NCBI GenBank assembly: GCA_963770895.1 | Contig: CAVYRF010000001.1 | Location: 2,048,001 to 2,112,000 of the forward strand | Direction of reading: 5' to 3' | Length of the DNA: 64,000 nucleotides | Source: an uncultured Acidobacteriota bacterium | Lineage (GTDB): Bacteria > Acidobacteriota > Thermoanaerobaculia > Multivoradales > UBA5704 | In this document: positions 1 to 64,000 of the stretch, piece after piece | Position numbering within the stretch: position 1 is the stretch's first letter | Layout of the letters: the number at the start of each line of letters is the position of its first letter | Program-made: the position numbers and the translations under genes | Notes under the pieces: model-generated | The model's input: only the letters and a program-made list of their open reading frames with translations | Told to the model about the DNA's origin: nothing | Databases searched by the model: none

Positions 1-122
1 TTTCAAAGCGGCTTGCTGGAGGGTTCCGCCAGCACCGCGCGGTTCTCGAGCACGGGACCAGCCTACGTCCGATTGGACTTGTCGCCCAGATCCATTTACG
101 ATATTTGCGCTAGACCACTTTC

Positions 123-1616
123 ATGCCCAGGCAGACCACCCAGCTGGCGCTCCTGCTGCCGCCCCGTCCGCCCGGCGCCGCGGCCGGACGCTGGCTCTAC
201 GACGCGCTGCGGGCGGCGATCCTGGAAGGGCGCCTGCGCCCGGGCGCGCGGCTGCCGGCAAGCCGCGACCTGGCGGCGCACCACGCCCTGTCGCGCGGCA
301 CGATCGTCACGGCGTTCGACCAGCTGAAGGCGGAGGGCTACCTGGAAGGGAAAACCGGGTCGGGCACCTACGTGACGCGCGTGCTGCCCGATGCCCTGCT
401 GGCGGTGGCAGGCCCCCAGCCGCGGCGCTTCGCGGCGGAACGACGCCTGCCGCGGCAGCTTTCGGACTACGGCCGCCGGGTGCAGGACTTCGGCAACCAC
501 CAGCCCGGCCCGGTGCGGGCCTTTCGCGCCAATCAACCCGCGCTCGACCTGTTTCCCACCACGCTGTGGGCGCAGGTGGCGGCGCGCCGCCTGCGGCGGG
601 CCTCGGCCAGCCTGCTGCTGAGCTGCGATTCGCTCGGCCATCGCCCGCTGCAGGAGCAGGTGGCGGACTACCTGACGACCTCCCGCGGCGTCCGCTGCGC
701 CGCCGAGCAGGTGGCGATCGTCTCCGGCACCCAGGAAGCCCTGGACCTGACGGCGCGCCTGCTGCTCAACCCCGGCGATCGCGTGGCGATCGAAAATCCC
801 GGCTACGTCGGCGCCACGCTGGTCTTCGAAGCCCTGGGCGCCACCATCGTGCCGCTGCCCCTGGACGACCAGGGCATGACCCTCCCCGGCCGCGAGCTGG
901 CCGGTGTGCGGCTGGTCTACGTCACCCCGGCGCACCAGTTCCCGGTCGGCGTCGGCATGAGCCTGGCCCGGCGCCTGGCCCTGCTCGACTGGGCGCGCCA
1001 GACCGGCGCGCTGATCTTCGAAGACGACTACGACAGCGAATACCGCTACGCCGGCCGCCCCCTGCCGGCCCTCCAGGGCCTGGACCGCCACGGCCAGGTG
1101 CTCTACGCCGGCAGCTTCAGCAAGGTGCTGTTCCCCTCCCTGCGCCTGGGCTACCTGGTCATCCCCGCCGATCTTCTCGACCGCTTCGCCGCCGCGCAGT
1201 CGGTCACCAACCGCCACGCCCCGCTGCTCGAGCAGGCCGTCCTGGCCGACTTCCTGGCCGCCGGCCACTTCGGCCGCCACGTCCGCCGCATGCGGGAGAT
1301 CTACGCCCAGCGCCTCGCCGTGCTGCTGGCCGGCGCCCGCCAGCACCTCGCCGGCCTGCTCGACATCTCGCCGGTCGAAGCGGGCCTGCAAACCGCCGGC
1401 TGGCTGTGCAACGGCCTGGACGGCGAAACCGCCGCCGCCGCCGCCGCCCGCCGCAACGTCCAGGTTCTGCCCCTGGGCCGCTACGGCTGGCACGGCGCCG
1501 CCGCCGCCGGCCTCCAGCTGGGCTTCGCCGCCGTCGACACCCAGGAGATCCGCCGCGGCGTCCGCGACCTGGCCGCCGCCCTGGAATCGGCAACCCCCGC
1601 CGCTCCCGATCGCTGA
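123..1616 (+). CDS. GntR/MocR-family transcriptional regulator (wHTH + PLP-dependent aminotransferase domain)
   Basis: N-terminal GntR HTH 'LYDALRAAILEGRLRPGARLPASRDLA...LSRGTIVTAFDQLKAEGYL'; AAT-I motifs 'VYVTPAHQFPVG', 'IFEDDYDSEYRY', 'GSFSKVLFPSLRLGY'. Confidence 0.95.
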   Translation: MPRQTTQLALLLPPRPPGAAAGRWLYDALRAAILEGRLRPGARLPASRDLAAHHALSRGTIVTAFDQLKAEGYLEGKTGSGTYVTRVLPDALLAVAGPQPRRFAAERRLPRQLSDYGRRVQDFGNHQPGPVRAFRANQPALDLFPTTLWAQVAARRLRRASASLLLSCDSLGHRPLQEQVADYLTTSRGVRCAAEQVAIVSGTQEALDLTARLLLNPGDRVAIENPGYVGATLVFEALGATIVPLPLDDQGMTLPGRELAGVRLVYVTPAHQFPVGVGMSLARRLALLDWARQTGALIFEDDYDSEYRYAGRPLPALQGLDRHGQVLYAGSFSKVLFPSLRLGYLVIPADLLDRFAAAQSVTNRHAPLLEQAVLADFLAAGHFGRHVRRMREIYAQRLAVLLAGARQHLAGLLDISPVEAGLQTAGWLCNGLDGETAAAAAARRNVQVLPLGRYGWHGAAAAGLQLGFAAVDTQEIRRGVRDLAAALESATPAAPDR

Positions 1617-1623
1617 GGCGGCT

Positions 1624-2205
1624 TCAAGGATGGATCTTGCCGCCCTCGGCCAGCATGGCGACGAACTTGGCGATGCGCTGCGCGCGGGTCGCGGGCCGCT
1701 TGGCTTCGTGGACGCGATAGAGGATCGCGTAGCGGTTGGCGCGGTCGAGCGTGGCAAAGAACTGCCGCGCGCGGTCGTTGGCGTCGAGCGCCTGCCGCAG
1801 GTCGTCGGGAACGTCCGCCGACGCCTGCCCCGCGTACGCCGCCTCCCAGCGGCCGTCCGCCTTGGCGCGCTCGATCTCGCGCATCCCCCCCGGCTGCATC
1901 TGGCCGTCGGCGATCAGCTCTTCCGCCCGCCGGCAGTTGCGCTGCGACCACTTGCCGCGCGGCAGCCGCGGCGTGAACCGCTGCAGCCAGAACTGCTCGT
2001 CCAGCTTGTCCTTCTGGCCGTCGATCCAGCCGAAGCACAGCGCCGCGTCCAGCGCCTCGGGATAGGTGACGCTCGCCACCCCCGACTCCTTCTTGGCGAT
2101 CTTGAGCCAGATCCCCCGCGCCTCCGCCCCCTGCGCCGCAAGCCACGTCTCCATCGCCCGCCGCGACGCGAACGCAACCACCGGCAGATCGCTCTTCTTG
2201 TCCAT
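1624..2205 (-). CDS. YdeI/OmpD-associated family protein
   Basis: 'YPEALDAALCFGWIDG...QRFTPR...KWSQRN' and C-terminal 'VPDDLRQAL...FFATL...RYAILYRVHEAKRPATRAQRI'. Confidence 0.9.
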   Translation of the reverse strand: MDKKSDLPVVAFASRRAMETWLAAQGAEARGIWLKIAKKESGVASVTYPEALDAALCFGWIDGQKDKLDEQFWLQRFTPRLPRGKWSQRNCRRAEELIADGQMQPGGMREIERAKADGRWEAAYAGQASADVPDDLRQALDANDRARQFFATLDRANRYAILYRVHEAKRPATRAQRIAKFVAMLAEGGKIHP

Positions 2206-2256
2206 GGTCCGGGAGGGGTGGGGGGGCAGATTCTTGGCGCCGGCGGGATCGATCCA

Positions 2257-2883
2257 TCAATCCTTGAGGAAGAAGGCCAGCTCTTCGAGGTTGATGCGCA
2301 GGTCGACGTTTTTGAGCGGCACGCCGCGCCGGGGCTTGACGCGCAGGGCGGCGAAGTTGAGGACGCCGCGCACGCCGGCGTCGGCCAGGGCGTCGTAGTA
2401 GTCCTGGGCGACCTGGTTGGGGACGGTGAGGACGCCGATCATTGCGCCGGTGTCGCGCACCACCTGGGCCAGCTCGCTGGCGGGGCGGACGGTGAAGTCG
2501 GCGACCCGGCTACCGATCTTGGCCGGATCGTTGTCGACGCCGGCGACGACGTGGAAGGCGCCGTGGTTGAAGCCCAGGTAGCGGGCCAGGGCGCTGCCCA
2601 GGTTGCCCATGCCGACGATCACCATCGGGTGTCTGCGGTCCAGTCCCAGCAGGGCGTCCAGGTGCTCGGCCAGCTCGTCGATGCGGTAGCCGACGCCGCG
2701 GATGCCGAACTCGCCGAACTGCGCCAGGTCCTTGCGGATCTGGGTGGCGGACAGGTGGTAGCGCTGCGCCATCTCCTGCGACGAGATGCGCGAAAAACCC
2801 AGCTCTTGCAGCTGGCGCAGACAGCGTAGATAGAACGACAGGCGATTGAGGGTGAGCGGGGAGATTTCCTCCTGCTGGCTCAC
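2257..2883 (-). CDS. rex: Redox-sensing transcriptional repressor Rex
   Basis: 3' part of ORF 2257..3987. 'RLSFYLRCL...ISSQEMA...QIRKDLAQFGEFGIRGVGY' (Rex wHTH) and Rossmann motif 'IVGMGNLGSAL'. GTG start at 2883 overlaps the nuoN stop (GTGA). Confidence 0.95.
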   Translation of the reverse strand: MSQQEEISPLTLNRLSFYLRCLRQLQELGFSRISSQEMAQRYHLSATQIRKDLAQFGEFGIRGVGYRIDELAEHLDALLGLDRRHPMVIVGMGNLGSALARYLGFNHGAFHVVAGVDNDPAKIGSRVADFTVRPASELAQVVRDTGAMIGVLTVPNQVAQDYYDALADAGVRGVLNFAALRVKPRRGVPLKNVDLRINLEELAFFLKD

Positions 2884-4343
2884 CTCACGCCGGTTGCCGC
2901 GATCAGCCATTGCAAGAGGTCCGAGGGCCACAGGCCAAGAACCAGGGTGGCCAATGCTGCGATCAGCACCGCGGCGCGGCCCCAGCCGTCGATCAGCAAG
3001 CCCTCGGGCTGACGCCGCTCGGCGCGCATGTAGAGCACGTAGACCACCCGCAGGTAGTAGAACACGCCCACCAGGCTGGCCAGCACGCCCAGCACGGCCA
3101 GGTGGACGTGGCCGGCGGCGACCGCCTGCTGGAACACCAGGTATTTGCCCAGGAAGCCCAGAGTCGGCGGAATGCCGCCGAGCGACAGCATGCAGATCGC
3201 CAGGCACCCGGCGATCAGCGGGTAGCGATAGCCCCAGCCGGCCAGCTCGTCGATCTCGTGGCGCGACCCCGGCCGGCTGTACAGCACGCTCACCGCGGCA
3301 AAGGCGCCGGCGTTCATCAGCACGTAGGCGAGCAGGTAGACCGCGACCGGCGCCAGGCTGGCGCGATCGAAGGTGACCAGGGCCAGCAGCAGGTACCCCA
3401 TGTGGGCGACGCCCGAATACGCCAGCATGCGCTTCAGGTCGGTCTGCGCCAGGGCCAGGAAGTTGCCCACCAGCATCGACAGCGCCGCCAGCACGCCGAC
3501 GACGTTTTCCCACCGCGACGCGGTGGCGCCCTGGGCGGCCAGCTGCAGCAGCCGGAAGAGCACCAGGGCGCTGGCCACCTTGGGTGCCACCGACAGGAAG
3601 GCGACAAAGGGCGACGGCGCCCCCTGGTAGGTGTCGGGGGACCAGGCGTGGAAGGGCGCCAGGCTCATCTTGAACCCGAAGCCGCACACCAGCAGCAGCA
3701 GCCCCAAGGTGGCGCCGACGGTGCCCTGGCCGGCGGTGAAGGCGCGCTCGATGACGTCCAGCCGCGTGCTGCCGGTGGCGCCGTAGAGGAGAGCGATGCC
3801 CAGCAGCACGAAGGCGCTGACGAAGGCGCCCATCAGGAAGTACTTGATCGCCGCTTCGACGGCGACGCTCACCCGCCGGTGATAGGCGGCCAGGGCGTAG
3901 AGGCTGAGCGACAGCAGCTCCAGCGACAGGAACAGGGTGAGCAGCTCGGTCGAGCGCAGCATGAGCAGCATGCCGGTGGCGCACCACAGCAGCAGCGCGT
4001 AGTACTCACCGCCCTGGATGCGCTCGCGCCGCAGGTAGTTGTCCGAGGCCAGCACGCACAGGCCGGTCGCCAGCAGCACCAGCAGCGAGAAGGCGAAGGT
4101 GATGCGGCTGGTCTCCAGCATGCCGTTGCAGCTCTTGAAGCTGGCGTTGGGATCGCCGGGGCCGCCCGCCAGCGTCAACCAGGCGCTGCACGCTCCCCAG
4201 CCGGCCAGCGCGGTCACCACCAGCGCCACCGCCGTCCAGGCCCGCCGCAGCCCCGGCGCCACCGCGTCGGCCAGCAGGATCAGCACGCCGCCGCCGCACA
4301 GGATCAGCTCGGGCAGCAGGCTTATCAGGTCGTTGCGGGTCAT
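2880..4343 (-). CDS. nuoN: NADH-quinone oxidoreductase subunit N
   Basis: 'EYYALLL', 'LELLSLSLY', 'EAAIKYFLMGA', 'FKMSLAPFHAWSPDTYQGAP', 'KRMLAYSGVAHMGY'. Confidence 0.96.
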   Translation of the reverse strand: MTRNDLISLLPELILCGGGVLILLADAVAPGLRRAWTAVALVVTALAGWGACSAWLTLAGGPGDPNASFKSCNGMLETSRITFAFSLLVLLATGLCVLASDNYLRRERIQGGEYYALLLWCATGMLLMLRSTELLTLFLSLELLSLSLYALAAYHRRVSVAVEAAIKYFLMGAFVSAFVLLGIALLYGATGSTRLDVIERAFTAGQGTVGATLGLLLLVCGFGFKMSLAPFHAWSPDTYQGAPSPFVAFLSVAPKVASALVLFRLLQLAAQGATASRWENVVGVLAALSMLVGNFLALAQTDLKRMLAYSGVAHMGYLLLALVTFDRASLAPVAVYLLAYVLMNAGAFAAVSVLYSRPGSRHEIDELAGWGYRYPLIAGCLAICMLSLGGIPPTLGFLGKYLVFQQAVAAGHVHLAVLGVLASLVGVFYYLRVVYVLYMRAERRQPEGLLIDGWGRAAVLIAALATLVLGLWPSDLLQWLIAATGVR

Positions 4344-6163
4344 CGCACCTCTCCCACGGCAAGAGTCTGCGCCGGTCTGCCGCCGCCGGCGCCGCCGCCG
4401 CCCCTGGCGCTCCCAGCCCCTCCGACCACCCCGGCGACCCCGGTAACCCCGGTGCTCATCGCGCCGTCAAGGCGCAGTGCAGCCAGGCGCGCGCCCGCGG
4501 CAGCCCGCGGCGAGCCGGCCGGCGGGAGCGCCATTGCGGCGGCCGCAGCCACCGCGGGCGTCGTCGGCAGGGGGGCATGCAGGCTGGGCAGCGTGCGCAG
4601 GCTGGCGGCGCGCACTTCTGGCCCGCTCAGCCGGTTCCGGTAGTCGGTCAGCGTCGCCGCCAGCGCCTGCTCGCTCGGCTTGAGGAAGGTGGCGGGGGCG
4701 ACGCCGATCCACAGCATCAGGATGCACAGCGGCAGCAGCGCCACGATCTCGCGCCCGGACAGGTCGGAGAGCGTGCGATTTTCGTCCTTGGTGAGCGGCC
4801 CCCAGACCAGGCTGCCGATGAGCTTGAGCAGGTAGATCGCCGCCAGCACGACGCCGAAGGTGGCGACCGCCGCCGGCCAGCCCAGCGCGCGGTAGCTGCC
4901 GGCCAGGATGAGGAATTCGCCGACGAAGCCGTTGAGCGCCGGCAGGCCCACCGACGCCAGCGACGAAAAGATCAGGAAGAAGGCAAACAGCGGCATCACC
5001 TTGGCCAGGCCGCCGAACTGGTCGAACGCCTTGGTGTGACGGCGGTCGTAGATCATGCCCACCAGCAGGAAGAGCGCGCCGGTCGACAGCCCATGGTTGA
5101 CCATCTGCAACAGCGCCCCCTGCCAGGCGATCATGTCGGCGGCCAGCAGCCCCAGCATGACGAAGCCCAGGTGGGCGATGGAGGAGTAGGCGACCAGCTT
5201 CTTGGCGTCGGCCTGCACCCACGACACCATCGCGCCGTACAGGATGCCCACCAGGGCGAACCCCAGCAGCAGCGGCGTCGCGGTGTGGCTGGCGCGCGGA
5301 AACAGCGGCATGGCGAAGCGCAGGTAGCCGTAGGTGCCCAGCTTGAGCAGGATGCCGGCGAGCAGCACCGAGCCGCCGGTCGGCGCCTCCACGTGGGCGT
5401 CCGGCAGCCAGGTATGGAACGGGAACATCGGCACCTTGATCAGGAACGCCAGGGCGAACGCCCCGAACAGCCACAGCTGGGCGTGCGCCGGCAGATCCAG
5501 GCGCAGCATGTCGGTGTAGGCGAAGCTCCAGACGCCGCCGCTCGCCGTCTTGTAGGTCCAGGCCAGCCACAGGATGGCGACCAGCATCAGCAGGCTGCCC
5601 GCCATGGTGAACAGGAAGAACTTGATCGCCGCGTAGATGCGCCGCTCGCCGCCCCAGATGCCGATGAGCAGGTACATCGGCACCAGCATCACTTCCCAGA
5701 AGACGTAGAACAGGAACAGGTCGAACGCCAGGAGCGTCCCCAGCACCCCCGTCGTCATCAGCAGGAGCGATGCGGCATAGGCGCCCCAGTGGCGATCGAT
5801 GCCGCGCCACGAACCGAGCACCACGATCGGCACCAGCAGCACCGCCAGCAGCACCAGCGGCATCGAGATGCCGTCCATGCGCAGGTCGTAGCGGATGCCG
5901 TAGCCGGCGATCCAGCTGCAGCGCGGATCGGCGAGGACCGCGAAGCTTCCTCCCGCCGCCAGCCGCCCGCCCACCAGCGCCACGGCCAGGGCCACCTCGA
6001 TCAGCGAGACGACCAGGGTATAGATCTTGACCACGCGCCAGGAGTCCGTCCCCGGCGCCGCGCTGCCGCGGCCCAGGAACAGCAGCGGGATGCAGGCGAC
6101 GGCGGGGAAGAACACCAGCCGGGTCAGCGTGTTGCCGAGCAGGAGATCGAGCATCGTTTGCAT
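4340..6163 (-). CDS. nuoM: NADH-quinone oxidoreductase subunit M, with Ala/Gly-rich C-terminal extension
   Basis: 'DLFLFYVFWEVMLVPMY', 'IKVPMFPFHTWLPDAHVEAPTGGS', 'KLGTYG', 'GLPALNGFVGEF'. Confidence 0.96.
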   Translation of the reverse strand: MQTMLDLLLGNTLTRLVFFPAVACIPLLFLGRGSAAPGTDSWRVVKIYTLVVSLIEVALAVALVGGRLAAGGSFAVLADPRCSWIAGYGIRYDLRMDGISMPLVLLAVLLVPIVVLGSWRGIDRHWGAYAASLLLMTTGVLGTLLAFDLFLFYVFWEVMLVPMYLLIGIWGGERRIYAAIKFFLFTMAGSLLMLVAILWLAWTYKTASGGVWSFAYTDMLRLDLPAHAQLWLFGAFALAFLIKVPMFPFHTWLPDAHVEAPTGGSVLLAGILLKLGTYGYLRFAMPLFPRASHTATPLLLGFALVGILYGAMVSWVQADAKKLVAYSSIAHLGFVMLGLLAADMIAWQGALLQMVNHGLSTGALFLLVGMIYDRRHTKAFDQFGGLAKVMPLFAFFLIFSSLASVGLPALNGFVGEFLILAGSYRALGWPAAVATFGVVLAAIYLLKLIGSLVWGPLTKDENRTLSDLSGREIVALLPLCILMLWIGVAPATFLKPSEQALAATLTDYRNRLSGPEVRAASLRTLPSLHAPLPTTPAVAAAAAMALPPAGSPRAAAGARLAALRLDGAMSTGVTGVAGVVGGAGSARGGGGAGGGRPAQTLAVGEVR

Positions 6164-6209
6164 GGCGCGTGGGTGGTCCTTGCGGAAAGTGGCGCTGGCG
6201 TGCCGAAAG

Positions 6210-8195
6210 CTAGCGCACGATCCACCAGAAGAGCACGATCACTCCGACGAAGAAGTAGAGCGCGTAGTTGCGGACGTTGCCGGTGGTCGACAGGCTGCCC
6301 AGGTCGCCGCTGGCGCGCGTCACCGCGGCGCCGGCGCGCACCGAGCCGTCGATGACCAGGGCGTCGACGACGCGATAGAACACCCACGACAGGCCGTACA
6401 GCGGCTTGACCACCAGGGCGTCGTAGATCTCGTCGACGTACCACTTGTTGGCGAGCAGCCGGTGGAGCGTCGGGAACCGCGCTTCGAAGCGGGCTCCCCG
6501 CTCGAAACCATTGGCGCCGCCGTCGCCGCCGTAGATCGACCGGGCCAGCAGGATGCCGCCGACGGCCAGGCCGACCGACAGCAGGATCAGCACCAGGTCG
6601 GTCGCCATGCCCATCTCGGGCTCGGCGGCGGTCACCGCCTCGCCGACGCGCGCCACGATCGGCGCCAGGAACTGGTGGAACCAGTCGGTGCCGCGCAGCA
6701 GCGGCAGCTCCACCCAGCCCGACACCACGGCGCCGACCGCCAGGATGACCAAAGGCACGGTCATCACCGGCGGCGATTCGTGCAGGTGGTGCTCCTGCTC
6801 GTGGGTGCCGCGGAAGGTGCCGTTGAAGGTCAGGTTGACGGCGCGGAACATGTAGAACGCCGTCAGGCCGGCGGTGATCCAGCCCACCCCCCAGAACAGC
6901 CAGTGCAGCGGCATGCCCGAGGCCGCCGCCGACGCCAGGATCTCGTCCTTGCTGAAGAAGCCGGCGAACACCGGGATGCCGGCCAGCGCCAGCGAACCGA
7001 TCACGAACGTGCGATAGGTGATCGGCATGTGTTTCTTGAGGCCGCCCATCTTCTGCATGTCCTGCTCGCCGCCCATGGCATGGATCACCGACCCGGACCC
7101 CAGGAAGAGCAGCGCCTTGAAGAAGGCGTGGGTCATGACGTGGAAGAGCGCCGCCGAAAAGGCGCCGACGCCCACCGCCAGGAACATGTAGCCCAGCTGC
7201 GACACCGTCGAGTAGGCGAGCACCTTCTTGATGTCGTTCTGCGCCATGCCGATGGTGGCGGCGAGCAGCGCCGTGGCGGTGCCGATGATCGCCACGAACA
7301 GCGACACGCCGGGCGCCAGCTGGAAGATGACGTTGGCGCGCACCGCCATGTAGACGCCGGCGGTGACCATCGTCGCGGCATGGATCAGCGCCGACACCGG
7401 CGTCGGGCCGGCCATCGCGTCAGGCAGCCAGACGTAGAGCGGGATCTGGGCGCTCTTGCCCATCGCCCCGACGAAGAAGCAGATGGCGACGAAGGCGGCG
7501 AACGACAGGCCGCCGGCGTAGGCCGCCGTGCCGATCGCGGGATCCGCCGCCAGGCGCGGGAAGATGCCGCTGAAGTCGAGCGTGCCGAAGCGCGAGATCA
7601 GCGCGAACATGCCGATGAGAAAGGCGAAGTCGCCCACCCGGTTGACGATGAACGCCTTCTTGCCGGCGTAGGGCGGGAACTCCTGGTCGTAATAGAAACC
7701 GATCAGCAGGTAGGAGCACAGCCCCACCCCTTCCCAGCCGACGAACATGACCAGGAAGTTGTTGCCCAGAACCAGCGTCAGCATCGCCGACATGAACAGG
7801 TTGAGGTAGCAGAAAAAGCGCGCGTAGCCTTCGTCGTGGCTCATGTAGCCGACGGAGTAGACGTGGATCAGGAAGCCGACGAAGGTGACGATTCCCAGCA
7901 TGACAGCCGACAGCGGATCGAGCAGGAACGCGACGTTGATCGCCAGGCCGCCGCCCCCCTGCGCCGCCGCGGTCGTCCACGCGTAGGCGATCTTTTCGAC
8001 CGCGTGCGGATACAGACCGCCGCCCAGGTACTGCCACAGGCAGGCCGCGGTGACCAGGAGCGATCCCAGCGGCGCGCCCAGCGCGATCGCCGTGATCAGC
8101 GTCCTGGGCTGCCCGCGCCGCGCCAGCAGGCCGTTGATCGCGGCGCCGGCGAAGGGCAGGAAGGGGATGAGCCAGAGATAGTCGAGTGCTTGCAT
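6210..8195 (-). CDS. nuoL: NADH-quinone oxidoreductase subunit L
   Basis: 'FVGWEGVGLCSYLLIGF', 'GKSAQIPLYVWLPDAMAGPTPVSALIHAATMVTAGVY', 'HAFFKALLFLGSGSVIH'. Confidence 0.97.
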   Translation of the reverse strand: MQALDYLWLIPFLPFAGAAINGLLARRGQPRTLITAIALGAPLGSLLVTAACLWQYLGGGLYPHAVEKIAYAWTTAAAQGGGGLAINVAFLLDPLSAVMLGIVTFVGFLIHVYSVGYMSHDEGYARFFCYLNLFMSAMLTLVLGNNFLVMFVGWEGVGLCSYLLIGFYYDQEFPPYAGKKAFIVNRVGDFAFLIGMFALISRFGTLDFSGIFPRLAADPAIGTAAYAGGLSFAAFVAICFFVGAMGKSAQIPLYVWLPDAMAGPTPVSALIHAATMVTAGVYMAVRANVIFQLAPGVSLFVAIIGTATALLAATIGMAQNDIKKVLAYSTVSQLGYMFLAVGVGAFSAALFHVMTHAFFKALLFLGSGSVIHAMGGEQDMQKMGGLKKHMPITYRTFVIGSLALAGIPVFAGFFSKDEILASAAASGMPLHWLFWGVGWITAGLTAFYMFRAVNLTFNGTFRGTHEQEHHLHESPPVMTVPLVILAVGAVVSGWVELPLLRGTDWFHQFLAPIVARVGEAVTAAEPEMGMATDLVLILLSVGLAVGGILLARSIYGGDGGANGFERGARFEARFPTLHRLLANKWYVDEIYDALVVKPLYGLSWVFYRVVDALVIDGSVRAGAAVTRASGDLGSLSTTGNVRNYALYFFVGVIVLFWWIVR

Positions 8196-8214
8196 GGTGG
8201 TCGGCGTCCAGGCG

Positions 8215-8544
8215 TCAGTGGCGCATCAAGTTGATGCGGTTGATGTCGATGGTGCGCCGCTGGCGGTAGACGGCGATGAAGAGCGCCAGGCCCACCGCGG
8301 CTTCGGCGGCGGCGACGGCCATGACGAAGAACACCAGGATCTGGCCGGTGCGCTGGTCGAGCTGCCGCGAGTAGGCGACGAGCGTCAGGTTGGCGGCGTT
8401 CAACATCAGCTCGATCGACAAAAAGATGCTGATGCCGTTGCGCCGGGTGAGCGCTCCGACGGTGCCGATGCCGAACAGGATCACGGCCAGCAGCAGGTAC
8501 CAGCTGACCGGCACCGGCATGAACAGCGGGCTGATCGGGCTCAT
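8215..8544 (-). CDS. nuoK: NADH-quinone oxidoreductase subunit K
   Basis: 'IELMLNAANL', 'GQILVFFVMAVAAAEAAVGLAL'. Confidence 0.96.
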   Translation of the reverse strand: MSPISPLFMPVPVSWYLLLAVILFGIGTVGALTRRNGISIFLSIELMLNAANLTLVAYSRQLDQRTGQILVFFVMAVAAAEAAVGLALFIAVYRQRRTIDINRINLMRH

Positions 8545-9236
8545 CGCGCGTCTCCCCTGGTGGCGCCGGTGGCGCCGGTTGCGCCCGTGGCGCCGCCGGC
8601 GACAAGGCCGCCGCGGACCATCGCCGGCGTCGCTCCACCCGCCGCCCGCTCGTCGTCTTCAGCCCAGGCGGCATGCGTCGCCGCGGCCTCTTCGGAGCTG
8701 GTCGCGTGCGGCGGGCCGGCGGCGGCGACCTCTTCGGTGGTGGCGCGGCGCGCCACCACGGTGGCGCCAATGACCGCGACCAGCAGCAGCAGGCCGACGA
8801 TCTCGAACGGCAGCAGGTAGGAAGCGAACATCTCCTGCGCCAGGCCGGCCAGCGACACCAGCTCTTCGGTGAGCGGCGGCGGCTTCACGCCGGCGCCCAG
8901 CCCCTGCCGCAGCAGCAGCACCAGCATGCCGGAAAACACCAGGGCGCCGACGATCGCCGTCACCAGCTGCATGCGATGGCCGCCCGGCAGCCCTTCCTCG
9001 CGGCCGACGTTGAGCAGCATGATGACGAACAGGAAGAGCACCAGGATCGCGCCGGCATAGATCAGCAGCTGCAGGGTGGCGATGAACGGCGCGCCCAGCA
9101 GGACGAACAGCACCGCCACCGAAAACAGCGTCAGCACCAGGCTGAGCGTCGAATAGATCGGGCTGTGGTGAGCGATCACCACCAGCGACGAGCCGATCGC
9201 CAGCAGCGCGAACAGGCCGAAGATCGCCATTTCCAT
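8541..9236 (-). CDS. nuoJ: NADH-quinone oxidoreductase subunit J
   Basis: 'QLLIYAGAILVLFLFVIMLL', 'YLLPFEIVGLLLLVAVIGA'. Start placed at ATG 9236, preceded by GGGAG. Confidence 0.93.
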   Translation of the reverse strand: MEMAIFGLFALLAIGSSLVVIAHHSPIYSTLSLVLTLFSVAVLFVLLGAPFIATLQLLIYAGAILVLFLFVIMLLNVGREEGLPGGHRMQLVTAIVGALVFSGMLVLLLRQGLGAGVKPPPLTEELVSLAGLAQEMFASYLLPFEIVGLLLLVAVIGATVVARRATTEEVAAAGPPHATSSEEAAATHAAWAEDDERAAGGATPAMVRGGLVAGGATGATGATGATRGDAR

Positions 9237-9285
9237 AGCTAGTGCATTCTCCCGTGTCCCCCGCGTGGTGCGCACCGCGGCACGC

Positions 9286-10305
9286 CTAAAGGACGCCCGC
9301 CAGCGTCAGCACGGCCATCAGCAGCAGGTTGAAGATCGCGAGCGGCAACAGCACTTTCCATCCCAGCCGCATGAGCTGGTCGTAGCGGAAGCGCGGGAAC
9401 GTCCAGCGCACCCAGACGAAGAAGGCGAGGAAGGCGCCGACCTTGGCGAACAGCACGGCGATGCCGACGGCGGCGCCGACGAAACCGTTCAGATCCAGCC
9501 ACGGCAGCCGCCAGCCGCCGAAGTAGAGCGTCACGCCGAGCGCCGACAGCGACGTCATGGCGATGTATTCCGACATGAAAAACGTCGCGAAGCGCATGGC
9601 GCTGTATTCGGTGTGGAACCCCGCCACCAGTTCCGACTCCGCTTCCGGCAGGTCGAACGGCAGGCGGTTGGTTTCGGCGAAGGCGGCGATCAGGAACACC
9701 AGGAAGCCCAGGATCTGCGGCACGAAGTTCCACACGTGGTGGCGCTGGTATTCGACGATGTCCGACAGCTGAAACGAGCCGACCGGCAGGATCACGGCGA
9801 GCACCGCCAGCGTCAGCGCCAGCTCGTAGCTGATCAGCTGCGACGAGGCGCGGATCGAACCGAGCAGCGAATATTTGTTGTTGGAGGCGTAGCCCGCCAT
9901 CACCAGCGAGTAGACGCCCAGGCTGGCCAGGGCCAGGAACAGCAGCACGCCGGTCTGCGCCGGCGCGATCACCATCTGGAACAGGCGCCCGCGGTACACC
10001 ACGTCGGGGCCGAAGGGGACGACGCAGAAGGTGGCGAGCGCCGGCAGCAGGCCCAGCACCGGCGCCATCAGGTAGAGCGGGCGATCCACCGAGGACGGCG
10101 TGACGTCCTCTTTGAACATGAACTTGACGGCGTCCGCCAGCGCCTGAAACAGGCCCAGCGGCCCCAGGCGATTGGGTCCTGGGCGGTCCTGCATCAGCGC
10201 GCTGCCGCGCCGTTCGACCCACACCATGACCGGCACGACGTTGAGCAGGATGCCCAGCGCCACCGCCAGCTTGACCGCCGTCCCGATCAGATCGGCCACC
10301 ATCAC
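9286..10305 (-). CDS. nuoH: NADH-quinone oxidoreductase subunit H
   Basis: 'ERR...QDRPGPNRLGPLGLFQALADAVKFMFKE', 'AETNRLPFDLPEAESELVAGFHTEYS', 'PRFRYDQLM'. Confidence 0.97.
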   Translation of the reverse strand: MMVADLIGTAVKLAVALGILLNVVPVMVWVERRGSALMQDRPGPNRLGPLGLFQALADAVKFMFKEDVTPSSVDRPLYLMAPVLGLLPALATFCVVPFGPDVVYRGRLFQMVIAPAQTGVLLFLALASLGVYSLVMAGYASNNKYSLLGSIRASSQLISYELALTLAVLAVILPVGSFQLSDIVEYQRHHVWNFVPQILGFLVFLIAAFAETNRLPFDLPEAESELVAGFHTEYSAMRFATFFMSEYIAMTSLSALGVTLYFGGWRLPWLDLNGFVGAAVGIAVLFAKVGAFLAFFVWVRWTFPRFRYDQLMRLGWKVLLPLAIFNLLLMAVLTLAGVL

Positions 10306-10357
10306 GCGAGTCCCCCGTTGCCCTTTCCGTCGATCCCGGCCGCGAACGCGAAGCCGC

Positions 10358-12052
10358 TCAGATGCCCGCCGCCGTGTCTTCCGGCCCGCTCACCTGCGGC
10401 TCCTTCCAGGCGCGCGCCGCGTCCAGGTCCAGCTGCGCGCCGGTCGCCGCCAGGTGCTGCCAGGTGAGGCCGCGGAACGCCGGGATTTCCCCCGCCAGCA
10501 GATCGAAGACCGCCGGCTCGGAGAGGTTGGCCCAGCTGGTGTCGTAGCGCGCCAGCAGCTCGCACAGCACGTCGGCCGCCGGGCGCGCCTGGCCGGTCGG
10601 CGGGAAGGCGCGCTCGAAGCGCTGCACGCGCCATTCGACGTTGACGAAGGTGCCCGCCTTTTCGGCGTGGGTCGCGGTCGGTATCGCCACGTCGGCCGCC
10701 TGCGCCAGCGGCGAGTCGGCCCAACCGAAGACGATCAGCACGCGCGCCCGGCGCAGCCGCTCGACCGTCGCCGGATCCCAGGCGCCGCGGCCGAAGTCGC
10801 TGTCGCAGACGACCAGCACCGAACAGAGCGCCGCGGCGTCGCCGTCGAGCAGCGCCGCCGCGTCCAGGCTGGCGCCGCCGGTGCCCGAGGCGCCGTCCAC
10901 CTTGCCGGCGGCCAGGCCGGCGAGTTCCGCGCCGCGCCGGTTGGGCGCCGCCTCGCGGCCGTCGATGCCGCCCTGCAGGTTGGGGATGTGCCGCTCGCGG
11001 CCGATGTCCACGGCCACCGACCGGTGCGGCGTGCCGGCCACGTCGGCCAGCTGCGCAAAGAGATACGCCTCTTCGGTGGTGAGGAATCCCGAGCCCAGCA
11101 TCGCCACGGCGCCGTCCGAGCTCTTGCTGCGCAGGTGGCGCGCCACGACGTCCAGCGCTTCCTTCCACGACACCGCCTCCGCGGTCGCGGCGCCGTCGCG
11201 GCGCAGGCGCGGCGAGGCAAGGCGCGGCACCGTGCGGTAGCGCTCGTGCGAGGCGCGCCCGTCGTCGCACATCCAGTAGTCGTTGACGTCGGGGTTGAAG
11301 CGCGGCTTGTAGCGCTTGATCGCGCCGTGACGGTGCTCGATCGTGATGTTGCAGCCGACCTCGCAGCCGGTGCACAGCGACGGCGCCTTGGCCAGGTAGA
11401 AGACGCGCTCGGCGAAGCGGAAGCGGGTGGAGGTCAGGGCGCCCACCGGGCAGATGTCGACGACGCAGGTCGCCAGCTGGTTGTCCAGCTGCTTGCCCGG
11501 AAAGGTGCCGATCTCGGTGCGCGCGCCGCGGTTGAAGAAGCCCAGCTCGGCGGTGCCGGCGACCTCTTCGGTGAAGCGGATGCAGCGCGTGCACTGGATG
11601 CAGCGGTTCATGTTGAGCATGACGTTGCCGCCCAGCGGGATGCGCTCGCGCCCCGGATAGGTGCGCTTGTCTTCGAACTGGAAGCGCGAAAACGACACGC
11701 CGTGCTTGAAGGCGTAGTCCTGCAGGCCGCATTCGCCCGCCTGGTCGCAGATCGGGCAGTCGAGCGGGTGGTTGATCAGCAGGAACTCCATCATCCCCTT
11801 TTGCGCTTCGCGCACTTCGGGGATGTTGGTGTGCACCACCATGCCGTCCTTGGTGACCGGCGTCGAGCAGCCGGCCTGGAGCTTGCCCATGCCGTCGATC
11901 TTGACCAGACACATGCGGCACTGGCCGACGATCGACAGCCGCGGGTGGTAGCAGTAGTGCGGAATCTGCACGCCGACCTTGAAGGCGGCTTCGATGAGAT
12001 TGGTGCCGGCCGCGACTTCCACGGTGCGGTCGTCGATGGTGACTTTGGGCAC
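10358..12052 (-). CDS. nuoG: NADH-quinone oxidoreductase subunit G (short form, 564 aa)
   Basis: Fe-S motifs 'PHYCYH...GQCRMCLV', 'HPLDCPICDQAGECGLQ', 'CIQCTRC...CPVGAL', and N7-type 'CTGCEVGC...CDDG'. Confidence 0.93.
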   Translation of the reverse strand: MPKVTIDDRTVEVAAGTNLIEAAFKVGVQIPHYCYHPRLSIVGQCRMCLVKIDGMGKLQAGCSTPVTKDGMVVHTNIPEVREAQKGMMEFLLINHPLDCPICDQAGECGLQDYAFKHGVSFSRFQFEDKRTYPGRERIPLGGNVMLNMNRCIQCTRCIRFTEEVAGTAELGFFNRGARTEIGTFPGKQLDNQLATCVVDICPVGALTSTRFRFAERVFYLAKAPSLCTGCEVGCNITIEHRHGAIKRYKPRFNPDVNDYWMCDDGRASHERYRTVPRLASPRLRRDGAATAEAVSWKEALDVVARHLRSKSSDGAVAMLGSGFLTTEEAYLFAQLADVAGTPHRSVAVDIGRERHIPNLQGGIDGREAAPNRRGAELAGLAAGKVDGASGTGGASLDAAALLDGDAAALCSVLVVCDSDFGRGAWDPATVERLRRARVLIVFGWADSPLAQAADVAIPTATHAEKAGTFVNVEWRVQRFERAFPPTGQARPAADVLCELLARYDTSWANLSEPAVFDLLAGEIPAFRGLTWQHLAATGAQLDLDAARAWKEPQVSGPEDTAAGI

Positions 12053-12057
12053 GGTGA

Positions 12058-13349
<1,292 letters not shown>

Positions 13350-13350
<1 letters not shown>

Positions 13351-13970
13351 CAGGGCAGCTCCTCGACGATGCGGCGCACCGCGTCGGGGGTCAGGTTCTC
13401 GTGGTAGGTGTCGTCGATCATCATCATCGGCGCGGTGTCGCACGAGCCGAGGCATTCGAAATGGACGTAGGAGCAGCGGCCGTCCGGGGTGACTTCGTTC
13501 TCGCCGACGGCGAGCTGCCGGCGCAGCGTCTCCATGATCTCGTCGGAGCCGCGCAGCATGCACGGCAGGTTGGTGCACACGCGGATGCGGTGGCGCCCGA
13601 CCTGGTGCTGGTGCAGCAGGTCGTAAAACGTCACCACGCCGTAGACCTTGGCCGGCGGCAGCTCCAGCTCGCGCGCCACGGCGGCGATCGCGGCGTCGGG
13701 CAGCCAGCCGCCCCATTCGCGCTGGGCGATGTGCAGCGCCGGGATGAGCGCCGCTTCGCGGGTCGGGTAGCGCTTCAGCAGCTGCTGCACCTGGTCGCGC
13801 GCCGCCGGGCTCCAGTCTGCGGGCGCTGCGGGATCGGTGGCGCTGGCGGCGGGGGCGGTGGCGACCTGGGTGGGTGCCGCGGCGGGCGGACCGCCGGCCG
13901 GCGGCGAGCCTGCCTTTTCAGCCGGCGTCGTGGCGCGGGCCGTCGGGTCGACGGGAGTCGGATCGCTCAT
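13350..13970 (-). CDS. nuoE: NADH-quinone oxidoreductase subunit E, with Pro/Ala-rich N-terminal extension
   Basis: 'VYGVVTFY', 2Fe-2S motifs 'VCTNLPCMLRG' and 'ECLGSCDTAPMM'. Confidence 0.95.
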
Positions 13971-14419
13971 GCATGCCCCTTGAGCGGGCGGGCCGGCGTC
14001 GGTCGCCCGGCGAAGGTCAGCGAAGAGGGCCGGCGGCGCTGCTCGCGCAGCGGTCCCAGGTCCAGGCCGCCCTTGATCCAGATGTAGGCGTAGCCGACCA
14101 GGATCAGGAACACGAACACCATCACCGCGGCGAACAGCTCCCAGCCGCCCTGCTTGAGCACCAGCGCCCAGGGATACAGGAATGCGGCTTCCAGGTCGAA
14201 GACGATGAAGTCGATCGCCACCAGGAAGAAGACGATCGAGATGCGCTTGTGGGAGCGGTCGAGCAGCGGCATTCCGGACTCGTACGGGGTGCCCTTGATG
14301 CGGCCGCCGATCTGGTTGCCGCCGAGCTTCCCGACGAGATAGGAGAGCAGGAGGATCACGGTGCCGATGACGATCGCGATCCCGAGAGTCAGCAGGACAG
14401 GGTAGTATTGCTGAGGCAA
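13967..14419 (-). CDS. nuoA: NADH-quinone oxidoreductase subunit A
   Basis: 'KGTPYESG', 'FIVFDLEAAFLYPWA', 'GYAYIWIKGGLD'. TTG start after GAGGAAAGG. Confidence 0.93.
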   Translation of the reverse strand: MPQQYYPVLLTLGIAIVIGTVILLLSYLVGKLGGNQIGGRIKGTPYESGMPLLDRSHKRISIVFFLVAIDFIVFDLEAAFLYPWALVLKQGGWELFAAVMVFVFLILVGYAYIWIKGGLDLGPLREQRRRPSSLTFAGRPTPARPLKGHA

Positions 14420-14585
14420 CGGGGCCTTTCCTCCGCTCGGCAGATCATTGGAATCCGCACTTGCCCTGGGCTAGTGCGGGCCGCCCGCGCAGTCGATCCG
14501 CGGCACCTTCGGGTGTCCCCCGGGTGCCCCGGAACCCCCGGCTGACAAACGGTCCGGGGCTGCTTCGGGGGCGCTTCTCTCGGGC

Positions 14586-14603
14586 TCGTGAAGAATGTCA
14601 CAA
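14586..14603 (-). promoter_or_regulatory. Putative Rex operator upstream of nuoA
   Basis: Minus strand reads TTGTGAC-ATTC-TTCACGA, two mismatches from the Rex consensus TTGTGAA-N4-TTCACAA. It is an AT-rich palindrome in GC-rich DNA, just downstream of a TTGTCA -35-like hexamer (14616-14621). Confidence 0.75.
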
Positions 14604-14830
14604 GCTCCGTCGCGATGACAAGGCGGAAGGGTATCCTCTCCGCGGCCGGCCGCTCGCACAGAGGGAGCGGCCGGGGCGAGCGCCTGCGCGGGCAGGCAGG
14701 ATCGCAGCAGCGCGCCGGGTGACGGAGGATCACGGAGGAGCGGGCCAGGCATGCCGCCGCCCGCAGCCGGTTGGCTGACGGGACGACAGACTGGGAAGGG
14801 AAGGGGAAAAACTGGATCAGCAGGAAGCGT

Positions 14831-14917
14831 TGGTGCGAAAGGGGGGACTCGAACCCCCACGACCTTGCGGCCACAAGATCCTGAATCTTGCGCGTCTACC
14901 AATTCCGCCACTTTCGC
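14831..14917 (-). tRNA. tRNA-Leu (anticodon CAG), CCA encoded
   Basis: Reverse complement GCGAAAGTGGCGGAATTGGTAGACGCGCAAGATTCAGGATCTTGTGGCCGCAAGGTCGTGGGGGTTCGAGTCCCCCCTTTCGCACCA: acceptor stem GCGAAAG/CTTTCGC, anticodon loop TT-CAG-GA, long variable arm, GTTCGA T-loop. Confidence 0.97.
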
Positions 14918-14926
14918 GCGGCGGTG

Positions 14927-14956
14927 ATTCTAGGGAGAGTTGAGCCAAGGTGTCAA
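14927..14956 (-). promoter_or_regulatory. Sigma70-type promoter of tRNA-Leu
   Basis: Minus strand TTGACA (14956-14951), 18-bp spacer, TAGAAT (14932-14927), then a GC-rich discriminator immediately before the tRNA. Confidence 0.8.
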
Positions 14957-17013
14957 ATTCAGCGTTGGAAGAGGAACCGTCCGGGGACAAACCGGGCGAA
15001 ACGATGGTCGGCACGATCGAGGCCGGCCCTGAGGCAGTGCGCGGGCGCAGCCGGAGGCGATGGGTGGTACCGTTCGACCCCAAGCTGACGGTCGACCTGC
15101 TGGTGGACGGGGCGGCGGACGTGCCGGCCGGGCAGTTCGTGGTGGTCGCGGTGGAACGGCCGCGGCGGCGAGCCGGCAGCAAGGCGGCGGCGGCTCCGTC
15201 GGCGTCGGCAGGGGGAGCGGGGGCGGCGGCGGGGGAGCTGCGCGGGCGCCTGGTCGAAGTGCTGGGCGATCTGGAGACGCCAGGGGTCGATGCCACGGTG
15301 GTGCTGCGCCACTACGGCATTCCCGAAGCCTTCCCCGAAGAAGTGCTGGCGGCGGCGGCGGCCCTGCCCCAGGACCCGCCGGAAGCCGACTGGCGCGGGC
15401 GCCTGGACCTGCGCGACCGGGTGGTGGTGACGATCGACGGCGACAACGCGCGCGACTTCGACGACGCGGTGTCGGTCGAGCGCCGTCCGGACGGGTTGTA
15501 CCGCCTGGGGGTCCACATCGCCGACGTCTCCCACTACGTGACCGACGGCAGCCCGCTGGACCGCGAAGCCTACCGGCGCGGCACCAGCGTCTACTACCCC
15601 GAGCGCGTCATCCCGATGCTCCCCGAAGGCCTGTCCAACGGCCTCTGCTCGCTGCGGCCGGGGGTGCCGCGCCTGACGCTGTCGGCTTTTCTGGACGTCG
15701 ACAGCGACGGCCAGGTGCGGGGGCGGCACTTTGCCGAGACGGTGATCCGCAGCGCCCGGCGCCTGACCTACGACGAGGTGCGGCGGGTGCTCCAGGAGCC
15801 GCGTCCCGGCGACGACGCCGCATACGGGCCGGTCCTGGGCGCGCTGCGTGACCTGGGCGAGCTGGCGGCGGTGCTGCGCGGCGCGCGGGAGCGCCTCGGC
15901 TCGCTCGATTTCGACCTGCCCGAAGGCAACGTCGAGCTGGACACCGACGGCACCGTCGTGGGCATCCTGCCCCACGAGCGCAACGTCGCCCACCGCCTGA
16001 TCGAAGAGCTGATGGTCGCCGCCAACGAAGCCGTCGCCTACGAGCTGGCGCGGCGAGAGACCCCGGCGCTCTTTCGGGTGCACGACCCGCCCGCGCGCGA
16101 GCGACTGGAAGAGCTGGCCGAGCTGCTGCGGCCGTTGGGCATCGCCATCCAAGGCGACTTCGACGAGCTGCCGCCGGCGGCGCTGCAGGCGGTGCTGCAC
16201 CAGGCCGACCAGCGCCCCGACGGCGCGCTGCTGTCGGCGCTCGTGCTGCGCACCCAGCAGCGCGCCGTGTACAGCCCCGAGTGCCGCGGCCACTACGCGC
16301 TCGCGGCGCCGTTCTACACCCACTTCACCTCGCCCATCAGGCGCTATCCCGACCTGCTGGTACACCGGCGCCTGAAGCTGCTGCTGGCCGGGCGGCACGA
16401 TGCGGAGGCCGACCGCGAGCTGGCGGCGCGCCTGCCCGAGATCGCCGACCACTGCAGCGCCACGGAGCGCCGGGCCGAGCAGTCCGAGCGCGACCTGCTG
16501 CAGTGGAAGAAGGTGCGCTTCCTGGCCGGTCGCACCGGCGAAACCTTCGCCGGACACATCACCGGCGTACAGCCGTTCGGCCTCTTCGTGCAGCTCGACC
16601 AGTTCCACGTCGACGGCCTGGTGCCGATCCGCACCCTGGCCGACGACTTCTACGTCTACGAGCCGGAATCGCACCGCCTGGTGGGGGAGCGGCGGCGGCG
16701 CGTCTTCCAGCTCGCGGACCAGGTGGACATCGTCCTCACCGGGGCCGACCTGCGCCATCGCGGCCTGGACCTGGCGATCGCCGGCATGCCGGCGCCGCCG
16801 GAACGCGCGGGCGGCGGCGCGCGCCGTGGCAGCGGCGCAGCGGGCCGGAGTGGCGGGGGCGGGGGCGGGGGCGCAAAGCGCGGCGGTGGAGGAGCCAGCC
16901 GCGGCGGTGGAGGAGCCAGCCGCGGCGGTGGAGGAGCGAGCCGCGCCGGCGGCGGAGCGAGCAGCGCCGGCGGGGGTGCCGCCCCGCGCGGGCGGTCCAG
17001 GCGGCAGCCATGA
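14950..17013 (+). CDS. rnr: Ribonuclease R / RNB-family exoribonuclease (start uncertain; ATG 15004 is an alternative)
   Basis: RNB catalytic motif 'TIDGDNARDFDDA', 'HIADVS', 'RGTSVY', 'YTHFTSPIRRYPDLLVHR', C-terminal S1 domain and Gly/Arg-rich tail. Confidence 0.9.
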   Translation: MSNSALEEEPSGDKPGETMVGTIEAGPEAVRGRSRRRWVVPFDPKLTVDLLVDGAADVPAGQFVVVAVERPRRRAGSKAAAAPSASAGGAGAAAGELRGRLVEVLGDLETPGVDATVVLRHYGIPEAFPEEVLAAAAALPQDPPEADWRGRLDLRDRVVVTIDGDNARDFDDAVSVERRPDGLYRLGVHIADVSHYVTDGSPLDREAYRRGTSVYYPERVIPMLPEGLSNGLCSLRPGVPRLTLSAFLDVDSDGQVRGRHFAETVIRSARRLTYDEVRRVLQEPRPGDDAAYGPVLGALRDLGELAAVLRGARERLGSLDFDLPEGNVELDTDGTVVGILPHERNVAHRLIEELMVAANEAVAYELARRETPALFRVHDPPARERLEELAELLRPLGIAIQGDFDELPPAALQAVLHQADQRPDGALLSALVLRTQQRAVYSPECRGHYALAAPFYTHFTSPIRRYPDLLVHRRLKLLLAGRHDAEADRELAARLPEIADHCSATERRAEQSERDLLQWKKVRFLAGRTGETFAGHITGVQPFGLFVQLDQFHVDGLVPIRTLADDFYVYEPESHRLVGERRRRVFQLADQVDIVLTGADLRHRGLDLAIAGMPAPPERAGGGARRGSGAAGRSGGGGGGGAKRGGGGASRGGGGASRGGGGASRAGGGASSAGGGAAPRGRSRRQP
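16879..16962 (+). repeat. 21-bp tandem repeat (four copies) encoding (RGGGGAS)n in the RNase R tail
   Basis: CGCGGCGGTGGAGGAGCCAGC at 16879 and 16900, variants at 16921 and 16942. Confidence 0.9.
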
Positions 17014-18341
17014 GCCTGACTCCCACCGTGGCCATCGTCGGCAGGCCCAACGTCGGCAAGTCGACCCTGTTCAACCGGCTCCTGGGGCGCCGCCAGGCGA
17101 TCGTGCACGACCTGCCGGGGGTGACGCGCGACCGCATCACCGGCCTGGCCGAGATCGCCGACGAGCGCCACATCCAGATCATCGACACCGGCGGCCTGGT
17201 GGTGGGCGACGACCCGCTCGGTCTGTCGAAGCAGGTCTTCCTGGCGGTCGACGAAAGCGACCTGCTGATCTTCCTGGTCGACGGCCGCGACGGCCTGGTG
17301 GCCGCCGACCAGTCCGTATGGCAACGCCTGCGGCCCACCGGCAAGCCCGCCATCCTGGTGGTCAACAAGGGTGACACCCGCGAAGGGCGCAGCCGCTTCC
17401 CCGAGTTCTACAGCCTGGGCATCGACCCGCAGCTGCTCATCTCCGCCGAACACGGCTCGGGCATCGGCGAGCTGCGCGAAGCGCTCGCCCTGGCGCTGCC
17501 GCAGGTCGCCGCCGAACCGCGCCCCGACGCCCCTGCCATCGCCATCGTCGGCCGCCCCAACGTCGGCAAGTCGTCCCTGCTCAACTGCATCGCCGGCCAG
17601 CCGCGGGCGCTGGTCTCGCCGGTCGCCGGCACCACCCGCGACCCCCTGGACACCCTCATCCAGCGCGGCGACCGCTCCTACCTGCTCATCGACACCGCCG
17701 GCATCCGCCGCCGCAGCCAGATCTCGGGCGCCCCTGAAGAGCTGGCGGTGATGATGGCGCGCCGCCAGATCGAGCGCGCCGAGCTCGCCGTGCTGGTCAT
17801 CGACGCCACCCAGGGCGTCACCAGCGGCGACCTCGCCATCGCCGGCAGCATCTGGGAGCTGGGCCGCGCCGCCGTCCTGGCCATCAACAAGTGGGACCTC
17901 CTGGACGAAGAGTCGCGAGTGCGCCTGGAAAGCTCCCTGGAACGGCTCGAAGAGCACCTGGCGGCGCCCCTGCGCGTCAACGAATCGGCGCTCACCGGCC
18001 GCAACGTCGACAAGCTCTTTCCCGCCATCGACCGCGCCCTGGCCGGCTACCGCACCAAGCTCACCACCGGCGAAGTCAACCGCTTCTTCGCCGCGGCGCT
18101 GGAGCAGGTCGCCCCGCCCAACCTCGGCGGCCACCCCTGGAAGCTCTACTACGCCACCCAGGTCGCCAGCGAGCCCCCCACCTTCATGCTCTTCTGCAAT
18201 CGCCCCCTGCCCCGCAACCACCACTACCGCCGCTACCTGGAAAACCGCCTGCGCGAACACCTCGACGTCCCCGGCGTCCCCCTGCGCCTGGTCGTCCGCC
18301 GCCGCGCCACCGACGAAGCCAAGCGCCGGGGAGCCCGATGA
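17010..18341 (+). CDS. der: Ribosome biogenesis GTPase Der (EngA)
   Basis: Two G-domains each with 'AIVGRPNVGKS', plus 'DTGG'/'DTAG' and 'NKGD'/'NKWD', KH-like C-terminus 'YRRYLENRLRE'. ATG 17010 overlaps the rnr stop (ATGA). Confidence 0.96.
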   Translation: MSLTPTVAIVGRPNVGKSTLFNRLLGRRQAIVHDLPGVTRDRITGLAEIADERHIQIIDTGGLVVGDDPLGLSKQVFLAVDESDLLIFLVDGRDGLVAADQSVWQRLRPTGKPAILVVNKGDTREGRSRFPEFYSLGIDPQLLISAEHGSGIGELREALALALPQVAAEPRPDAPAIAIVGRPNVGKSSLLNCIAGQPRALVSPVAGTTRDPLDTLIQRGDRSYLLIDTAGIRRRSQISGAPEELAVMMARRQIERAELAVLVIDATQGVTSGDLAIAGSIWELGRAAVLAINKWDLLDEESRVRLESSLERLEEHLAAPLRVNESALTGRNVDKLFPAIDRALAGYRTKLTTGEVNRFFAAALEQVAPPNLGGHPWKLYYATQVASEPPTFMLFCNRPLPRNHHYRRYLENRLREHLDVPGVPLRLVVRRRATDEAKRRGAR

Positions 18342-18429
18342 ACCCACCCCGCCGCCCCGTCGGAGCCCCACCGGTCCCGGCTCCAGTAAGGCCAGCACGC
18401 AGCGGCGCCAGCGCCGGCGTGGAGGCGGC

Positions 18430-19737
18430 ATGGCACCGATAGCCGGTCCGCGGCGCCGGCGCAGCCGCGTCGCCGCAGGCGATCAGAGCGGCATGCGGCG
18501 CATCGCCGACCGCCTGGCTCGCCGAATCGCGGGCGCCACCGGGAGGCCCGACAGGCCGTCGATCCACTCGCGCCCCGAACCGCGGTCGCACGCGAGAGCC
18601 CTGACCGCCACGGGGAAGGCAGTCCAATCGCGCGCGGAAGCCCTGACCTGCATGGGAGGCGGCCGAGAGGTGAGCCCAGGCGTCGCTTGCCGCAGGTCTC
18701 GCCGCATGGGGATGGCGGCCTGGGACAGCCTGGGCGCCGTTGCCCGCGAGTCTCGCCGCATGGGGATGGTGGCCGGGGACAGCCTGGGCGCCGTTGCCCG
18801 CGGGTGTCGCCGCATGGGGATGGTGGCCGGGGACAGCCTATGTGCTGTTCCCGGCAGGTCACACCGCACCGGCATGGCGGCCTGGGACAGCCTGGGCGCC
18901 GTTGCCCGCGGGTGTCGCCGGCAGTGGATATGGCGCTTCGGCCTGCTCGCGATAGCCGGCATGCTGGCCTTTGGCGCGGGATGTCGGCGCGCCGACGATC
19001 GCGCTGCGATCCAGGATCGCCTGCGCACCAAGGGCAGCGCCGAAGTGGTGCGCGAGGCCGCCGCCGCGCAGCGCTACACGCCGCCCGCCAACGGCCGCCT
19101 GACCGAGGCCCAGGTCCGCATGTACCTCAAAGTGCGGGAGCGCGAAGACCGCATCCGCGAGGCCGCGGCACAGGAATCCCTGCGCCGGGACACACACGCC
19201 GACGCCGCCGGGCAACCGCCGGCAGGGGAGCGCACGCCGGAGTCGCCGGCAGACCGCGCGGCAGACCGTGCCGCGCCGGCGTCCGGCAGCGCCCCAAGCG
19301 GCGCCGACACCCCGCCCGCGGACTCGGGCCTGGCCGCGGCCGACCTGCGAGCCGCCCAGGAGCTGCACGTCAACCCGCGCGAATACTCCTGGGTGCGAGA
19401 ACGCGTGCTGGAAGCTCAGACCGCCGCCACCACCCTAGCCCTCTTCCAAAAGATGGCCGCCGGCCGCGAACAGCTCCTCACCCACATGCGGCGCGACCTG
19501 GAAGCCCAGACCGACCCCGCCAAGCGCGCCGCCGCCGCCCGCGACATCGAAGACTGGAAGCGAGGCCTGCAGTCCACCGAACCCACCGTCCCGCCCGCCG
19601 TCCGCGCCAACGTCGCCCTCCTGGCCCGCTTCCGCGAACCCCTGGCCCGCCTCGCCGTCCTGGAAGACCAAACCCTGGCCACCAGCGCCGGCCTGGAAAC
19701 CCCGCCCCCCGCCCCCACCCCCAAGCCAGCCCACTAA
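18430..19737 (+). CDS. Putative lipoprotein, hypothetical (true start probably downstream of 18430)
   Basis: Hydrophobic stretch and lipobox-like 'FGLLAIAGMLAFGAGC' followed by a helical domain; strong C-ending codon bias in the 3' half. Confidence 0.6.
   Translation: MAPIAGPRRRRSRVAAGDQSGMRRIADRLARRIAGATGRPDRPSIHSRPEPRSHARALTATGKAVQSRAEALTCMGGGREVSPGVACRRSRRMGMAAWDSLGAVARESRRMGMVAGDSLGAVARGCRRMGMVAGDSLCAVPGRSHRTGMAAWDSLGAVARGCRRQWIWRFGLLAIAGMLAFGAGCRRADDRAAIQDRLRTKGSAEVVREAAAAQRYTPPANGRLTEAQVRMYLKVREREDRIREAAAQESLRRDTHADAAGQPPAGERTPESPADRAADRAAPASGSAPSGADTPPADSGLAAADLRAAQELHVNPREYSWVRERVLEAQTAATTLALFQKMAAGREQLLTHMRRDLEAQTDPAKRAAAARDIEDWKRGLQSTEPTVPPAVRANVALLARFREPLARLAVLEDQTLATSAGLETPPPAPTPKPAH
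18697..18920 (+). repeat. 54-bp tandem repeat, four copies (18-aa unit SRRMGMxAxDSLGAVARx)
   Basis: Contiguous units start at 18697, 18751, 18805 and 18859, with no spacers between them. Confidence 0.9.
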
Positions 19738-20030
19738 AACTCGCCGCCCCGCAGCGGCTGAGAAGCCGCCCCTGCCTCCAAGTCAGCCCACAAACCCCGC
19801 TGGCCGCACCGGCCGGGAAACCGCTCCCCGCCGGGACCTCAAGCCAACCCACGAAACCCGTTGCCCGGCGCCGGCCTGGACACCGCCGCCCCCACCCCCA
19901 TCGCCAAGACAACCCATTGAAACCGCTGCCCGCATCGGCCGGGAAACCGCTCCCCCTCCCAATCCAAGGCGGCCCGTCAACACCCGCTGGTTCGCGCCGA
20001 TGGGGAAGCCGCACCTCGCCCCACAAGACT
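19722..20030. repeat. Degenerate ~60-bp tandem repeat (about five copies) in a convergent intergenic region
   Basis: Units begin with CAAGxCAxCCCA-like words at 19722, 19779, 19840, 19905, 19965 and 20024. GCAYCGGCCGGGAAACCGCTCCCC recurs at 19806 and 19932. Confidence 0.65.
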
Positions 20031-20033
20031 GCG

Positions 20034-20606
20034 CTAGTGTTCTTCGAACACTTCGCGGACGGAGATCTCCAATCCGGGCAGGAGCGGCGTGGTCAGCGTG
20101 TCGTCGCTGGCCGCGAAAAGCTCGCCTGCCTCGCTGAAGCCCGGCCCCTCCAGCCGGCGGAGGATGCGGATCGCCTTGCGGCGCGGATCGACCAGCCAGT
20201 ACTCCGCGACGCCGCCCTCCTCATAGCGGCGACGCTTGAGCGTCTCGTCCCGGCGCCGGGTCGAGGGGGAGAGGATCTCGATCACCAGGTCGGGAGCACC
20301 CTGGATGTTGGGTTCCGTCAGGATCTGGCGGCGCTGGTTCGAGACGAACAGAATGTCGGGTTGGACGATGTCGTGCGCCGACAGCACCACGCCGATCGGC
20401 GGATACAGGACGCTCCCCAGCTTGTGCTCCCGCACGAACGTTGCTAGCAGAAGGAACAAGTTGGCGGAAATTTCTTGATGGAACACGACCGATGGAGGAG
20501 TCACGTAATGTACCCCGTCCAGGATCTCGTGGCGATCCCGATCGTCGGGGATCTGCACGAAATCCTGGTAGGTGAGCTTGCGGCGGCCGGTGCTGTGGAC
20601 TGCCAT
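20034..20606 (-). CDS. Uma2 (DUF820) family putative restriction endonuclease
   Basis: 'RHEILDG', 'VQPDILFV', 'GAPDLVIEILSPST...K...Y...GVAEYWLVDP'. Confidence 0.93.
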   Translation of the reverse strand: MAVHSTGRRKLTYQDFVQIPDDRDRHEILDGVHYVTPPSVVFHQEISANLFLLLATFVREHKLGSVLYPPIGVVLSAHDIVQPDILFVSNQRRQILTEPNIQGAPDLVIEILSPSTRRRDETLKRRRYEEGGVAEYWLVDPRRKAIRILRRLEGPGFSEAGELFAASDDTLTTPLLPGLEISVREVFEEH

Positions 20607-20789
20607 GGTTGCGTCTCCTCAAGGCTGTTCTGAAATCGTAGCACTGCGATTTTCCCCCGTCCGGCCCTCTCATAGAGATAGACGCAAACGAAGTCCGTTC
20701 CTGTGCATCGGCAGCGATCTTTTTCACGTGCGATCCGTAAAGCCTGCCGGAGAGATACGATCTCGGCTGGTGACCAGAGAGGTGCCGCG

Positions 20790-22109
20790 ATGGAAAGTCC
20801 CAAATCCGCAGACGCCCGGCTGCCCGCGCAGGCAGACCAGGGGGTAGACGACGGCCCGCTTCAAGCGGCGACGCGGGCAGGCGCAAAGGCCGACGCAGAC
20901 CGCGGCCTCCTTGAGGCGGCCACGCGGGCAGCCGGCGGGGAAGGCGACGCCCTCCTGGGTCGACGCTGGGCCACCGGCCTGGTCTGCTCGCGCACCGGTG
21001 CCGCGGCACCGCTCGACCAGCCCGCCTTCCTGTCACCCGCGGGGGCGCCGTGGCTGGTCCAGTACGACCTCGATCGCGAGCGCGGCCAGCAGCTGCGCCA
21101 GGCGCTTCCAGCCCGCCCCTGGTCGCTGTGGCGCTATCGCGAGCTGCTCCCCGTGGCGGATTTTGAGCGGCGCATCGACCTCGGCGAGGGCGCCACGCCC
21201 CTGCGCCGCCTGCATCGCACGCCCCTGGCCGGAGCCGACCTCTGGATCAAGGACGAAGCCCTCAATCCCACCGGCTCCTTCAAGGCGCGCGGCATGTCGC
21301 TGGCGGTCAACCGAGCCCGCGAGCTGGGCGCCCCCGGCGTGCAGCTGGCAAGCGCCGGCAACGCCGCCCTGGCCCTGACCGCCTACGCCGCCGCCGCCGG
21401 CCTGCCGGCGCGCGTCGCGCTGCCCGAAGACACCCCGCCGGGCATCGCCGCCCGCTGCCGCGACCACGGCGCCCAGGTCTACACCGCCCCCGGCACCCTG
21501 CTCGACGCCGCCCGCCAGCTCGAGGCCGCCGGCGGCGGGTACTGGAACCTGTCCACCCTGCGCGAGCCCTACCGCGCCGAAGGCAAGAAGACCATGGGCT
21601 TCGAGCTGGCCGAGCAGTTCCACTGGCGCCTCCCGGATTGGATCATCTACCCCCTGGGCGGCGGCACCGGCATCGTCGGCATGCACAAAGCCTTCGCCGA
21701 GCTGCGCCAGCTGGGGCTGGTGGGCGACGCCAGGCCCCACTTCGTCGCCGTCCAGATGGCCGGCTGCGCGCCCATCGTCCGCGCCTTCGAACAGGGCCAG
21801 ACCGTCGCCGCCCCCTGGGAAAACCCCCACACCAACGTCTGGGGCCTCCGCGTCCCCAAAGCCCTGGGCGACTTCCTGGTCCTGGCAGCCCTGCGTGAAT
21901 CCGACGGCCGCGCCGTCGCCGTCGAAGAATCCCGCCTCCCCGGCATCACCGCCACCGCCGCCCGCCAGGAGGGCCTCCGCCTGGGCCCCGAAGGCGCCGC
22001 CGCCCTGGCCGCCGCCCACGACCTCGCCGCCGCCGGCGCCTTCGCCGAAGGCGACCAGGTCGTGGTCTTCCAAACCGGCGACCCCGCCAACTACCTCTCT
22101 CCGCGGTAG
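20790..22109 (+). CDS. thrC: Threonine synthase-like PLP enzyme (fold type II)
   Basis: 'SLWRYRELLP', 'LGEGATPL', PLP lysine in 'NPTGSFKARG', 'ASAGNA', 'EGKKTMGFEL', 'PLGGGTG'. Start placed at ATG 20790 after AGAGGT. Confidence 0.8.
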   Translation: MESPKSADARLPAQADQGVDDGPLQAATRAGAKADADRGLLEAATRAAGGEGDALLGRRWATGLVCSRTGAAAPLDQPAFLSPAGAPWLVQYDLDRERGQQLRQALPARPWSLWRYRELLPVADFERRIDLGEGATPLRRLHRTPLAGADLWIKDEALNPTGSFKARGMSLAVNRARELGAPGVQLASAGNAALALTAYAAAAGLPARVALPEDTPPGIAARCRDHGAQVYTAPGTLLDAARQLEAAGGGYWNLSTLREPYRAEGKKTMGFELAEQFHWRLPDWIIYPLGGGTGIVGMHKAFAELRQLGLVGDARPHFVAVQMAGCAPIVRAFEQGQTVAAPWENPHTNVWGLRVPKALGDFLVLAALRESDGRAVAVEESRLPGITATAARQEGLRLGPEGAAALAAAHDLAAAGAFAEGDQVVVFQTGDPANYLSPR

Positions 22110-22146
22110 GTCAAGTCAACCTGACGGTGACGAAGGGAGGTAAACG

Positions 22147-24585
22147 ATGCTGCGCGATCTGATCCAGGCCTGGCGCTCGTTGCGCCGCAGCAAGGAATAC
22201 GCCCTGGCGGCGATCCTGACGCTGGCGCTCGGGCTGGGGGCCAATGCGGCGATCTTCACCGCGGTGCTGGGGGCGGTGCTGCGGCCGCTGCCGCTGCCGG
22301 ATTCCGAGCGCCTGATGTGGGTGGGGCACGCGCACCGCGAAAGCGGCGTCGTCGCGGCCTTCTCGCCGCAGGATTTCGACGATCTGGCGCGCGCCACGAA
22401 CGGTCGCGTCTTCAGCGATATCGCGGACTACGCGTTCTTTCCGCGCCTGAGCGGCATGAACCTGACCGGCACCGGCGCGCCGCTGCGAGTGCCGGTGGCG
22501 AACGTCTCCGGTGCCTGGTTCCGCACCCTGGGAGCGGCGGCGGAGCTGGGGCGGGCGCTGCAGCCGGACGACGACCGCCTGGGCGGCGACCACGTGGTGG
22601 TGTTGAGCCACGCCCTGTGGCGCAGCCGCTTCGCCCACGATCGGGCGATCGTCGGGCGCAAGGTGGTGCTCGACGGCGAACCGTTCGTGATCGCCGGCGT
22701 CATGCCGGCGGGGTTCACCCTGCCGGACCGCCAGGTGGGCCTGTGGGCGCCGCTGTCGCTGGTGGGCGACGCCAAGGTGCCCCATCGCCGCGAAGTGCGC
22801 TGGCTTTCGGTCGTCGGCCGCCTGGCGCCAGGGGTGACGCAGCAGGCTGCCGCGGCGCACGTCGGGACGGTGCTGGCCAGCCTGGAGCGGCAGTTCCCGG
22901 ACAGCAACAAGGGCTGGGGCAGGGCGGCGCTGCGCCCGCTGCACGACGTGATCGTCGGCGACGTGCGCCCGCTGTTCACCGTGCTGGCCGCGGCGGCCGG
23001 CGCGGTGCTGCTGATCGTCTGCGTCAACCTGGCCAACCTGACTCTGGCGCGAGCGACGGGGCGCAGCCGCGAGATGGCGATCCGGGCGGCGGTCGGCGCC
23101 ACGCCGATGCGCCTGACGCGCCAGCTGATGGCCGAGAGCCTGGCCCTGGCACTGGCCGGCGGCGCGCTGGGGCTGCTGCTGGCGCACTGGGGGGTGGCGG
23201 CGCTGCGTGAGTCCGCCGCCGATTTCGTGCCGCGCGCGGGCGAAATGCGTCTGGACGGCATCGTGGCGGTGTTCACCCTGGCGCTGGCGCTCGCCGCCGG
23301 CATCGGCTTCGGCCTGGCGCCGGCGCTGTCGGCCGCCGCCTCCAGCCTGCGGGAGGCCCTGCAGCAGTTCGGCAGCGCTGCCGGCGCCGGCGGAACCCGG
23401 CGCCGGCGATCGGCCCGCAGCCTTGGGGGGAGCAGCCTGGTGGTGCTCGAAACCGCCCTGGCCACGGTGCTGCTGCTGGGCGCCAGCCTGCTGCTGCGCA
23501 GCTTCTGGCAGCTGCTGCACGTCGAACCCGGCTTCGACAGCGCCAGCGTGCTCAGCCTGAGCATCAGCGTTCCCGAGCGGGCGCTCAATCCCACCGACAA
23601 CGGCATGCGCTATGTCGACGCCATCCTGGACCGCCTGCGCGCCCTGCCCGGAGTGGTGGCGGCGGGCGCCAGCCACACCTTGCCCCTGGCCGGCGGCGCC
23701 GATACCTACAAGTTCACCACCGAAGGCGACGCGTCCCCCCGCGAGGTGATGCCGGCCGGAGGGGTGCTGACCGCCACGTCCGGCTACTTCCGCGCGCTCG
23801 GCATTCCGCTCGTCGTCGGGCGCGACTTCGACCGCCGCGACGACGACGGCAAGGCGCCGCCGGCGATCGTCGTCAACCAGGCGCTGGCGCGCCAGCTGTG
23901 GCCCGGCCAGAGCCCGCTCGGCAGGCGGCTGCGCAGCGGCGAGCTGAGCATGCAGATCGTCGGCGTGGTCGCCGACGTGCACAACGACGGTCTGGCCAAG
24001 CCGGTCGCGCCGGCGGTCTACGGGCCGCCCTTCCTGTTCACGCGCTCGACCCTGAAGCTGTTCGTGCGCACCGTCGGAGCCCCGCTGGCCACCCTGGGGG
24101 CGGCGCGGCGCGCGATCTGGGACGTCGACCACGATCTGCCGATCGCCGAGGAGGTCACCATGCAGGACGTGGTGGATTCCAGCGTCGCCCTGCCGCGGCT
24201 GCTGAGCTGGCTGGTGGGCGCCTTCGGCGGCCTGGCGGCGCTGCTCGCCGCCCTGGGCACCTACGGCGTGATCGCCTACGGCGTGCGCCGCCGCACGCGC
24301 GAGATCGGCGTGCGCATGGCGCTCGGCGCCGACCGTACCGGCGTCATCGGCCTGGTGGTGCGCCAGGGGCTGGGGCTGTGTCTGTGCGGCCTCGCCTGCG
24401 GCCTGCTGGCCGGCCTTGCCGGCGCGCCGCTCCTGGGCAGCCTGCTTTTCCAGGTGAAGCCGTTCGATCCGGTCGCCTGTGCCGCCGCGGCGCTGGTCGT
24501 CGTCGCCTCCGCGCTGGCCGCCAGCTATTTCCCGGCGCGCGAGGCGGCGAGCGTCGACCCGCTGCTGGCGATCCGCAGCGAGTGA
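22147..24585 (+). CDS. ADOP-type duplicated MacB/FtsX ABC-transporter permease
   Basis: 'ILTLALGLGANAAIF', 'VLLIVCVNLANL...RSREMAIRAAVGA', second repeat 'YGVIAY...RTREIGVRMALGA', C-terminal 'ASVDPLLAIRSE'. Confidence 0.92.
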   Translation: MLRDLIQAWRSLRRSKEYALAAILTLALGLGANAAIFTAVLGAVLRPLPLPDSERLMWVGHAHRESGVVAAFSPQDFDDLARATNGRVFSDIADYAFFPRLSGMNLTGTGAPLRVPVANVSGAWFRTLGAAAELGRALQPDDDRLGGDHVVVLSHALWRSRFAHDRAIVGRKVVLDGEPFVIAGVMPAGFTLPDRQVGLWAPLSLVGDAKVPHRREVRWLSVVGRLAPGVTQQAAAAHVGTVLASLERQFPDSNKGWGRAALRPLHDVIVGDVRPLFTVLAAAAGAVLLIVCVNLANLTLARATGRSREMAIRAAVGATPMRLTRQLMAESLALALAGGALGLLLAHWGVAALRESAADFVPRAGEMRLDGIVAVFTLALALAAGIGFGLAPALSAAASSLREALQQFGSAAGAGGTRRRRSARSLGGSSLVVLETALATVLLLGASLLLRSFWQLLHVEPGFDSASVLSLSISVPERALNPTDNGMRYVDAILDRLRALPGVVAAGASHTLPLAGGADTYKFTTEGDASPREVMPAGGVLTATSGYFRALGIPLVVGRDFDRRDDDGKAPPAIVVNQALARQLWPGQSPLGRRLRSGELSMQIVGVVADVHNDGLAKPVAPAVYGPPFLFTRSTLKLFVRTVGAPLATLGAARRAIWDVDHDLPIAEEVTMQDVVDSSVALPRLLSWLVGAFGGLAALLAALGTYGVIAYGVRRRTREIGVRMALGADRTGVIGLVVRQGLGLCLCGLACGLLAGLAGAPLLGSLLFQVKPFDPVACAAAALVVVASALAASYFPAREAASVDPLLAIRSE

Positions 24586-24600
24586 AAGCCACCCCTCCTC

Positions 24601-25140
24601 ATGGCCCTCACCGCGACCGTCTACAACTTCGACGTCGAGCTCGCCGACAGCGACCGCGCCGTCTACGAAAGCCTGGCGCTGCGTCTGGCGCTCCACCCTT
24701 CCGAGTCGATCGACTACCTGTGGACGCGCACCCTCGCGTACTGCCTGGAATACGAGCCGGGGCTTGAGTTCTCGCGCGGCATCTCGGCCGGCGACGAGCC
24801 CGCCATCTGGTCGCACGACGCGGCAGGCGCCATCAAGAGCTGGATCGAAGTCGGCACGCCGGACGCCCCGCGCCTGCACAAGGCGGCCAAGGCGGCGCAG
24901 CGCGTCGCCGTCTACACCCACCGCGAAGCGGCGGCGCTGCGCCAGCTCGCCGGCAAGCCGATCCACCGCGCCGCCGAGATCCCCCTCTACGCCTTCAGCC
25001 GCCAGGCGCTCAGCGAGCTCGAAGCGCTCCTGGACCGCCGCCTGCGCATCCAGCTCGTCGTCTCCGGCGGCCAGCTCTACATCGACGTCGCCGGCCGCCA
25101 GATCATCGCCGGCGTCACCGAGCACCGCCTGGACGGCTGA
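24601..25140 (+). CDS. yaeQ: YaeQ family protein
   Basis: 'MALTATVY...DSDR.VY...LALHPSE', 'GLEFSRGI...DEPAIW', 'WIEVGTPD..RLHKA'. Confidence 0.92.
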   Translation: MALTATVYNFDVELADSDRAVYESLALRLALHPSESIDYLWTRTLAYCLEYEPGLEFSRGISAGDEPAIWSHDAAGAIKSWIEVGTPDAPRLHKAAKAAQRVAVYTHREAAALRQLAGKPIHRAAEIPLYAFSRQALSELEALLDRRLRIQLVVSGGQLYIDVAGRQIIAGVTEHRLDG

Positions 25141-25235
25141 CCTGCCGCCGTCGCAGCCGTGACACCATGCAATCGGCCGGGGCCACCCAGGGCCGGCCGG
25201 CCGCGTCCACGCAGGCACCTGATCGGAGCCGAGCC

Positions 25236-26753
25236 ATGACCCACCGTCTGTTCGCCCGCAAGCCGTTGCAAGATCCGAACGCGGCACCGCAGGAACCTGG
25301 CGATGGGGAAGGGCTGCGGCGCGCGCTCGGCCCGGTGCAGCTCACCGCGATCGGCATCGGCGCCATCCTGGGCGCCGGGATCTTCGTCACCACCGGCGTC
25401 ATCGCCCGCCAGACCGCCGGTCCGGCCCTGCTGCTCTCCTACGTCGTGGCGGCCGTCGCCTGCACCTTCGCCGCCCTCTGCTACGCCGAGCTGGCGGCGC
25501 TGGTGCCCGCCGCCGGCTCCGCCTACGCCTATGCCTACGCAACCCTGGGCGAGCTGCCCGCCTGGCTGATCGGCTGGACCCTGATCCTGGAATACGGAGG
25601 GGGCGCCGCCCTGGTCGCCAACGGCTGGTCCGGCTATCTGCAAAGCGCCCTGGCCTCCTTCGGCCTGCACCTGCCGCACGCCATCGCCGGCCCCGTCGTG
25701 CACTACGACCCCCACCTCGGGGCCCTGGTCGCCACCGGATCCCTGGTCAACCTGCCGGCGGTCGCGATCGTCGCCCTCCTGATGATCATCCTGGTCGCCG
25801 GCATCCGCGAAAGCGCCCGCCTCAACGCCGCCATGGTCGCCGTGAAGCTCCTCGCGGTCCTCTTCGTCGTCGGCGCCGGCGCCTTCTACGTCAACCGCCA
25901 CAACTGGCACCCCTTCGCGCCCTACGGCCTGGGCGGCCTCGGCCTCTTCGGCAAAACCCTCCTGGGAAGCACCGACGCCGGAGGCCGCCCCGTCGGCATG
26001 CTCGCCGGCGCCGCCCTGGCTTTTCTGTCCTACTTCGGCTTCGATGCCGTCTCCACCCAAGCCGAGGAAGCGCGGCGCCCCCAGCGCGACGTCCCCATCG
26101 CCATCCTGGCCTCCCTCGCCATCTGCACCACCCTCTACATGGCCGTCGTCACCGTGCTCACCGGCATGGTCCCCTACGACCGCCTCGACCTCAACGCCCC
26201 CCTGGCCAACGCCTTCGCCCAGGTCGGCCTGGGCTGGGCGAATCTCCTCATCTCCCTGGCCGGAGTCGCCGCCATCACCACCGTCGAGTTGGTGCTGCTG
26301 CTCTCCCTGCCGCGCATCCTCCTGGCCATGGCGCGCGACGGCCTCCTGCCCACCCGCTTTTTTGCCGCCGTCCACCCACGCTTCCGCACCCCCTGGAAAG
26401 CAACCCTGGCCACCGGCCTCCTGGTCGCCGTCCTTGCCGCCTTCCTCCCCATGGACCTCATGCTCAACCTGGCCATCATGGGCACGCTCTTCATCTTCAT
26501 CGTCGTGTGCCTGGCCATCCCCATCATGCGCCGCTCCCACCCCCACCTCGACCGCCCCTTCCGCGTCCCCTGGGTCCCCCTCACCCCCCTCCTCGGTGCC
26601 ATCAGCTGCCTGGTCCTCATGTGCGGCCTGCCCGCCGAAAACTGGCTCCGCCTCCTCCTCTGGTGCCTGGCCGGCCTGGTCCTCTACCTCCTCTACGGCC
26701 GTCACCACAGCCTCCTCTCCGCACGCGGCGCCGGGCAACAGCGGCAACCATGA
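25236..26753 (+). CDS. APC-family amino acid permease (cationic amino acid transporter-like)
   Basis: 'LRRALG..QLTAIGIGAILGAGIFV', 'CYAELA..VP.AGSAY', 'GFDAVST.AEE', 'MARDGLLP', 'RPFRVP'. Confidence 0.92.
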   Translation: MTHRLFARKPLQDPNAAPQEPGDGEGLRRALGPVQLTAIGIGAILGAGIFVTTGVIARQTAGPALLLSYVVAAVACTFAALCYAELAALVPAAGSAYAYAYATLGELPAWLIGWTLILEYGGGAALVANGWSGYLQSALASFGLHLPHAIAGPVVHYDPHLGALVATGSLVNLPAVAIVALLMIILVAGIRESARLNAAMVAVKLLAVLFVVGAGAFYVNRHNWHPFAPYGLGGLGLFGKTLLGSTDAGGRPVGMLAGAALAFLSYFGFDAVSTQAEEARRPQRDVPIAILASLAICTTLYMAVVTVLTGMVPYDRLDLNAPLANAFAQVGLGWANLLISLAGVAAITTVELVLLLSLPRILLAMARDGLLPTRFFAAVHPRFRTPWKATLATGLLVAVLAAFLPMDLMLNLAIMGTLFIFIVVCLAIPIMRRSHPHLDRPFRVPWVPLTPLLGAISCLVLMCGLPAENWLRLLLWCLAGLVLYLLYGRHHSLLSARGAGQQRQP

Positions 26754-26915
26754 CCGAAAATCACAATGTGACCTGGGCCATCACCAACGGTCAATTCGAA
26801 CGTGTCCGGGGGCGGCGCTGCTGCCTTAGGATGTGATCAAAAGTGCTAACAGGGCGACCAGCGAGTGAGCAAGGCGACGACCTGCGCCGTGAAGCCGGCA
26901 GGGCCGTGCGGCGCC

Positions 26916-27029
26916 TCACTCCTCCCCCAGGTAGGCCGCGCGCACGTGGTCGCTCTCGCTCAGGGCGGTGGCGGTCCCGGCGAGGACGACGCGCCCCGAC
27001 TCCATCACCGCGGCGCGGGAGTGAGCTCG
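26916..27029 (-). pseudogene. 3' remnant of a LivF-like ABC ATP-binding protein
   Basis: 'RAAVMESGRVVLAGTATALSESDHVRAAYLGEE*' resembles the LivF C-terminus (R.YV.E.G.I...G....L.....V..AYLG). The rest of the gene is absent. Confidence 0.65.
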
Positions 27030-27300
27030 ACACCCAGCCGCTTGGGACGCCACACCCCTGAGCGGCCGGTGCCTCCCCAGTCTGCTGCATACCATATGCA
27101 GGAAAGTGGATTTTTTGGCCGCCACGGCCCCCCAGCTCAGGATCAAGCCTCACCGCCCGCAGGAGAAGCTGCGTGAGCCGCCAGGCTCACGCAGCCACTG
27201 AGGTCGAGAGCAGGGTTCAGCCCATCATGGGCGAGGGTCGGCTGGCGTTGGTGCTCGCGGCGCGGCGAAGGGCCAGGGGCGGCACCGATCCAGACTTCGG

Positions 27301-27393
27301 GTGGGCCATCAAGCAAGTCACAGTTTGGTGGCTGAGCTGCTGCAGGAAGGCCGCTACAGCCTGCAAGCGAATCGGAAGAACCGCGAAGGGACC
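27301..27393 (+). mobile_element. ISAzo13-family transposase fragment
   Basis: 'GHQASHSLVAELLQEGRYSLQANRKNREG' matches the conserved ISAzo13 segment (GYSLQANRKT.EG). It is cut off at the toxin gene. Confidence 0.75.
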
Positions 27394-27406
27394 GGCCTCC
27401 CATTCT

Positions 27407-27928
27407 TCAATCGAATAGCCGCCGGATATCGGCCATTGGCCGAAACAACTTCATGGGCTGGTCCAGAAACGGAAGGAAGCTTTCCCGCTCGTAGAAACGG
27501 CGAGCGCTCTCATCTTTCGCATCGACGATCACCGCGAACGAGGCGATCTCGCTCCGCGCGGCGCGGTAGAGCGCGTCGGCAAGCAGAAACCGCCCGTAGC
27601 CCTTACCCTGTTGGCGGCGATCGACGGCAAGCCGGCCCAGCAGCGTCGCCGGGACCAATGGATATCGCGGGAGCTTGCGCACAGTCTGTGCCGGCAGCTC
27701 GGCGAGCTGCACCGATGTCGAGGAGAGGGTGTAGTACCCCCCGATCGCCCCGTCCGGTAGCAGCAGGACAAAGGGTGCGGCCATGTTCTTCCGCGCGTCC
27801 TGGCCTGCCTGCGTCCGGAAATATCGATCGAGCGGTTCTACACCACTCTCGAATTCCGACCGGTCATGGCTGGACGTCAGCGGTTCGACGCGAAGTTTCT
27901 CTTCTTTTTCTTCGGACACGCGCGTCAA
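27407..27928 (-). CDS. GNAT acetyltransferase toxin (TacT/AtaT-like)
   Basis: 'HDRSEFESG..PLDRYF', 'GYYTLS', 'LPRYPLVPATLLGRLAVDRRQQGKGYG', 'VIVDAKDESA..FYE'. Confidence 0.92.
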   Translation of the reverse strand: MTRVSEEKEEKLRVEPLTSSHDRSEFESGVEPLDRYFRTQAGQDARKNMAAPFVLLLPDGAIGGYYTLSSTSVQLAELPAQTVRKLPRYPLVPATLLGRLAVDRRQQGKGYGRFLLADALYRAARSEIASFAVIVDAKDESARRFYERESFLPFLDQPMKLFRPMADIRRLFD

Positions 27929-28227
27929 ACGCCGGCTCGCTCGCGATAGCGGCGCACCGTGTCGCGCAGACGGTCATTGACCGGCTGCGGTTTCAGCAGC
28001 GCGTTGACGAAAGCCTCGCTGTCGCGGACAGAGAGGGCGAGCTGGCTGTGTTCCTCGATCGCACGCCGCGCGGCGTCTTGCACGCTCGTCAGCACAAAGT
28101 CGGTCACGCTCCGTCCCTGCAGGGTGGCTGCCCGCTCGATCAGGCTCTTCTGCTCTGCGGTGACGCGCGCCTCCAAGCGCTCCGCCCGTGTGCGCTTGGT
28201 CATGGATCTGGATGCTGCATTGGCCAT
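27925..28227 (-). CDS. DUF1778 (TacA/AtaR-like) RHH antitoxin
   Basis: 'RLEARVTAEQKSLIERAA..QGRSVTDFV...A...IE....L.LS..DSEAFVNAL..P..VN.RL'. RBS AGGAGG; stop overlaps the toxin start. Confidence 0.92.
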   Translation of the reverse strand: MANAASRSMTKRTRAERLEARVTAEQKSLIERAATLQGRSVTDFVLTSVQDAARRAIEEHSQLALSVRDSEAFVNALLKPQPVNDRLRDTVRRYRERAGV

Positions 28228-28245
28228 GGCCGTCCTCCTGACACC

Positions 28246-28274
28246 ATTGTACGGCCAATGGCCGGGCATTTCAA
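28246..28274 (-). promoter_or_regulatory. Toxin-antitoxin operon promoter with palindromic operator in the spacer
   Basis: Minus strand TTGAAA-17 bp-TACAAT. The spacer contains the inverted repeat CGGCCA-N-TGGCCG (28252-28264). Confidence 0.75.
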
Positions 28275-28504
28275 GCTAGCCTCCCATAGGAGGCCCCCTC
28301 GGCTCTGCCGGTCCGCGCGCGGTTCGCTCTTCGGCCACGCGGGATAGTCGCCGCCTCGGCTTCCGAGGCGGCGACGGCACCGTCAGGGTTCTCGGCTTGG
28401 GATGGGCTCGCCGCCGCGGCGGAGCGGGATTCCCCGCGGCGCCGCTTGTAGGGAATGGGGCGGCACGATACCGCCCCGCTTGCTTCAGGACTTCTTGAAC
28501 GGGA

Positions 28505-28642
28505 TCACTTCCCCGGCCGGCTGGCCGCCATCCGCCACTGCCGGATGGTGGCGCGGATCGCCGTGGCGGCCTTGGTGCTGATCGCCGGCAGGAAGCTGAC
28601 GAAGAACTCTCCCTGTCGGTTCTTAGCCCGTCGAGGTTGGAA
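28505..28642 (-). mobile_element. Group II intron reverse transcriptase/maturase fragment
   Basis: 'FQPRRAKNRQGEFFVSFLPAISTKAATAIRATIRQWR' resembles the segment after RT7 (F.FLGY.F.PR..K...G..F..F.PA.S.KA...IR..IR.W). No YADD or upstream RT domains present. Confidence 0.7.
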
Positions 28643-28802
28643 GCGCGGCGCCTCCAGCAGGACCTTGTCGAGGAGCCGTGCGTCTTCGCGGGCGATGGCC
28701 AGGAAAAGGGCGGCAAGCCGAAGATAGTATCTAGCTGGCAGAGGGCATGGCCCGACCGTACCGCCTACAATGGCGCCAGCCCCCACGCCACGAGGAGAGG
28801 CC

Positions 28803-29837
28803 ATGCACCGAGCCGCGCCAGTCACGTTCGTAGCCGCTCTCGCCGTCGCGAGCGCTCTCACCGCCATCACCCCGCTTCATGCCGAGGGCTCCAAGGTCGT
28901 CAAGCACACTAGCGTGCCGATTTTCGGCAGCGTTTCCGAATCCGATAGCACCGAATGGGTCTCGCCCCAGGCGAAGCGCACCGAAGGTGCCAGCAGCGTC
29001 AAGGGCGGATTCATTGGAGCGCTGGCGAAACTGCACCGGGACAAGCAACGTGTCGTCATCATACGGCTCGACAAGGGCGTCGTCTGGACGCTCGATCCTG
29101 CGAACCAGACCTACACCGAGGCTCCGATCGCCCGCTATCAGGAACCCTCTGCCGAGGGCGGCAACGGCCGGCCGGCACCGCCGCCGCAGGAGAAAAGCAG
29201 CATCCGCGTCGTCGGCGCCGATTTTAGCGTGAAGGCAACCGGCCAGGAAAACACCATCGCCGGCTTCGCCTGCAAGCAGTCGGTCATGGACGGCTACATC
29301 GAGTTCGAAGATTCCGAGAGCAAGGACCGCTCGCGCTGGGAATTCCATGACGAAAGATGGTCGACCGCGGTGACGCCGGCGATTCGCCACTATCAGGAGG
29401 CCGAACGCGAATTCGGCCGCAACTACATTGCCAAGCTCGGCATTGCGACCCCCGACGCGCGTACCGCCGATGCCATGCTGCAGGGCCTGATGCGCAGCAC
29501 CGGTATCTCCGGCGCGCAGCTCGCAAAGGCTACCGCCAAGCTGGCCAGCGAATCCGCGAAGATCTCGGGCTTCGCGATCGTCAACCATTTCCGCTGGAGT
29601 CTCTCCTCGCAGAACGGCAAGCCGGCGCCGGCGGGAAGCGGCGCGAACTCCGGCGAGCCTGCGGGCGCTCCGCAGCAGGGTGGGCTTGCCTCCATCTTCC
29701 GCCGCAATCGCGATAGCTCGGACTCAAGCGGCAATGGCGGCCTCACCATCGAAGGAACGACCGAGATCCGTTCGCTGAGCGACGAAAGCGGCGACTTCAC
29801 CATCCCCGCCGGCTATCGCAAGGTCGACAGCAACTGA
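28803..29837 (+). CDS. Secreted hypothetical protein (DUF4412-like)
   Basis: Signal peptide 'AALAVASALTAITPLHA'; 'IIRLDKGVVWTLDP..QTY', 'ATGQENTIAGFAC', C-terminal 'FTIPAGYRKV'. RBS AGGAGAGG. Confidence 0.7.
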   Translation: MHRAAPVTFVAALAVASALTAITPLHAEGSKVVKHTSVPIFGSVSESDSTEWVSPQAKRTEGASSVKGGFIGALAKLHRDKQRVVIIRLDKGVVWTLDPANQTYTEAPIARYQEPSAEGGNGRPAPPPQEKSSIRVVGADFSVKATGQENTIAGFACKQSVMDGYIEFEDSESKDRSRWEFHDERWSTAVTPAIRHYQEAEREFGRNYIAKLGIATPDARTADAMLQGLMRSTGISGAQLAKATAKLASESAKISGFAIVNHFRWSLSSQNGKPAPAGSGANSGEPAGAPQQGGLASIFRRNRDSSDSSGNGGLTIEGTTEIRSLSDESGDFTIPAGYRKVDSN

Positions 29838-30032
29838 AGCGCTTCGCGGTCTGCCCGGCGCGCCGGTCGGCCAGCTGGCCTTTGGGGCGCCCCGCCTGCC
29901 AGGGCTACACTTGCTAGCCTTCCGAAGGGATTAATACCCGGCCGCCCCCGTGCTGATCGCTTCTGTACCGACCGCCCGCGACCATCGTCAACGGCCAGAT
30001 TTGCCGCCGGCACTCGGTTCAGCGAGCGGCGC

Positions 30033-33000
30033 TCACGGCGCCGGGGCGGCCGGCTCGCTCGCGATCGGGGCGAGCCCCGCGGCAGCCAGCTCGCGGTTGG
30101 TCGCGGCGAGCTCTCCCTCGGTGAAGGCCCGCCACGCGGCGACGGCGTGCGCGGCCAGGGAGCTCAGGGCGTCGAGACCGGCGCGCGCGTCGGCGCTCGG
30201 CGCGGCATCGGCTCCTTCGATCGCGTCGAACAGCGTGCGCGCGCGCTCGGTTGCGAAACGCAGGCTGTCGGTCCGCGGCGGCGAGCCCGGCCGGCCGCTC
30301 GCCCGCTCCTGGTCGCCGGCGACTCCCGCGATCTGCGCGCCGTCGCGCTCGAGCCGATCGAGGCGCTCCCGCAGCGCCGCCGGCGCGCGCTCGCGACGGG
30401 CACCGGCAGCGTGGAGTACGGCGTCGGCGGCCGCCTGCGCGCTGGCCAGCGACACCTGTATCGCCTGCACCTGGCGTGCCGCCGCCAGCTGCTCCTCGTA
30501 GGCGCTCGCCGGGAGCGCCAGGCGCGGGTCGGCAAGCACCTCGAGACTCTGCTCCAGCCGGCTGCCGTCAACGGTGAGCACCAGGCGGTAGCGCCCCGGC
30601 GCCGCCCACAGGCCGTCCGCCCATGAATCGCCGTGGCTGGTCTCCTTGGGCGCCGCCCATCGCAGCGGCCAGACGAACCGGTGCATGCCCGGCTCGGCCG
30701 TCAGGGTGACCCGCGGCGCGGACCACTGCGGGGCCACCCGAAGCTCGGCGGGCGCGACCGGCTTGGGCAGGTCGGCGCTGCTGTAGCGGCGCACCAGCTG
30801 GCCCGCGGCGTCGAAGATTTCGAGCGTCACCGGCCGGCGGGCCGGCTCCCGCAGCACGTAGTCGACGTAGGCGCCATCCGGCGGATTGGCGGCTGTCGGC
30901 TCGTCCTTCTGGAGCGGCGTGCCGGTGAAGGAGGCGACGCGCAGGCGGACCGCCGGCGCGGGCCGGTAGAGCCAGGCGGCGGCCGCCACCTCGCCCGCCT
31001 GGCGCAGCGGCTCGACATCGTCAAGGATCCAGAAGCCGCGGCCGTGCGTGGCGATGACGAGATCGGCGTCGTGGACTTCGAGGTCGCGCACCGAGGTGAC
31101 CGGCAGCCCGAGCTGCAGCGACTGCCAGTGGTCGCCGTCGTCGAAGGAGACGTAGACGCCCTTCTCGGTGCCGGCATAGAGCAGGCCGCGCCGCACCGGA
31201 TCGGCGCGCACGGCGTTGACGACGCTGCCGTCCGGGATGCCCACGACGGCAAGCTCCCAATGCGCACCGCCGTCGCGGGTGCGGTACAGGTAGGGGTGGA
31301 AGTCGTCGACGCGGTGGCGGTCGACGGCGGCATAGGCGCTCTCGGCGGCGAACGGCGACGGCTCCAGGATGCCGATCTTCGACCACGGCGCCAGACCCGC
31401 CGGGGTCACGTCCTGCCAATGGCCGCCCTCGTCGCGGGTGCGCCAGACGCGGCCGTCGTCGGTTCCCACCCAGAGGTCGCGATCGGCGAGGCGCGAGGGG
31501 GCGATCGTGTAGACGACGCCGCGGCGGGGACCGCCATGGAGGTCGTCGGCAGCGGTCGCGGCATCGAGGTTTGCCGGCACGCCAGGGTCCTCCCGCGTCA
31601 GGTCGGGGGAGATGACCGACCAGTGGTCGCCCCCGTCCGCGGTGCGGAACACCTTCTGGTTGCCGTAGTAGAGAACCCTTGGGTCGCGCCGCGAAAAGGC
31701 CAGCGGCAGCGTCCATTCGTCGCGGTAGACCTCGCCGGGATAGGCGAGGGTGGGATCGACGTTGCGAGTCTGCTGGGTGCGGCGGTCGAGACGCGTCACC
31801 CGCCCGCCGTAGATCGTCTGCGGATCGTCGGGATCGGGAGCGATCATGTCGCTCTCGCCACCGGCGGTGATCTCGGTGAACTGCATCATGGTGATGCCGT
31901 CGTGAGAGCTGCCGCGGACCGGCAGCGCCACCGCCCCGGAGTCCTGCTGGGCGCCGTAGACCCAGTAGGGGAAACGGCCATCGGTCGCCACGTGGTAGAT
32001 CTGGGCGGTCGGCTGGTTGTGCCACGAGCTCCACGAGGCGCCGCCGTCAACCGACACCATCGCACCCTGATCGACGGCGAGGATCCGCGACGCGGGATGG
32101 TCGGCGTCGATCCACAGCATGTGGTAGTCGTCGCCGGTAGCGTCGCCCTCGATCGGGGCGAAGGTGGCGCCGCCGTCGCGCGAGCGGTAGAAGTTGGTAT
32201 CGGAGATCCACACCGTATCGGGGTCGGTGGGCTCGACGGTGACGCTGCCGAAGTACCAGCCGCGCTGCCAGATCCGGTGATCGCTGCTCTTCTGGGTCCA
32301 GTGCTCGCCGCCGTCGTCGGAGCGGTAGAGGCCGCCGGCCTCCGCGTCGACGATGGCATAGACCCGCTGCGGCGCGGTGGCGGCGACGGCGATGCCGATC
32401 CGGCCCGGGTGGGCGGGGAGGCCGTTGCCGGTGAGCTCCCGCCAGTGGTCGCCACCGTCGGTCGACTTCCAGAGGCCGCCGCCGGGCCCGTTCGAAGGCG
32501 GATAGACGCTCCATGGCGGCCGCCGCGTCTGCCAGAGCGCCGCGTAGAGCACCCGCGGGTTGCCCGGCTCGAAGGCGAGGTCGATGGCGCCGGTGTCGGC
32601 GTCCTTCTTGAGCACCTGCTGCCAGTGCTGGCCGCCGTCGCTGCTGCGGAAAACGCCCCGCTCGGCGTTGGGGCCGTAGGGATGGCCCAGGGCGGCAACG
32701 TAGACCCGTTCGGGGTCCTGGGGATCGACGAGGATGCGGCCGATCTGCTGTGTGTCGGTCAGGCCCAGGTGGGTCCAGGTGCGCCCGCCGTCCGCGGACT
32801 TGTACATGCCGTCGCCCTGCGCGATGTCGGAGCGCATGTCGGCCTCGCCGCTGCCGACGTAAAGGGTGCTGGGTCGGGAGGGCGCCACCGCGATCGCGCC
32901 GATCGTCGCGATCGGCTGCCCGTCGAAGATGGGCTTCCAGGTGCGGCCGGCGTCGCGGCTCTCCCACACGCCGCCGTTGACCGCGCCGAAATAGAAGTGA

Positions 33001-33212
33001 TTCGGCTCGCCCGGCACGCCGGTCACCGCGAGCACCCGGCCACCGCGGAAGGGGCCGAGCAGCCGCCAGTGAAGGCCGGAGAACAGCGCCGGGTCGACGG
33101 GTCCCCCGGCCTTGGCAATCGGAGCGGCGGCGGCGGCGGTCGGCAGGGCGAGAGCGAGCCCGGCGGCGCCTGCGAGAAGGCGGCGGATGGAGCGGCGGCG
33201 GTTGTCGTTCAC
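30033..33212 (-). CDS. Secreted sortilin/Vps10 BNR-repeat beta-propeller protein (glycosyl-hydrolase-like)
   Basis: 'WRLLGPFRGGR', many Asp-boxes (SRDAGRTW, SADGGRTW, SSDGGQHW, STDGGDHW, SDDGGEHW, TRDEGGHW), 'LVIATHGRGFWILDD'. GTG start at 33212 with signal peptide. Confidence 0.88.
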   Translation of the reverse strand: MNDNRRRSIRRLLAGAAGLALALPTAAAAAPIAKAGGPVDPALFSGLHWRLLGPFRGGRVLAVTGVPGEPNHFYFGAVNGGVWESRDAGRTWKPIFDGQPIATIGAIAVAPSRPSTLYVGSGEADMRSDIAQGDGMYKSADGGRTWTHLGLTDTQQIGRILVDPQDPERVYVAALGHPYGPNAERGVFRSSDGGQHWQQVLKKDADTGAIDLAFEPGNPRVLYAALWQTRRPPWSVYPPSNGPGGGLWKSTDGGDHWRELTGNGLPAHPGRIGIAVAATAPQRVYAIVDAEAGGLYRSDDGGEHWTQKSSDHRIWQRGWYFGSVTVEPTDPDTVWISDTNFYRSRDGGATFAPIEGDATGDDYHMLWIDADHPASRILAVDQGAMVSVDGGASWSSWHNQPTAQIYHVATDGRFPYWVYGAQQDSGAVALPVRGSSHDGITMMQFTEITAGGESDMIAPDPDDPQTIYGGRVTRLDRRTQQTRNVDPTLAYPGEVYRDEWTLPLAFSRRDPRVLYYGNQKVFRTADGGDHWSVISPDLTREDPGVPANLDAATAADDLHGGPRRGVVYTIAPSRLADRDLWVGTDDGRVWRTRDEGGHWQDVTPAGLAPWSKIGILEPSPFAAESAYAAVDRHRVDDFHPYLYRTRDGGAHWELAVVGIPDGSVVNAVRADPVRRGLLYAGTEKGVYVSFDDGDHWQSLQLGLPVTSVRDLEVHDADLVIATHGRGFWILDDVEPLRQAGEVAAAAWLYRPAPAVRLRVASFTGTPLQKDEPTAANPPDGAYVDYVLREPARRPVTLEIFDAAGQLVRRYSSADLPKPVAPAELRVAPQWSAPRVTLTAEPGMHRFVWPLRWAAPKETSHGDSWADGLWAAPGRYRLVLTVDGSRLEQSLEVLADPRLALPASAYEEQLAAARQVQAIQVSLASAQAAADAVLHAAGARRERAPAALRERLDRLERDGAQIAGVAGDQERASGRPGSPPRTDSLRFATERARTLFDAIEGADAAPSADARAGLDALSSLAAHAVAAWRAFTEGELAATNRELAAAGLAPIASEPAAPAP

Positions 33213-33407
33213 GGCGCCAAGCCTAACCGAGCGACCGGCAGCGTGAAAAGGCACACGCCGGCGGCAGGGCAAGCCGGCCGATGCGCGCATACGGCCATGG
33301 CCATGCGCGAGCCCGCGGAGCGCCGGCTCTCCGCGGGCCGAATGCGGGAGGGGGCGGCGCAGCCGGCCGGCTGCGCCGCCCTGCGAGAGGAAGGCTACGG
33401 CACCGGC

Positions 33408-34820
33408 CTACGGGAGGTCCCACTCCTCGTTGCTGTCGCCGATCGCGTGGCGCAGCCGCGAGAGGCCGGCGTCGGAGGCCGGGATGGTGTAGTCGTAGCG
33501 ATACCAGTGGTCGCCCTGGAGGCGCCCGTACATGTGGCCGAAGCTCCCCTGGCAGATGAGGCCGGTGTTGGTATAGCCGGGCTTGCACTCCTTGAGGCAG
33601 TGCTCCGAGGCCTGGTCGTCGCCGGCCAGGCACTCGGACTTGTAGCAGCCGTCGGGGTCCGGCTTGCCGATGGTGTAGGTCGGAGTGCCCTCGCAGGCAG
33701 CCATGTTGAGGGGAGGCGGGTTCTGGGTGGGATGCTGGCTGATGCCGTCGGGTCCCCAGTGCCAGGTGGCGAACTCGCCCTGCGGATATTGGAGGCTGGG
33801 CGAGCTGTGCTGCGACCAGTTGTCCTGGAGCATCCAGGGCTCTTCATAGCTGTCCAGGTCGGCCAGCCTGGCCGTCCAGGTGCGCAGGATGTCGGCATCC
33901 GACTTGGGGTTGCGGAAATCGGCCCAGTAGGCGCACCCACCGGCGCCGGCGGGGCCCGCCGAGTTGTCGTCGTGGAACGAGCCGTGCGAGAGCTTGCCCA
34001 CGTAGACCACGGGGTGCTCGCCGTCGCTGCGAAAGCCGGAGGAGCCGCCGCAGCGCCCGGTTCCGCCGGGGGTGCAGGGAGCGTCGTGAGACCCCGAGAT
34101 GCGCGTGTACCAGCCGCCGTGCTGGAAGTAGGTGACGGCCGCCACGGCGTTGCGGTCCTCCCGCAGGATGACGATCACGTTCTCCCAATCGCCGTTGTGC
34201 TTCCCCTCCTCCATGAAACAGGGGTGCTGGTAGCCGTAGAACCACCAGTACCGGATGCGCACCTGCTTGCCGACGGTCCGGATCTGGTAATAGGTCGGAA
34301 TGGATTTGTTTCCGAGCGTCGCCTGATTCGTGTTTTCGACCCCGACCGGCGTGTTGCCCGGCTGGTCGACCGGATTGCCGTCCTTGTCCTTGGGCAGCCT
34401 GTCGACGAACGGCTGCGGCGGCATCGGATACCCCTGCGCGGCACGGTCGAACTTCAGCTCCGGCGCGAAGCGGGCGTCGAGCGCCGGGGTGACCAGGTTG
34501 GGCGGCGACCCCTGAGCGCAGAAAACCTTGCCAAGCTTGTTCTGAGGCGGCCACTTCCTGTGGATGGCGCACTTGTACCCCGGCCCGCCCATGGCGCCGC
34601 CATCGGCGAGCCCATAGATCTCCCAGGGCTGCATAGAGTCGCAGATCTGCTGCCTGTGCTCGAAAGCCTCCTGCGTGGTGAGCACGTGCATGGCTCCGCA
34701 GTGCGCCGCGTCGTCCGCCGCGAACACCGGAAACTTCCCACCGCTCGTCTGGCCAACCGCCGGCAGGCCGCAGCAGATCAGCACCAGCCAACACGGACCG
34801 ACCCATAGAGATCTTTTCAT
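33408..34820 (-). CDS. Secreted Cys-rich protein with N-terminal APT-like domain and NPP1/Vps62-like domain
   Basis: Signal peptide 'MKRSLWVGPCWLVLICCGLPAVG'; 'FAPELKF', 'YWWFYGYQ...HNGDWENVIV', 'FQHGGWY', 'HPVVYVGKLSHG'. Start 34820 after GAGGAGG. Confidence 0.7.
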   Translation of the reverse strand: MKRSLWVGPCWLVLICCGLPAVGQTSGGKFPVFAADDAAHCGAMHVLTTQEAFEHRQQICDSMQPWEIYGLADGGAMGGPGYKCAIHRKWPPQNKLGKVFCAQGSPPNLVTPALDARFAPELKFDRAAQGYPMPPQPFVDRLPKDKDGNPVDQPGNTPVGVENTNQATLGNKSIPTYYQIRTVGKQVRIRYWWFYGYQHPCFMEEGKHNGDWENVIVILREDRNAVAAVTYFQHGGWYTRISGSHDAPCTPGGTGRCGGSSGFRSDGEHPVVYVGKLSHGSFHDDNSAGPAGAGGCAYWADFRNPKSDADILRTWTARLADLDSYEEPWMLQDNWSQHSSPSLQYPQGEFATWHWGPDGISQHPTQNPPPLNMAACEGTPTYTIGKPDPDGCYKSECLAGDDQASEHCLKECKPGYTNTGLICQGSFGHMYGRLQGDHWYRYDYTIPASDAGLSRLRHAIGDSNEEWDLP

Positions 34821-35200
34821 CTCCCGGTTCCTCCTCGTCTGAGAATGGGGTAGGGCTTTCCACCATTGTATCGGAACCGCGATCCGCGAAGTCCGCGCCG
34901 CCCGTGGCAAGGATGAACTTCGCCTTGGCCTTGGCTGCGCATTCCGCTGAAGGCGACCACCCGTTCCTGAAACCCAGGCTGTCCGCGGGCTTCTCCTCTC
35001 TTCGCGCGGTAAGGAAGTGTCGTCGGCAGCCCCGCGGGCAGGTATGATGCTCTCCAGGGCGAGGCGCACGGGTTCGGGCCGTTTCGGTCCGCCACGATCG
35101 CCGCTTCCGCTACCCCGCGGCATTTCTTTCGCGATCCGCTCTTGTACCGCCGGCCGCCGCGGGGATGTGCGAAGGCCTGTCTCGGAAGGGATGTTCCTGA

Positions 35201-37033
35201 TTGGACAGCGCGACCCACCCCTCGCCTCGTTGGCTCCGTGACCTGCGGCGCTTCCTACCCCTCAAGAGCCAGTTTGTCCTGAGCGGCAACGTCCGCGACC
35301 TCCAGATCTACGCGACTGGGGAAGCGGTCACCGCGGTGAGCCTGGAAACGGTGCTCGGTGCAACGCTCGCCCGAGCCGGCTTCGTCTCCGTGCTCGCCTA
35401 CGAGCCGGTCGCCGGCTTCCGCGTCCTCGACCGTCCCGACGGATCTCCATCCGACGCCCGGGCGGTGCTCGGCGGGCTCGGGCTCACGCCGTCGGCCAAC
35501 GGCGCCGCTCCGGCCGGCCCCGACCTGTTTGCGTCGGTGCTGCAGCGGCTCGTCCAGCGCGACGGAGCGCCGATCGCGCTGGTCGCCGACTTCGCGTCGC
35601 GTCTCCTGGTCCGCCACGACGCGCCGAGCGTCGCCGAGCACCAGCTGTTCACCACCGCGCTCGTGCTGAGCCAGAAGGCCGCAGCACGCCCTCTCGGGGT
35701 CGACCGCTCGCCGCTCTACAACGCGGTGATCTGGGTCGTCGACAAGGAGGGGGACCTGCCCGATTGGCTGACGATCGGCAACCCGCGCATTCGCCACATC
35801 CCGATTGCGAGCCCCGATCGCCAGGCGCGATGGGCCGTCGCCCCATCTCTCCTCCGCGGGCTCCCCGGCGCCCGCGAAGCGCCCCCCGAGGCGCTTCGGC
35901 GCGCCGAGGTCGAGCTGGTCGATGGCACCGAGGGGCTGCTCCTCATGGACCTGAGCTCGATCGCCCAGCTGGCGCGCTCCGAGGGCGTGGCGCTCGGCGA
36001 CATCGGCGACGCCGTCCGGCGCTACAAGGTGGGCGTCACCGAGGACGCCTGGCGGAAGATCGAGAAGGAGAGGATCCGAGGCGGCGTCGAGCAGGTGACC
36101 AAACGGGTGATCGGCCAGGACCACGCGGTCACCCACATGCTCGACATCGTCAAGCGGGCGGCAACCGGTCTCGGCACCGGCGGCACCGGCGGGCGCCCGC
36201 GCGGCATTGCGTTCCTCGCCGGCCCGACCGGCGTCGGCAAGACGGAGCTCGCGAAGAGCGTGACCGAGCTGCTGTTCGGCGACGAGAGTGCCTACATTCG
36301 CTTCGACATGTCGGAGTTCAGCGCTGAGCACGCCGACCAGCGGCTGATCGGCGCGCCGCCCGGCTACGTTGGCTACGACATGGGGGGCGAGCTGACCAAC
36401 GCGATCCGCGAGAAGCCGTTCGCGGTCGTCCTGTTCGACGAGATCGAGAAGGCGCACCCGCGCATCCTCGACAAGTTCCTGCAGGTGCTCGACGACGGGG
36501 TCCTAACCTCGGGGCGCGGCGACCGTGTCTACTTCTCGGAGGCGCTGATCGTGTTCACCTCCAACCTCGGCATCTACAGGCTCGACGCGAGCGGGGCGCG
36601 GATCCCGAACGTCGCTCCCGACCAACCGTTCGAGGAGGTGCGGGCGCGGGTGCGGGCCGAGATCGAGGCCCACTTCAAGCTCGTCCTCAACCGGCCCGAG
36701 ATCCTCAACCGCATCGGCGAGAACATCATCGTGTTCGATTTCATCCGGCGTGACGTGGCAGACCGGATCTTCGACGGCATGGTCGACGCGCTGCTGCGCG
36801 AGGCCGCGAAGTCGGGGCATCGGGTCGCGATCGCGCCCGAGGCGCGGGAGGCGCTGCGCGAGCTCTGCGTCGCCGACCTCTCGAACGGCGGCCGCGGCGT
36901 GCGCAACAAGCTCGAAGTCCATCTCACCAACCCGCTCGCCCGCGCGCTCTTCGACCGCGACGGGGAAGGGCCGGTGGTCGTCCGCCGCGTCGAGCCCGGC
37001 GCGATCACCCGTCTGCATCTCGAGAGCGAATGA
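35201..37033 (+). CDS. ClpA/ClpB D2-like AAA+ ATPase with divergent N-terminal domain
   Basis: Walker A 'GPTGVGKTELAK', 'RFDMSEF', pore loop 'RLIGAPPGYVGY', Walker B 'VVLFDEIEKAHP', 'FTSN', 'RPEILNRI'. Only one intact AAA module. Confidence 0.88.
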   Translation: MDSATHPSPRWLRDLRRFLPLKSQFVLSGNVRDLQIYATGEAVTAVSLETVLGATLARAGFVSVLAYEPVAGFRVLDRPDGSPSDARAVLGGLGLTPSANGAAPAGPDLFASVLQRLVQRDGAPIALVADFASRLLVRHDAPSVAEHQLFTTALVLSQKAAARPLGVDRSPLYNAVIWVVDKEGDLPDWLTIGNPRIRHIPIASPDRQARWAVAPSLLRGLPGAREAPPEALRRAEVELVDGTEGLLLMDLSSIAQLARSEGVALGDIGDAVRRYKVGVTEDAWRKIEKERIRGGVEQVTKRVIGQDHAVTHMLDIVKRAATGLGTGGTGGRPRGIAFLAGPTGVGKTELAKSVTELLFGDESAYIRFDMSEFSAEHADQRLIGAPPGYVGYDMGGELTNAIREKPFAVVLFDEIEKAHPRILDKFLQVLDDGVLTSGRGDRVYFSEALIVFTSNLGIYRLDASGARIPNVAPDQPFEEVRARVRAEIEAHFKLVLNRPEILNRIGENIIVFDFIRRDVADRIFDGMVDALLREAAKSGHRVAIAPEAREALRELCVADLSNGGRGVRNKLEVHLTNPLARALFDRDGEGPVVVRRVEPGAITRLHLESE

Positions 37034-37674
37034 CGCCCGCCGCGATCTCCCGCCTCCACTTCCCGGTCACCACGCTCGGCCCGGGGCGCCGCATCGGGGT
37101 CTGGTTCCAGGGGTGCTCGCTCCGCTGCCCCGGCTGCATCTCACCCGATACCTGGGAGCCCGGACGCGGGGAGACCACGGTCGAGGAGGTGCTCGCGGCG
37201 CTCGCCCCGTGGCGGGACGCGGCCGATGGGCTGACCGTCTCGGGCGGCGAGCCGTTCGAGCAGGGCAAGGCGCTCGCCGCGCTCTTGACCGGCTGGCGCG
37301 CCGGAGCGCCGAAGAGCTCGCTGGTCTTCACCGGCTTCGAGCGCGCCGCCGTCGAGCCCTGGCTTGCCGCCCACCCGGGGCTGATCGACGCGCTCGTCAC
37401 CGGTCCTTTCCGGCAGGAAGCGCCGCAGACCCTGGCGCTACGCGGCAGCGACAATCAGGAGCTGCACGTCCTGTCGCCGCTCGGCGTCGCGTTCCGAGCC
37501 CTCGACCGGCCGGCGACCGGCGACGACCGCCGCCTCGACGCCATGTTCGACGCCGACGGCACGGTCTGGTTCGCCGGCATCCCGGCGCGCGACGACTTCC
37601 GGCGCCTCCGCCGCGCCCTCGAAGCGGCGGGCCACGCCGTCACCCTCTCACCCAGGGCACGAGGAGCCGCATGA
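37030..37674 (+). CDS. NrdG/PflA-like radical SAM 4Fe-4S protein
   Basis: 'LGPGRRIGVWFQGCSLRCPGC' (CxxxCxxC), 'GLTVSGGEPFEQ', 'LRGSDNQ'. ATGA overlaps on both sides. Confidence 0.88.
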   Translation: MTPAAISRLHFPVTTLGPGRRIGVWFQGCSLRCPGCISPDTWEPGRGETTVEEVLAALAPWRDAADGLTVSGGEPFEQGKALAALLTGWRAGAPKSSLVFTGFERAAVEPWLAAHPGLIDALVTGPFRQEAPQTLALRGSDNQELHVLSPLGVAFRALDRPATGDDRRLDAMFDADGTVWFAGIPARDDFRRLRRALEAAGHAVTLSPRARGAA

Positions 37675-40600
37675 TCCGTTTCTGTCCGGCCTGCGCGACG
37701 GAGCGCAGCCCGTCCGAGGTGTTCTGCGAGGGGACCATCGACGGCCGGCCTTGCGATTGGAACCTGAGCGAGGTGCCGCTCCGGCCGGCCGGCTGGCGGC
37801 CGTCCCCGGAAGGGGAGCTCGAGCCCGTCCCGGCGCCGTCCGGCGTCTGCCCGAACGGCCACCCCCTCGAGCCGGGCGACCTCCTCTGCGGGCGGTGCGG
37901 GGCCGACCTGACGACCACCGAACCCTCCGCCTCCGGCACCGCGCTCCGGGAGGGGGAGCCCGCAGGCGGAGCGGCGACACCGTCGATCCCCGGCTGGAGG
38001 ATCGAGCACCGGATCGCCGCCGACAGTCAGGTCCAGGAGCGCTACGCCGCGGTGCGCGAGGCGGACGGCCACCGCGCCGTCCTCACCGTCTACAGCGAGG
38101 GGCACGAGCCGGATGCCGAGGTCTACGAGGTGCTGCGGACGCTCGATCGCGAGCACGTCCCCGACCTGCTCGAGACCGGGCGGTGGGACGGGCGCGCCTA
38201 CGAGCTGAGCGAGGACTTGCGCGGCGGCACCCTCGCCGAGGTCGGCCTCCTGCCCGATGATCTCGGCACTCTGTCGCGCATCGTCTCCGAGCTCGGCAGG
38301 GCCCTCCATGCGCTCTCCGAGCACGGGCTGCGCCACCGCGACCTGCGTCCGAGCGCGATCCTCGTCCGCACCCGCGAGCCGCTCGACCTCGTCCTCACCA
38401 GCTTCGGCTCGGCGCTCCTGTCGGACTACGACCTCGACACCGTCTCGCCGCTCGAGACGACGCGCTACACGGCGCCCGAGGCGGCCTTGGGCGCCGTCGC
38501 CGCGGCGAGCGACTGGTGGAGCTTGGGGATTCTCCTTCTGGAGCAGGTGACGCGCGGCGCCTGCTTCGCGGGGGTGAACGACCAGGCGTTCCTGATCCAC
38601 GTCCTGACCCACGGGGCGCCGATCCCGGAAGGGCTCGCTCCCGAGGTCGACCTCCTGCTGCGCGGGCTCCTGACGCGCGACCGGCGCGAGCGTTGGGGCT
38701 GGCCCGAGGCGCAGCGCTGGCTCGCCGGCGAGTCGCCTTCCGTCTCGGCCTCGGCGCGTCCCGCGGCGGAGACGCGAGGAACGCGAACCCTCCAGCTCGG
38801 TGGCACCGACTACGCCAGCCCGACCGCGTTCGCGTTCGCCGCCGCGGAGGCGGCGAACTGGGACGAGGCGCGCACGCTCCTCGCGCGCGGCGCCGTCGCG
38901 ACTTGGGCCGAGGAGGCGGGGTTCGACGGCCGGCTACAGGCGGATCTTCGGCACCTCGCCCACGTCGACGACCTGTCGGACGACCTGCGGCTGACCCTGG
39001 CCGTCAGGGCGTTGAATCCGGCGATGCCGCTCGTCTTGCGCGGTGAGATCGTGACACCGGGCTGGCTCCTCGACCACCCGGACGAGGGGTACGCGATGAT
39101 CGCCGGCTCTGCCCCCGACCGGCTCGCCCGCAACGACGCGGATGTCTGGCTGTCGCGCATGAAGGCCCGCGCCTTGCAGGTGCGCGAGCGGGCCGAGCAA
39201 CTCGGCATCGCCCTGGATGAGACGGAGCTGCGGCTCTACCTCCTCGCCACCTCGCGCAGCCGCCTCGCGGCGATCTGGCGGGAGCGCTGTCGCCTCCTTC
39301 CCGATACCGACCATCCGGGGCTCGTCGCGCTCATGGAGCGTCGGCAGACGACCGACGAGGACTACATCGTGCTGCTCGCCGCCGACGTCGGGCAGTTCCG
39401 CACCGCCGACGCGGTGGTCGTGGACGCCGCACGCGCCGCAGCAGACGTCGGGGTCGAGAGCTTCGATGCGGCAGCGGCCCGTGCCCGGCTCGAGAAGCCG
39501 CGGCGCGAGATCTACTCCGAGATCGAGCAGCGCCTCGCCGGCTTCTCGCGCTGCGATCGCGCGCGGATCGACGAGTGGGCCGACAGCTTTCGGATCGAGC
39601 GCCGCCTGCCGCTCCCGCGGGCGCTCGCCCTCCTCGCGGTGCCGGCCGATTCGTGGCGCGAGCCGCCGCGGCAAGCCTACGTGGCGACCCTGCTCGACTT
39701 CTTCGGCAAGCGAATCACCAACGCGCTGGTCCGCGGGCCGCTGACCCGCATGCTGGTCGGCAAGAACGCCGCGCGCCTCGATCTGACCGAGCTCGACGGC
39801 GAGCGCCGGTCGGCGGCCGCGCTGCTCGACCACCTGCTCCGGCGAGGGGCGCTGGCGATCGACCTCGACCCCGCCGTCTTCCGGGACGACCCGACGCTCG
39901 AGCGTCGGCTGCGCACGCTGCACTCTCACGCCATGCTCTACCGCCGCGACACCGGGATCGACGGCCTCTACCTCGGGTTCCCCTTCCTCCTCCTGCAGGA
40001 GAACCGGACGTCGGTCAAACCGCGGATCGCGCCGGTCCTCCTCTGGCCGGTGCGGCTCCGGCCGGAAACCGGCGCGCGGGCGCGGATCGACGTCGCCTTC
40101 GACGACGACCGCCAGGAGGTGCGGCTCAATCCCGCGTTCGCCCTCCTTCTGGGAGCCGATGCGGCCCGCCGCTGGGAGGAGGCCGCCCGCGACCTGCTCG
40201 GCCGTGCGAGCCTGACCGCCGGCGGGGTGCTCGACGCGTTTGCCGGCCTGGCCGCTGTCGAGGGGCGGAGCCTCGTCCCGCTCCCCGGCAAGGACGCGAA
40301 GGTCGAGCCAGGCGCCGATCGGCTGGTCTGCGCCGCGGTGCTGTTCAACCTCTCCTTCCTCGGCCAGGCGGTCTTGGAAGACCTGCGCCAGCTGAGGGCG
40401 ATCCCGCCCGCCGGCACCGGTCTCGAGAAGGCGTTCCGGGTCGGGGGCCGGGTGGAGCGGTCTTCCCTCGAGCCCGTGCGCGAGCGCGATCGGTACCTCA
40501 CCGCCGACAGCGATCCATCCCAGGAACGGGCGGTCCTGGAAGCGCGCACGGGCAGCGGGTTGGTGGTGGAAGGGCCGCCGGGCACCGGCAAGAGCCAGAC

Positions 40601-43600
40601 GATCGTCAACATGGTCGCCGACGCCATCGGCCGCCGCAGGAGCCTCCTCGTCGTCTGCCAGAAGCAGGCGGCGCTCGAGGTCGTGCACAAGCGGCTGGAA
40701 GCGGAGGGGCTGGGCGGGCGCGTCATGATGCTCAACGATGTGAACAAGGACCGCCTGCCGATCATCCGCGCGGTCCGCGAGCAGCTCGAGGCGCTCATGG
40801 CGCGCCTCGCGGGCGAGGCGGGCTGGCGGCAGCAGCGCCAGCAGCTGGCCGGCCGCATCGAGGTCCTGGAAGCCGACCTCGACCGCCATCACGAGGCGCT
40901 GCACGCGGCCGATCCCGCGACCGGCCTTAGTTATCGCCTCGTCCTCGGCGACCTGATCTCCGCCGAGACGGGAGAGCGGCCGCCGATCGACGTGCCGCGC
41001 CTGCGCCTTGTCCTGGGCTCCGTCGGCCCCTCCAACGTCGCCCATCTGCAGGAGACCTGTGGGCCGCTCGCCGGGCTTTGGCTCGCCGCGGAGTTCGAGG
41101 ACAGCCCGCTCGCCGGGCTCCGCCCTTTCGCTTCGGACGCCGGGACGGTCGCGGCCTTCGCCGACGACCTGGCGGCGTTCGCGAAACGCGATCGGGAGCG
41201 TTGCGATGTCCTCGCGCGCACCGCGGACGCGATCGAGGCCGACGATCCGGACGCCTGCCGGAGCTGGAAAGCCCTCCACGCCGAGACGTTCCGTTCTCTC
41301 GACGAGGCAGCCCGCGAGCGGCTCGCCCGCTGGCTCCCCCGGCTGACGCGAGAACGCGACGAGGAGTGGCGGCGGGAGACCGCCGAGCTTGAAGCGGTCG
41401 CGCAGGGGATCGCGGCCCTCACCGCCGGCCCCTCCGACGCGCCGTCGGCGCGGGTGGCGCGCGGCCTTTCGACGCCGGACCTCGGCACGATCGACGGGCT
41501 GACGGAGACGGCGCTCCCCGCCAGCTTCTTCGCCAGGTTTTCCCTGTCGCGCTTCCGCAAACGGCGGCAGCTCCTCACCTTTCTTCGTTCGGCCGGCCTC
41601 GCCGATCCGCTCGCGTTGCGGGCTGCCGTCCGCGACGAGATCGCCGTCCGCCCGTTCCGCGACCGGCTGGCCGCAACGCGCGCTCGCCTCGGCGAGCCGC
41701 CACTGCCGCTCGAAGAGCGACCTCCCGCGGTGCTCGCCGCGACCGCTCGCACCCTGGGCGCATGGTTGGCCGAGGCGGCGCAGCTGGCCGCTCGCCTCCT
41801 CGAGCATCCACGCCGTGCGGCGGCCTGGGCGATGGCGGGTGCCGCGGCCCGCGAGGCGTTCGACCGGTTCCTCGACCGCGTCGAGCAGGGCCTCGAGCGT
41901 CACCGGGCGCAGCAGGCGAGCCTCGCGGCGCTCGCATCGCTCGCGACCTGGTTCGAGGAGCCCTGGCTCGCCGACCGTCGCCGCGAGATCGGAAGCGGCA
42001 TGGAATGGCGCGACGGCACCACGGCGTTCATCCCGCAGCGGGTCGCCGCCTATCAGCGCTTCCGTTCGCGAGCCCGCGAGCTGTCGCCGCTCGCGCTCGA
42101 CGCGTTCCGTGCCCTCCGCACTGTCGCCCCGGCACTACGGCAGCTGCCCGACGGCGCGCTCGACGGCGAGGTACGGCGGATCTTCGCCCGTGAATCGCGC
42201 CTCGCCTGGAAGGCGCATCTCGAAGGCGAGCGGCCGGCCCTCCTGTTCGAGGCGGCGGAGCTCGAGGCCAAGCGCGAGGCGCTCGCCGCGGCGGATCGCG
42301 AGATGCGGACGCTCAACCGAAGGTGGGTGGCCGAGGGAATCGACATGGCGAAGGTGCGCCCGCTCCGCGAGTGGGAGGACATCACCCGCCTCTCCGGCCA
42401 GCGGACGCGGCGGCTGCGCGAGTTCCTCGACCGCGGAGTGGAGCTCGGCCTGATGGCCCTCCGCCCCGTCTGGCTGATGAACCCGGACGTCGCGAGCCGC
42501 GTCCTGCCGCTGCGCGGCGGACTGTTCGACGCCGTCATCTACGACGAGGCGTCGCAAATGCCGATCGAGTACGCCGTTCCGAGCCTGTATCGCAGTCGCG
42601 TCATGATCGTCAGCGGCGACGAGAAGCAGATGCCGCCGAGCGCCTTTTTCTCCAGCCGAGTGGCGAACGACGAGGGGGAGCCGTTCGCAGGGGACGGCGC
42701 GGAGGAGGGGGCGAGCGAGCAGGAGCGCGAGGAGCTTGCCGCGACCTGGGACCGGCGCGAGATCAAGGACTGCCCCGACCTGCTGCAGCTGGCGCGCTCG
42801 GTGCTTCCCATCACGACGCTGCAGATCCATTACCGCTCGGCCTACAGCGAGCTGATCCAGTTCTCGAACGCCTCGTTCTACGCGAACGGCCTGAGCGTCC
42901 CGGTGCGCCACCCCGAGGCCGAGGTGCGCCGCGTGCGGCCGATCGAGCTGCTCCAGGTCGACGGTGTCTACCAGGAGCAGACGAACCGGGCCGAGGCGGA
43001 GCGGGTCGTCGCGGTGGTGGCGGAGCAGTGGAAGGTTCCCGCCGCGGAGAGGAAGTCGATCGGCGTCGTGACGTTCAACCGCAAACAGGCCGACCTCATC
43101 GAGGAGAGGCTCGAGGCCCGCGCCCAGGAGGACCCGGCGTTCCGCGCCGCCCTCGCCGAGGAGCGCGACCGCGTCGAGAAAGGGGAGGACGTCGGCTTCT
43201 TCGTCAAGAACGTCGAGAATGTGCAAGGGGACGAGCGAGACGTCATCGTCTTCTCCTCGACGTTCGGGCGCAACGCGCAGGGCACCTTCCGCCGCTCCTT
43301 CGGCGTGCTCGGCCAGGTGGGCGGCGAGCGCCGCCTCAACGTCGCGGTGACCCGAGCGCGCGAAAAGGTGGTCCTCGTCACCTCCATGCCGATCCCGCTC
43401 ATCTCGGACTTTCTCGCGACGCTGCGCCAGGCCGAGTCGCCCCGCGACTACCTGCAGGCCTACTTCGAGTACGCCCGCGCGCTCTCGTCCGGGGAGCTCG
43501 AACGGGCGCGTTCGCTTCTCGGCCGCCTGGCGCCAGGGCGCGATGGACGCGGTCCGCGCACGCCGACCGCCGTCGATCTCGACGGCTTCCAGCAGGCGGT

Positions 43601-43907
43601 GGCGGAGGAGATCGAGCGGCTGGGCTTCCGCCCCCTGTCCGTCCAGGAGGCGGGGGTCTTTGGCTTCGACTTCGCCATCGAGGACCCGCGGACCGGCCTC
43701 TTCGGCATCGCGATCGAGTGCGACGCGCCGCGCCATCCACTGCTCGACCGGGCGCGCCCGCGCGAGGTCTGGCGGCCCGGCGTGCTGCGGCGCTCGATCC
43801 CCGCCGTCCACCGCGTCTCGTCGCGCGGCTGGTGCCAGGCGCCGGCCGAGGAGAAGGCGCGGCTGCGCGCGGCGATCGAAGCAGCCCTCTGCGGGGAGGC
43901 GGCATGA
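37671..43907 (+). CDS. 2078-aa fusion: Zn ribbons, Ser/Thr (pseudo)kinase, DUF4011-like domain, UPF1-like SF1 helicase, Vsr/MTES_1575-like nuclease
   Basis: Start MIRFCPAC at 37671 (RBS GAGGAG). CPAC..C..C and CPNGH..CGRC; kinase 'HRDLRPS', 'YTAPE', 'DWWSLG'; 'TGIDGLYLGFPFL...APVLLWPV...LNP'; 'GPPGTGKSQTI', 'FDAVIYDEASQM', 'GDEKQMPP', 'HYRS', 'VENVQGDERD', 'RRLNVAVTRAR'; C-terminal 'FDFAI...IAIECD...HRVSSRGW'. Confidence 0.88.
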   Translation: MIRFCPACATERSPSEVFCEGTIDGRPCDWNLSEVPLRPAGWRPSPEGELEPVPAPSGVCPNGHPLEPGDLLCGRCGADLTTTEPSASGTALREGEPAGGAATPSIPGWRIEHRIAADSQVQERYAAVREADGHRAVLTVYSEGHEPDAEVYEVLRTLDREHVPDLLETGRWDGRAYELSEDLRGGTLAEVGLLPDDLGTLSRIVSELGRALHALSEHGLRHRDLRPSAILVRTREPLDLVLTSFGSALLSDYDLDTVSPLETTRYTAPEAALGAVAAASDWWSLGILLLEQVTRGACFAGVNDQAFLIHVLTHGAPIPEGLAPEVDLLLRGLLTRDRRERWGWPEAQRWLAGESPSVSASARPAAETRGTRTLQLGGTDYASPTAFAFAAAEAANWDEARTLLARGAVATWAEEAGFDGRLQADLRHLAHVDDLSDDLRLTLAVRALNPAMPLVLRGEIVTPGWLLDHPDEGYAMIAGSAPDRLARNDADVWLSRMKARALQVRERAEQLGIALDETELRLYLLATSRSRLAAIWRERCRLLPDTDHPGLVALMERRQTTDEDYIVLLAADVGQFRTADAVVVDAARAAADVGVESFDAAAARARLEKPRREIYSEIEQRLAGFSRCDRARIDEWADSFRIERRLPLPRALALLAVPADSWREPPRQAYVATLLDFFGKRITNALVRGPLTRMLVGKNAARLDLTELDGERRSAAALLDHLLRRGALAIDLDPAVFRDDPTLERRLRTLHSHAMLYRRDTGIDGLYLGFPFLLLQENRTSVKPRIAPVLLWPVRLRPETGARARIDVAFDDDRQEVRLNPAFALLLGADAARRWEEAARDLLGRASLTAGGVLDAFAGLAAVEGRSLVPLPGKDAKVEPGADRLVCAAVLFNLSFLGQAVLEDLRQLRAIPPAGTGLEKAFRVGGRVERSSLEPVRERDRYLTADSDPSQERAVLEARTGSGLVVEGPPGTGKSQTIVNMVADAIGRRRSLLVVCQKQAALEVVHKRLEAEGLGGRVMMLNDVNKDRLPIIRAVREQLEALMARLAGEAGWRQQRQQLAGRIEVLEADLDRHHEALHAADPATGLSYRLVLGDLISAETGERPPIDVPRLRLVLGSVGPSNVAHLQETCGPLAGLWLAAEFEDSPLAGLRPFASDAGTVAAFADDLAAFAKRDRERCDVLARTADAIEADDPDACRSWKALHAETFRSLDEAARERLARWLPRLTRERDEEWRRETAELEAVAQGIAALTAGPSDAPSARVARGLSTPDLGTIDGLTETALPASFFARFSLSRFRKRRQLLTFLRSAGLADPLALRAAVRDEIAVRPFRDRLAATRARLGEPPLPLEERPPAVLAATARTLGAWLAEAAQLAARLLEHPRRAAAWAMAGAAAREAFDRFLDRVEQGLERHRAQQASLAALASLATWFEEPWLADRRREIGSGMEWRDGTTAFIPQRVAAYQRFRSRARELSPLALDAFRALRTVAPALRQLPDGALDGEVRRIFARESRLAWKAHLEGERPALLFEAAELEAKREALAAADREMRTLNRRWVAEGIDMAKVRPLREWEDITRLSGQRTRRLREFLDRGVELGLMALRPVWLMNPDVASRVLPLRGGLFDAVIYDEASQMPIEYAVPSLYRSRVMIVSGDEKQMPPSAFFSSRVANDEGEPFAGDGAEEGASEQEREELAATWDRREIKDCPDLLQLARSVLPITTLQIHYRSAYSELIQFSNASFYANGLSVPVRHPEAEVRRVRPIELLQVDGVYQEQTNRAEAERVVAVVAEQWKVPAAERKSIGVVTFNRKQADLIEERLEARAQEDPAFRAALAEERDRVEKGEDVGFFVKNVENVQGDERDVIVFSSTFGRNAQGTFRRSFGVLGQVGGERRLNVAVTRAREKVVLVTSMPIPLISDFLATLRQAESPRDYLQAYFEYARALSSGELERARSLLGRLAPGRDGRGPRTPTAVDLDGFQQAVAEEIERLGFRPLSVQEAGVFGFDFAIEDPRTGLFGIAIECDAPRHPLLDRARPREVWRPGVLRRSIPAVHRVSSRGWCQAPAEEKARLRAAIEAALCGEAA

Positions 43908-45241
43908 GCGGTCCCAAGGTCGTCCGTATCGTGAGCCGGGAGGAGATCCTCGCCTTGTGCCGCGGGTTGCTGGCGCGGGTCGACGCGGCGCTCGCGGAAT
44001 GGGCCGGCGCCGACGGGGTGGGCGAGGCCGACCTCGCGGTGGCGCGGAGGCGGCGGGAGGATCTGGGTCGCCTGCTCGACGCCGGCAGTTTCCTCGACCT
44101 CCAGAAGCAGGCGCCCCGCGAAGAGGCGTTCCTGCGCTCCGACCGCACGGCGAGGGCTGCTCGGGCCGCCGCCGCAGCCGCGCAGGAGCGGGCGGTGGAA
44201 CGGCGCCGCAGCGAGGCCGGCCGTGCGCTGCTCGCGGCGCTCCATCGCCAGGGAGCCGCGCTCGACCCGCAACTCGAACGGGCATTGGACGCGGTGGCAG
44301 GTGGTGCACTCGATCCCGTCGCGATGCGCCGCGGCTTCGCCCTTTTGACCGCCGGGAGCGGGGCGGAGGTTGGCCTGGACCGCGAGCGGGCGCGGAGCCT
44401 GAAGGAGGGAGACGATCGAGCGAGCTTCTCCGACTGGCTCGCCCGGCAGCCGAAACCGCCGTCCGACCCGGCTGTCGAGCGCCTCGAAGCGCGCCTGGCC
44501 GAGTTGGCCGGGGTCGCGGGGCGGGAAGCGGCCGCACTGCTGACGGCGCGCCTGCAACGGGCGCTGGAGGAGGTACCGCCGCGGCGAGGATTGCTGCTCG
44601 ACAGCCTGGAAATGGACCTCGGACCGGCGCTCGCCGAGGCGAGGCGGCGGGCCGACCTCGACCAGGAGATCCGCCTGGTCTTCGCGGAGCTGTCGGAGGC
44701 GGGTTCGCCGGCGCTCGTCACGCTCGCAGAGCGGCGCCGCGCGAGCGACACACCGGAAGCGCTCGACTCTCTCCTCTCCCAGGCCCGCGAGACGCTCACG
44801 CGGGAACGCGAAGCCCGAGGCGCCGCGGCGCGAAGATTGGCCGTCCTCGAAGCTCTCTCCGGTCTCGGCTACGAGGTCAGGGAGGGACTCGCGACCGCCT
44901 GGGTCGAGGAGGGGAGAGTCGTGCTTCGCAAGCCGGCGCAGCCCGGTTACGGCGTCGAGATCTCGGGCGACCCCGCCGCGGCACGTCTGCAGATGCGCGC
45001 CGTCGCGTTGACAGGCGGCACCGCCGGCCCCGATCCGGCCCGCGACCGCGACGCCGAGACCCTCTGGTGCGGCGACGTCGCGGCGCTCCAGACCCGCCTT
45101 GCGGCCGAAGGCGGCGGCCTCACGATCGAGAAGGCGCTGCCGATCGGCGCAACGCCCCTCAAACGCGTCGTCGAGCCGACCGCGTCCCGCACGGAAGCCC
45201 GGGAAGGTCCGGGCCAGCACACGTTCCCGCTGCGGCGCTGA
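43904..45241 (+). CDS. Hypothetical coiled-coil protein, last gene of the AAA/radical SAM/helicase operon
   Basis: Start 'MSGPKVVRIVSREE' overlaps the upstream stop (ATGA) after GGGGAGG. Helical Ala/Arg/Glu-rich body; C-terminal alpha/beta segment 'LSGLGYEV.EG...PGYGVE...RD.DAE..WC'. Confidence 0.8.
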   Translation: MSGPKVVRIVSREEILALCRGLLARVDAALAEWAGADGVGEADLAVARRRREDLGRLLDAGSFLDLQKQAPREEAFLRSDRTARAARAAAAAAQERAVERRRSEAGRALLAALHRQGAALDPQLERALDAVAGGALDPVAMRRGFALLTAGSGAEVGLDRERARSLKEGDDRASFSDWLARQPKPPSDPAVERLEARLAELAGVAGREAAALLTARLQRALEEVPPRRGLLLDSLEMDLGPALAEARRRADLDQEIRLVFAELSEAGSPALVTLAERRRASDTPEALDSLLSQARETLTREREARGAAARRLAVLEALSGLGYEVREGLATAWVEEGRVVLRKPAQPGYGVEISGDPAAARLQMRAVALTGGTAGPDPARDRDAETLWCGDVAALQTRLAAEGGGLTIEKALPIGATPLKRVVEPTASRTEAREGPGQHTFPLRR

Positions 45242-45326
45242 CGGTCGCGATGAACTATTTGCGGGCAAGCGGGTACAGACTTGCCAAACGGCTCCCTTCG
45301 CTCGGTCGAGCCCCGTGAGGTGGCGT

Positions 45327-47069
45327 ATGTGTGGCAGCAACTTTCTTCGCTGTGCCAAGGCTATCGTCCTCAACGTGCTGTTCGGTCTGGGCGCGGCGTC
45401 GGCGGCATCCGCCGCCAACGTGACGATCCTGGCCGTAGGTGACGGCTACTACTCCCCCGCGGCCTTCTCGCCCAGGAACGTCACCATCCATGTCGGCGAC
45501 ACGATTACCTTCACCAATGCCAGCGCCAACACCGCCTATCCGGGACCGCACAACGTGCACGCCGACGACGAATCCTTCCTCTGCTCGGATAGTTGCACGT
45601 CGCCGCACAATATGCCGAGCACTGACGCCTGGAGCTTCAGCATCACTTTCAGCTCGCCGAAGACCTTCAACTATCACTGCGACCATCACGGCAACTACAA
45701 CCTGGTGGGCATGAGCGGCACCATCACCGTGCTGGGGAACGGCGCGCCGGGGAATCTGGGCTTCAGTTCCGCCACGTACAGCTCCCTGGACAGCGCCGCC
45801 AACGCCTCGATCGCCGTCGCGCGCACCGGCGGCAGCAGCGGCGCCGTGTCTGTCCTCTATGCGACCAGCGACGGCACCGCCCACGCCGGCAGGGACTACA
45901 CCTCGGCCAGCGGCACGCTCAGCTGGGCCGACGGCGACGCGAGCGCCAAGAGCTTCGCCGTGCCGCTCCTGGCAAACGGCAGCGGCACTGTGAACCTCGC
46001 CTTGAGCGCGCCCAGCGGCGGTGCCGCCCTCGCCTCGCCGAGTACCGCCACGCTGACGATCCAGCCGGCGCAGAACGCCGGCACGATCGGCTTCGCCCAG
46101 GCGAGCCAGAGCGTGAGCGAGAGTGCCGGCACCGTGTCCGTCGTGGTCAACCGGAGCGGCGGCAGCGGCGGCGCGACGGTCCACTACGCGACGGGCGGTG
46201 GTACCGCCGTGGCCGGCACCAATTACACCAGCACCGCGGGGACGCTCAGCTGGGCCAGCGGCGACGATGCGTCGAAGAGCTTCACCGTCCAGGTCCTCGA
46301 CGACCACATCGCGGACGGGACCCACACCGTCAATCTCACGCTCAGCGATGCGACCGGCGGCGCCAAGATCAATCCCACTACCGACACCCTGTCGATCACC
46401 GACGCCGACGGCTCGGGCGCCGCTCCCAAGGTCCCCAGCAACCTGGTCGCCACAACGCTCGACACCAGCGACATCAAGCTCGCCTGGACGCTCAACTCCA
46501 CCGACCAGACCGGCCTGGTGATCCAGAGCCGCCGGCTCGACGGCACCTACGCCACGCTCGCCGGCGGTCCGCCGGCCAGCGCCACCAGCTTCACCGTCTC
46601 CGGGCTCACCGCGGCCACCGGTTACGCCTTCCACATCGCGGCGAGCAATGCCTCGGGGGTTTCTGCCTACAGCAACGAGGCCATCGCCTCGACCGATGCC
46701 ACGCCGGCCGCCTGCGTCGCCAACGCCCAGACCCTGTGCCTGGGCGCCTCCGGCCGCTTCCAGGTCCAGGTCGCCTACGTCTCTGCCACGCAGAGCGGCG
46801 AGGCCACCTCTCTGGCCCTGCCGAGCAACCCCGACTCGGGCCTCTTCTACTTCTTCGACTCCGGCAACATCGAAATGCTCATCAAGGTGCTCAACGCCTG
46901 CGCGGCCCCCTTCGATCACTACTGGGTCTTCTTCGCCGCCACCACCAACGTGCAATTCACCGTCACCGTGATCGACACCCAGACCGGAGCCGTGCAGACC
47001 TATTTCAACCCTCTCAACCAGGCGGCGCTCGCCGTCCAGGACACCGCCGCCTTCGCCACCTGCCCCTAG
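45327..47069 (+). CDS. Secreted protein: cupredoxin + two Calx-beta + FN3 + C-terminal conserved domain
   Basis: Signal peptide; type-1 Cu ligands 'PHNV' and 'YHCDHH...GMSGTITV'; Calx-beta 'V.RTGG..GAVSV.YAT.DGTA.AG.DY....GTLSW..GD...KSF.V' twice; FN3 'P.NL.A......I.L.W...Y.F.I.A.N..G.S'. Confidence 0.85.
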   Translation: MCGSNFLRCAKAIVLNVLFGLGAASAASAANVTILAVGDGYYSPAAFSPRNVTIHVGDTITFTNASANTAYPGPHNVHADDESFLCSDSCTSPHNMPSTDAWSFSITFSSPKTFNYHCDHHGNYNLVGMSGTITVLGNGAPGNLGFSSATYSSLDSAANASIAVARTGGSSGAVSVLYATSDGTAHAGRDYTSASGTLSWADGDASAKSFAVPLLANGSGTVNLALSAPSGGAALASPSTATLTIQPAQNAGTIGFAQASQSVSESAGTVSVVVNRSGGSGGATVHYATGGGTAVAGTNYTSTAGTLSWASGDDASKSFTVQVLDDHIADGTHTVNLTLSDATGGAKINPTTDTLSITDADGSGAAPKVPSNLVATTLDTSDIKLAWTLNSTDQTGLVIQSRRLDGTYATLAGGPPASATSFTVSGLTAATGYAFHIAASNASGVSAYSNEAIASTDATPAACVANAQTLCLGASGRFQVQVAYVSATQSGEATSLALPSNPDSGLFYFFDSGNIEMLIKVLNACAAPFDHYWVFFAATTNVQFTVTVIDTQTGAVQTYFNPLNQAALAVQDTAAFATCP

Positions 47070-47323
47070 ATCCTGGCGACCCCGGCAGCGGCTGCATAGT
47101 CGTCCGCGAGGCCGGCTCGCGCCTGGCTGGACCTGGCGGCAGCGGCGAGCCGGCGGTGCGCGCCGCGGTGGGGGAGCGCGCTGCACCAGATCCTGGCCGT
47201 CCCACGGCACCTTCGTGCGCCACATCGACGCGGTGGATTGCGGGCGGGTGAGCCAGATCCTGACTCACCCGAGCAAGCCGGTCATCTGCTGGTCGCGCTC
47301 GTCTGGCCTCGGCGCCGCAGATC

Positions 47324-49657
47324 GTGCATACTTGCAAAAGCGATCCAGCGAGAGGTTTTGGCCACGTGCTGACTGAAGACACCGCGAGCGGAGTTCCGGC
47401 CGATGTCGACCTCGACCTGGAGCAGAGGATCCTCGACACCCGACGATTGCTCGTCGTCGGACCCGCCGGATCTGGAAAATCCTTTCGCCTGCGTTCTGCC
47501 AAGGCGCTGCTCGAGCGCCAGGGGCATCTGGCCGTCCTGATCTACCTGCGCGACATCGGCAGGCCGGAGGAGATTGCCGGCCAGGTGGTGCAGAGCTGCC
47601 TGCGCGAGGTCGCGGCCCGCCGGATCAGCCCGCCGCCGGCTCTCGCCCGCTTCACCCAGCCAGCCGCGGCCCAGGGTGTGCCGACGGTGAGCGGCGAGGT
47701 ATTCCGCTCGTTCATCGATGCGCTGCTGCCGCTCCTCAGCCGCGACCGCAGGTTGATCCTGCTGTTTGACGGCATCGACGAAGCGCGCTTTCCACCGCGC
47801 TTTGCGACCTTTCTCGAAACCGTGACGAGCGACCTGCCGCCGCTCATCCACAGCGTGGTCACGGCGCGCTCGACTTTTTTAGCCGAGCGCTTCGCGGCCT
47901 GGGACTCGCTCGCGCTAGGGCCTGCGGCAGCCTGGGCCTGGCGCGAGGCCGCGGAGCTCGATCCCGCCGCGGCAGCGGGGCCGGCATCCGCGCAGCGGCT
48001 GGTCAAGGCACTGGCGCTGTTATCTCCCTCTTCGCTCGCCCTGCTTGTCGCGGCGTCCCGGCTGCAGGAGGAGGATGTCAGGCGGCAGCTGGCCATGGCC
48101 GAAAGCATCGGGCAGGTAACCCTGTACGGCGAGCAGGCCCGCTTTGCGCGGGAGGCGGACCGAGAGCGGGTGGTGCGGGCCCTGCTGATTCCTGCACTGC
48201 GGCTTGAAAACCTGCAGTTTGGAGCGGAGGCGGCGGAGATCGACCGGCTCTTGCAGAGCTGCTTCCAGAATCGCTCCGACCTGGAACTGATCCTCGACGG
48301 CAGAAAGACCGTCATCCTTGGCGACCGCGGAGCCGGCAAGAGCGCGCTGTTCGGGCGCCTCGAGGATAGCGTCGGCGGCGGCGAGACCGGGCGGGGCCTG
48401 GTGGTGGCCAAGGCGCAGGATCCGGCGAACGTATTGCGGACGATGACCGTGGGTGCCGCAGCGGTCGCCTCGCCAGAGGAGTTCAAGGCGATGTGGCTGT
48501 TGTACCTGGCGGCGCTGGCGGCCCGGCAGCTGCAGAGCAAGGGCAGGCCAAGGGATCCGTTGGAAAAACGTCATGCCCGCGCCGCGCGTACGATCCTGCG
48601 CAGTTTTGGCTGGTCGTCCAAGATCCAATCCGAAGGTTGGCTGTCGCGCGCCTGGCACGCCGTCGCCGGAGCAACGACGGCCAAGGTCAAGATCTCGGTG
48701 GGGCCGATCGCCATCGAGCCGACCGGCGCCTTGAACGGCGCCGGCGCCGGGCGCACGCCGCGCCGGCGCTTCGAGGTGTATGACTTTCTGGAGCTCACCG
48801 ACCGGCTGTTGGTGCGGCAGGAGCGGCAGCTTCTGGTTGCCATCGATCAGGTCGATGAGGCGCACAAGTACGAGCGTCCCATCCAGGAGGCGATGATCCA
48901 GGGTCTGATGCTGGCTGAATCCTACATCGCCCAAAGGCAAGCGATGCGCCTCGCGGTCTTTCTGCGCTGCGATCTCTGGGAGACCTACGACATCCAGGAG
49001 AAGAACAAGTTCGTGCTGCGCACCATCTGGCTCAGCTGGGCCGCCCACGAGCTCGAGTCGCTGCTGCTCGACCGGCTCTGCTCGAACCCGTGCTTTGGCG
49101 AGATCGCCGCGATGGTGCGGAACTGTTCGCCGCATCGCGCCGAAGTCACCGTCCGCGCCCTGCGTTGTTTCTTCCCCCCCGAGATCGAACGCACCGCCTT
49201 CCCGGAATGGCTGTTCGCAGGCTTGCGGAACGCACGCGACCGCGTCTCGCCGCGCCAGGTGATCCTGTTTCTCAATCTCTGTCGTGACAGTGCGCTGCGC
49301 GAGGCCCAGAGCGGCAGCGGTCCACGGCAGGATGGTCCCGTCTTCGGTGACCTGCACGTGCGCGAAGCAATGACGCAGCTTTCCGAGCTCAGCTACAACG
49401 AGGTGATCAGCGACTTCCGCGTGGCGAAAGGCTTCGTCAAGAACCTGCGCGCCGCCAACCGGATGGAGTTCGACCTGCAGGAGGTCAATGAGCTGTTCGA
49501 TCCCGTCGACGGGAGCATCGCCGATCAGGTCACCATCCTGGAACGGTTGGGTTTCCTCGGCCGCAAGGTGGACGACGCAGGGGGGCTGCGCTTGCGCTTC
49601 ACCGTCCCGCCTCTCTACACCCGCTGCTGGGAACAGATGGTGGCGGCAACCGGATAG
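47324..49657 (+). CDS. Tandem P-loop NTPase (NACHT/STAND-like domain + Sll1717/FunZ-like ATPase domain); start uncertain
   Basis: Walker A/B pair 1 'VVGPAGSGKS'/'ILLFDGIDE'; pair 2 'VILGDRGAGKS'/'LVAIDQVDE', preceded by 'FGAEAAEID..L...F' and followed by 'VFLRCDLW' and 'SPRQVI'. Confidence 0.75.
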   Translation: MHTCKSDPARGFGHVLTEDTASGVPADVDLDLEQRILDTRRLLVVGPAGSGKSFRLRSAKALLERQGHLAVLIYLRDIGRPEEIAGQVVQSCLREVAARRISPPPALARFTQPAAAQGVPTVSGEVFRSFIDALLPLLSRDRRLILLFDGIDEARFPPRFATFLETVTSDLPPLIHSVVTARSTFLAERFAAWDSLALGPAAAWAWREAAELDPAAAAGPASAQRLVKALALLSPSSLALLVAASRLQEEDVRRQLAMAESIGQVTLYGEQARFAREADRERVVRALLIPALRLENLQFGAEAAEIDRLLQSCFQNRSDLELILDGRKTVILGDRGAGKSALFGRLEDSVGGGETGRGLVVAKAQDPANVLRTMTVGAAAVASPEEFKAMWLLYLAALAARQLQSKGRPRDPLEKRHARAARTILRSFGWSSKIQSEGWLSRAWHAVAGATTAKVKISVGPIAIEPTGALNGAGAGRTPRRRFEVYDFLELTDRLLVRQERQLLVAIDQVDEAHKYERPIQEAMIQGLMLAESYIAQRQAMRLAVFLRCDLWETYDIQEKNKFVLRTIWLSWAAHELESLLLDRLCSNPCFGEIAAMVRNCSPHRAEVTVRALRCFFPPEIERTAFPEWLFAGLRNARDRVSPRQVILFLNLCRDSALREAQSGSGPRQDGPVFGDLHVREAMTQLSELSYNEVISDFRVAKGFVKNLRAANRMEFDLQEVNELFDPVDGSIADQVTILERLGFLGRKVDDAGGLRLRFTVPPLYTRCWEQMVAATG

Positions 49658-49726
49658 GCCACCGCGGGCCTCGGCCGGCGCGGCGGAGGGCGCCATACCG
49701 GCGCCCCCACACCTTTCGGTTGCGGT

Positions 49727-51145
49727 CTAGCCGGCGCTGGCGGCTGCCAGCGCTTCGGCTTCCGATGCGCTGGCTGCCTGCTCTTCGAGGTTGATCAGCG
49801 CCCCCTCGGCGTTGACGTCGGCGCGCGGCTGCGCATCCTTGGATGCGACGGCGCCGGCGGCAGGGCCCGGCGGCAGGCCGCGCTGCCCCTTGTTCCTGGC
49901 CAGGTTGTCCATGCCGGCGGCGAGCTGCCGGCGAAACTCGTTGTGCATCGCTTGCAGGGCTTCGACCTTGACCGCGGTCGTGGTGTTGACGGCGCAGTCG
50001 CCGGCCTTGCTCTGGAAGACTTTCACCGCCACCTTGTTGCCGGCGTCGACGCGCTCGTCGACACGCTGGATCATGTCGCCCGCGCTGAGCGAGCAGCTGA
50101 CTCCGGAGTCTGTCACCACATTGAGCGTCGACGCCACCACGAAGTCCTTCTGCTCCGGGTCGAGCGCCGCCGGCAACGCGGAGTCCGCGCCCTGGTCCGC
50201 GCCGGAGCCGGCCTTGCGGGTCAGCTTGCGTACGTTCTCGGCGACCGCCTGCCGCCCTTCCGGCGTGAACGCCGACGGCGATGCCGCTGGCGCTGCATCC
50301 TGCGACGGAGCGGTCGGCGCCGGGGCGCTCGCCTGGCGCAGGTCGTAGTCGGCCCGCATGGTGTTCGCCACGACATAGTCGGCCAGCCAGTAGGAGGCGT
50401 CCGGGTAGACGGCCGCGGGGGCGAAGTAAGCGCCCGCGCCCACCCCCCACGGTGCCGGCCCGAAGTTCCATGAGTACACGATCGGCGCCGGCCAGGGGGC
50501 GACCGCCCAGGCGTAGAAAGCGGGTTGATAGTAGACCGGTGTGACGTAGGCGTCGACGGTCAGTGCGCCGTATTTCGTGACGTGATAGACGCTCACCTCG
50601 CTATGTGCACCGATCACCGTGGTGCGCTGAAAGTACCCCGGCCGCAGCGGCCGATCGACGTAGCCGCGATTGGCGCCGAAGCTCACCACCCGGCCACCGT
50701 TTGGCAGGTTCGCCACGACCACCCGTCCACCGCGCGCATTGCGCGTCAGGGTAAGACCGCGACGGGTGTCGCGCACCATGGCAGGGCGACCGTTGCCGCC
50801 GAACCGCGCCTCGAAACCGTTCCGGGTGACCCTGGTCACCTGGCCATTGGCGTTGATCGTGCGGGTGGTGCCGTTGGCGCTTCTGACCGTGCGTGCCACA
50901 CCGGGGCCGGTACGTCCCCCGGAACCGGCACCGTTCGCCGGCCGCTGTCCGCCGTGGCTGTCGCCGGTCGCCGGCGCCGGCTTCGCCGTCGACGGCTTGG
51001 CGGTCGAAGTTGATGAGGAGCTTGATGAGGATGATGACGAAGATGAGGATCCCGGCTTGCCCTGCGCCAGAGAAGGCAGGAGGAAGCCGCAGACGAGGAG
51101 CATCCATCCCCATTTCGTACTCGCCGACACCGCTGGTTTGGTCAT
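49727..51145 (-). CDS. Secreted hypothetical protein with Ser/Gly/Arg-rich N-terminus and Tyr/Trp/Pro-rich middle
   Basis: Signal peptide 'WGWMLLVCGFLLPSLAQG', poly-Ser, 'YYQPAFYAWA..PW..P..Y.W', 'YWLADY', 'CSLSAGD'. RBS AAGGAG before ATG 51145. Confidence 0.75.
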   Translation of the reverse strand: MTKPAVSASTKWGWMLLVCGFLLPSLAQGKPGSSSSSSSSSSSSSTSTAKPSTAKPAPATGDSHGGQRPANGAGSGGRTGPGVARTVRSANGTTRTINANGQVTRVTRNGFEARFGGNGRPAMVRDTRRGLTLTRNARGGRVVVANLPNGGRVVSFGANRGYVDRPLRPGYFQRTTVIGAHSEVSVYHVTKYGALTVDAYVTPVYYQPAFYAWAVAPWPAPIVYSWNFGPAPWGVGAGAYFAPAAVYPDASYWLADYVVANTMRADYDLRQASAPAPTAPSQDAAPAASPSAFTPEGRQAVAENVRKLTRKAGSGADQGADSALPAALDPEQKDFVVASTLNVVTDSGVSCSLSAGDMIQRVDERVDAGNKVAVKVFQSKAGDCAVNTTTAVKVEALQAMHNEFRRQLAAGMDNLARNKGQRGLPPGPAAGAVASKDAQPRADVNAEGALINLEEQAASASEAEALAAASAG

Positions 51146-51229
51146 GATCATTCTCCTTTCCCATTGCCGCATCGCTGCATCGAAACTGTGCTTGCACGAG
51201 ACTTCACAATTGCAGCTCACAATTGCTCT

Positions 51230-53164
51230 TCAGCCGCCGCAGGTGAGCCGCGACGCGCCGGCAACCTCCACCTTCTGTCTCTGCTCCACCTGTCCCCCTG
51301 GTCCGCGCGCCGTCAGGGTATAGGTGATGCTCGACAGGATCTGCGGCGCCAAGCGATAGCCGGAGTCAGGCTCCACCTCGCCGTATCCCGGCTCGATCGA
51401 TACCGACGTCGCCCCCTTGACGGTCCAGCTCAGCTTCGTCATGCCGCACTGCTGCACGAACCGCGGGTACACATCGAAAGCCTGGATCTCCGGCGGTGGT
51501 GGCGGCGGAATCGCCGCCACCGGCCGAACGGGCGGTTCCACCCTGGACCGCGACGGCAAGCTTTCGCTCTCGGCCTGCGACGGAGCGCGCACGGACCGCG
51601 CGCTCACCGGATCGCTTTTCGCCGCGTGCGGCTCTGGCGCCAGGGGCGCACGCCGTGGCTCGCTCCGCTCGGGCGTCGCGGCCGTCGCGCCCGCCTTCGC
51701 CGGCTCTGGTGCAGCGCGCGACGGCGCTATCGCCGCGCCGATGCTCGCTGGCGCCGGCGCCGCCGGCAGCGCAGCCGGCTGCTGCAGGGGACCGCCGCGC
51801 GTCCGCTGCATGCCGAACCAGACGCCGAACCCGGCCACGGCCACGAGACCTGCGATACCCATCCAGCGCAGCAGCGCGCCCAGACCGCGACGCGCCGGGC
51901 GCAGTCCCAGCTCGGCGAGAAAAGCATCGAGCTGCGTTTCTACAACGCTGCGCGGCAGGCCGAACTCTTCGCCCAGCCGCACGTAGTGCCGCACCATCTC
52001 GATGGTGTAGGTGCCGTTCTTGCCGTCCTTTTCGGCCGCCATCCGCACCGACTTCAGCCAGGTCGTGCGGCGGGCTCGGCCATCCTTGAGACCAGCCTGG
52101 GCCAGGACCGCCGTGACCTCGCTCTCCGCCGCCTGTTCGCTCATGCCGTAGCGGCCGAGCAGCCGCTCCGCCGTGCGGCAGGCGCTGGGCCGCACGACGC
52201 GCAGCTCAGCGCCGCTTCCAGCCTCCGCTCCCGGTGCGGCGTCGCTTGCATAGGTTCCCGCCAGCAGCAGCTCTTTCACCTGCCGCCGCGCCCCCTCCAG
52301 CCGGGTCCCCGACAGCGACTGCAAAGCCACCGTGATCAGCCGGCCGGCCGGCCCGGCATCGCCCGCAGCGGGGCCGGCTTCCGCAGCCAGCCGCGCTTCG
52401 TCCTCCGGTCGCAGCACCCGATCTCCGCCGCGCCACGCGAAGAGATCGGCAAGCCGCGCCTCGATCCGCTCGAGCTGCTGCATGCCATCCGGCCGCGGCG
52501 CCCGCTCACGCCGTGCCGCGGGCAGCCGGGCCAGGAGGTCGCCGGCCCGCCGCGCCAGGTCGGCCTCGGAGCTCCCCTCGCCGCGTTCTAGAAACTGCTC
52601 GATCCAGTCGCGGCACCGCGCCACCGCCTCCTGCGCCGCGGACGGCGCCGTCCATGCGTCGGGGCCTTGCGCCAGCAGCGTGACCATGCGCAGCGCGCTG
52701 AGCAGGTCCCAGTCGCCCGCCGTCCAACCTTCGAAGATCGCCGGCGCCCAGAGCCAGATGCCGTAGTCGACGGCGCCGCGCTCCGGCTCGCCCGAGCCGA
52801 GGCGCGCTCGATTGCCCACCCAATCGAGCAACAACGGCGCACCGCCGACGTGGCACACATTGCGCGGATGCAGGGCGCCATGGGCCTTACCGCCGAGAGC
52901 GGCGATGATTTTCGGCAACAGATCAAAGGAGAACTCGATGCGGTCTCCGGCCGCCGCATCGCGAAAGATGTCCAGGTAGCTGATGCCAAGCTCCGTGCTA
53001 TCGAAGAATCGGCGAGTGACGGTCAGCACGTCCCGCTCCTGGGTGTAGCCGGCCACGACACCGGAGCGCCGCGCCGCGCGTAGCTCGGCCTCCAAGGTCA
53101 CGTCGAGCTTGATGCCGCGGAAGCTGCGCCGGCGCAGGCCGGACTGGGCGTCACTCGGGGCCAC
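51230..53164 (-). CDS. Membrane protein: N-terminal kinase-like (likely inactive) domain, TM helix, Pro-rich linker, C-terminal Ig-like domain
   Basis: 'HGALHPRNV...LLLDW...WAP...WDLLS' (degenerate HRDLKPxN/DFG/APE/D); TM 'MGIAGLVAVAGFGVWFG'; 'PPEIQAF...TKLSWTVKGATSVSIEPG...TYTLTARGPGG'. Confidence 0.7.
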   Translation of the reverse strand: MAPSDAQSGLRRRSFRGIKLDVTLEAELRAARRSGVVAGYTQERDVLTVTRRFFDSTELGISYLDIFRDAAAGDRIEFSFDLLPKIIAALGGKAHGALHPRNVCHVGGAPLLLDWVGNRARLGSGEPERGAVDYGIWLWAPAIFEGWTAGDWDLLSALRMVTLLAQGPDAWTAPSAAQEAVARCRDWIEQFLERGEGSSEADLARRAGDLLARLPAARRERAPRPDGMQQLERIEARLADLFAWRGGDRVLRPEDEARLAAEAGPAAGDAGPAGRLITVALQSLSGTRLEGARRQVKELLLAGTYASDAAPGAEAGSGAELRVVRPSACRTAERLLGRYGMSEQAAESEVTAVLAQAGLKDGRARRTTWLKSVRMAAEKDGKNGTYTIEMVRHYVRLGEEFGLPRSVVETQLDAFLAELGLRPARRGLGALLRWMGIAGLVAVAGFGVWFGMQRTRGGPLQQPAALPAAPAPASIGAAIAPSRAAPEPAKAGATAATPERSEPRRAPLAPEPHAAKSDPVSARSVRAPSQAESESLPSRSRVEPPVRPVAAIPPPPPPEIQAFDVYPRFVQQCGMTKLSWTVKGATSVSIEPGYGEVEPDSGYRLAPQILSSITYTLTARGPGGQVEQRQKVEVAGASRLTCGG

Positions 53165-53170
53165 GACGCA

Positions 53171-56100
53171 TCAGGCCAGCGGCGGCGGCTCGTCCGCCAC
53201 CAGGTCGGCGATCTCCGGCACTTCGAGAGCCCCCTTCCACTCCGCACCGAATGCCTTTTGCCACACCTTGTGATGGCGCTGCGGAGCCTGGGCGATGCGC
53301 GCCGCGATCTCTTGCGCCGTCAGCTTGCCCAGGCTCTGATCGTCGCACGCGTAGTGAAAGAGCGGCACGGCAGGCGGTTCGGCCGGAGCGGCGGCAGAAG
53401 GAGCGCTGGCAGCGGCGGCTGCCGCAGCTGGCGCCGCGATAGGCGGCGGGGGAGCGCCCAGGAGAGCTGCGATCTCAGGCACCTCGGATGCCTCGCGCCA
53501 GTTGTCCATGTCTTGGGAGAAGACCCGATGGCTGCCCAGCGGGTGGCGTGCCGCCCGCTCCGCCACCTCGGCTGCCTTGAGCCCGGACTCCTGCGTCCCG
53601 TCGGCGCCGGCATAGAACCAGGTTTTCTCGCCCGGCGGCGGCGGCGGGGCGCCCACCGTCGCCTCGGCAAGGCGGTCGAAGAAGTCCCAATCGATCCCCA
53701 GGTGCGGGAAGCTGAGCACCGTCGTCCCCAGGACATCGCGCGTCGCCGGCAGGGTACCCTTGGCAACGAACGCCTCTGTCGCCTTGCGCGCCAGGCTGAG
53801 CAGGCTCCAGTCCTCGATGCGATCGGCATCGGGCAACGCCGCCGTGCTCGGTACCGGTTGGCCGATGTCGCGGTAGATCGGCTTGCTCCATTCCGCCAAC
53901 GACTGCATCAGGCGCTCGACGTCTTGCTCGATGTCCGCCACAGCGCCCCCGCCCAGCGCCTGCTGCTCCCGCCACTCCCGGCGCAGCTCGTCGCTGACCA
54001 GGTTCTGCATCGAGCCCAGCGCGGCGATCGGGCTCTGCCCTTCGCCGGGCGGGCGGCGCACCGGGAAGACGCAGTAGAAATAGTAGTCGGCGAGGGCCGC
54101 CAGATAGGTGAAGCTCTGCCGGCTGAGCGTCCGCAAGCGCTGCCGTTCGCTTTCCGCATCGTTTTGCAGCCGCGAGCGCAGCGGCGCATCGACCATCAAG
54201 CGTTCGACGGCGCGCCCCTCGGAGCCCAGGTCCGTCCACTGCACGTTGACCCGCGTCGTGCGATGCCGCCACTGGAAGACCAGGCGTTGATCGTCGCCGG
54301 CGCGCAGGCGGAGGCTGCGTACGAGGCCGAGGATCTGCACCTCGATGAACAGCTTCCAGACCACGCGGAAGGTCGCCAGCTGCCCCAGGTTGAGCGGCAT
54401 CAGCGTCTGGAACTGATGGTAGTCCTGGTGGATATGCAGCGGCGTGATGGTCCGCGGATCGCGCAGCAGCGCATCGTAGTGGCGATTCAAGCTGGAGATC
54501 TCGCTCAGGTAGTAGGCGGGGAACGCCGTCAGCTCCGAATAGAAGATGATCTCCGAAGGATCGAGCGCTCGCACCTCGCGCGGCGCGAACTGATCGGGCG
54601 CGATCTTCTTGAGGCTGGCCATCATATTGTTGGCAACCGGCTCGAATCCGTCGGCGATAAGGCCCACGAAGACGTCGCCCTTGGGCGCCGGCGGGAAGAC
54701 GACGGCCTCGACGTTGTTTCTTTGCGCCCACGGCAGCCCTTTGCGGAACAGCTGCTCGAAGAGCTCTTGCTTTTGGCCTTCGTTGTAGCCGTCCTTGAGC
54801 AGGCGGAAGATCGAATACTGCTCGATGAAGCCCTGTTTCGTCTCACCGTCTTTGTCGCTGAAGGCGGCGGTGCTGCCGTTTTCGCCGCGCAGCGCATAGA
54901 ACGCCTGTGCCGCAAGGTTGTCGCGGAAGCTCTCATACGCGCCGAAGAGTTTGCTGCCGATCTGCTCCAGGGTGGTCAGACCCATTTCGATCAGCCCGCG
55001 GTCGAGCAGCCGCTGCAGCCGCTCGCGGCGCTCTTCGGGCTGGCGCCCGAGGTACGGTTCGAGCAGGTCGCCCAGGTCGGCCTGCGCCGCCACTTCGAGC
55101 ACGATGTACGAACGCTGCGGCGTCTCGTAGAAACGCGCCAGGTTGCCGTACTCGGTCTCCAGGGCGACCATGCGCTCGGAGATGCGCTCCAGGGCGCTCA
55201 GCTGCTCCTGCAGCGACCTGGCGATCGCCGCCAGCGCCTCGGGTGCCTGGGCGGCGATATATTCGTTCGCCCGCGCGCGCCAGGTCTCGGCCAGCGCTTC
55301 TCCGGCCAGCTGCACCGCTGCACGGTGGTTGCCGGCGCTGGCACCGAGCCCCTGCGATGCCTGGTGCGCCGTCTGCAGACGCTTCTTCCACAACGCCTCG
55401 GCGGTCTCGACCCGTTTTTGCAGCGTCGGTCGCTGCTGCCGGAACCAGTCGGCATAGCGCGCCTGCGTGGCATCGCGACCGAGCAGCTCGATGCACTCGC
55501 GCAGCAGCGCCATGACCCCCGACAGGCCGACCGCCGGCAGCCGGCGATAGTTCTCGATCACCTCCGGCAGGCGCTGGTGAACCTCGCGCGCCAGCGCCTT
55601 GCGGTTCTCGAAGATCTGCTTCGGCCAATCGCCTTCGCGACCGGCGGCATAGGGGTCGCCCCACAGGCGGACCAGCTTGCCCCACAGCTCGTTGCCCATC
55701 TCGACGGTGTTCTTCTCGCTGTACATGCTCTCCGCGAGACCGCCCAGCTCGTCCTGAAAGCGTTGGATATGCTCGTAGACCGAGCTCACACCGTTGGCCG
55801 CCTGCACCTGCCGGGCCAGCCGATCGCGCACCTGGGCGAAGTTCTGCCGTCCCTGATCGGTCAGCCGTTCGCCTTGCAAGATTCCACAATCGAACAGGAA
55901 GCGGTCACGGTGCAGGTTCAGGATGTCCGCCAGCCGCGCGATCCGCCCCGGATCCATGAGCGTCACCATTTCGGCCGCCAGCAGGTACTTGGCGCGGTTG
56001 ATCAGGCGCCACGACGGGAACACCAGCTTGCTCAGCCCGGCGCTCGAAAAGGCGCTGCGCCACTGCTCGGCGTGCGTCTCGTGGGTGCTGCCGTCGGGGC

Positions 56101-57166
56101 GCAGCAGCCGGTAGCTGTTGGTGACGGCGCTGCGCAGGTACTGTTCACGATTCACCCGCACACCCTGGATCCAGCCGGCCATCTCGCCGGCGCCAAAGTC
56201 GAGAAACAGGATCTCGCCGATCGCCAGATAGCAGTCGCTCAGCGAGTCGAGCTGCTGGCCGGTCGCATTGGTGCCCGAGAACAGCACGTAGCGGTTATAG
56301 AGGCCGCGAAACTCCGTCGGCAGCGTGGTCGGCTCCCACCGCACCGTGAAGGGGTGGCTCAGATAGTGGTTGATCTCCTTGAGCGCGGCAAAACCGTTGG
56401 CCGCGACCTTGGGGTACGCCCCAGCCTGCTCGACGGTGCTGAAGCCGCCGGGCAGCACCAGATAGGCTTCGAGGCTCGGCCGCTCGTAATGGCCGAGCTG
56501 CTGCTGCAGCAGACCCGCCAGGTCCAGGAAGATCCCCGAGCCGGTGCCGCCGGCGATGCCGGCGACCACCACCACCCGCACGCTGCCGCTGGTGTCGACC
56601 CGGTTGCTGCTGACGCGGTTCGAGGACACCTTGCGGTAGGCGCGCGCGATCCCCTCTTCGATCTCGCCGTGGTTGCCGAACAGCGCCAGCCGGGCGAGCT
56701 GGCGGATCTGACCGGCGCCGTTCTCGATATTGAACTCCTGGCTGGGCAGCGCGGCCTCGTCCCACCAGTCGCGAATCTCCGGATGATGAATGATATTGGG
56801 TCCGACCATCCCCTTGAAGTCGACCTTCAAGTTGATCCGTTCTTCGCGTGCGAAGCCGATCAGCGCCTCGAGCGGGTTCTGCTTCTGCTCCTCGGGGGAG
56901 GGCTGCTGCGAGTGGATATCCGTGTCGATCGAGAGGAAGGCGATGCCATCGAGGTGATCGAGCGCACCGTAGCGCTCGATGATCAGCCGGCGCAGGTGCA
57001 TGAGGGCTTTCGCCCCGGTGCCACCAAGGCCGATGAAGATGGTGCGCGAATAGATGCCGCCCTTGCGGCTCCGCGCCTCGGCCTCCAGGCGGCTGACATA
57101 GGACGCGTCGTCGGCCTCGCTCACCGCACCGATCACGCTCGGCGCCAGAGTGGTACTTTCAGCCAT
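53171..57166 (-). CDS. Tubulin-like (Tubulin_2-type) GTPase domain protein with long helical region and two C-terminal GYF_2-like domains
   Basis: 'TIFIGLGGTG', 'FLSIDTD', 'GAGQIRQLARLA', signature 'AGIAGGTGSG', 'ANGFAALKE'; C-terminal 'WFY...G..(x)..W..A.EVPEIA.L' twice. RBS AAGGAG. Confidence 0.85.
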   Translation of the reverse strand: MAESTTLAPSVIGAVSEADDASYVSRLEAEARSRKGGIYSRTIFIGLGGTGAKALMHLRRLIIERYGALDHLDGIAFLSIDTDIHSQQPSPEEQKQNPLEALIGFAREERINLKVDFKGMVGPNIIHHPEIRDWWDEAALPSQEFNIENGAGQIRQLARLALFGNHGEIEEGIARAYRKVSSNRVSSNRVDTSGSVRVVVVAGIAGGTGSGIFLDLAGLLQQQLGHYERPSLEAYLVLPGGFSTVEQAGAYPKVAANGFAALKEINHYLSHPFTVRWEPTTLPTEFRGLYNRYVLFSGTNATGQQLDSLSDCYLAIGEILFLDFGAGEMAGWIQGVRVNREQYLRSAVTNSYRLLRPDGSTHETHAEQWRSAFSSAGLSKLVFPSWRLINRAKYLLAAEMVTLMDPGRIARLADILNLHRDRFLFDCGILQGERLTDQGRQNFAQVRDRLARQVQAANGVSSVYEHIQRFQDELGGLAESMYSEKNTVEMGNELWGKLVRLWGDPYAAGREGDWPKQIFENRKALAREVHQRLPEVIENYRRLPAVGLSGVMALLRECIELLGRDATQARYADWFRQQRPTLQKRVETAEALWKKRLQTAHQASQGLGASAGNHRAAVQLAGEALAETWRARANEYIAAQAPEALAAIARSLQEQLSALERISERMVALETEYGNLARFYETPQRSYIVLEVAAQADLGDLLEPYLGRQPEERRERLQRLLDRGLIEMGLTTLEQIGSKLFGAYESFRDNLAAQAFYALRGENGSTAAFSDKDGETKQGFIEQYSIFRLLKDGYNEGQKQELFEQLFRKGLPWAQRNNVEAVVFPPAPKGDVFVGLIADGFEPVANNMMASLKKIAPDQFAPREVRALDPSEIIFYSELTAFPAYYLSEISSLNRHYDALLRDPRTITPLHIHQDYHQFQTLMPLNLGQLATFRVVWKLFIEVQILGLVRSLRLRAGDDQRLVFQWRHRTTRVNVQWTDLGSEGRAVERLMVDAPLRSRLQNDAESERQRLRTLSRQSFTYLAALADYYFYCVFPVRRPPGEGQSPIAALGSMQNLVSDELRREWREQQALGGGAVADIEQDVERLMQSLAEWSKPIYRDIGQPVPSTAALPDADRIEDWSLLSLARKATEAFVAKGTLPATRDVLGTTVLSFPHLGIDWDFFDRLAEATVGAPPPPPGEKTWFYAGADGTQESGLKAAEVAERAARHPLGSHRVFSQDMDNWREASEVPEIAALLGAPPPPIAAPAAAAAAASAPSAAAPAEPPAVPLFHYACDDQSLGKLTAQEIAARIAQAPQRHHKVWQKAFGAEWKGALEVPEIADLVADEPPPLA

Positions 57167-57193
57167 GGTGCTCTCCTTGCGAAAATATGGGCG

Positions 57194-57532
57194 TCAATCC
57201 CTGCTTGCGACCACCCAGGTATAGAGACCGTCCACCAACACCACCACCGCCATCGCCGCCAGCCAGATCAGGAAACGCGGGTGCAGGCAGCCGTTGGTCA
57301 GATAGCCGGTGGCCAGCATTGCCGCCAAGGCCAGCGCCAGGCTGCCGAAGATGCCGACCTGCCGTCCCAGCACGGCGCTCTTGTCACGGTTGATGTACGA
57401 GCGCTCCACCACCCGCACCAGGGTGAAGAACAGGAGCACGAACACCGCCAGTGTGATCGCCACGATCAGGATCCAGTCCTGGGTCGAAGGCGGGCGGCAG
57501 AGAGCCAGACCTCCAAAGGTCGGCAGCTGCAT
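57194..57532 (-). CDS. Small 3-TM membrane protein (112 aa)
   Basis: 3' part of ORF 57194..58510, starting 'MQLPTFGG' after GGGAGG, with three hydrophobic segments. Confidence 0.75.
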   Translation of the reverse strand: MQLPTFGGLALCRPPSTQDWILIVAITLAVFVLLFFTLVRVVERSYINRDKSAVLGRQVGIFGSLALALAAMLATGYLTNGCLHPRFLIWLAAMAVVVLVDGLYTWVVASRD

Positions 57533-57600
57533 GGGAACCTCCCTTTCTTTCCGTTCACTCGCTTCGTTGACCGTGCCAATCCGCGGCCCGGTGAGCGCTG

Positions 57601-59631
57601 CTACCAATTGTCCAGCCGGCCGCCCAGACGCGGGTCGTGAAGCGGCGCCCAGCCGCGCCGGACCTCGATCCGGCGGTCCTCGGTCTCGCCCGGCAGAGCC
57701 GCCATCCAAGCCCCGCCCTCGCGCCGCAAGCGCGTGCCGCCGCGCCCCACCAGCCGGTACCCGGCACCCCAGCCGCGGCGCAGCCGGGCGCGCACCGCAC
57801 CGGCGACTTCGACATTCTGGCCGCTGCATCGCGACAGGCTGAGGCGCGCTGTCTCCAGACCGTCGACACTGACGGTGAACTGCTTTTTCTGGAATCGCAG
57901 GACGATCAGCGTCACCAACGCGGCCAGCGTGCCGCCGCCCAGCACCGACAGCAGCGCCAGCAGCTGGCCGTCGTTTGCCACCTCGGCGGCGATGGGGAAG
58001 CTGGCCTCGGCGGAGCTCGCCTGGCGATGGAGGAAGATCTCCGGCAGCTGCGCCGCACCGTAGACGCTTTCGAAGCCGTGGATGTCGATCGCCAGCCGGG
58101 TCGCCACGTCGTGGATCGCCGCGCGGATCGTGCCCTGGAGAAGAATGCGGTTGGTGAACGCCACGGTGAAGAGCGTCGGACGTATCGTCGTATCGACATC
58201 GACCGCGGGCAGCTGGAACTCGACGTCGAGGTCGCTCTCCGCAAGAGGCGCCAGCGGTCCGACGCGGATCGGCTCGTCGCCGGGGTGCCGGCTGCCGCCG
58301 TGGATTGCCCAGCCGCTGACCGTCATGGTGTCCGGGCAGATCGGTGATGCCCAGGGCACCGTCGGACCCGCGGGCGCCGCGGCCGGCAGCAGGAGCTCGT
58401 TGCTCAGCTGCAGCGTCGCCGCCTCCACCGTCTGATGGCGCAGCACATTGCGGATGCGCAGCCGGGCGCGGCAGAGCACCGGCTTGCCGAACTCGGCACC
58501 GCTGTCGCATTCGACCGCCGGTTCGCCTTCATGGCCGGCCATGGTGATGGCCAGCACCTCGGCGTCGATCGGTTTGAGACGCAGCGGCACCCCTGCCAGG
58601 TCGGCGCGGCCGCCGGCGGCGATGCGGCCGCTGTTGCGCGCCGCCAGGTCGTGCAGGCCGCTGTTCCAGAGCCAGCCGTCCGCCGACGGTCCGCCGCCCT
58701 CGGGGGTGGTGCCGCCGAGGAGGTGGAACTCGCCGTGCGGCGGGCGTTCGAAGGGCGAGACGTAGAGGCCGTAGACGAACAGCGAGGTGCCGCACATCCA
58801 CGAGCAGGTGGCGGCCTGAAAGATCGGATAGGCCGAGATCATCTGCACCCGCGGCTCGCTGTCGAGCAGCTTGTAGAAGTCGGCGGTCAGGCGCGCGTCG
58901 CGATCGTCGAGCGGCGAGCCGCCGCTGCCCTTGTCGACGATGTTGTCGGTGACCAGCCAGAGGATCTCGTCGCCTTGCAACCCTTCGACCACCCGCCGCA
59001 GGGCGCTCGGCGTATCGGTTTCGTTGGGCGCGTCGGGATCGACCTTGTACGGGTTTTCCGGCAGCTGCCGCAGGCGCGCCGCGAGCAAGTCGACGCTGCC
59101 GCTGCCGAAGGTATGATCGAATGGCAGCCGTGCGCCGGCGGCGAACGGCTCCACGCCGGTCTCGCCGAGCCGCCAGAGCCGGCGGTTGAACAGCAGCAGC
59201 TCGAGATCGACCTGTTGCGTCGGCGGAATGGCCGCCGCCAGCCAGCGTGACAAGAACTGCTGGAATTCCGGCGACGCGACGTAGTAGGGCTGCCCGTTGC
59301 GTTGCGTGCGTCCGCCGATCGTACCGCCGGCGCAGACCTCGCACTGCTCGACTTTCGGCTTGCCGTAGCCGGGATACATGCTGCCCGAGAAATCGAGCAG
59401 CAGGACCATCTTGCGGTGCGCGCCGGGGCGCGCCGGAGCGGCTTTCCTGAGCACTCCACCGGCGCTCGGATCGACCACCGCGGCCTCGCCGGCGGCGCCG
59501 CGATCGTGCTTTGCCTCCGCCGGCCCGGCGGCACAGGTGCGCGTCATCGGATGACCGCAGCCGGCGAGGGCCAGGGCGCCGGCGACAGCCAGCCAGGCGC
59601 GCGCCGCGGTCGCTGCCGCCGGCGCGCTCAC
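57601..59631 (-). CDS. Lipoprotein with vWA-like (MIDAS) domain and C-terminal TM anchor
   Basis: Lipobox 'LALAGC', MIDAS-like 'LLLDFSGSM', 'ETDT..AL', 'LWLVTDN', TM 'LLALLSVLGGGTLAALVTLIVL'. Confidence 0.75.
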   Translation of the reverse strand: MSAPAAATAARAWLAVAGALALAGCGHPMTRTCAAGPAEAKHDRGAAGEAAVVDPSAGGVLRKAAPARPGAHRKMVLLLDFSGSMYPGYGKPKVEQCEVCAGGTIGGRTQRNGQPYYVASPEFQQFLSRWLAAAIPPTQQVDLELLLFNRRLWRLGETGVEPFAAGARLPFDHTFGSGSVDLLAARLRQLPENPYKVDPDAPNETDTPSALRRVVEGLQGDEILWLVTDNIVDKGSGGSPLDDRDARLTADFYKLLDSEPRVQMISAYPIFQAATCSWMCGTSLFVYGLYVSPFERPPHGEFHLLGGTTPEGGGPSADGWLWNSGLHDLAARNSGRIAAGGRADLAGVPLRLKPIDAEVLAITMAGHEGEPAVECDSGAEFGKPVLCRARLRIRNVLRHQTVEAATLQLSNELLLPAAAPAGPTVPWASPICPDTMTVSGWAIHGGSRHPGDEPIRVGPLAPLAESDLDVEFQLPAVDVDTTIRPTLFTVAFTNRILLQGTIRAAIHDVATRLAIDIHGFESVYGAAQLPEIFLHRQASSAEASFPIAAEVANDGQLLALLSVLGGGTLAALVTLIVLRFQKKQFTVSVDGLETARLSLSRCSGQNVEVAGAVRARLRRGWGAGYRLVGRGGTRLRREGGAWMAALPGETEDRRIEVRRGWAPLHDPRLGGRLDNW

Positions 59632-61247
59632 GGCGCCTCCGCCAGGTCGATGCGATAGCTCTTCACGCCGGGTCCGTAGCCGATGAAGATCTGCCGCCCG
59701 AAGACGGCCATCCCCTGGCGGCCCTGGTAGAGGCCCGGGACGGCGGCCTTCACCTGAAACGATTCGTCGTTCCAGCCGATGCCCTGCGAGTCGAGGCAGA
59801 GGCTGCCCTCGAGGCGCGAGATCACGCCGGCCGAGGTGATGATCGGCGCCTCGTGCGAGCCGGCCACTCCGCCCTCGCGCCCCATGGCGGGTGCGCGGCC
59901 GGCGGTCGCCAGATTGGCGCGGTCGAGCGACAGCACCAGACGGTCGGTCGCCAGCGCCGCCAGGCGGGCGGCCGCATTAGCGCGATGCGCCGGCCCGCGA
60001 CCGACGGCGAGCCCCACCACCTCGCCGACATTGGACAAGCCGCAGCTGTTCCACGACCAACCGCGGCCGGGAGCCGTGCGTAAGGGATCGAAGTGCACCT
60101 GATGGACATCGGCGTTGCCGCCGGCGCGGCGGTCCGCCAGCCACAGCTCGGAGCGCGTCTGCCCGCCCGCAACCACCGCCAAGGTCGGCCCCAGATCCAA
60201 CGTCAGGTGAAGAACGGGGTCAGGCAGCTGCACCGCGACCGGCAGCCGCGCGGCATCGCGGATCGCCGCGGCTTCGAGCATCGCCACGCCGCCGTGACGG
60301 TTCACCCAGACCAGCACGTCCAGGCGGCGGTCGAAGACCGGCGAGCGGGCAATGTCGGGAACCGCGCAGCTCGCCAGCTCTACCCCCAGCGGATCGAAGA
60401 AGCGCAAGCTGGCATCCGCCAGCACCCCCGGCTCGTCCGCCTCGCGCGCCTCGAGCAGGCAGAATCCCGGCCCCTCGGCCTGCTCGATGCCCAGCGGCGG
60501 CCCGAGGAACCGCGTGCCCGTGGTCGGCGCCACGCTCCGCGCGCTCCGTGCGGTGCCACCGCGCTGGGGAAAGAGGAACGGTGCAAGGTCGCGGAACTGC
60601 GCCTCGTGCGGTGCCACGACGACCATATGGGTGCCGCGGCACGCCGGCGGCTCGACCACGCTCCAATGGGGGTCCGGCGGTTCGAAGCGGCTCGCCTGCC
60701 ACTCCAAAGGGTGCGGCATCAGCGGCACGCCCTTGGCGATATCGAGCAGGGTGATCGAGCCGCGCGCGGTGACGGCGGCCAGCGCACCGCGCACCACCGA
60801 CACGGAGGTCACCTCGTCGTCTTCGTCGTTTCCCGGGCCCACCACCGCTCGTGCCTCCCAGACTTCCGTCAGGCGCAGCGTCCAGCGCGTACCCGGCATA
60901 CCGAAAACGGCCCCGCGCGAATCGCTCTGGCAGAAGCTGCGGCCCGGCTCGCCGCCGGCCTCGCACCAGTCGAGCAGCGAGTAGCCGTTCAGCTCCTGCC
61001 CGGTCTGCGCGCAAAAGGCGCTGTCCGGCCGCCGGTTGAGCTCCATCCTGGCGACGCCCGGCGCCGGCTGGAACGACACGGCCTCATAGGGACGGTTGCA
61101 GGTGGGGCACCAGGCGAGCACCGCCTCCATGGTCCAAGTCGCATCGACCGGCGCCGCGCAGTCCGGGTAGGGGCAGCGGCTGGGGGTGGAGAAGCGCTGG
61201 TTGGCGCGGTCCCATTCCGGGACAAAACCGGTGGCGATCATCGTCAA
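59628..61247 (-). CDS. Hypothetical protein with N-terminal Zn ribbon and probable beta-propeller
   Basis: 'CPYPDC...WCPTC...FCAQTG'; beta-rich repeats ('PPACRGTHMVV', 'SPVFD...LVWV', 'APIITSAGVI', 'MAVFGRQIFIG'). Overlaps both neighbours. Confidence 0.65.
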   Translation of the reverse strand: MTMIATGFVPEWDRANQRFSTPSRCPYPDCAAPVDATWTMEAVLAWCPTCNRPYEAVSFQPAPGVARMELNRRPDSAFCAQTGQELNGYSLLDWCEAGGEPGRSFCQSDSRGAVFGMPGTRWTLRLTEVWEARAVVGPGNDEDDEVTSVSVVRGALAAVTARGSITLLDIAKGVPLMPHPLEWQASRFEPPDPHWSVVEPPACRGTHMVVVAPHEAQFRDLAPFLFPQRGGTARSARSVAPTTGTRFLGPPLGIEQAEGPGFCLLEAREADEPGVLADASLRFFDPLGVELASCAVPDIARSPVFDRRLDVLVWVNRHGGVAMLEAAAIRDAARLPVAVQLPDPVLHLTLDLGPTLAVVAGGQTRSELWLADRRAGGNADVHQVHFDPLRTAPGRGWSWNSCGLSNVGEVVGLAVGRGPAHRANAAARLAALATDRLVLSLDRANLATAGRAPAMGREGGVAGSHEAPIITSAGVISRLEGSLCLDSQGIGWNDESFQVKAAVPGLYQGRQGMAVFGRQIFIGYGPGVKSYRIDLAEAP

Positions 61248-62185
61248 CGCCCCACGATGACTTCAGCGCGATGCTGGATGGCGCCGCCGCGCACGTCGCG
61301 CAGGCCGGCCGATTTGATCCCCACCACCAGGCCCGAGGCTCCCGCCACGTCGGCCCCGGCCACCGCCTGGTGCACCCGCGGATCGAAAGGCGTCTGATAG
61401 GGCTCGACGGGATCGATCACAAACCAGCCGGTGCGTTGGCAGGCGCCGCTCAACGACTCATAGAGCAGGGCGCGCAACCGCGCCGCGAGGGCGCGGCCGG
61501 CCGCGCTGCCGCGCTGCCCCTCGCTCGCCGCCTCGGAATAGAAGCGCGACAGGGCGTCGAGCGCGGTCACCAGGTCCTGGTTCAGCCAGTGCCGGCGCAG
61601 CTCGTCCTCGCCCTGGCCGGCGGCGATCGCAAGCCGTTCGATCTTGGCCTTGAGCGGCGCACCGAATTCGCCGCGAAAACCTTCCCGCAGCTCCCGATCC
61701 AGGAACTGGTCGGCCAGCCGAGGCGCCTCCCGGTAGAGGACTTCGAGCAGCTCGGCGACCTGCCGCCAAGGCGGATCGGCGGCCTGGTCGCGCACCGCCG
61801 GGATCGCATCGGGCTTGGCCGGCGGACCGCCTTCTGCTTCGCCGCGGCGACGACGCGGCGGCATGGCGGCAACGGCGGCCGGCGTCGCCGGCTGCGCCGC
61901 GCCGGCGGCCGGCGCCGTGTCGCTGTCGCTCTCCGGTACCGTTGCGGTCTTTGCGGCCGCAGCCTTAGGTTCGGGTTCGGGCGCGGGCGCGGGTGGCGGC
62001 GCCGGCACGGCAGGCGGCGCTGCGGCCAGGCTGTCGAGCTTGCCCTCCAGCCGCTGCACGGTCCGCCGTAGGCGCAGCACGATCAACAGGTTGGCCAGCG
62101 CGAGCCCGACCGCGAGCCCGAGCATCCCAGGGGCACTGATCTCCTGCAGCGACGAAGCCACGGCTGCGAGCATTGCGCTCCTCAT
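61244..62185 (-). CDS. Membrane-anchored GrpE-like protein
   Basis: Start MRSAML at 62185 (ATGA overlap with the Hsp70 stop); TM 'MLGLAVGLALANLLIVL'; Pro/Ala linker; C-terminal GrpE-like beta domain 'TPFDPRVHQAV...GLVVGIKSAG...IQHRAEVIVG'. Confidence 0.72.
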   Translation of the reverse strand: MRSAMLAAVASSLQEISAPGMLGLAVGLALANLLIVLRLRRTVQRLEGKLDSLAAAPPAVPAPPPAPAPEPEPKAAAAKTATVPESDSDTAPAAGAAQPATPAAVAAMPPRRRRGEAEGGPPAKPDAIPAVRDQAADPPWRQVAELLEVLYREAPRLADQFLDRELREGFRGEFGAPLKAKIERLAIAAGQGEDELRRHWLNQDLVTALDALSRFYSEAASEGQRGSAAGRALAARLRALLYESLSGACQRTGWFVIDPVEPYQTPFDPRVHQAVAGADVAGASGLVVGIKSAGLRDVRGGAIQHRAEVIVGR

Positions 62186-64000
62186 GAAGATAGCGTTCCC
62201 TGGCACCACTGCCCGTCGATCAAGACCGAGAAGTCGCTGGGGCCCGCGATCTTCAGCGTGACGGTAGCCGCCTCCCTGAGGGCGGGAAAGATGAAGCTGA
62301 CATACGCATCCTGGGCGCCGTCGCGATAGAGGTCCAGAGAATCGCTGCCGGCCTCGAGCGGCAGCGTGACCTCCAACGGCAGTTCGTCGCCCCGCCGCAG
62401 TCCCGGCAGAACACTGAAGGCACGAGGCCCGCGCTTGAGCTTGAGCTCGAACCGCAACGACTTGAGGTAGGAGTTGTCGATGCTGATCCAGGATCCTGCC
62501 CGGTTGCTCTCGGCCCAGATCGCAGCGCCGATGGCAACGCACGTCTTGGGATCCAGAGCGCCCTGATCGGGTTCGATGCACAGGAGCTTGTCCGCGCCTT
62601 TGCCACGCAGGCCGCGGAGATGGCTGACGATCTCCTTGCGGATCACCGGCAGGCGCGTCGTCTGACCCGTGAACAGCAGCGTCGTCAAGTCGCGGTTTTG
62701 CCATCCCGCGTCGGCGATCACGCTGGTGATTAATCCGAGATGCCCGCGGATCGCCGTGCTGACCTGCTTGTCGAAGGCGCCGCGCTGGAGGGCGATCTGG
62801 TAGTTGGCGGTCACCTTGGCCGCTTCGCCTGCATCGTCGCGCGGCCAGCCGCTGGCGCCCACGCCGCGGCGCACCTCGGCGCCGTCGCCCTGCGGTGGCT
62901 TGCCCTTCGCGCCGCCGGCGCGCGAGAACTCGCGCTTCACCGACTCGGCCTCGGCCAGCAGCGCCGTCGCCACCTGGTAGGCGGCCCAGGCGCCGCGCCT
63001 GCCGGCCTCGCCGTAGCGCTCCTGGAACCTCTGCTCCAGGTCGACGTAGGAGCGCGCGCGCAGCGCATCGCGCACCAGATCGCCGCGCACCGGCGCCCCC
63101 TGGTCGCGGGCCTGCTTTTCGATCTGGTCCAGCATCTCGCGGGCGAGGAGCTCATCCAGGTCGTCGCCACCGAAAATCGTGCCGGTCTTCGCCGCCAGCT
63201 TCACCGTGACCTTTGGCGCCTGACCCGCGGCGAGCGCAGCCAGATTCTCCACCTCGACCGCGGCGATGTCCGTGGTCCCGCCGCCGATGTCGAGGCACAG
63301 CACGAACTCCTTGTCGGCAGGCTTTGCCTTGGCCACGGTGCCCTTGAGTTGGGCCTCGACATAGGCGAGCACAGCGGCGGTCGCTTCGTCGACGCAGCTC
63401 GCGGCGAAGAATTTGGCGACGTCCGGAAAGTCTTCGTTGATGCCGGCGGCCTGTGCCGCATCCATGAGCGCGCGCTGCGCCGCAGGTGAGATCTCGACGG
63501 GATGGCTGAAGGCCGCCCGATCGACCAGCGGGCGGCCGTCGCGAGAGAGTCTGAGCCCGCGCATGCTGGCCTCGCTCAATCGCGGCAGGTTCGCCTCCGC
63601 GCGGCGCTTGAGCTCGGCGATGAAAAGGTTGAGGAGCTCCTGCGGGCTTTTGATCACCCGGTCTTTGCGCCAGTTGTCGGAGCTGCGATAGAAGACGTAG
63701 CGCGTCTGGCTGGCGCGGGCCACCACGGTTTTGATGCTGCGTACCAGGTTCTCGGGGCGGATCGACGCCGAATTGACCGCCAGGTCGCCGAACAAAAACT
63801 CCTCGGCGCCGCCAGGTGCGAGACTGTTGAAGCACATCAACGAACGAATGCGGTCCTGATCGGGATCGCGTTCGAGCATGAGGGGACAGCTGAAGTCCTG
63901 TCCGCCGCGGATGCAGACCACCGAGTTGGTGGTGCCGAAGTCGATGCCGATGGTCATCGGCTGCGCCTTGCCGAAGCGCGCGATGACGGTGAGGTCCAGG
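62182..64000 (-). CDS. Atypical Hsp70-family ATPase, 5' end beyond the window
   Basis: 'GIDFGTTNS', 'DEATAAVLAY', 'DIGGGTTD', 'GGDDLD', 'TGQTTRLP', 'DPKTCVAIGAA'. The frame stays open upstream of 63957 (LDLTVIARFGKAQP) with no RBS, so the protein has an N-terminal extension; the C-terminal domain is only about 100 aa. Confidence 0.85.
   Translation of the reverse strand, partial: LDLTVIARFGKAQPMTIGIDFGTTNSVVCIRGGQDFSCPLMLERDPDQDRIRSLMCFNSLAPGGAEEFLFGDLAVNSASIRPENLVRSIKTVVARASQTRYVFYRSSDNWRKDRVIKSPQELLNLFIAELKRRAEANLPRLSEASMRGLRLSRDGRPLVDRAAFSHPVEISPAAQRALMDAAQAAGINEDFPDVAKFFAASCVDEATAAVLAYVEAQLKGTVAKAKPADKEFVLCLDIGGGTTDIAAVEVENLAALAAGQAPKVTVKLAAKTGTIFGGDDLDELLAREMLDQIEKQARDQGAPVRGDLVRDALRARSYVDLEQRFQERYGEAGRRGAWAAYQVATALLAEAESVKREFSRAGGAKGKPPQGDGAEVRRGVGASGWPRDDAGEAAKVTANYQIALQRGAFDKQVSTAIRGHLGLITSVIADAGWQNRDLTTLLFTGQTTRLPVIRKEIVSHLRGLRGKGADKLLCIEPDQGALDPKTCVAIGAAIWAESNRAGSWISIDNSYLKSLRFELKLKRGPRAFSVLPGLRRGDELPLEVTLPLEAGSDSLDLYRDGAQDAYVSFIFPALREAATVTLKIAGPSDFSVLIDGQWCQGTLSS

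Follow-up and report, generated by a model that had tools for sequence, protein, structure and literature searches.

A mobile, translationally coupled four-gene cassette with a helicase-nuclease: a candidate system against invading DNA in an uncultured Acidobacteriota bacterium

The window analyzed here, a stretch of 64,000 nucleotides of genomic DNA from an uncultured member of the Acidobacteriota, encodes a cassette of four intact plus-strand genes (35201–45241) in the order g1-g2-g3-g4 (Table 1). An earlier note, made from the sequence alone, had reported four co-oriented genes joined by three ATGA overlaps, and both the open reading frames (ORFs) and the junction sequences (at 37030, 37671 and 43904) agree with that description. 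The GC3 of the four ORFs follows the pattern of real genes, in a genome of ~70% GC. The TTG start of g1 (35201) has an in-frame TGA directly before it and a GGAAGGG ~10 nt upstream, and yields an N-terminus that is common to the family. Among 58 related loci, restricted to those from which all four genes were recovered by ORF extraction, the −4 overlap is kept between g3 and g4 in 54, between g1 and g2 in 36 and between g2 and g3 in 34; because the overlap is conserved across these loci it is not due to chance, and the translational coupling of the cassette genes is conserved. The domain calls of the earlier note also hold, with a ClpB-D2-like AAA_2 domain in g1, an NrdG-like Fer4_12 domain in g2, the combination of Pkinase, DUF4011, AAA_11, AAA_12 and MTES_1575 in g3, and a g4 that is mostly coiled coil in its AF2 model.

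Table 1. Genes of the cassette and their main features, with positions in the window
Feature	Position	Strand	Description
g1	35201–37033	+	610 aa, TTG start; Hsp100/Clp-type AAA+ ATPase
g1 residues 1–285	35201–36055	+	degenerate AAA-like first ring, conserved, without P-loop
g1 residues 335–587	36203–36961	+	active D2 ring including D2-small domain
g2	37030–37674	+	214 aa; NrdG/PflA-type radical SAM activase
g2 CxxxCxxC cluster motif (C29, C33, C36)	37114–37137	+	invariant in 26 aligned members
g3	37671–43907	+	2078 aa; multidomain helicase-nuclease, putative effector
g3 residues 1–80	37671–37910	+	two zinc-ribbon-like Cys clusters: C5, C8, C19, C28; C60, H64, C73, C76
g3 residues ~105–350	37983–38720	+	Hanks-type pseudokinase, Pkinase 6.4e-16
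g3 residues 740–823	39888–40139	+	DUF4011, PF13195 7.4e-11
g3 residues 939–1910	40485–43400	+	SF1B helicase, Upf1/IGHMBP2-like (AAA_11 PF13086, AAA_12 PF13087)
g3 residues 1973–2069	43587–43877	+	MTES_1575 (Vsr-like) endonuclease, PF18741 4.1e-14
g4	43904–45241	+	445 aa; no known family; coiled coil 12–320 and small alpha/beta domain
g4 residues 1–14	43904–43945	+	invariant N-terminal peptide MSGPKVVRIV(T/S)REE
g4 residues 327–423	44882–45172	+	conserved C-terminal alpha/beta domain; strands and helix in AF2 model

The first protein, g1, is an Hsp100/Clp-type AAA+ ATPase whose first ring is degenerate and whose second is intact. It matches AAA_2 (3.4e-44) and ClpB_D2-small in Pfam and reaches 249.5 bits with the ClpB equivalog of NCBIfam, below the cut-off of 1232. 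Its AF2 model (pLDDT 82.2) aligned with two-ring ClpC1, ClpB and ClpA chains, spanning the D1 and D2 cores, over ~650 columns (TMq 0.41–0.48), the best structural match being 8xoo_S (E 5.1e-27, TMq 0.48). Two stacked AAA+ modules are thus shared with the class I Hsp100/Clp proteins (ClpB/ClpC/ClpA), but these carry an active Walker A in both rings together with Clp_N and middle domains, whereas the first ring of g1 lacks a P-loop and a Pfam search of g1 gave no Clp_N match. Residues 1–285, for which neither a Pfam match nor a P-loop was found, are modeled as an alpha/beta domain with a helical lid, are covered by the D1 ring of the Clp chains and are strongly conserved in 59 family members; a protein-atlas lead linking this ring to AAA families is weak. 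In the D2 ring, Walker A (GPTGVGKT, 341–348), the pore loop (GYVGY, 388–392) and Walker B (411–418) are invariant in 26 aligned members and conserved in the 59.

The Fer4_12 domain of g2 (8.6e-23, Pfam) is accompanied by matches to the activases NrdG (TIGR02491, 71.3 bits, 7.9e-20, below the cut-off of 126.1) and PflA (54.2 bits, 1.3e-14, below the equivalog cut-off of 231.75), and among solved structures the PFL-activating enzyme comes closest (3c8f, 1.9e-8). Besides the cluster motif, GGEP (72–75) and RGSDNQ (138–143) are invariant in the 26 members. With NrdG and PflA, g2 shares the N-terminal CxxxCxxC, the GGE SAM motif, its small size and sequence similarity; unlike theirs, its gene lies between those of an unfoldase and a helicase-nuclease, in a genome without a cognate glycyl-radical enzyme. 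Searches in which the positive controls were detected gave no match to Gly_radical (PF01228) or NRDD (PF13597) in the host genome (95% complete), Gly_radical had no match in four of five other cassette genomes, and no glycyl-radical-type motif or Gly_radical domain was detectable in g1, g3 or g4. With no glycyl-radical enzyme detectable in the host genome, g2 is regarded as an orphan activase. Glycyl radicals are destroyed by oxygen and most cassette hosts are aerobes, so a classical stable protein radical would be awkward.

The N-terminal cluster cysteines of g3 are conserved in 62 family members, and their spacing suggests two zinc ribbons. The kinase domain that follows is dead, and the label "pseudokinase" given to it earlier was right: Hanks-type kinases have a beta3 Lys, a catalytic Asn and a DFG Asp, whereas members of the g3 family mostly lack all three, with Thr at the beta3 position in 57/62, the catalytic Asn present in 3/62 and the DFG Asp in 4/62 (Gly in 50/62). 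The Gly-rich loop is absent, all 62 members retain the HRD residues H222 and D224, and the kinase part matches MADS6 and PD-T4-6. The helicase motifs (Walker A 968–975, DEASQ 1625–1629) are conserved in the 62 members and are separated by a poorly conserved insertion of ~550 aa (1051–1600) with its conservation minimum at 1150–1500; the closest solved helicase is IGHMBP2. In the nuclease, D2000 and D2018 are kept in 62/62, E2016 in 60/62 and H2022 in 58/62. The motifs needed for catalysis are intact in g1, in g2 and in both the helicase and the nuclease of g3.

No match to g4 was found in Pfam, PADLOC, NCBIfam or PDB sequences, and a fold search gave no convincing structural match; the AF2 model has a pLDDT of 82.8. 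At E ≤ 1e-30 the family numbers 486 clusters, of which the best 150 are uniform in length. Residues 1–10 are invariant in 26 members, and in 60 distinct starts the synonymous sites of the N-terminal codons vary freely, with all four Gly codons, all four Pro codons and six codons for Arg in use, which argues for strong selection at the protein level, on the peptide itself. Towards the C-terminus, the motifs LGYEV (321–325), YGVE (349–352) and WCGD (388–391) are found, and the invariant residues include Y349, G350, V351, E352 and C389. Complex prediction gave weak support for binding between g2 and g4, with an ipSAE of 0.57 (median of 0.61, 0.57 and 0.53) against 0.01 for the best control, and with at least 75% of contacts agreeing between runs and a partner pLDDT of at least 75. 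Of the 80 solved complexes in the calibration, 58 reached the mark that this pair passed, as did 2 of the 110 mismatched pairs; only 7 of these complexes, but both passing mismatches, did so with scores of 0.60 or under. The g2-g4 prediction used its own alignments and riding ligands, unlike the calibration set-up.

Co-conservation, on which the earlier note had staked its reading, is borne out by the 80 loci fetched through g4. All four genes occur in the same order and on the same strand in 70, a contig end truncates eight, and the other two are remnants (L041, L078) that keep g4 and the tail of g3 in genomes with no g2 anywhere. In a sample of 301 genomes from another genus, strong g4 matches were found in 13 and strong g2 matches in exactly these 13, ~7 kb apart. 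Among nine congeners of the host (84–94% complete) none carries g4, and a 400-genome sample of the host phylum held no other genome with it, only one weak coiled-coil match (E 3e-5). The range of g4 extends over Alpha-, Beta- and Gammaproteobacteria, Acidobacteria and Gemmatimonadales, and cassette proteins elsewhere are 43–75% identical to those of the window. Most copies are chromosomal; g4 is also present on 11 plasmid records (five typed conjugative, five typed non-mobilizable), with megaplasmids among the carriers, and a search of phage genomes did not find the cassette. The flanks vary between loci, so the cassette is not tied to one element. It is a unit that is horizontally mobile between distant bacteria.

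The copy in the window is part of a region, at least 30 kb long, that the congeners lack, and a STAND NTPase lies there too, as does a tubulin/HSP70-type conflict locus. Positions 33252–64000 have no DNA match in the nine congeners except paralogues of a Calx-beta gene, in keeping with the accessory region described earlier. Its own ten neighbours gave one weak PADLOC match (PDC-M28C, 2.3e-10). In 56 loci the first three ORFs after g4 were taken, and the 106 of them that reach 200 aa (crude longest-ORF calling) gave strong PADLOC matches (E ≤ 1e-10) that include MkoA (3), Upx (2; 2.6e-242), mad3 (2), mad8 (2), DpdJ (2) and one each of ShosA, ShosT, JetD, PDC-S65, PDC-M40A and MTase_II, as well as Pfam matches to AbiEii in 2, all of these being HMM matches rather than complete systems and raw counts without a matched background. 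IS and SNase genes are found near the cassette in several loci.

In Pseudomonas aeruginosa, g4 homologues are abundant, share the invariant N-terminus and have 41% identity to g4 of the window. The available part of Johnson et al. 2023 (PMC10250203) describes "core genes" on the right flank of the P. aeruginosa defense hotspot cDHS1, taken there as flanking markers and not as a system; equated by that description, they correspond, starting from the hotspot, to g4, g3 and g2 in that order, and the cassette family probably adjoins cDHS1. If the flank genes are the cassette, as is probable, the same text places the family in every P. aeruginosa isolate.

We consider it somewhat better than an even bet (probability about 0.55) that the cassette is a self-contained, mobile four-protein system against invading DNA (phage or plasmid) with g3 as its effector, in which case it would be a previously undescribed immune system directed at viruses or plasmids. 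The kinship of g3 with defense proteins (PDC-S37, Hhe and ProA) is evident at the sequence level, and the genomic context (patchy, mobile, on megaplasmids, with defense genes downstream) leans toward defense. We infer the immune role, the binding partners and the order of events as follows. The ATP-driven SF1 helicase and the Vsr-like endonuclease would make g3 the effector, in which the zinc ribbons and the pseudokinase would serve for sensing or docking, and g1, g2 and g4 would act together as a control module, holding g3 in a harmless state until it is needed. In the version that we think likeliest, g4 as the regulatory partner would offer its N-terminal peptide as a handle for the orphan activase g2 and/or the Hsp100-type motor g1, and g1 would thread or remodel g4, or a g3-g4 complex, to turn the nuclease on. 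The earlier idea that the unfoldase and the radical SAM enzyme would arm or release the effector has one piece of evidence behind it, the weakly supported prediction of g2-g4 binding. The earlier proposal of a candidate uncharacterized anti-phage system stands in that the genes are co-conserved and match no named system, but it is weakened by the species-wide presence in P. aeruginosa and the few PADLOC matches among the neighbours. Such presence, as far as the available text of its source goes, is unusual for a defense system, and the cross-phylum identity, putative sensor parts included, is higher than expected for arms-race genes.

Part of this proposal could be wrong within a defense role: g2 might act on a small molecule or nucleic acid, yielding a modified nucleotide (cf. 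viperins) or a deazapurine-type product (cf. QueE), with different roles for g1 and g4. QueE shares the Fer4_12 fold and its model matches g2 weakly (4.8e-4), g1, g3 and g4 offer no detectable glycyl-radical site, and the mostly aerobic hosts disfavor a stable glycyl radical. We nevertheless hold this version to be rather unlikely, as the protein activases NrdG and PflA score best against g2, with the PFL-activating enzyme as closest structure, the operon has no nucleotide- or pterin-handling enzyme (Pfam), and the g2-g4 prediction passed, albeit weakly.

Outside defense, the helicase-nuclease might process abnormal DNA of the host chromosome (R-loops, stalled forks, DNA-protein crosslinks), with the Hsp100-type motor stripping proteins off DNA and the radical SAM enzyme repairing or marking the lesion. 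Such genome maintenance would fit the high cross-phylum conservation, N-terminal modules included, the few PADLOC matches of the window neighbours, the abundance in P. aeruginosa with its reported presence in every isolate (available part of PMC10250203), and the relation of Prometheus relatives to eukaryotic R-loop-acting enzymes described in the available part of PMC13700489. A housekeeping repair pathway would, however, not be as patchy as a cassette found in 0/9 congeners, 0/400 phylum genomes and 13/301 species of another genus, which makes this explanation unlikely; carriage of the cassette on conjugative megaplasmids, the defense genes that directly follow it in several loci and the defense families that are the closest profile matches of g3 also speak against it. 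Highly improbable is a selfish addiction or stabilization module of large plasmids and islands, in which a nuclease toxin is checked by the other three proteins without any anti-invader role. Carriage on megaplasmids, nearby IS and SNase genes in several loci and remnants retaining g4 and the g3 tail are compatible with it, but copies are mostly chromosomal, five of the 11 plasmid records fall into the non-mobilizable type, and the differing flanks show no tie to one element. We know of no precedent for a 10-kb four-enzyme addiction module.

Returning to a system against invading DNA, no named system matching the locus was found in PADLOC, the NCBIfam antiphage models or the literature searched. 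The earlier statement that no characterized system is known to combine these proteins is upheld, with g2 and g4 lacking any match in PADLOC or the NCBIfam antiphage models and g3 falling far short of the cut-offs for Hhe and ProA. In PADLOC, g1 matches through its generic AAA core only. It shares with Dodola DolB (3.4e-16) and PDC-M37B (1.1e-27, residues 338–456) a ClpB-D2-type AAA core, the match being confined to residues ~280–456, but differs in its own conserved degenerate first ring, and no DolA or PDC-M37A partner was found with PADLOC in the operon or among the ten window neighbours.

The best PADLOC match of g3 is PDC-S37 (PDLC05009; 5.9e-144), which from the "S" in its name we take to be a single-gene candidate, and for which no paper was found in the literature searched. 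The match, to a model for which PADLOC provides no curated cut-off, spans model positions 286–1341 of 1550 and the helicase and nuclease of g3 (residues 939–2072), and g3 residues 1–938 lie outside the model. Hhe, reportedly the single-gene system of Gao et al. 2020, resembles g3 in having DUF4011, an SF1 helicase and, at the C-terminus, a Vsr-like (MTES_1575) nuclease on a single chain, and it matches g3 at 6.7e-64 in PADLOC (model PDLC02194), but with NF042953, whose cut-off is 2000, only residues 1528–2061 match, at 316.3 bits. Unlike Hhe, g3 has ~740 additional N-terminal residues (zinc ribbons, pseudokinase, helical region), and whereas Hhe stands alone, g3 is accompanied by three genes in 70 of 80 loci, the rest being contig-cut or remnants. 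The best NCBIfam match of g3 is Prometheus ProA (NF058533, 7.5e-152, 507.7 bits, below the cut-off of 1500), which shares DUF4011, helicase and nuclease with it. In the available part of its description (PMC13700489), ProA is a single-protein system of P. aeruginosa with a four-domain organization that includes a C-terminal DUF3320, a domain not found among the Pfam matches of g3 at E ≤ 0.01, and a DNA2-type nuclease with an insertion. On that description ProA and g3 differ in their nucleases, DNA2-type in the former and MTES_1575 in the latter, and in the make-up of the system, one gene against four.

The cassette of an AAA+ protein (g1), a radical SAM protein (g2), a helicase-nuclease (g3) and a coiled-coil protein (g4) lies in a window of about 70% GC, with an ATGA overlap at each of its three junctions, and the third-position GC bias of true genes is seen in all four ORFs across 35201-45241. 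The TTG start of g1 follows directly on an in-frame TGA, has the motif GGAAGGG about 10 nt upstream and yields the N-terminus common to the family. All four products have the normal length of their families, and therefore no cassette gene is broken. Neither a sigma-70-like promoter nor an intrinsic terminator was found in 34600-45800, and no tRNA or Rfam family was found near the operon.

Coordinates of the cassette genes and of further features in the window, in fetched loci of other genomes (L) and in sampled genomes (G)
Position	Strand	Feature	Length
35201-37033	+	g1, AAA+ protein	610 aa
37030-37674	+	g2, radical SAM protein	214 aa
37671-43907	+	g3, helicase-nuclease	2078 aa
43904-45241	+	g4, coiled-coil protein	445 aa
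45099-47069	+	cupredoxin + Calx-beta + fn3 protein gene, just downstream of g4	
47324-49657	+	STAND NTPase (NACHT / AAA_16 / NPHP3_N)	777 aa
53171-63795	minus	Tubulin_2 + GYF protein (1317 aa), three ORFs without Pfam family, HSP70-like protein	
30033-33290		BNR gene	
27393-28279		probable IS remnant	~0.9 kb
23295-23388		ARAGORN call 'tRNA-???' with four-base anticodon, inside a MacB/FtsX permease ORF	
14831-14917		normal tRNA-Leu(CAG)	
L041 9681-11170		reduced locus	
L078 9756-11347		reduced locus	
L042 2894-10001		Pseudomonas locus with a longer g3	2198 aa (g3, ORF call)
L090 1885-2730		SNase-family gene on a Rhizobium conjugative megaplasmid	
G589:C115:22375-23666		g4 match in two pieces	
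G580:C1:5110802-5112139		g4 match with in-frame TGA	
G491:C1:4801039-4802376		g4 match with in-frame TGA	

The earlier note had treated the four genes as one operon, and their co-conservation was confirmed by a scan for relatives of g4 that used one genome per species. Such relatives occur in 203 of about 185,000 species genomes, and 70 of the best 80 of these 203 loci, fetched with 10 kb on each side, contain g1-g2-g3-g4 in the same order and on the same strand (tblastn). Of the ten remaining loci, eight are truncated where the contig stops; the last two (L041 and L078) apparently retain a whole g4 with only the last ~100 codons of g3, have no g2 anywhere in their genomes, and are remnants of cassette decay from its 5' side. 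The 4-nt overlap is kept between g3 and g4 in 54 of 58 loci, between g1 and g2 in 36 and between g2 and g3 in 34; at L042, where the N-terminus of g3 is longer, g3 and g4 are separated by ~220-360 nt. Among 301 genomes sampled from the genus of the Pseudomonas locus L040, the 13 genomes with a strong g4 match are identical to the 13 with a strong g2 match, which lies on the same contig ~7 kb away, and eight further g2 matches of ~173 aa are weak (1e-14 to 9e-11) and were taken for ordinary NrdG-like proteins. The three g4 matches in sampled genomes that are split or carry an in-frame TGA may be pseudogenes or sequencing errors.

Clustering of the flanking ORFs gave no general companion that could count as a fifth gene. 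The largest cluster covers 16 loci, mostly of sphingomonads, and its minus-strand member is an SNase-family nuclease. An SNase/thermonuclease-family gene is found just downstream of and convergent to g4 in L005, L006, L007, L012, L015, L017, L023 and other sphingomonads, and a few genes upstream of the cassette in L090; this gene could act as an optional fifth component or only mark the carrier element.

The g4 family comprises 486 clusters (50% identity) at E<=1e-30 in a library of 1.84 billion proteins, with uniform lengths in the best 150. Its carriers are mostly Alpha-, Beta- and Gammaproteobacteria, together with three acidobacterial MAGs and a complete Gemmatimonadales chromosome, and their proteins share 58-75% (g1), 46-68% (g2), 43-62% (g3) and 34-52% (g4) identity with those of the window. 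One locus labelled Iamiaceae (L029) has the same layout and scores as two Bradyrhizobium loci (L030, L031), and one labelled Bacillota (L020) resembles sphingomonad loci; both labels are likely MAG binning errors, and these phyla were left out of the host count. The cassette was found in 11 plasmid records, mostly Rhizobium megaplasmids, of which 5 are typed as conjugative, and in none of the phage records searched. RefSeq names the four genes in generic terms only.

Within the host's own lineage the distribution is patchy: g4 was not found in nine congeners (84-94% complete) or in any other genome of a 400-genome sample of the phylum, where the one extra match was a weak coiled-coil one. The BNR gene and everything upstream of it have counterparts in the congeners, and the DNA of 33252-64000 has none except paralogues of the Calx-beta gene; since neither the cassette DNA nor the STAND gene has a congener counterpart, the cassette is part of an accessory region that extends over 30 kb or more. 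The Calx-beta gene, which has no relation to the cassette, belongs to a large multi-copy family of the genus, with dozens of DNA matches of 65-80% per genome. Further upstream, a short element is 94-96% identical in several congeners, as against 76-88% for the neighbouring genes, and has partial copies elsewhere in the host genome; it is probably an IS remnant, because an overlapping ORF has a sub-threshold match to a DDE transposase. The four-base tRNA call is probably a false positive, as Rfam gives no confirmation.

The first protein, g1, contains a ClpB-D2-type AAA_2 module (Pfam, 3.4e-44) and a D2-small domain, with invariant Walker A (341-348), pore loop GYVGY (388-392) and Walker B (411-418) motifs, and its residues 1-285 are strongly conserved yet match no Pfam family. 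Because its AF2 model (pLDDT 82.2) and the two-ring cores of ClpC1, ClpB and ClpA can be aligned over ~650 columns (best structural match 8xoo_S, E 5.1e-27, TMq 0.48), g1 can be read as an Hsp100-type motor that lacks the Clp_N and middle domains and has lost the P-loop of its first ring. A protein atlas returned weak AAA leads for the N-domain of g1 and otherwise only own, unnamed clusters for g1 and g4. The second protein, g2, is a small NrdG/PflA-like radical SAM protein (Fer4_12, 8.6e-23; NrdG, 7.9e-20, under the cut-off of the NrdG model) with invariant C29, C33, C36 and GGE motif, and its closest solved structure is the PFL-activating enzyme.

The third and largest protein, g3, carries in order two zinc-ribbon-like Cys clusters, a Hanks-type kinase fold, a helical region, DUF4011, an SF1B helicase and an MTES_1575 nuclease. 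The helicase motifs are intact, split by a poorly conserved insertion of ~550 residues, and D2000, E2016, D2018 and H2022 of the nuclease are conserved. The description of the kinase domain as a pseudokinase holds across 62 members: the beta3 Lys is replaced by Thr in 57, the catalytic Asn is present in only 3 and the DFG Asp in only 4, while H222 and D224 are found in all 62.

In the AF2 model of g4 (pLDDT 82.8), residues 12-320 form a long coiled coil and residues 327-423 a small alpha/beta domain. No match to g4 was obtained in Pfam, PADLOC or NCBIfam, with a profile of 26 g4 sequences against PDB sequences at E<=10, or by Foldseek against the PDB at E<=0.001, and VIA-align over 48,161 chains returned only generic helical bundles (best Z 9.2 over 69 residues). 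A single match to the C-terminal domain, from a KA1 domain at Z 6.9, was discarded as within the tool's noise band. All of 26 diverse members begin with the same ten residues, MSGPKVVRIV; synonymous positions are free to vary in 60 distinct g4 starts, and selection therefore acts on the peptide and not on the RNA.

The substrates of NrdG and PflA are glycyl-radical enzymes. At a completeness of 95%, the host genome gave no Gly_radical and no NRDD match in searches that detected these families in E. coli and other controls, and g2 is the only NrdG-like gene found in it; among five other carrier genomes, a Gly_radical match is missing in four and lies far from the cassette in the fifth. With no glycyl-radical enzyme detected in the host, the substrate of g2 should be non-canonical, and the cassette's own proteins are obvious candidates. 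Inspection of g1, g3 and g4 by eye for a glycyl-radical-like motif brought up KVGVTED in g1, which was dropped because its counterpart in ClpB is the segment preceding the D2 ring. A complex prediction for g4 with g2, supplied with its 4Fe-4S cluster and SAM, scored 0.57 (runs 0.61, 0.57 and 0.53; no interface reported), the best of three controls 0.01, with at least 75% contact agreement between runs and a partner pLDDT of at least 75. Of 80 solved complexes, 58 passed the mark used, as did 2 of 110 mismatched pairs; only 7 of the 80, but both of these mismatches, did so at <=0.60. A pass in that range is therefore wrong more often than right unless the pairing was already likely, and this prediction, run with our own alignments and with ligands, departs from the calibration; it lends weak support to a binding of g4 by g2.

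For the genomic context, the three nearest downstream ORFs of 58 loci were taken (173 ORFs), and of those of 200-1500 aa 106 ORFs from 56 loci were scanned against PADLOC and Pfam, with two further ORFs left out. Strong PADLOC hits identified MkoA in three (best E 4.1e-41); Upx (2.6e-242), mad3 (1.9e-97), mad8 (6.3e-37) and DpdJ (1.5e-12) in two each; and ShosA (8.4e-98), ShosT (1.5e-46), JetD (1.1e-78), PDC-S65 (4.5e-200), PDC-M40A (3.6e-55) and MTase_II (2.9e-81) in one each. Pfam adds AbiEii (2) and DO-GTPase2 (1). This tally, from crude gene calls and with no matched background, is more than we would expect of random genes. The ten neighbours in the window itself gave one weak PADLOC match only, that of the STAND NTPase, which is absent from the nine congeners, to PDC-M28C (2.3e-10). 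The minus-strand tubulin/HSP70 run has no DNA match in the nine congeners and no PADLOC match, and resembles the GTPase/tubulin/HSP70 conflict systems outlined by Kaur et al. 2020 (PMC7159879).

With the g4 of L040 as query, numerous proteins of P. aeruginosa were retrieved at 58-59% identity, 2453 member sequences falling in one cluster alone, and one P. aeruginosa homologue aligns with the whole of the window's g4 at 41% identity and has the same N-terminus; the cassette family is therefore present in P. aeruginosa. In PAO1, we take PA2725 and PA2726 to be the 'probable chaperone' and the 'probable radical-activating enzyme'. Johnson et al. 2023 (PMC10250203) is the one paper found with both 'DUF4011' and 'radical SAM' in its accessible text, and from that text the P. 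aeruginosa cassette genes are probably the conserved markers of the edge of the main defence hotspot.

Taken together, kinship, patchiness, mobility and neighbours argue for an immune role, and we give a probability of roughly 55% to the reading that the cassette is a mobile system of four components directed against invading DNA, in which g3 would be the effector, g1, g2 and g4 the control module, and the invariant g4 tail the likeliest handle for g2 and/or g1. High conservation, and the species-wide presence in P. aeruginosa reported in PMC10250203, urge some caution on that role. A function in genome maintenance is unlikely, and a pure addiction module very improbable. That g2 acts on a small molecule or a nucleic acid, which would be compatible with defence, seems rather unlikely.

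A more specific version of the immune reading, to which we give little credence, is an oxygen-triggered cleavage switch based on a protein radical. In such a switch, set in genomes with no glycyl-radical enzyme at all, the orphan NrdG-type activase g2 would act on g3 or on the invariant SGPKVV peptide at the N-terminus of g4 and abstract a hydrogen there; the backbone radical would not be stored in aerobic hosts and would react with oxygen and cut the chain in a one-shot, non-proteolytic event, after which the Hsp100-type motor g1 would pull the cut partner off and free the helicase-nuclease. If true, immunity armed through radical SAM chemistry on a protein would have its first example, and glycyl-radical activases would gain a new substrate class.

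If the broader immune reading holds, the cassette would be a widespread, so far unnamed addition in which an effector of known type is paired with control proteins of a kind new to defence, namely an Hsp100-type unfoldase and a glycyl-radical-type activase without its classical substrate. It poses the question of what an NrdG-like enzyme does in aerobes without glycyl-radical enzymes. Its presence in P. aeruginosa allows a direct test in laboratory Pseudomonas strains, for which phage collections already exist, and a phenotype there would also change the reading of the hotspot cDHS1.

Literature searches found no paper describing the four-gene combination. Ophion (radical SAM, PHP and PRTase; bioRxiv 10.1101/2025.09.30.679545) differs in gene set as far as its available text goes, and a phosphorothioate paper (PMC10853773) was irrelevant to the cassette. 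The available text of Kaur et al. 2020 (PMC7159879) mentions a radical SAM effector only with FtsH/vWA systems, and their ternary and GTPase systems were set aside on that ground. Among profiles, the best matches of g3 are to defence families and cover only its helicase-nuclease half (PADLOC PDC-S37, 5.9e-144; PADLOC Hhe, 6.7e-64), and it falls far under both NCBIfam equivalog cut-offs (ProA, 507.7 bits against 1500; Hhe, 316.3 bits against 2000). Unlike Prometheus, g3 lacks DUF3320; g1 resembles DolB and PDC-M37B only through the AAA core, and the partner genes of both are missing; g2 and g4 match no PADLOC defence model. The statement that no named system matches the locus thus stands: the cassette is real and not a chance arrangement, is unnamed in the databases and literature searched, and is a new multi-gene form that combines a known effector type with an accessory module new for defence.

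Follow-up and report, generated by a model that had tools for sequence, protein, structure and literature searches.

The window analysed, a 64,000-nt stretch of a soil Acidobacteriota genome, contains seven closely packed coding ORFs on the minus strand between positions 51230 and 64000 (Table 1). All seven have GC3 values of 0.84-0.88, in a region of approximately 70% GC. The stop and start codons of g1 and g2 overlap as ATGA (62182-62185), those of g2 and g3 as TTGA (61244-61247), and those of g3 and g4 as GTGA (59628-59631); gaps of 65, 27, and 6 nt separate g4-g5, g5-g6, and g6-g7, respectively. These junctions agree with the initial annotation, which described at least seven packed genes with three overlaps and gaps below 70 bp, and which expected the operon to run beyond the window. 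Only the C-terminal 591 codons of g1 plus 14 more lie in the window; upstream the reading frame continues uninterrupted, with coding character (GC3 0.865; full gene at L002 182-3223), an identical 1013-residue call is present in the protein collection, and two further genes, gB and gA, were found. The operon comprises 9 or 10 genes, the membership of g8 being uncertain; g8 matches no Pfam or NCBIfam family and has no homolog at any FtsZl1 locus compared. The initial annotation left this gene out.

Table 1. Genes of the operon, in window coordinates
Gene	Position	Strand	Description	Length	Basis
gA	upstream of window		operon member	211 aa	
gB	upstream of window		operon member	517 aa	
g1	62182..64000 in window, continuing to window-equivalent 65223	-	Zn-ribbon / Ig-like region / Hsp70 ATPase-domain fusion	1013 aa	Pfam HSP70
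g2	61244..62185	-	TM anchor at the N-terminus, then a Pro/Ala-rich linker and a C-terminal GrpE-like domain	313 aa	TM scan and hhalign
g3	59628..61247	-	four-Cys Zn ribbon and eight-bladed beta-propeller	539 aa (longest ORF; 537 aa in the collection call)	AlphaFold2 and fold matches
g4	57601..59631	-	lipoprotein-type signal, putative periplasmic region (vWA-like domain, beta-sandwich), single TM, small beta domain in the cytoplasm	676 aa	MIDAS motif and fold matches
g5	57194..57535	-	small three-TM membrane protein directly upstream of g6	113 aa	Kyte-Doolittle scan
g6	53171..57166	-	FtsZl1 / Tubulin_2 GTPase-like domain, conserved middle/C-terminal region of ~750 aa, two GYF_2-like repeats flanked by poly-Pro	1331 aa	Pfam
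g7	51230..53164	-	kinase-like cytoplasmic region without catalytic Asp, helical region, one TM, Pro-rich linker, C-terminal beta-rich domain	644 aa	ESM Atlas and motif alignment
g8	49727..51220	-	possible last gene, secreted-looking Ser-rich protein	497 aa (longest ORF)	9-nt gap after g7, GC3 0.825

It is barely credible that these are chance neighbors, or artifacts of GC-rich DNA, forming no system. Long spurious ORFs are common in high-GC DNA, and one of 1460 residues lies on the plus strand (53258-57640); its GC3 of 0.68, against 0.84-0.88 on the minus strand, marks it as a spurious shadow ORF. The start/stop overlaps, the family matches, and the colinear orthologs described below also argue against an artifact.

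Residues 43-401 of g6 match Pfam Tubulin_2 (E = 3e-56, 191.6 bits), the family equated with FtsZl1 (PMC9871819), and a GYF_2 domain is recognized at 1183-1231 (26.5 bits, cut-off 25.8), so that the tubulin-like GTPase with GYF-like domains annotated initially is a firm assignment. Poly-Pro stretches occur at residues 1174, 1239, and 1327. The loops G48-G49-T50-G51 and A205-G206-G207-T208-G209-x-G211 are invariant across eight sequences, and Kyte-Doolittle scans indicate no TM segment in g6 or g1. Judged from its sequence, g6 is a cytoplasmic member of the tubulin superfamily with intact GTP-binding loops. Sequence searches against solved structures revealed no relative, the best match being TubZ at E = 0.38. 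A canonical FtsZ is also encoded in the same genome. The ATG of g5 is preceded at 7 nt by GGGAGG; the scan identifies the three hydrophobic segments earlier assigned to its product, homologs of which adjoin FtsZl1 on the upstream side at four loci (L028, L029, L031, and L032).

The putative vWA domain of g4 rests on an invariant MIDAS motif and fold matches with middling Z scores. Across 18 sequences, D80, S82, S84, and D229 are invariant and T228 is conserved in at least 90%. In the AlphaFold2 model (pLDDT 78.9), residues 64-333 are covered by 12 of the 50 VIA-align matches listed, among them NorD VWA (Z = 7.5), ArnB paralog VWA2 (Z = 7.4), the vWA structure 4fx5 (Z = 7.2), and Sec23/24 (Z = 7.8-8.1), and residues 348-553 match Ig-like sandwiches (Z = 8.2-8.6). 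The sequence matches nothing in Pfam or the PDB, and hhalign against VWA domains of the same genome gives a probability of 26%. All 18 family members have an N-terminal signal-like hydrophobic stretch, the three closest orthologs with a readable N-terminus have a lipobox-like Cys, and a TM helix spans residues 560-578, in keeping with the vWA lipoprotein with a TM segment proposed initially.

The product of g1 had been described as an atypical Hsp70. The Hsp70 ATPase domain is firmly assigned (Pfam HSP70, 58-61.3 bits, cut-off 20.6; top PDB match of residues 424-717, the DnaK ATPase domain 1dkg_D, E = 4e-11), but it is the C-terminal part of a fusion rather than a standalone gene, following a Zn ribbon and approximately 400 residues. 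No variation occurs among 15 homologs in the GIDFGTT, DxGGGTxD, and GGDD motifs, and C8, C11, C22, and C25 reach at least 90% conservation. Unlike DnaK, g1 has a Zn ribbon and an Ig-like region on its N-terminal side, and its ATPase domain is followed by no more than about 105 residues, which match neither a substrate-binding domain nor a lid. By its motifs, the Hsp70 domain looks ATPase-competent and without a normal substrate-binding lid.

This architecture could also be that of a structural or sensing subunit, in which the actin-fold Hsp70 fusion co-assembles with FtsZl1 instead of acting as a chaperone and its Ig-like N-terminal repeats act as a variable sensor akin to the FNIII-repeat component of GAP1-N2 systems. 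The long N-terminal region suits such a role; a distant homolog reaches 25.8 bits against an Ig-like Pfam family, a distant subclade has a separate gene paralogous to this region (hhalign probability 93.7%), and Kaur et al. class tubulin and HSP70 as multimer-forming effectors (PMC7159879). However, the invariance of the catalytic and nucleotide-binding motifs and the conservation of a dedicated exchange factor alongside argue for a chaperone-type ATPase cycle. A structural or sensing subunit of this kind is very unlikely.

The exchange factor would be g2, initially annotated as a TM-GrpE-like protein, a description upheld here by remote homology and a predicted complex that passes its controls. 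Columns 209-298 align with GrpE 62-142 when compared by hhalign with eight canonical GrpE sequences from relatives (probability 87.6%, E = 3.5e-6). Unlike canonical GrpE, g2 is membrane-anchored through a single TM segment (residues 21-39) and falls below both the NCBIfam (E = 0.038) and Pfam GrpE cut-offs; a distant homolog scores 21 bits against Pfam GrpE, under the cut-off of 25.8. The predicted complex of g2 with the g1 ATPase domain has a median score of 0.62, compared with 0.00 for the best of three controls. Of 80 solved complexes, 58 attain the mark applied, as do 2 of 110 mismatched pairs. Contact agreement between runs is at least 92%, partner pLDDT is at least 71, and the predicted interface joins the C-terminal beta region of g2 (267-313) to ATPase-domain residues 453-514. 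Because 1dkg is the top PDB match of g1, the score may echo the solved DnaK-GrpE complex, indicating likeness and not binding. The pair resembles DnaK-GrpE in its conserved ATPase motifs, profile-to-profile recognition of the GrpE-like domain, and predicted interface, but is dedicated rather than housekeeping: the genome separately encodes canonical DnaK and GrpE, with three other strong HSP70 matches (527-890 bits), one starting about 230 nt past canonical GrpE. As a further difference from DnaK-GrpE, the operon has no J-protein; HPD is absent from its 10 proteins and none matches Pfam DnaJ.

The AlphaFold2 model of g3, built from 31 sequences (pLDDT 78.9, pTM 0.80), is firmly an eight-bladed propeller with a four-Cys ribbon, as the initial label of Zn-ribbon propeller implied. 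Foldseek ranks Rsa4 and BamB highest in the PDB (E ~1e-9), and VIA-align gives Z = 25-27 against eight-bladed propellers (best Z 27.1, rmsd 3.0, 332 aligned residues), including the designed Cake8 (Z = 26.8, 309 of 320 aligned). C23, C28, C45, and C48 are invariant in all 31 sequences; g3 has no match in Pfam.

The earlier designation of g7 as a TM pseudokinase holds for the membrane segment (approximately residues 428-452), while its kinase identity is only a lead. Protein-kinase clusters head its ESM Atlas matches with a score of 0.86, under the 0.9 mark, and alignment with nine kinases is in register at key motifs (HGALHPRN with HRDIKPSN, LLDW with DFG) at an hhalign probability of 4.9% (E = 0.008); g7 matches nothing in Pfam. 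It has one homolog, at 41% identity, and its position in two orthologous loci is taken by non-homologous genes. The gene is a lineage-specific add-on outside the conserved set, in which the initial annotation had placed it.

That set was delineated from 79 FtsZl1 loci; counts are based on the 53 that have an FtsZl1 ORF preceded by 9 kb or more of sequence. The Hsp70 fusion, GrpE-like, and vWA-TM genes lie on the same strand as FtsZl1 in 19 of the 53, kin of one clade and not 19 independent observations, and in that order, ending with FtsZl1, in 18 of the 19; two loci have a partial set and 32 have none of the three. In a 68-row FastTree of FtsZl1, all 20 rows with the three genes (G000 included) fall within one 26-row clade (SH-like support 96) that has two deep subclades and whose members with these loci are Acidobacteriota and Myxococcota by record name, others being unplaced. 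The conserved colinear core consists of the Hsp70 fusion, the GrpE-like protein, the vWA-TM protein, and FtsZl1. gB, the propeller, and the three-TM gene are retained in the closest subclade only; in two genomes (G024 and G037) the order gB-g1-g2-g3-g4-g5-g6 is the same, 7 of 10 operon proteins being matched in each at 35-62% identity. Co-conservation of the annotated genes is borne out for the four-gene core, and for seven genes in the closest relatives, but not for the pseudokinase. Full-length orthologs occur in 3 of 60 relatives only, and nine genomes of the same genus (completeness 84-94%) have no match to the operon.

These distributions bear on a further possibility, that the Hsp70/GrpE-like pair is a biogenesis device that holds or delivers the vWA lipoprotein and other secreted parts, with no action on the tubulin-like protein. 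The membrane-anchored exchange factor, the signal-like N-termini of g4 and possibly g8, and an Hsp70 without a normal lid, which may have one dedicated client, fit such a device. Against it, the Hsp70 fusion and GrpE-like genes are conserved with FtsZl1 in one clade, and in a Myxococcales relative that lacks both, and the vWA gene, FtsZl1 is directly followed by a response-regulator-DnaJ-TPR protein and a Ser/Thr kinase, tying Hsp70-system parts to FtsZl1 and not to vWA. A pure biogenesis role is decidedly improbable.

The locus had been put forward as undescribed, which goes too far: Makarova and Koonin (2010, Biol Direct 5:33; PMC2875224) predicted operons that join FtsZl1 and vWA to kinases and OmpA proteins, and Kaur, Burroughs, Iyer, and Aravind (2020, eLife 9:e52696; PMC7159879) predicted tubulin plus vWA, HSP70 plus GrpE, kinase, and paired-GYF themes. 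It is instead a variant with a private Hsp70 and a membrane-tethered GrpE-like factor. Shared with the 2010 operons are an adjacent vWA protein with intact MIDAS, signal peptide, and TM helix, several TM partners, a kinase-type neighbor (here degenerate), an OmpA-domain neighbor, a canonical FtsZ elsewhere in the genome, and a patchy distribution. In contrast, Hsp70 and GrpE do not occur in the main text of that paper, although its families A1-A2 and B1-B9, set out in the supplements alone, may include an Hsp70-like member; the divergent P-loop GTPase described there as a partner has no counterpart here, none of the 10 proteins having a Walker A motif, and FtsZl1 here terminates in two GYF_2-like repeats. 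The accessory themes of the GAP1-N2-type DO-GTPase conflict systems in PMC7159879 correspond as well: tubulin fused to a C-terminal helical region, together with a membrane vWA and a beta-rich domain; HSP70 paired with GrpE, also in forms lacking the peptide-binding domain; kinases alongside a Zn ribbon, a TM segment, or a beta-rich domain; GYF domains in pairs; action close to the membrane; and variable modules around a conserved core. Their defining core is not found here: a search of the entire 8.16-Mb genome gives no match to DO-GTPase2 (PF19993) or GAP1-N2 (PF20013), and at E up to 0.1 the 10 operon proteins match neither these nor anything among the P-loop families. PMC7159879 describes its three themes as non-overlapping and mostly from Actinobacteria and Firmicutes; here tubulin plus vWA, HSP70 plus GrpE, and a kinase-like gene occur in one Acidobacteriota operon. 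No experimental study of such predicted systems was found in the literature. No recognizable toxic effector is present at the locus, and PADLOC reports no defense system apart from PDC-M61B, weakly matched by the Hsp70 region (E = 1.6e-4).

The operon is tentatively read, at a probability of roughly 0.45, as encoding a membrane-spanning FtsZl1-vWA machine with a private Hsp70 and GrpE-like exchange factor. By analogy with the predictions of Kaur et al., its role is most likely a stress or conflict response rather than cell division. The periplasmic vWA/Ig module of g4 would engage a ligand of envelope or foreign origin through metal-dependent binding, and the signal would pass the membrane to the cytoplasmic domain of g4, which may nucleate or release a higher-order FtsZl1 assembly at the membrane, probably anchored by g5. 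With its cycle driven locally by the tethered GrpE-like protein, the Hsp70 would set the threshold at which the assembly forms or would dismantle it; we infer this control of the polymer by the chaperone pair. The Zn-ribbon propeller and GYF/poly-Pro elements may be adaptors, and the gene after FtsZl1, here the kinase-like TM protein, an exchangeable input or output module. The envelope-spanning sensor suggested initially is consistent with this anatomy (g4 with signal/lipobox, TM, and cytoplasmic domain; tethered g2; g1 and g6 without TM), except for the inclusion of the pseudokinase in the conserved set.

It is also conceivable, though unlikely, that the operon specifies a housekeeping membrane-remodelling or vesicle-forming cytoskeleton of the kind envisaged by Makarova and Koonin, in which FtsZl1 would shape the membrane jointly with vWA, OmpA-type, and TM proteins while the Hsp70 pair would have no part beyond complex assembly. 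The absence from the nine same-genus genomes, the patchiness across the order, and the variable downstream slot speak against a housekeeping role, and Pfam and NCBIfam searches of the operon proteins reveal nothing resembling ESCRT, dynamin, or BAR components. On the other side stand the TM segments in 4 of the 10 operon proteins (g2, g4, g5, and g7, by Kyte-Doolittle scan), the OmpA partners named in PMC2875224, and a divergently oriented neighboring gene encoding a Zn-ribbon-like/TM/PBP_like_2/OmpA protein. Homologs of its PBP part lie downstream of FtsZl1 in 6 of 84 loci, and in G024 a PBP plus OmpA gene is found two genes past FtsZl1.

The packed minus-strand operon described in the initial annotation is real and was correctly observed. 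Its three gene overlaps lie exactly where they had been placed, with junction sequences ATGA, TTGA and GTGA, and the remaining intergenic gaps from g4 through g8 are 65, 27, 6, and 9 nt. The operon also runs beyond the window as predicted: the g1 frame is open and coding upstream, and two further genes, gB and gA, lie further upstream still. The stretch that had been called an Hsp70 makes up the last 591 residues of g1, whose 1013-residue product has an identical entry in a public protein collection. The genome (8.16 Mb, three contigs, 94.95% complete) has a GC content of about 70% across the operon region; third-position GC is 0.77 in gA and 0.82–0.88 in the other nine genes, compared with 0.68 for a long plus-strand shadow ORF. 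In the 163-nt region between gA and its divergent neighbor, a sigma-70 scan gave one promoter-like site upstream of gA, a consensus match only; no convincing terminator was found 3′ of g7 or g8. Walker A and HPD motifs are absent from all ten operon proteins, and gA, gB, and g3 have no Pfam match.

Features of the operon, its surroundings and related loci. Coordinates are those of the window unless a locus handle precedes them; L002 covers the DNA upstream of the window, and the other L numbers are loci of related genomes.
Feature	Coordinates	Strand	Length
g1, Zn-ribbon/Ig-like/Hsp70 fusion	62182-65223	-	1013 aa
g2, GrpE-like	61244-62185	-	313 aa
g3, ribbon-propeller	59628-61247	-	539 aa
g4, vWA-TM	57601-59631	-	676 aa
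g5, 3-TM	57194-57535	-	113 aa
g6, FtsZl1	53171-57166	-	1331 aa
g7, kinase-like	51230-53164	-	644 aa
g8, uncertain member	49727-51220	-	497 aa
gB, upstream of window	L002 3234-4787		517 aa
gA, upstream of window	L002 4831-5466		211 aa
Promoter-like site	L002 5602-5574	-	
PBP/OmpA gene divergent from gA (window-equivalent 67630-69189)	L002 5630-7189	+	
STAND-type NTPase gene	47324-49657	+	777 aa
Cupredoxin-like/Calx-beta/fn3 gene	45099-47069	+	656 aa
Long ORF (Pkinase match at 38136-38711)	36750-43907	+	2385 aa
g3 match, genome G024	L023 7599-9213		
Tandem vWA-TM genes, genome G037	L024 9075-12900		
FtsZl1 region, Myxococcales MAG	L031 14078-17941		
Gene directly after FtsZl1, orthologous locus	L028 14009-16063		
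Gene directly after FtsZl1, orthologous locus	L032 13757-16116		

The tubulin-like and GYF-like assignments of g6 both hold. Pfam Tubulin_2 (PF13809) matches residues 43–401 over profile positions 1–355 of 356 with 191.6 bits (cut-off 27, E 3e-56), and GYF_2 scores 26.5 bits against a cut-off of 25.8, the two C-terminal repeats being flanked by poly-Pro runs. In an alignment of eight family members the GTP-binding loops G48-G49-T50-G51 (T1) and A205-G206-G207-T208-G209-S-G211 (T4) are invariant; the tubulin/FtsZ signature, as set out in PMC2875224, comprises GGTG in T1 and a GGGTG(S/T)G-type T4. The length of g6, together with alignment columns conserved up to residue 1090, is compatible with a coiled-coil middle and an α-helical C-terminal domain. 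A profile search of the PDB returned no usable solved relative, the best match being TubZ (E 0.38).

The Hsp70 part of g1 is equally clear (Pfam HSP70, 58.2 bits, cut-off 20.6), with the match confined to the ATPase domain and the DnaK ATPase domain as closest solved relative (1dkg_D, E 4e-11). Across 15 homologs the motifs GIDFGTT, DxGGGTxD, and GGDD are invariant and four N-terminal Cys residues are at least 90% conserved; one distant homolog has an Ig-like Pfam domain in its N-terminal region. None of the Pfam, NCBIfam, and PDB matches extends much past residue 907 of 1013, and in the approximately 105 residues after the ATPase domain neither a substrate-binding domain nor a lid was matched. 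A search against the known anti-phage defense systems of PADLOC-DB 2.0.0 returned a single weak match, g1 residues 635–716 to PDC-M61B (E 1.6e-4, 18.5 bits), and none for the other nine proteins.

The description of g2 as a membrane-anchored GrpE-like protein stands in part. It has one TM segment, and profile–profile comparison of its C-terminal part with the canonical GrpE of relatives gave an hhalign probability of 87.6% (E 3.5e-6), but the direct GrpE models miss it: there is no Pfam match, and the NCBIfam model scores 13.7 bits against a cut-off of 137 (E 0.038). A distant g2 homolog reaches 21 bits with Pfam GrpE (cut-off 25.8), a PF01025 search of the genome matches only the canonical grpE, and the PDB holds no usable profile match. 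Complex prediction for the g1 ATPase domain (420–905) and g2 (160–313) gave a score of 0.62 (median of three; best of three controls 0.00), a mark that 58 of 80 solved complexes attain, against 2 of 110 mismatched pairs; contacts agreed by at least 92% between runs and partner pLDDT was at least 71. Given that the DnaK–GrpE complex is already solved, this docking speaks for likeness and not for binding. Elsewhere the genome encodes a canonical FtsZ, one canonical grpE, and three further strong HSP70 matches (527–890 bits), one of which starts about 230 nt after the canonical grpE; the operon copies are therefore extra.

The product of g4 had been annotated as a vWA lipoprotein with a TM helix, and this is supported. 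Across 18 sequences, residues D80, S82, S84, and D229 do not vary; they follow the DxSxS plus later T-D pattern of the MIDAS metal site. Neither Pfam (VWA included, with every alignment member tried) nor PDB sequence searches gave a usable match for the family. The model (pLDDT 78.9) aligns over residues 64–333 with 12 of the 50 VIA-align matches listed; those that are vWA by their own title are NorD VWA (Z 7.5), ArnB paralog VWA2 (Z 7.4), and 4fx5 (Z 7.2), and most of the others (Sec23/24 trunk, collagen VI N2, factor B, PilB) are presumably vWA-type folds. The Z scores to vWA domains, 7.2–8.1, are middling, and the fold assignment is therefore supportive rather than decisive. Foldseek with the whole model listed only Ig-like and pilin entries (TM 0.1–0.15), and hhalign of the g4 vWA profile with VWA domains of the same genome gave 26%. 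The model and VIA-align further delineate an Ig-like sandwich (348–553), a TM helix (556–579), and a small β-domain (582–659). A signal-like start in 18 of 18 family members, a lipobox-type Cys in the three closest orthologs with a readable N-terminus, and basic residues after the TM helix place the vWA and Ig-like domains outside and the tail inside. In alignment A2, g4 and three close orthologs share a conserved D-x-W C-terminus, which reads D-N-W in g4.

Two further assignments were borne out. The Zn-ribbon propeller g3 has an invariant four-Cys ribbon preceding an eight-bladed propeller in the AlphaFold2 model (31 sequences, pLDDT 78.9, pTM 0.80), with Rsa4 and BamB as Foldseek matches at E ~1e-9 and VIA-align Z scores of 25–27, the designed Cake8 aligning across 309 of 320 residues; g5 has three hydrophobic segments, as expected of a 3-TM protein. 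The pseudokinase assignment of g7 is less secure. The nearest ESM Atlas clusters are protein kinases. The catalytic HRD Asp is missing, with HGAL at that position in both known sequences; Pfam finds nothing, g7 is not one of the 32 Pkinase matches of the genome, and the alignment to kinases is weak (hhalign 4.9%, HGALHPRN opposite HRDIKPSN and LLDW opposite DFG). As the Atlas score (0.86) is below the mark of 0.9 and the alignment is weak, "pseudokinase" is a reasonable lead and not a result. The gB family is small (33 representatives among 1.84 billion proteins), with no relatives in Pfam (all alignment members), the PDB, or the ESM Atlas (best 0.76). A degenerate Hsp70 paralog is unsupported for gB, hhalign of its family with that of g1 giving 0.5%; its N-terminal VVLGCG motif and one C-terminal stretch are actin-fold-like by eye only. 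No relative of gA was found in the FtsZl1 loci examined.

Conservation of the operon is patchy. With g6 as query, some FtsZl1 match occurs in 23 of 61 related genomes, the present one included, and full-length orthologs in just three: G024 (63% identity), G052 (57%), and G037 (54%). Nine genomes of the same genus (84–94% complete) contain no FtsZl1 match. The order gB-g1-g2-g3-g4-g5-g6 is colinear in G024 and G037, each of which has seven of the ten operon proteins; gA, g7, and g8 have no match in either locus. The g3 match of G024 is split over two frames, a sign of either a frameshift or an assembly error, and G037 carries the vWA-TM gene twice in tandem, the copies being 46% and 26% identical to g4.

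More widely, 79 FtsZl1 loci were collected, one genome per species, from the best 80 of 149 confirmed relatives. Iterated profile searches found the families of g6 in 70 of these, g4 in 24, g1 in 19, g5 in 4, g2 and g3 in 2 each, gB in 1, and gA, g7, and g8 in none. A profile including one distant GrpE-like sequence recovered the GrpE-like family in 19 loci, and a further one came from iterating with the distant sequence. In 53 loci an FtsZl1 ORF is present and the upstream flank measures 9 kb or more, 26 others being too short. The Hsp70 fusion, GrpE-like, and vWA-TM genes all occur on the FtsZl1 strand in 19 of the 53, and in 18 of these the order is Hsp70 fusion, GrpE-like, vWA-TM, FtsZl1 (H-E-V-T). 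Two loci are partial, one being cut by the flank limit, and 32 lack all three partners; the latter belong to cyanobacteria, Armatimonadota, and one each of Sericytochromatia, an unlabeled MAG, and Myxococcales. In a FastTree phylogeny of 68 FtsZl1 sequences, all 20 from H-E-V-T loci fall inside one clade of 26 (SH-like support 96), and the loci are therefore kin and not independent cases.

The H-E-V-T clade comprises two deep subclades, that of the present genome, in which FtsZl1 ends in GYF_2, and a Thermoanaerobaculia type. In this distant subclade FtsZl1 ends in double Zn ribbons, not GYF repeats, and the vWA-TM proteins have poly-Pro cytoplasmic tails in place of D-x-W. Its accessory families (515, 402, 381, and 104 residues) are unrelated to g3, gB, g2, g4, gA, g5, g7, and g8 (hhalign at most 4.6%); the only connection detected is a match of the 402-residue family to the N-terminal region of g1. 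The Myxococcales MAG, whose FtsZl1 belongs to the subclade of the present genome, keeps g5 and FtsZl1 without a nearby Hsp70, GrpE-like, or vWA gene; its FtsZl1 is followed by genes for a response-regulator-DnaJ-TPR protein and a PEGA-containing Ser/Thr kinase. The g3 protein has 29 homologs besides itself (41–61% identity) and g7 one (41%). The longest contigs listed for homologs of g1, g3, and g7 are equal (21673), as are three more for g1 and g3 (93319, 128746, and 48687), which suggests that these homologs share metagenomic contigs.

The gene after FtsZl1 varies: it is the kinase-like TM protein g7 here, a DUF1598 protein in G024, to which g7 has no similarity, and TM and transglutaminase-like proteins in G037. 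The genes at this place in the two orthologous loci of the table, for a DUF1598 protein in one and for TM and transglutaminase-like proteins in the other, are unrelated to one another and to g7. The gene divergent from gA encodes a Zn-ribbon-like N-terminus, one TM segment, PBP_like_2, and OmpA (48.3 bits). Homologs of its PBP part lie downstream of FtsZl1 in 6 of 84 loci (26–32% identity, E 2e-9 to 3e-16; five labeled cyanobacterial, one unlabeled), and G024 has a PBP and OmpA gene two genes after FtsZl1; the divergent gene may belong to the system.

To call the system undescribed goes too far, since the kind has already been predicted computationally. FtsZl1 was defined in 2010 by Makarova and Koonin, who proposed a role in membrane remodeling (PMC2875224). 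In the operons that they describe, its partners are vWA proteins, which have an intact MIDAS and are often secreted or membrane-bound, together with Ser/Thr kinases, a divergent P-loop GTPase, and OmpA-family proteins, the last three being frequent but not obligatory. Hsp70, DnaK, and GrpE are absent from the main text of that paper, whose supplementary tables may list the arrangement. PMC9871819 equates the FtsZ-like proteins of Makarova and Koonin with Tubulin_2. For the GTPase-centered conflict systems of Kaur et al. (2020), the paper gives as defining pair a DO-GTPase, a TRAFAC GTPase that frequently carries N-terminal Zn ribbons, and GAP1, and as accessory themes tubulin + vWA, HSP70 + GrpE (+ DnaJ), kinase + Zn ribbon + β-rich domain + vWA, and paired GYF domains; its supplementary tables may list the present arrangement (PMC7159879).

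As in the FtsZl1–vWA operons, a vWA protein with a MIDAS motif (g4) is encoded beside FtsZl1. Of their frequent partners, the kinase has only a candidate, degenerate counterpart in g7, OmpA is found in the divergent neighbor, and, as regards the GTPase, the ten proteins contain no Walker A motif. With the GAP1-N2-type DO-GTPase systems the operon has in common the tubulin + vWA, HSP70 + GrpE, and paired GYF themes (the kinase theme as a lead only), but not the defining core: searches for DO-GTPase2 (PF19993) and GAP1-N2 (PF20013) matched nothing anywhere in the genome (94.95% complete), although a control genome matched both. DO-GTPase1 (PF19975) likewise gave no match, but neither did its control. 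The locus therefore has parts, and probably a way of working, in common with both published classes; it belongs to the FtsZl1–vWA class but shows no DO-GTPase2 or GAP1-N2 core of the DO-GTPase class. A literature search found no experimental study of FtsZl1 or of this predicted kind of system.

The initial annotation had envisaged an envelope-spanning sensor coupled to a chaperone pair that controls a tubulin-like polymer. The topology, the motifs, the co-conserved core, and the resemblance of g1–g2 to DnaK–GrpE support this in part, but the mechanism is still one that we infer. A ligand would be bound by the periplasmic vWA/Ig module and the signal passed to the cytoplasmic tail of g4; FtsZl1 might then assemble near the membrane, with Hsp70, cycled by the anchored exchange factor, setting a threshold or disassembling it. 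The propeller, Zn ribbons, and GYF/poly-Pro elements could serve as adaptors, and the gene after FtsZl1 as an exchangeable module. We give about one chance in four to the reading that a membrane-tethered, private Hsp70/GrpE cycle gates how a non-canonical tubulin-superfamily polymer assembles or comes apart in response to a periplasmic vWA receptor, without a DO-GTPase/GAP1 core. The patchy distribution and the variability of the gene after FtsZl1 lead us to favor a conflict or stress role rather than housekeeping, but no effector is evident at the locus.

If this reading is true, chaperone-controlled supramolecular switches would have a prokaryotic equivalent, FtsZl1 would gain its first testable mechanism, and tubulin/HSP70 conflict systems could do without the DO-GTPase/GAP1 core that has been taken as their defining feature. 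The locus also shows that tubulin and HSP70–GrpE, two themes reported as separate add-ons of GTPase-centered systems, can make up an independent unit from which that GTPase is missing. The four-gene core is compact and colinear, recurs across loci, and has a clear predicted topology; with its predicted periplasmic receptor, cytoplasmic GTPase, and dedicated chaperone and exchange factor, it offers an experimental entry point to polymerization of the GTPase, action of the Hsp70 pair upon it, and the vWA ligand.

Three plus-strand genes lie on the other side of the operon. The nearest, converging on the operon end, encodes a STAND-type NTPase (AAA_16, NPHP3_N, NACHT); the second gene product combines cupredoxin-like, Calx-beta, and fn3 domains, and the third gene is a long ORF carrying one of the 32 genome-wide Pkinase matches.
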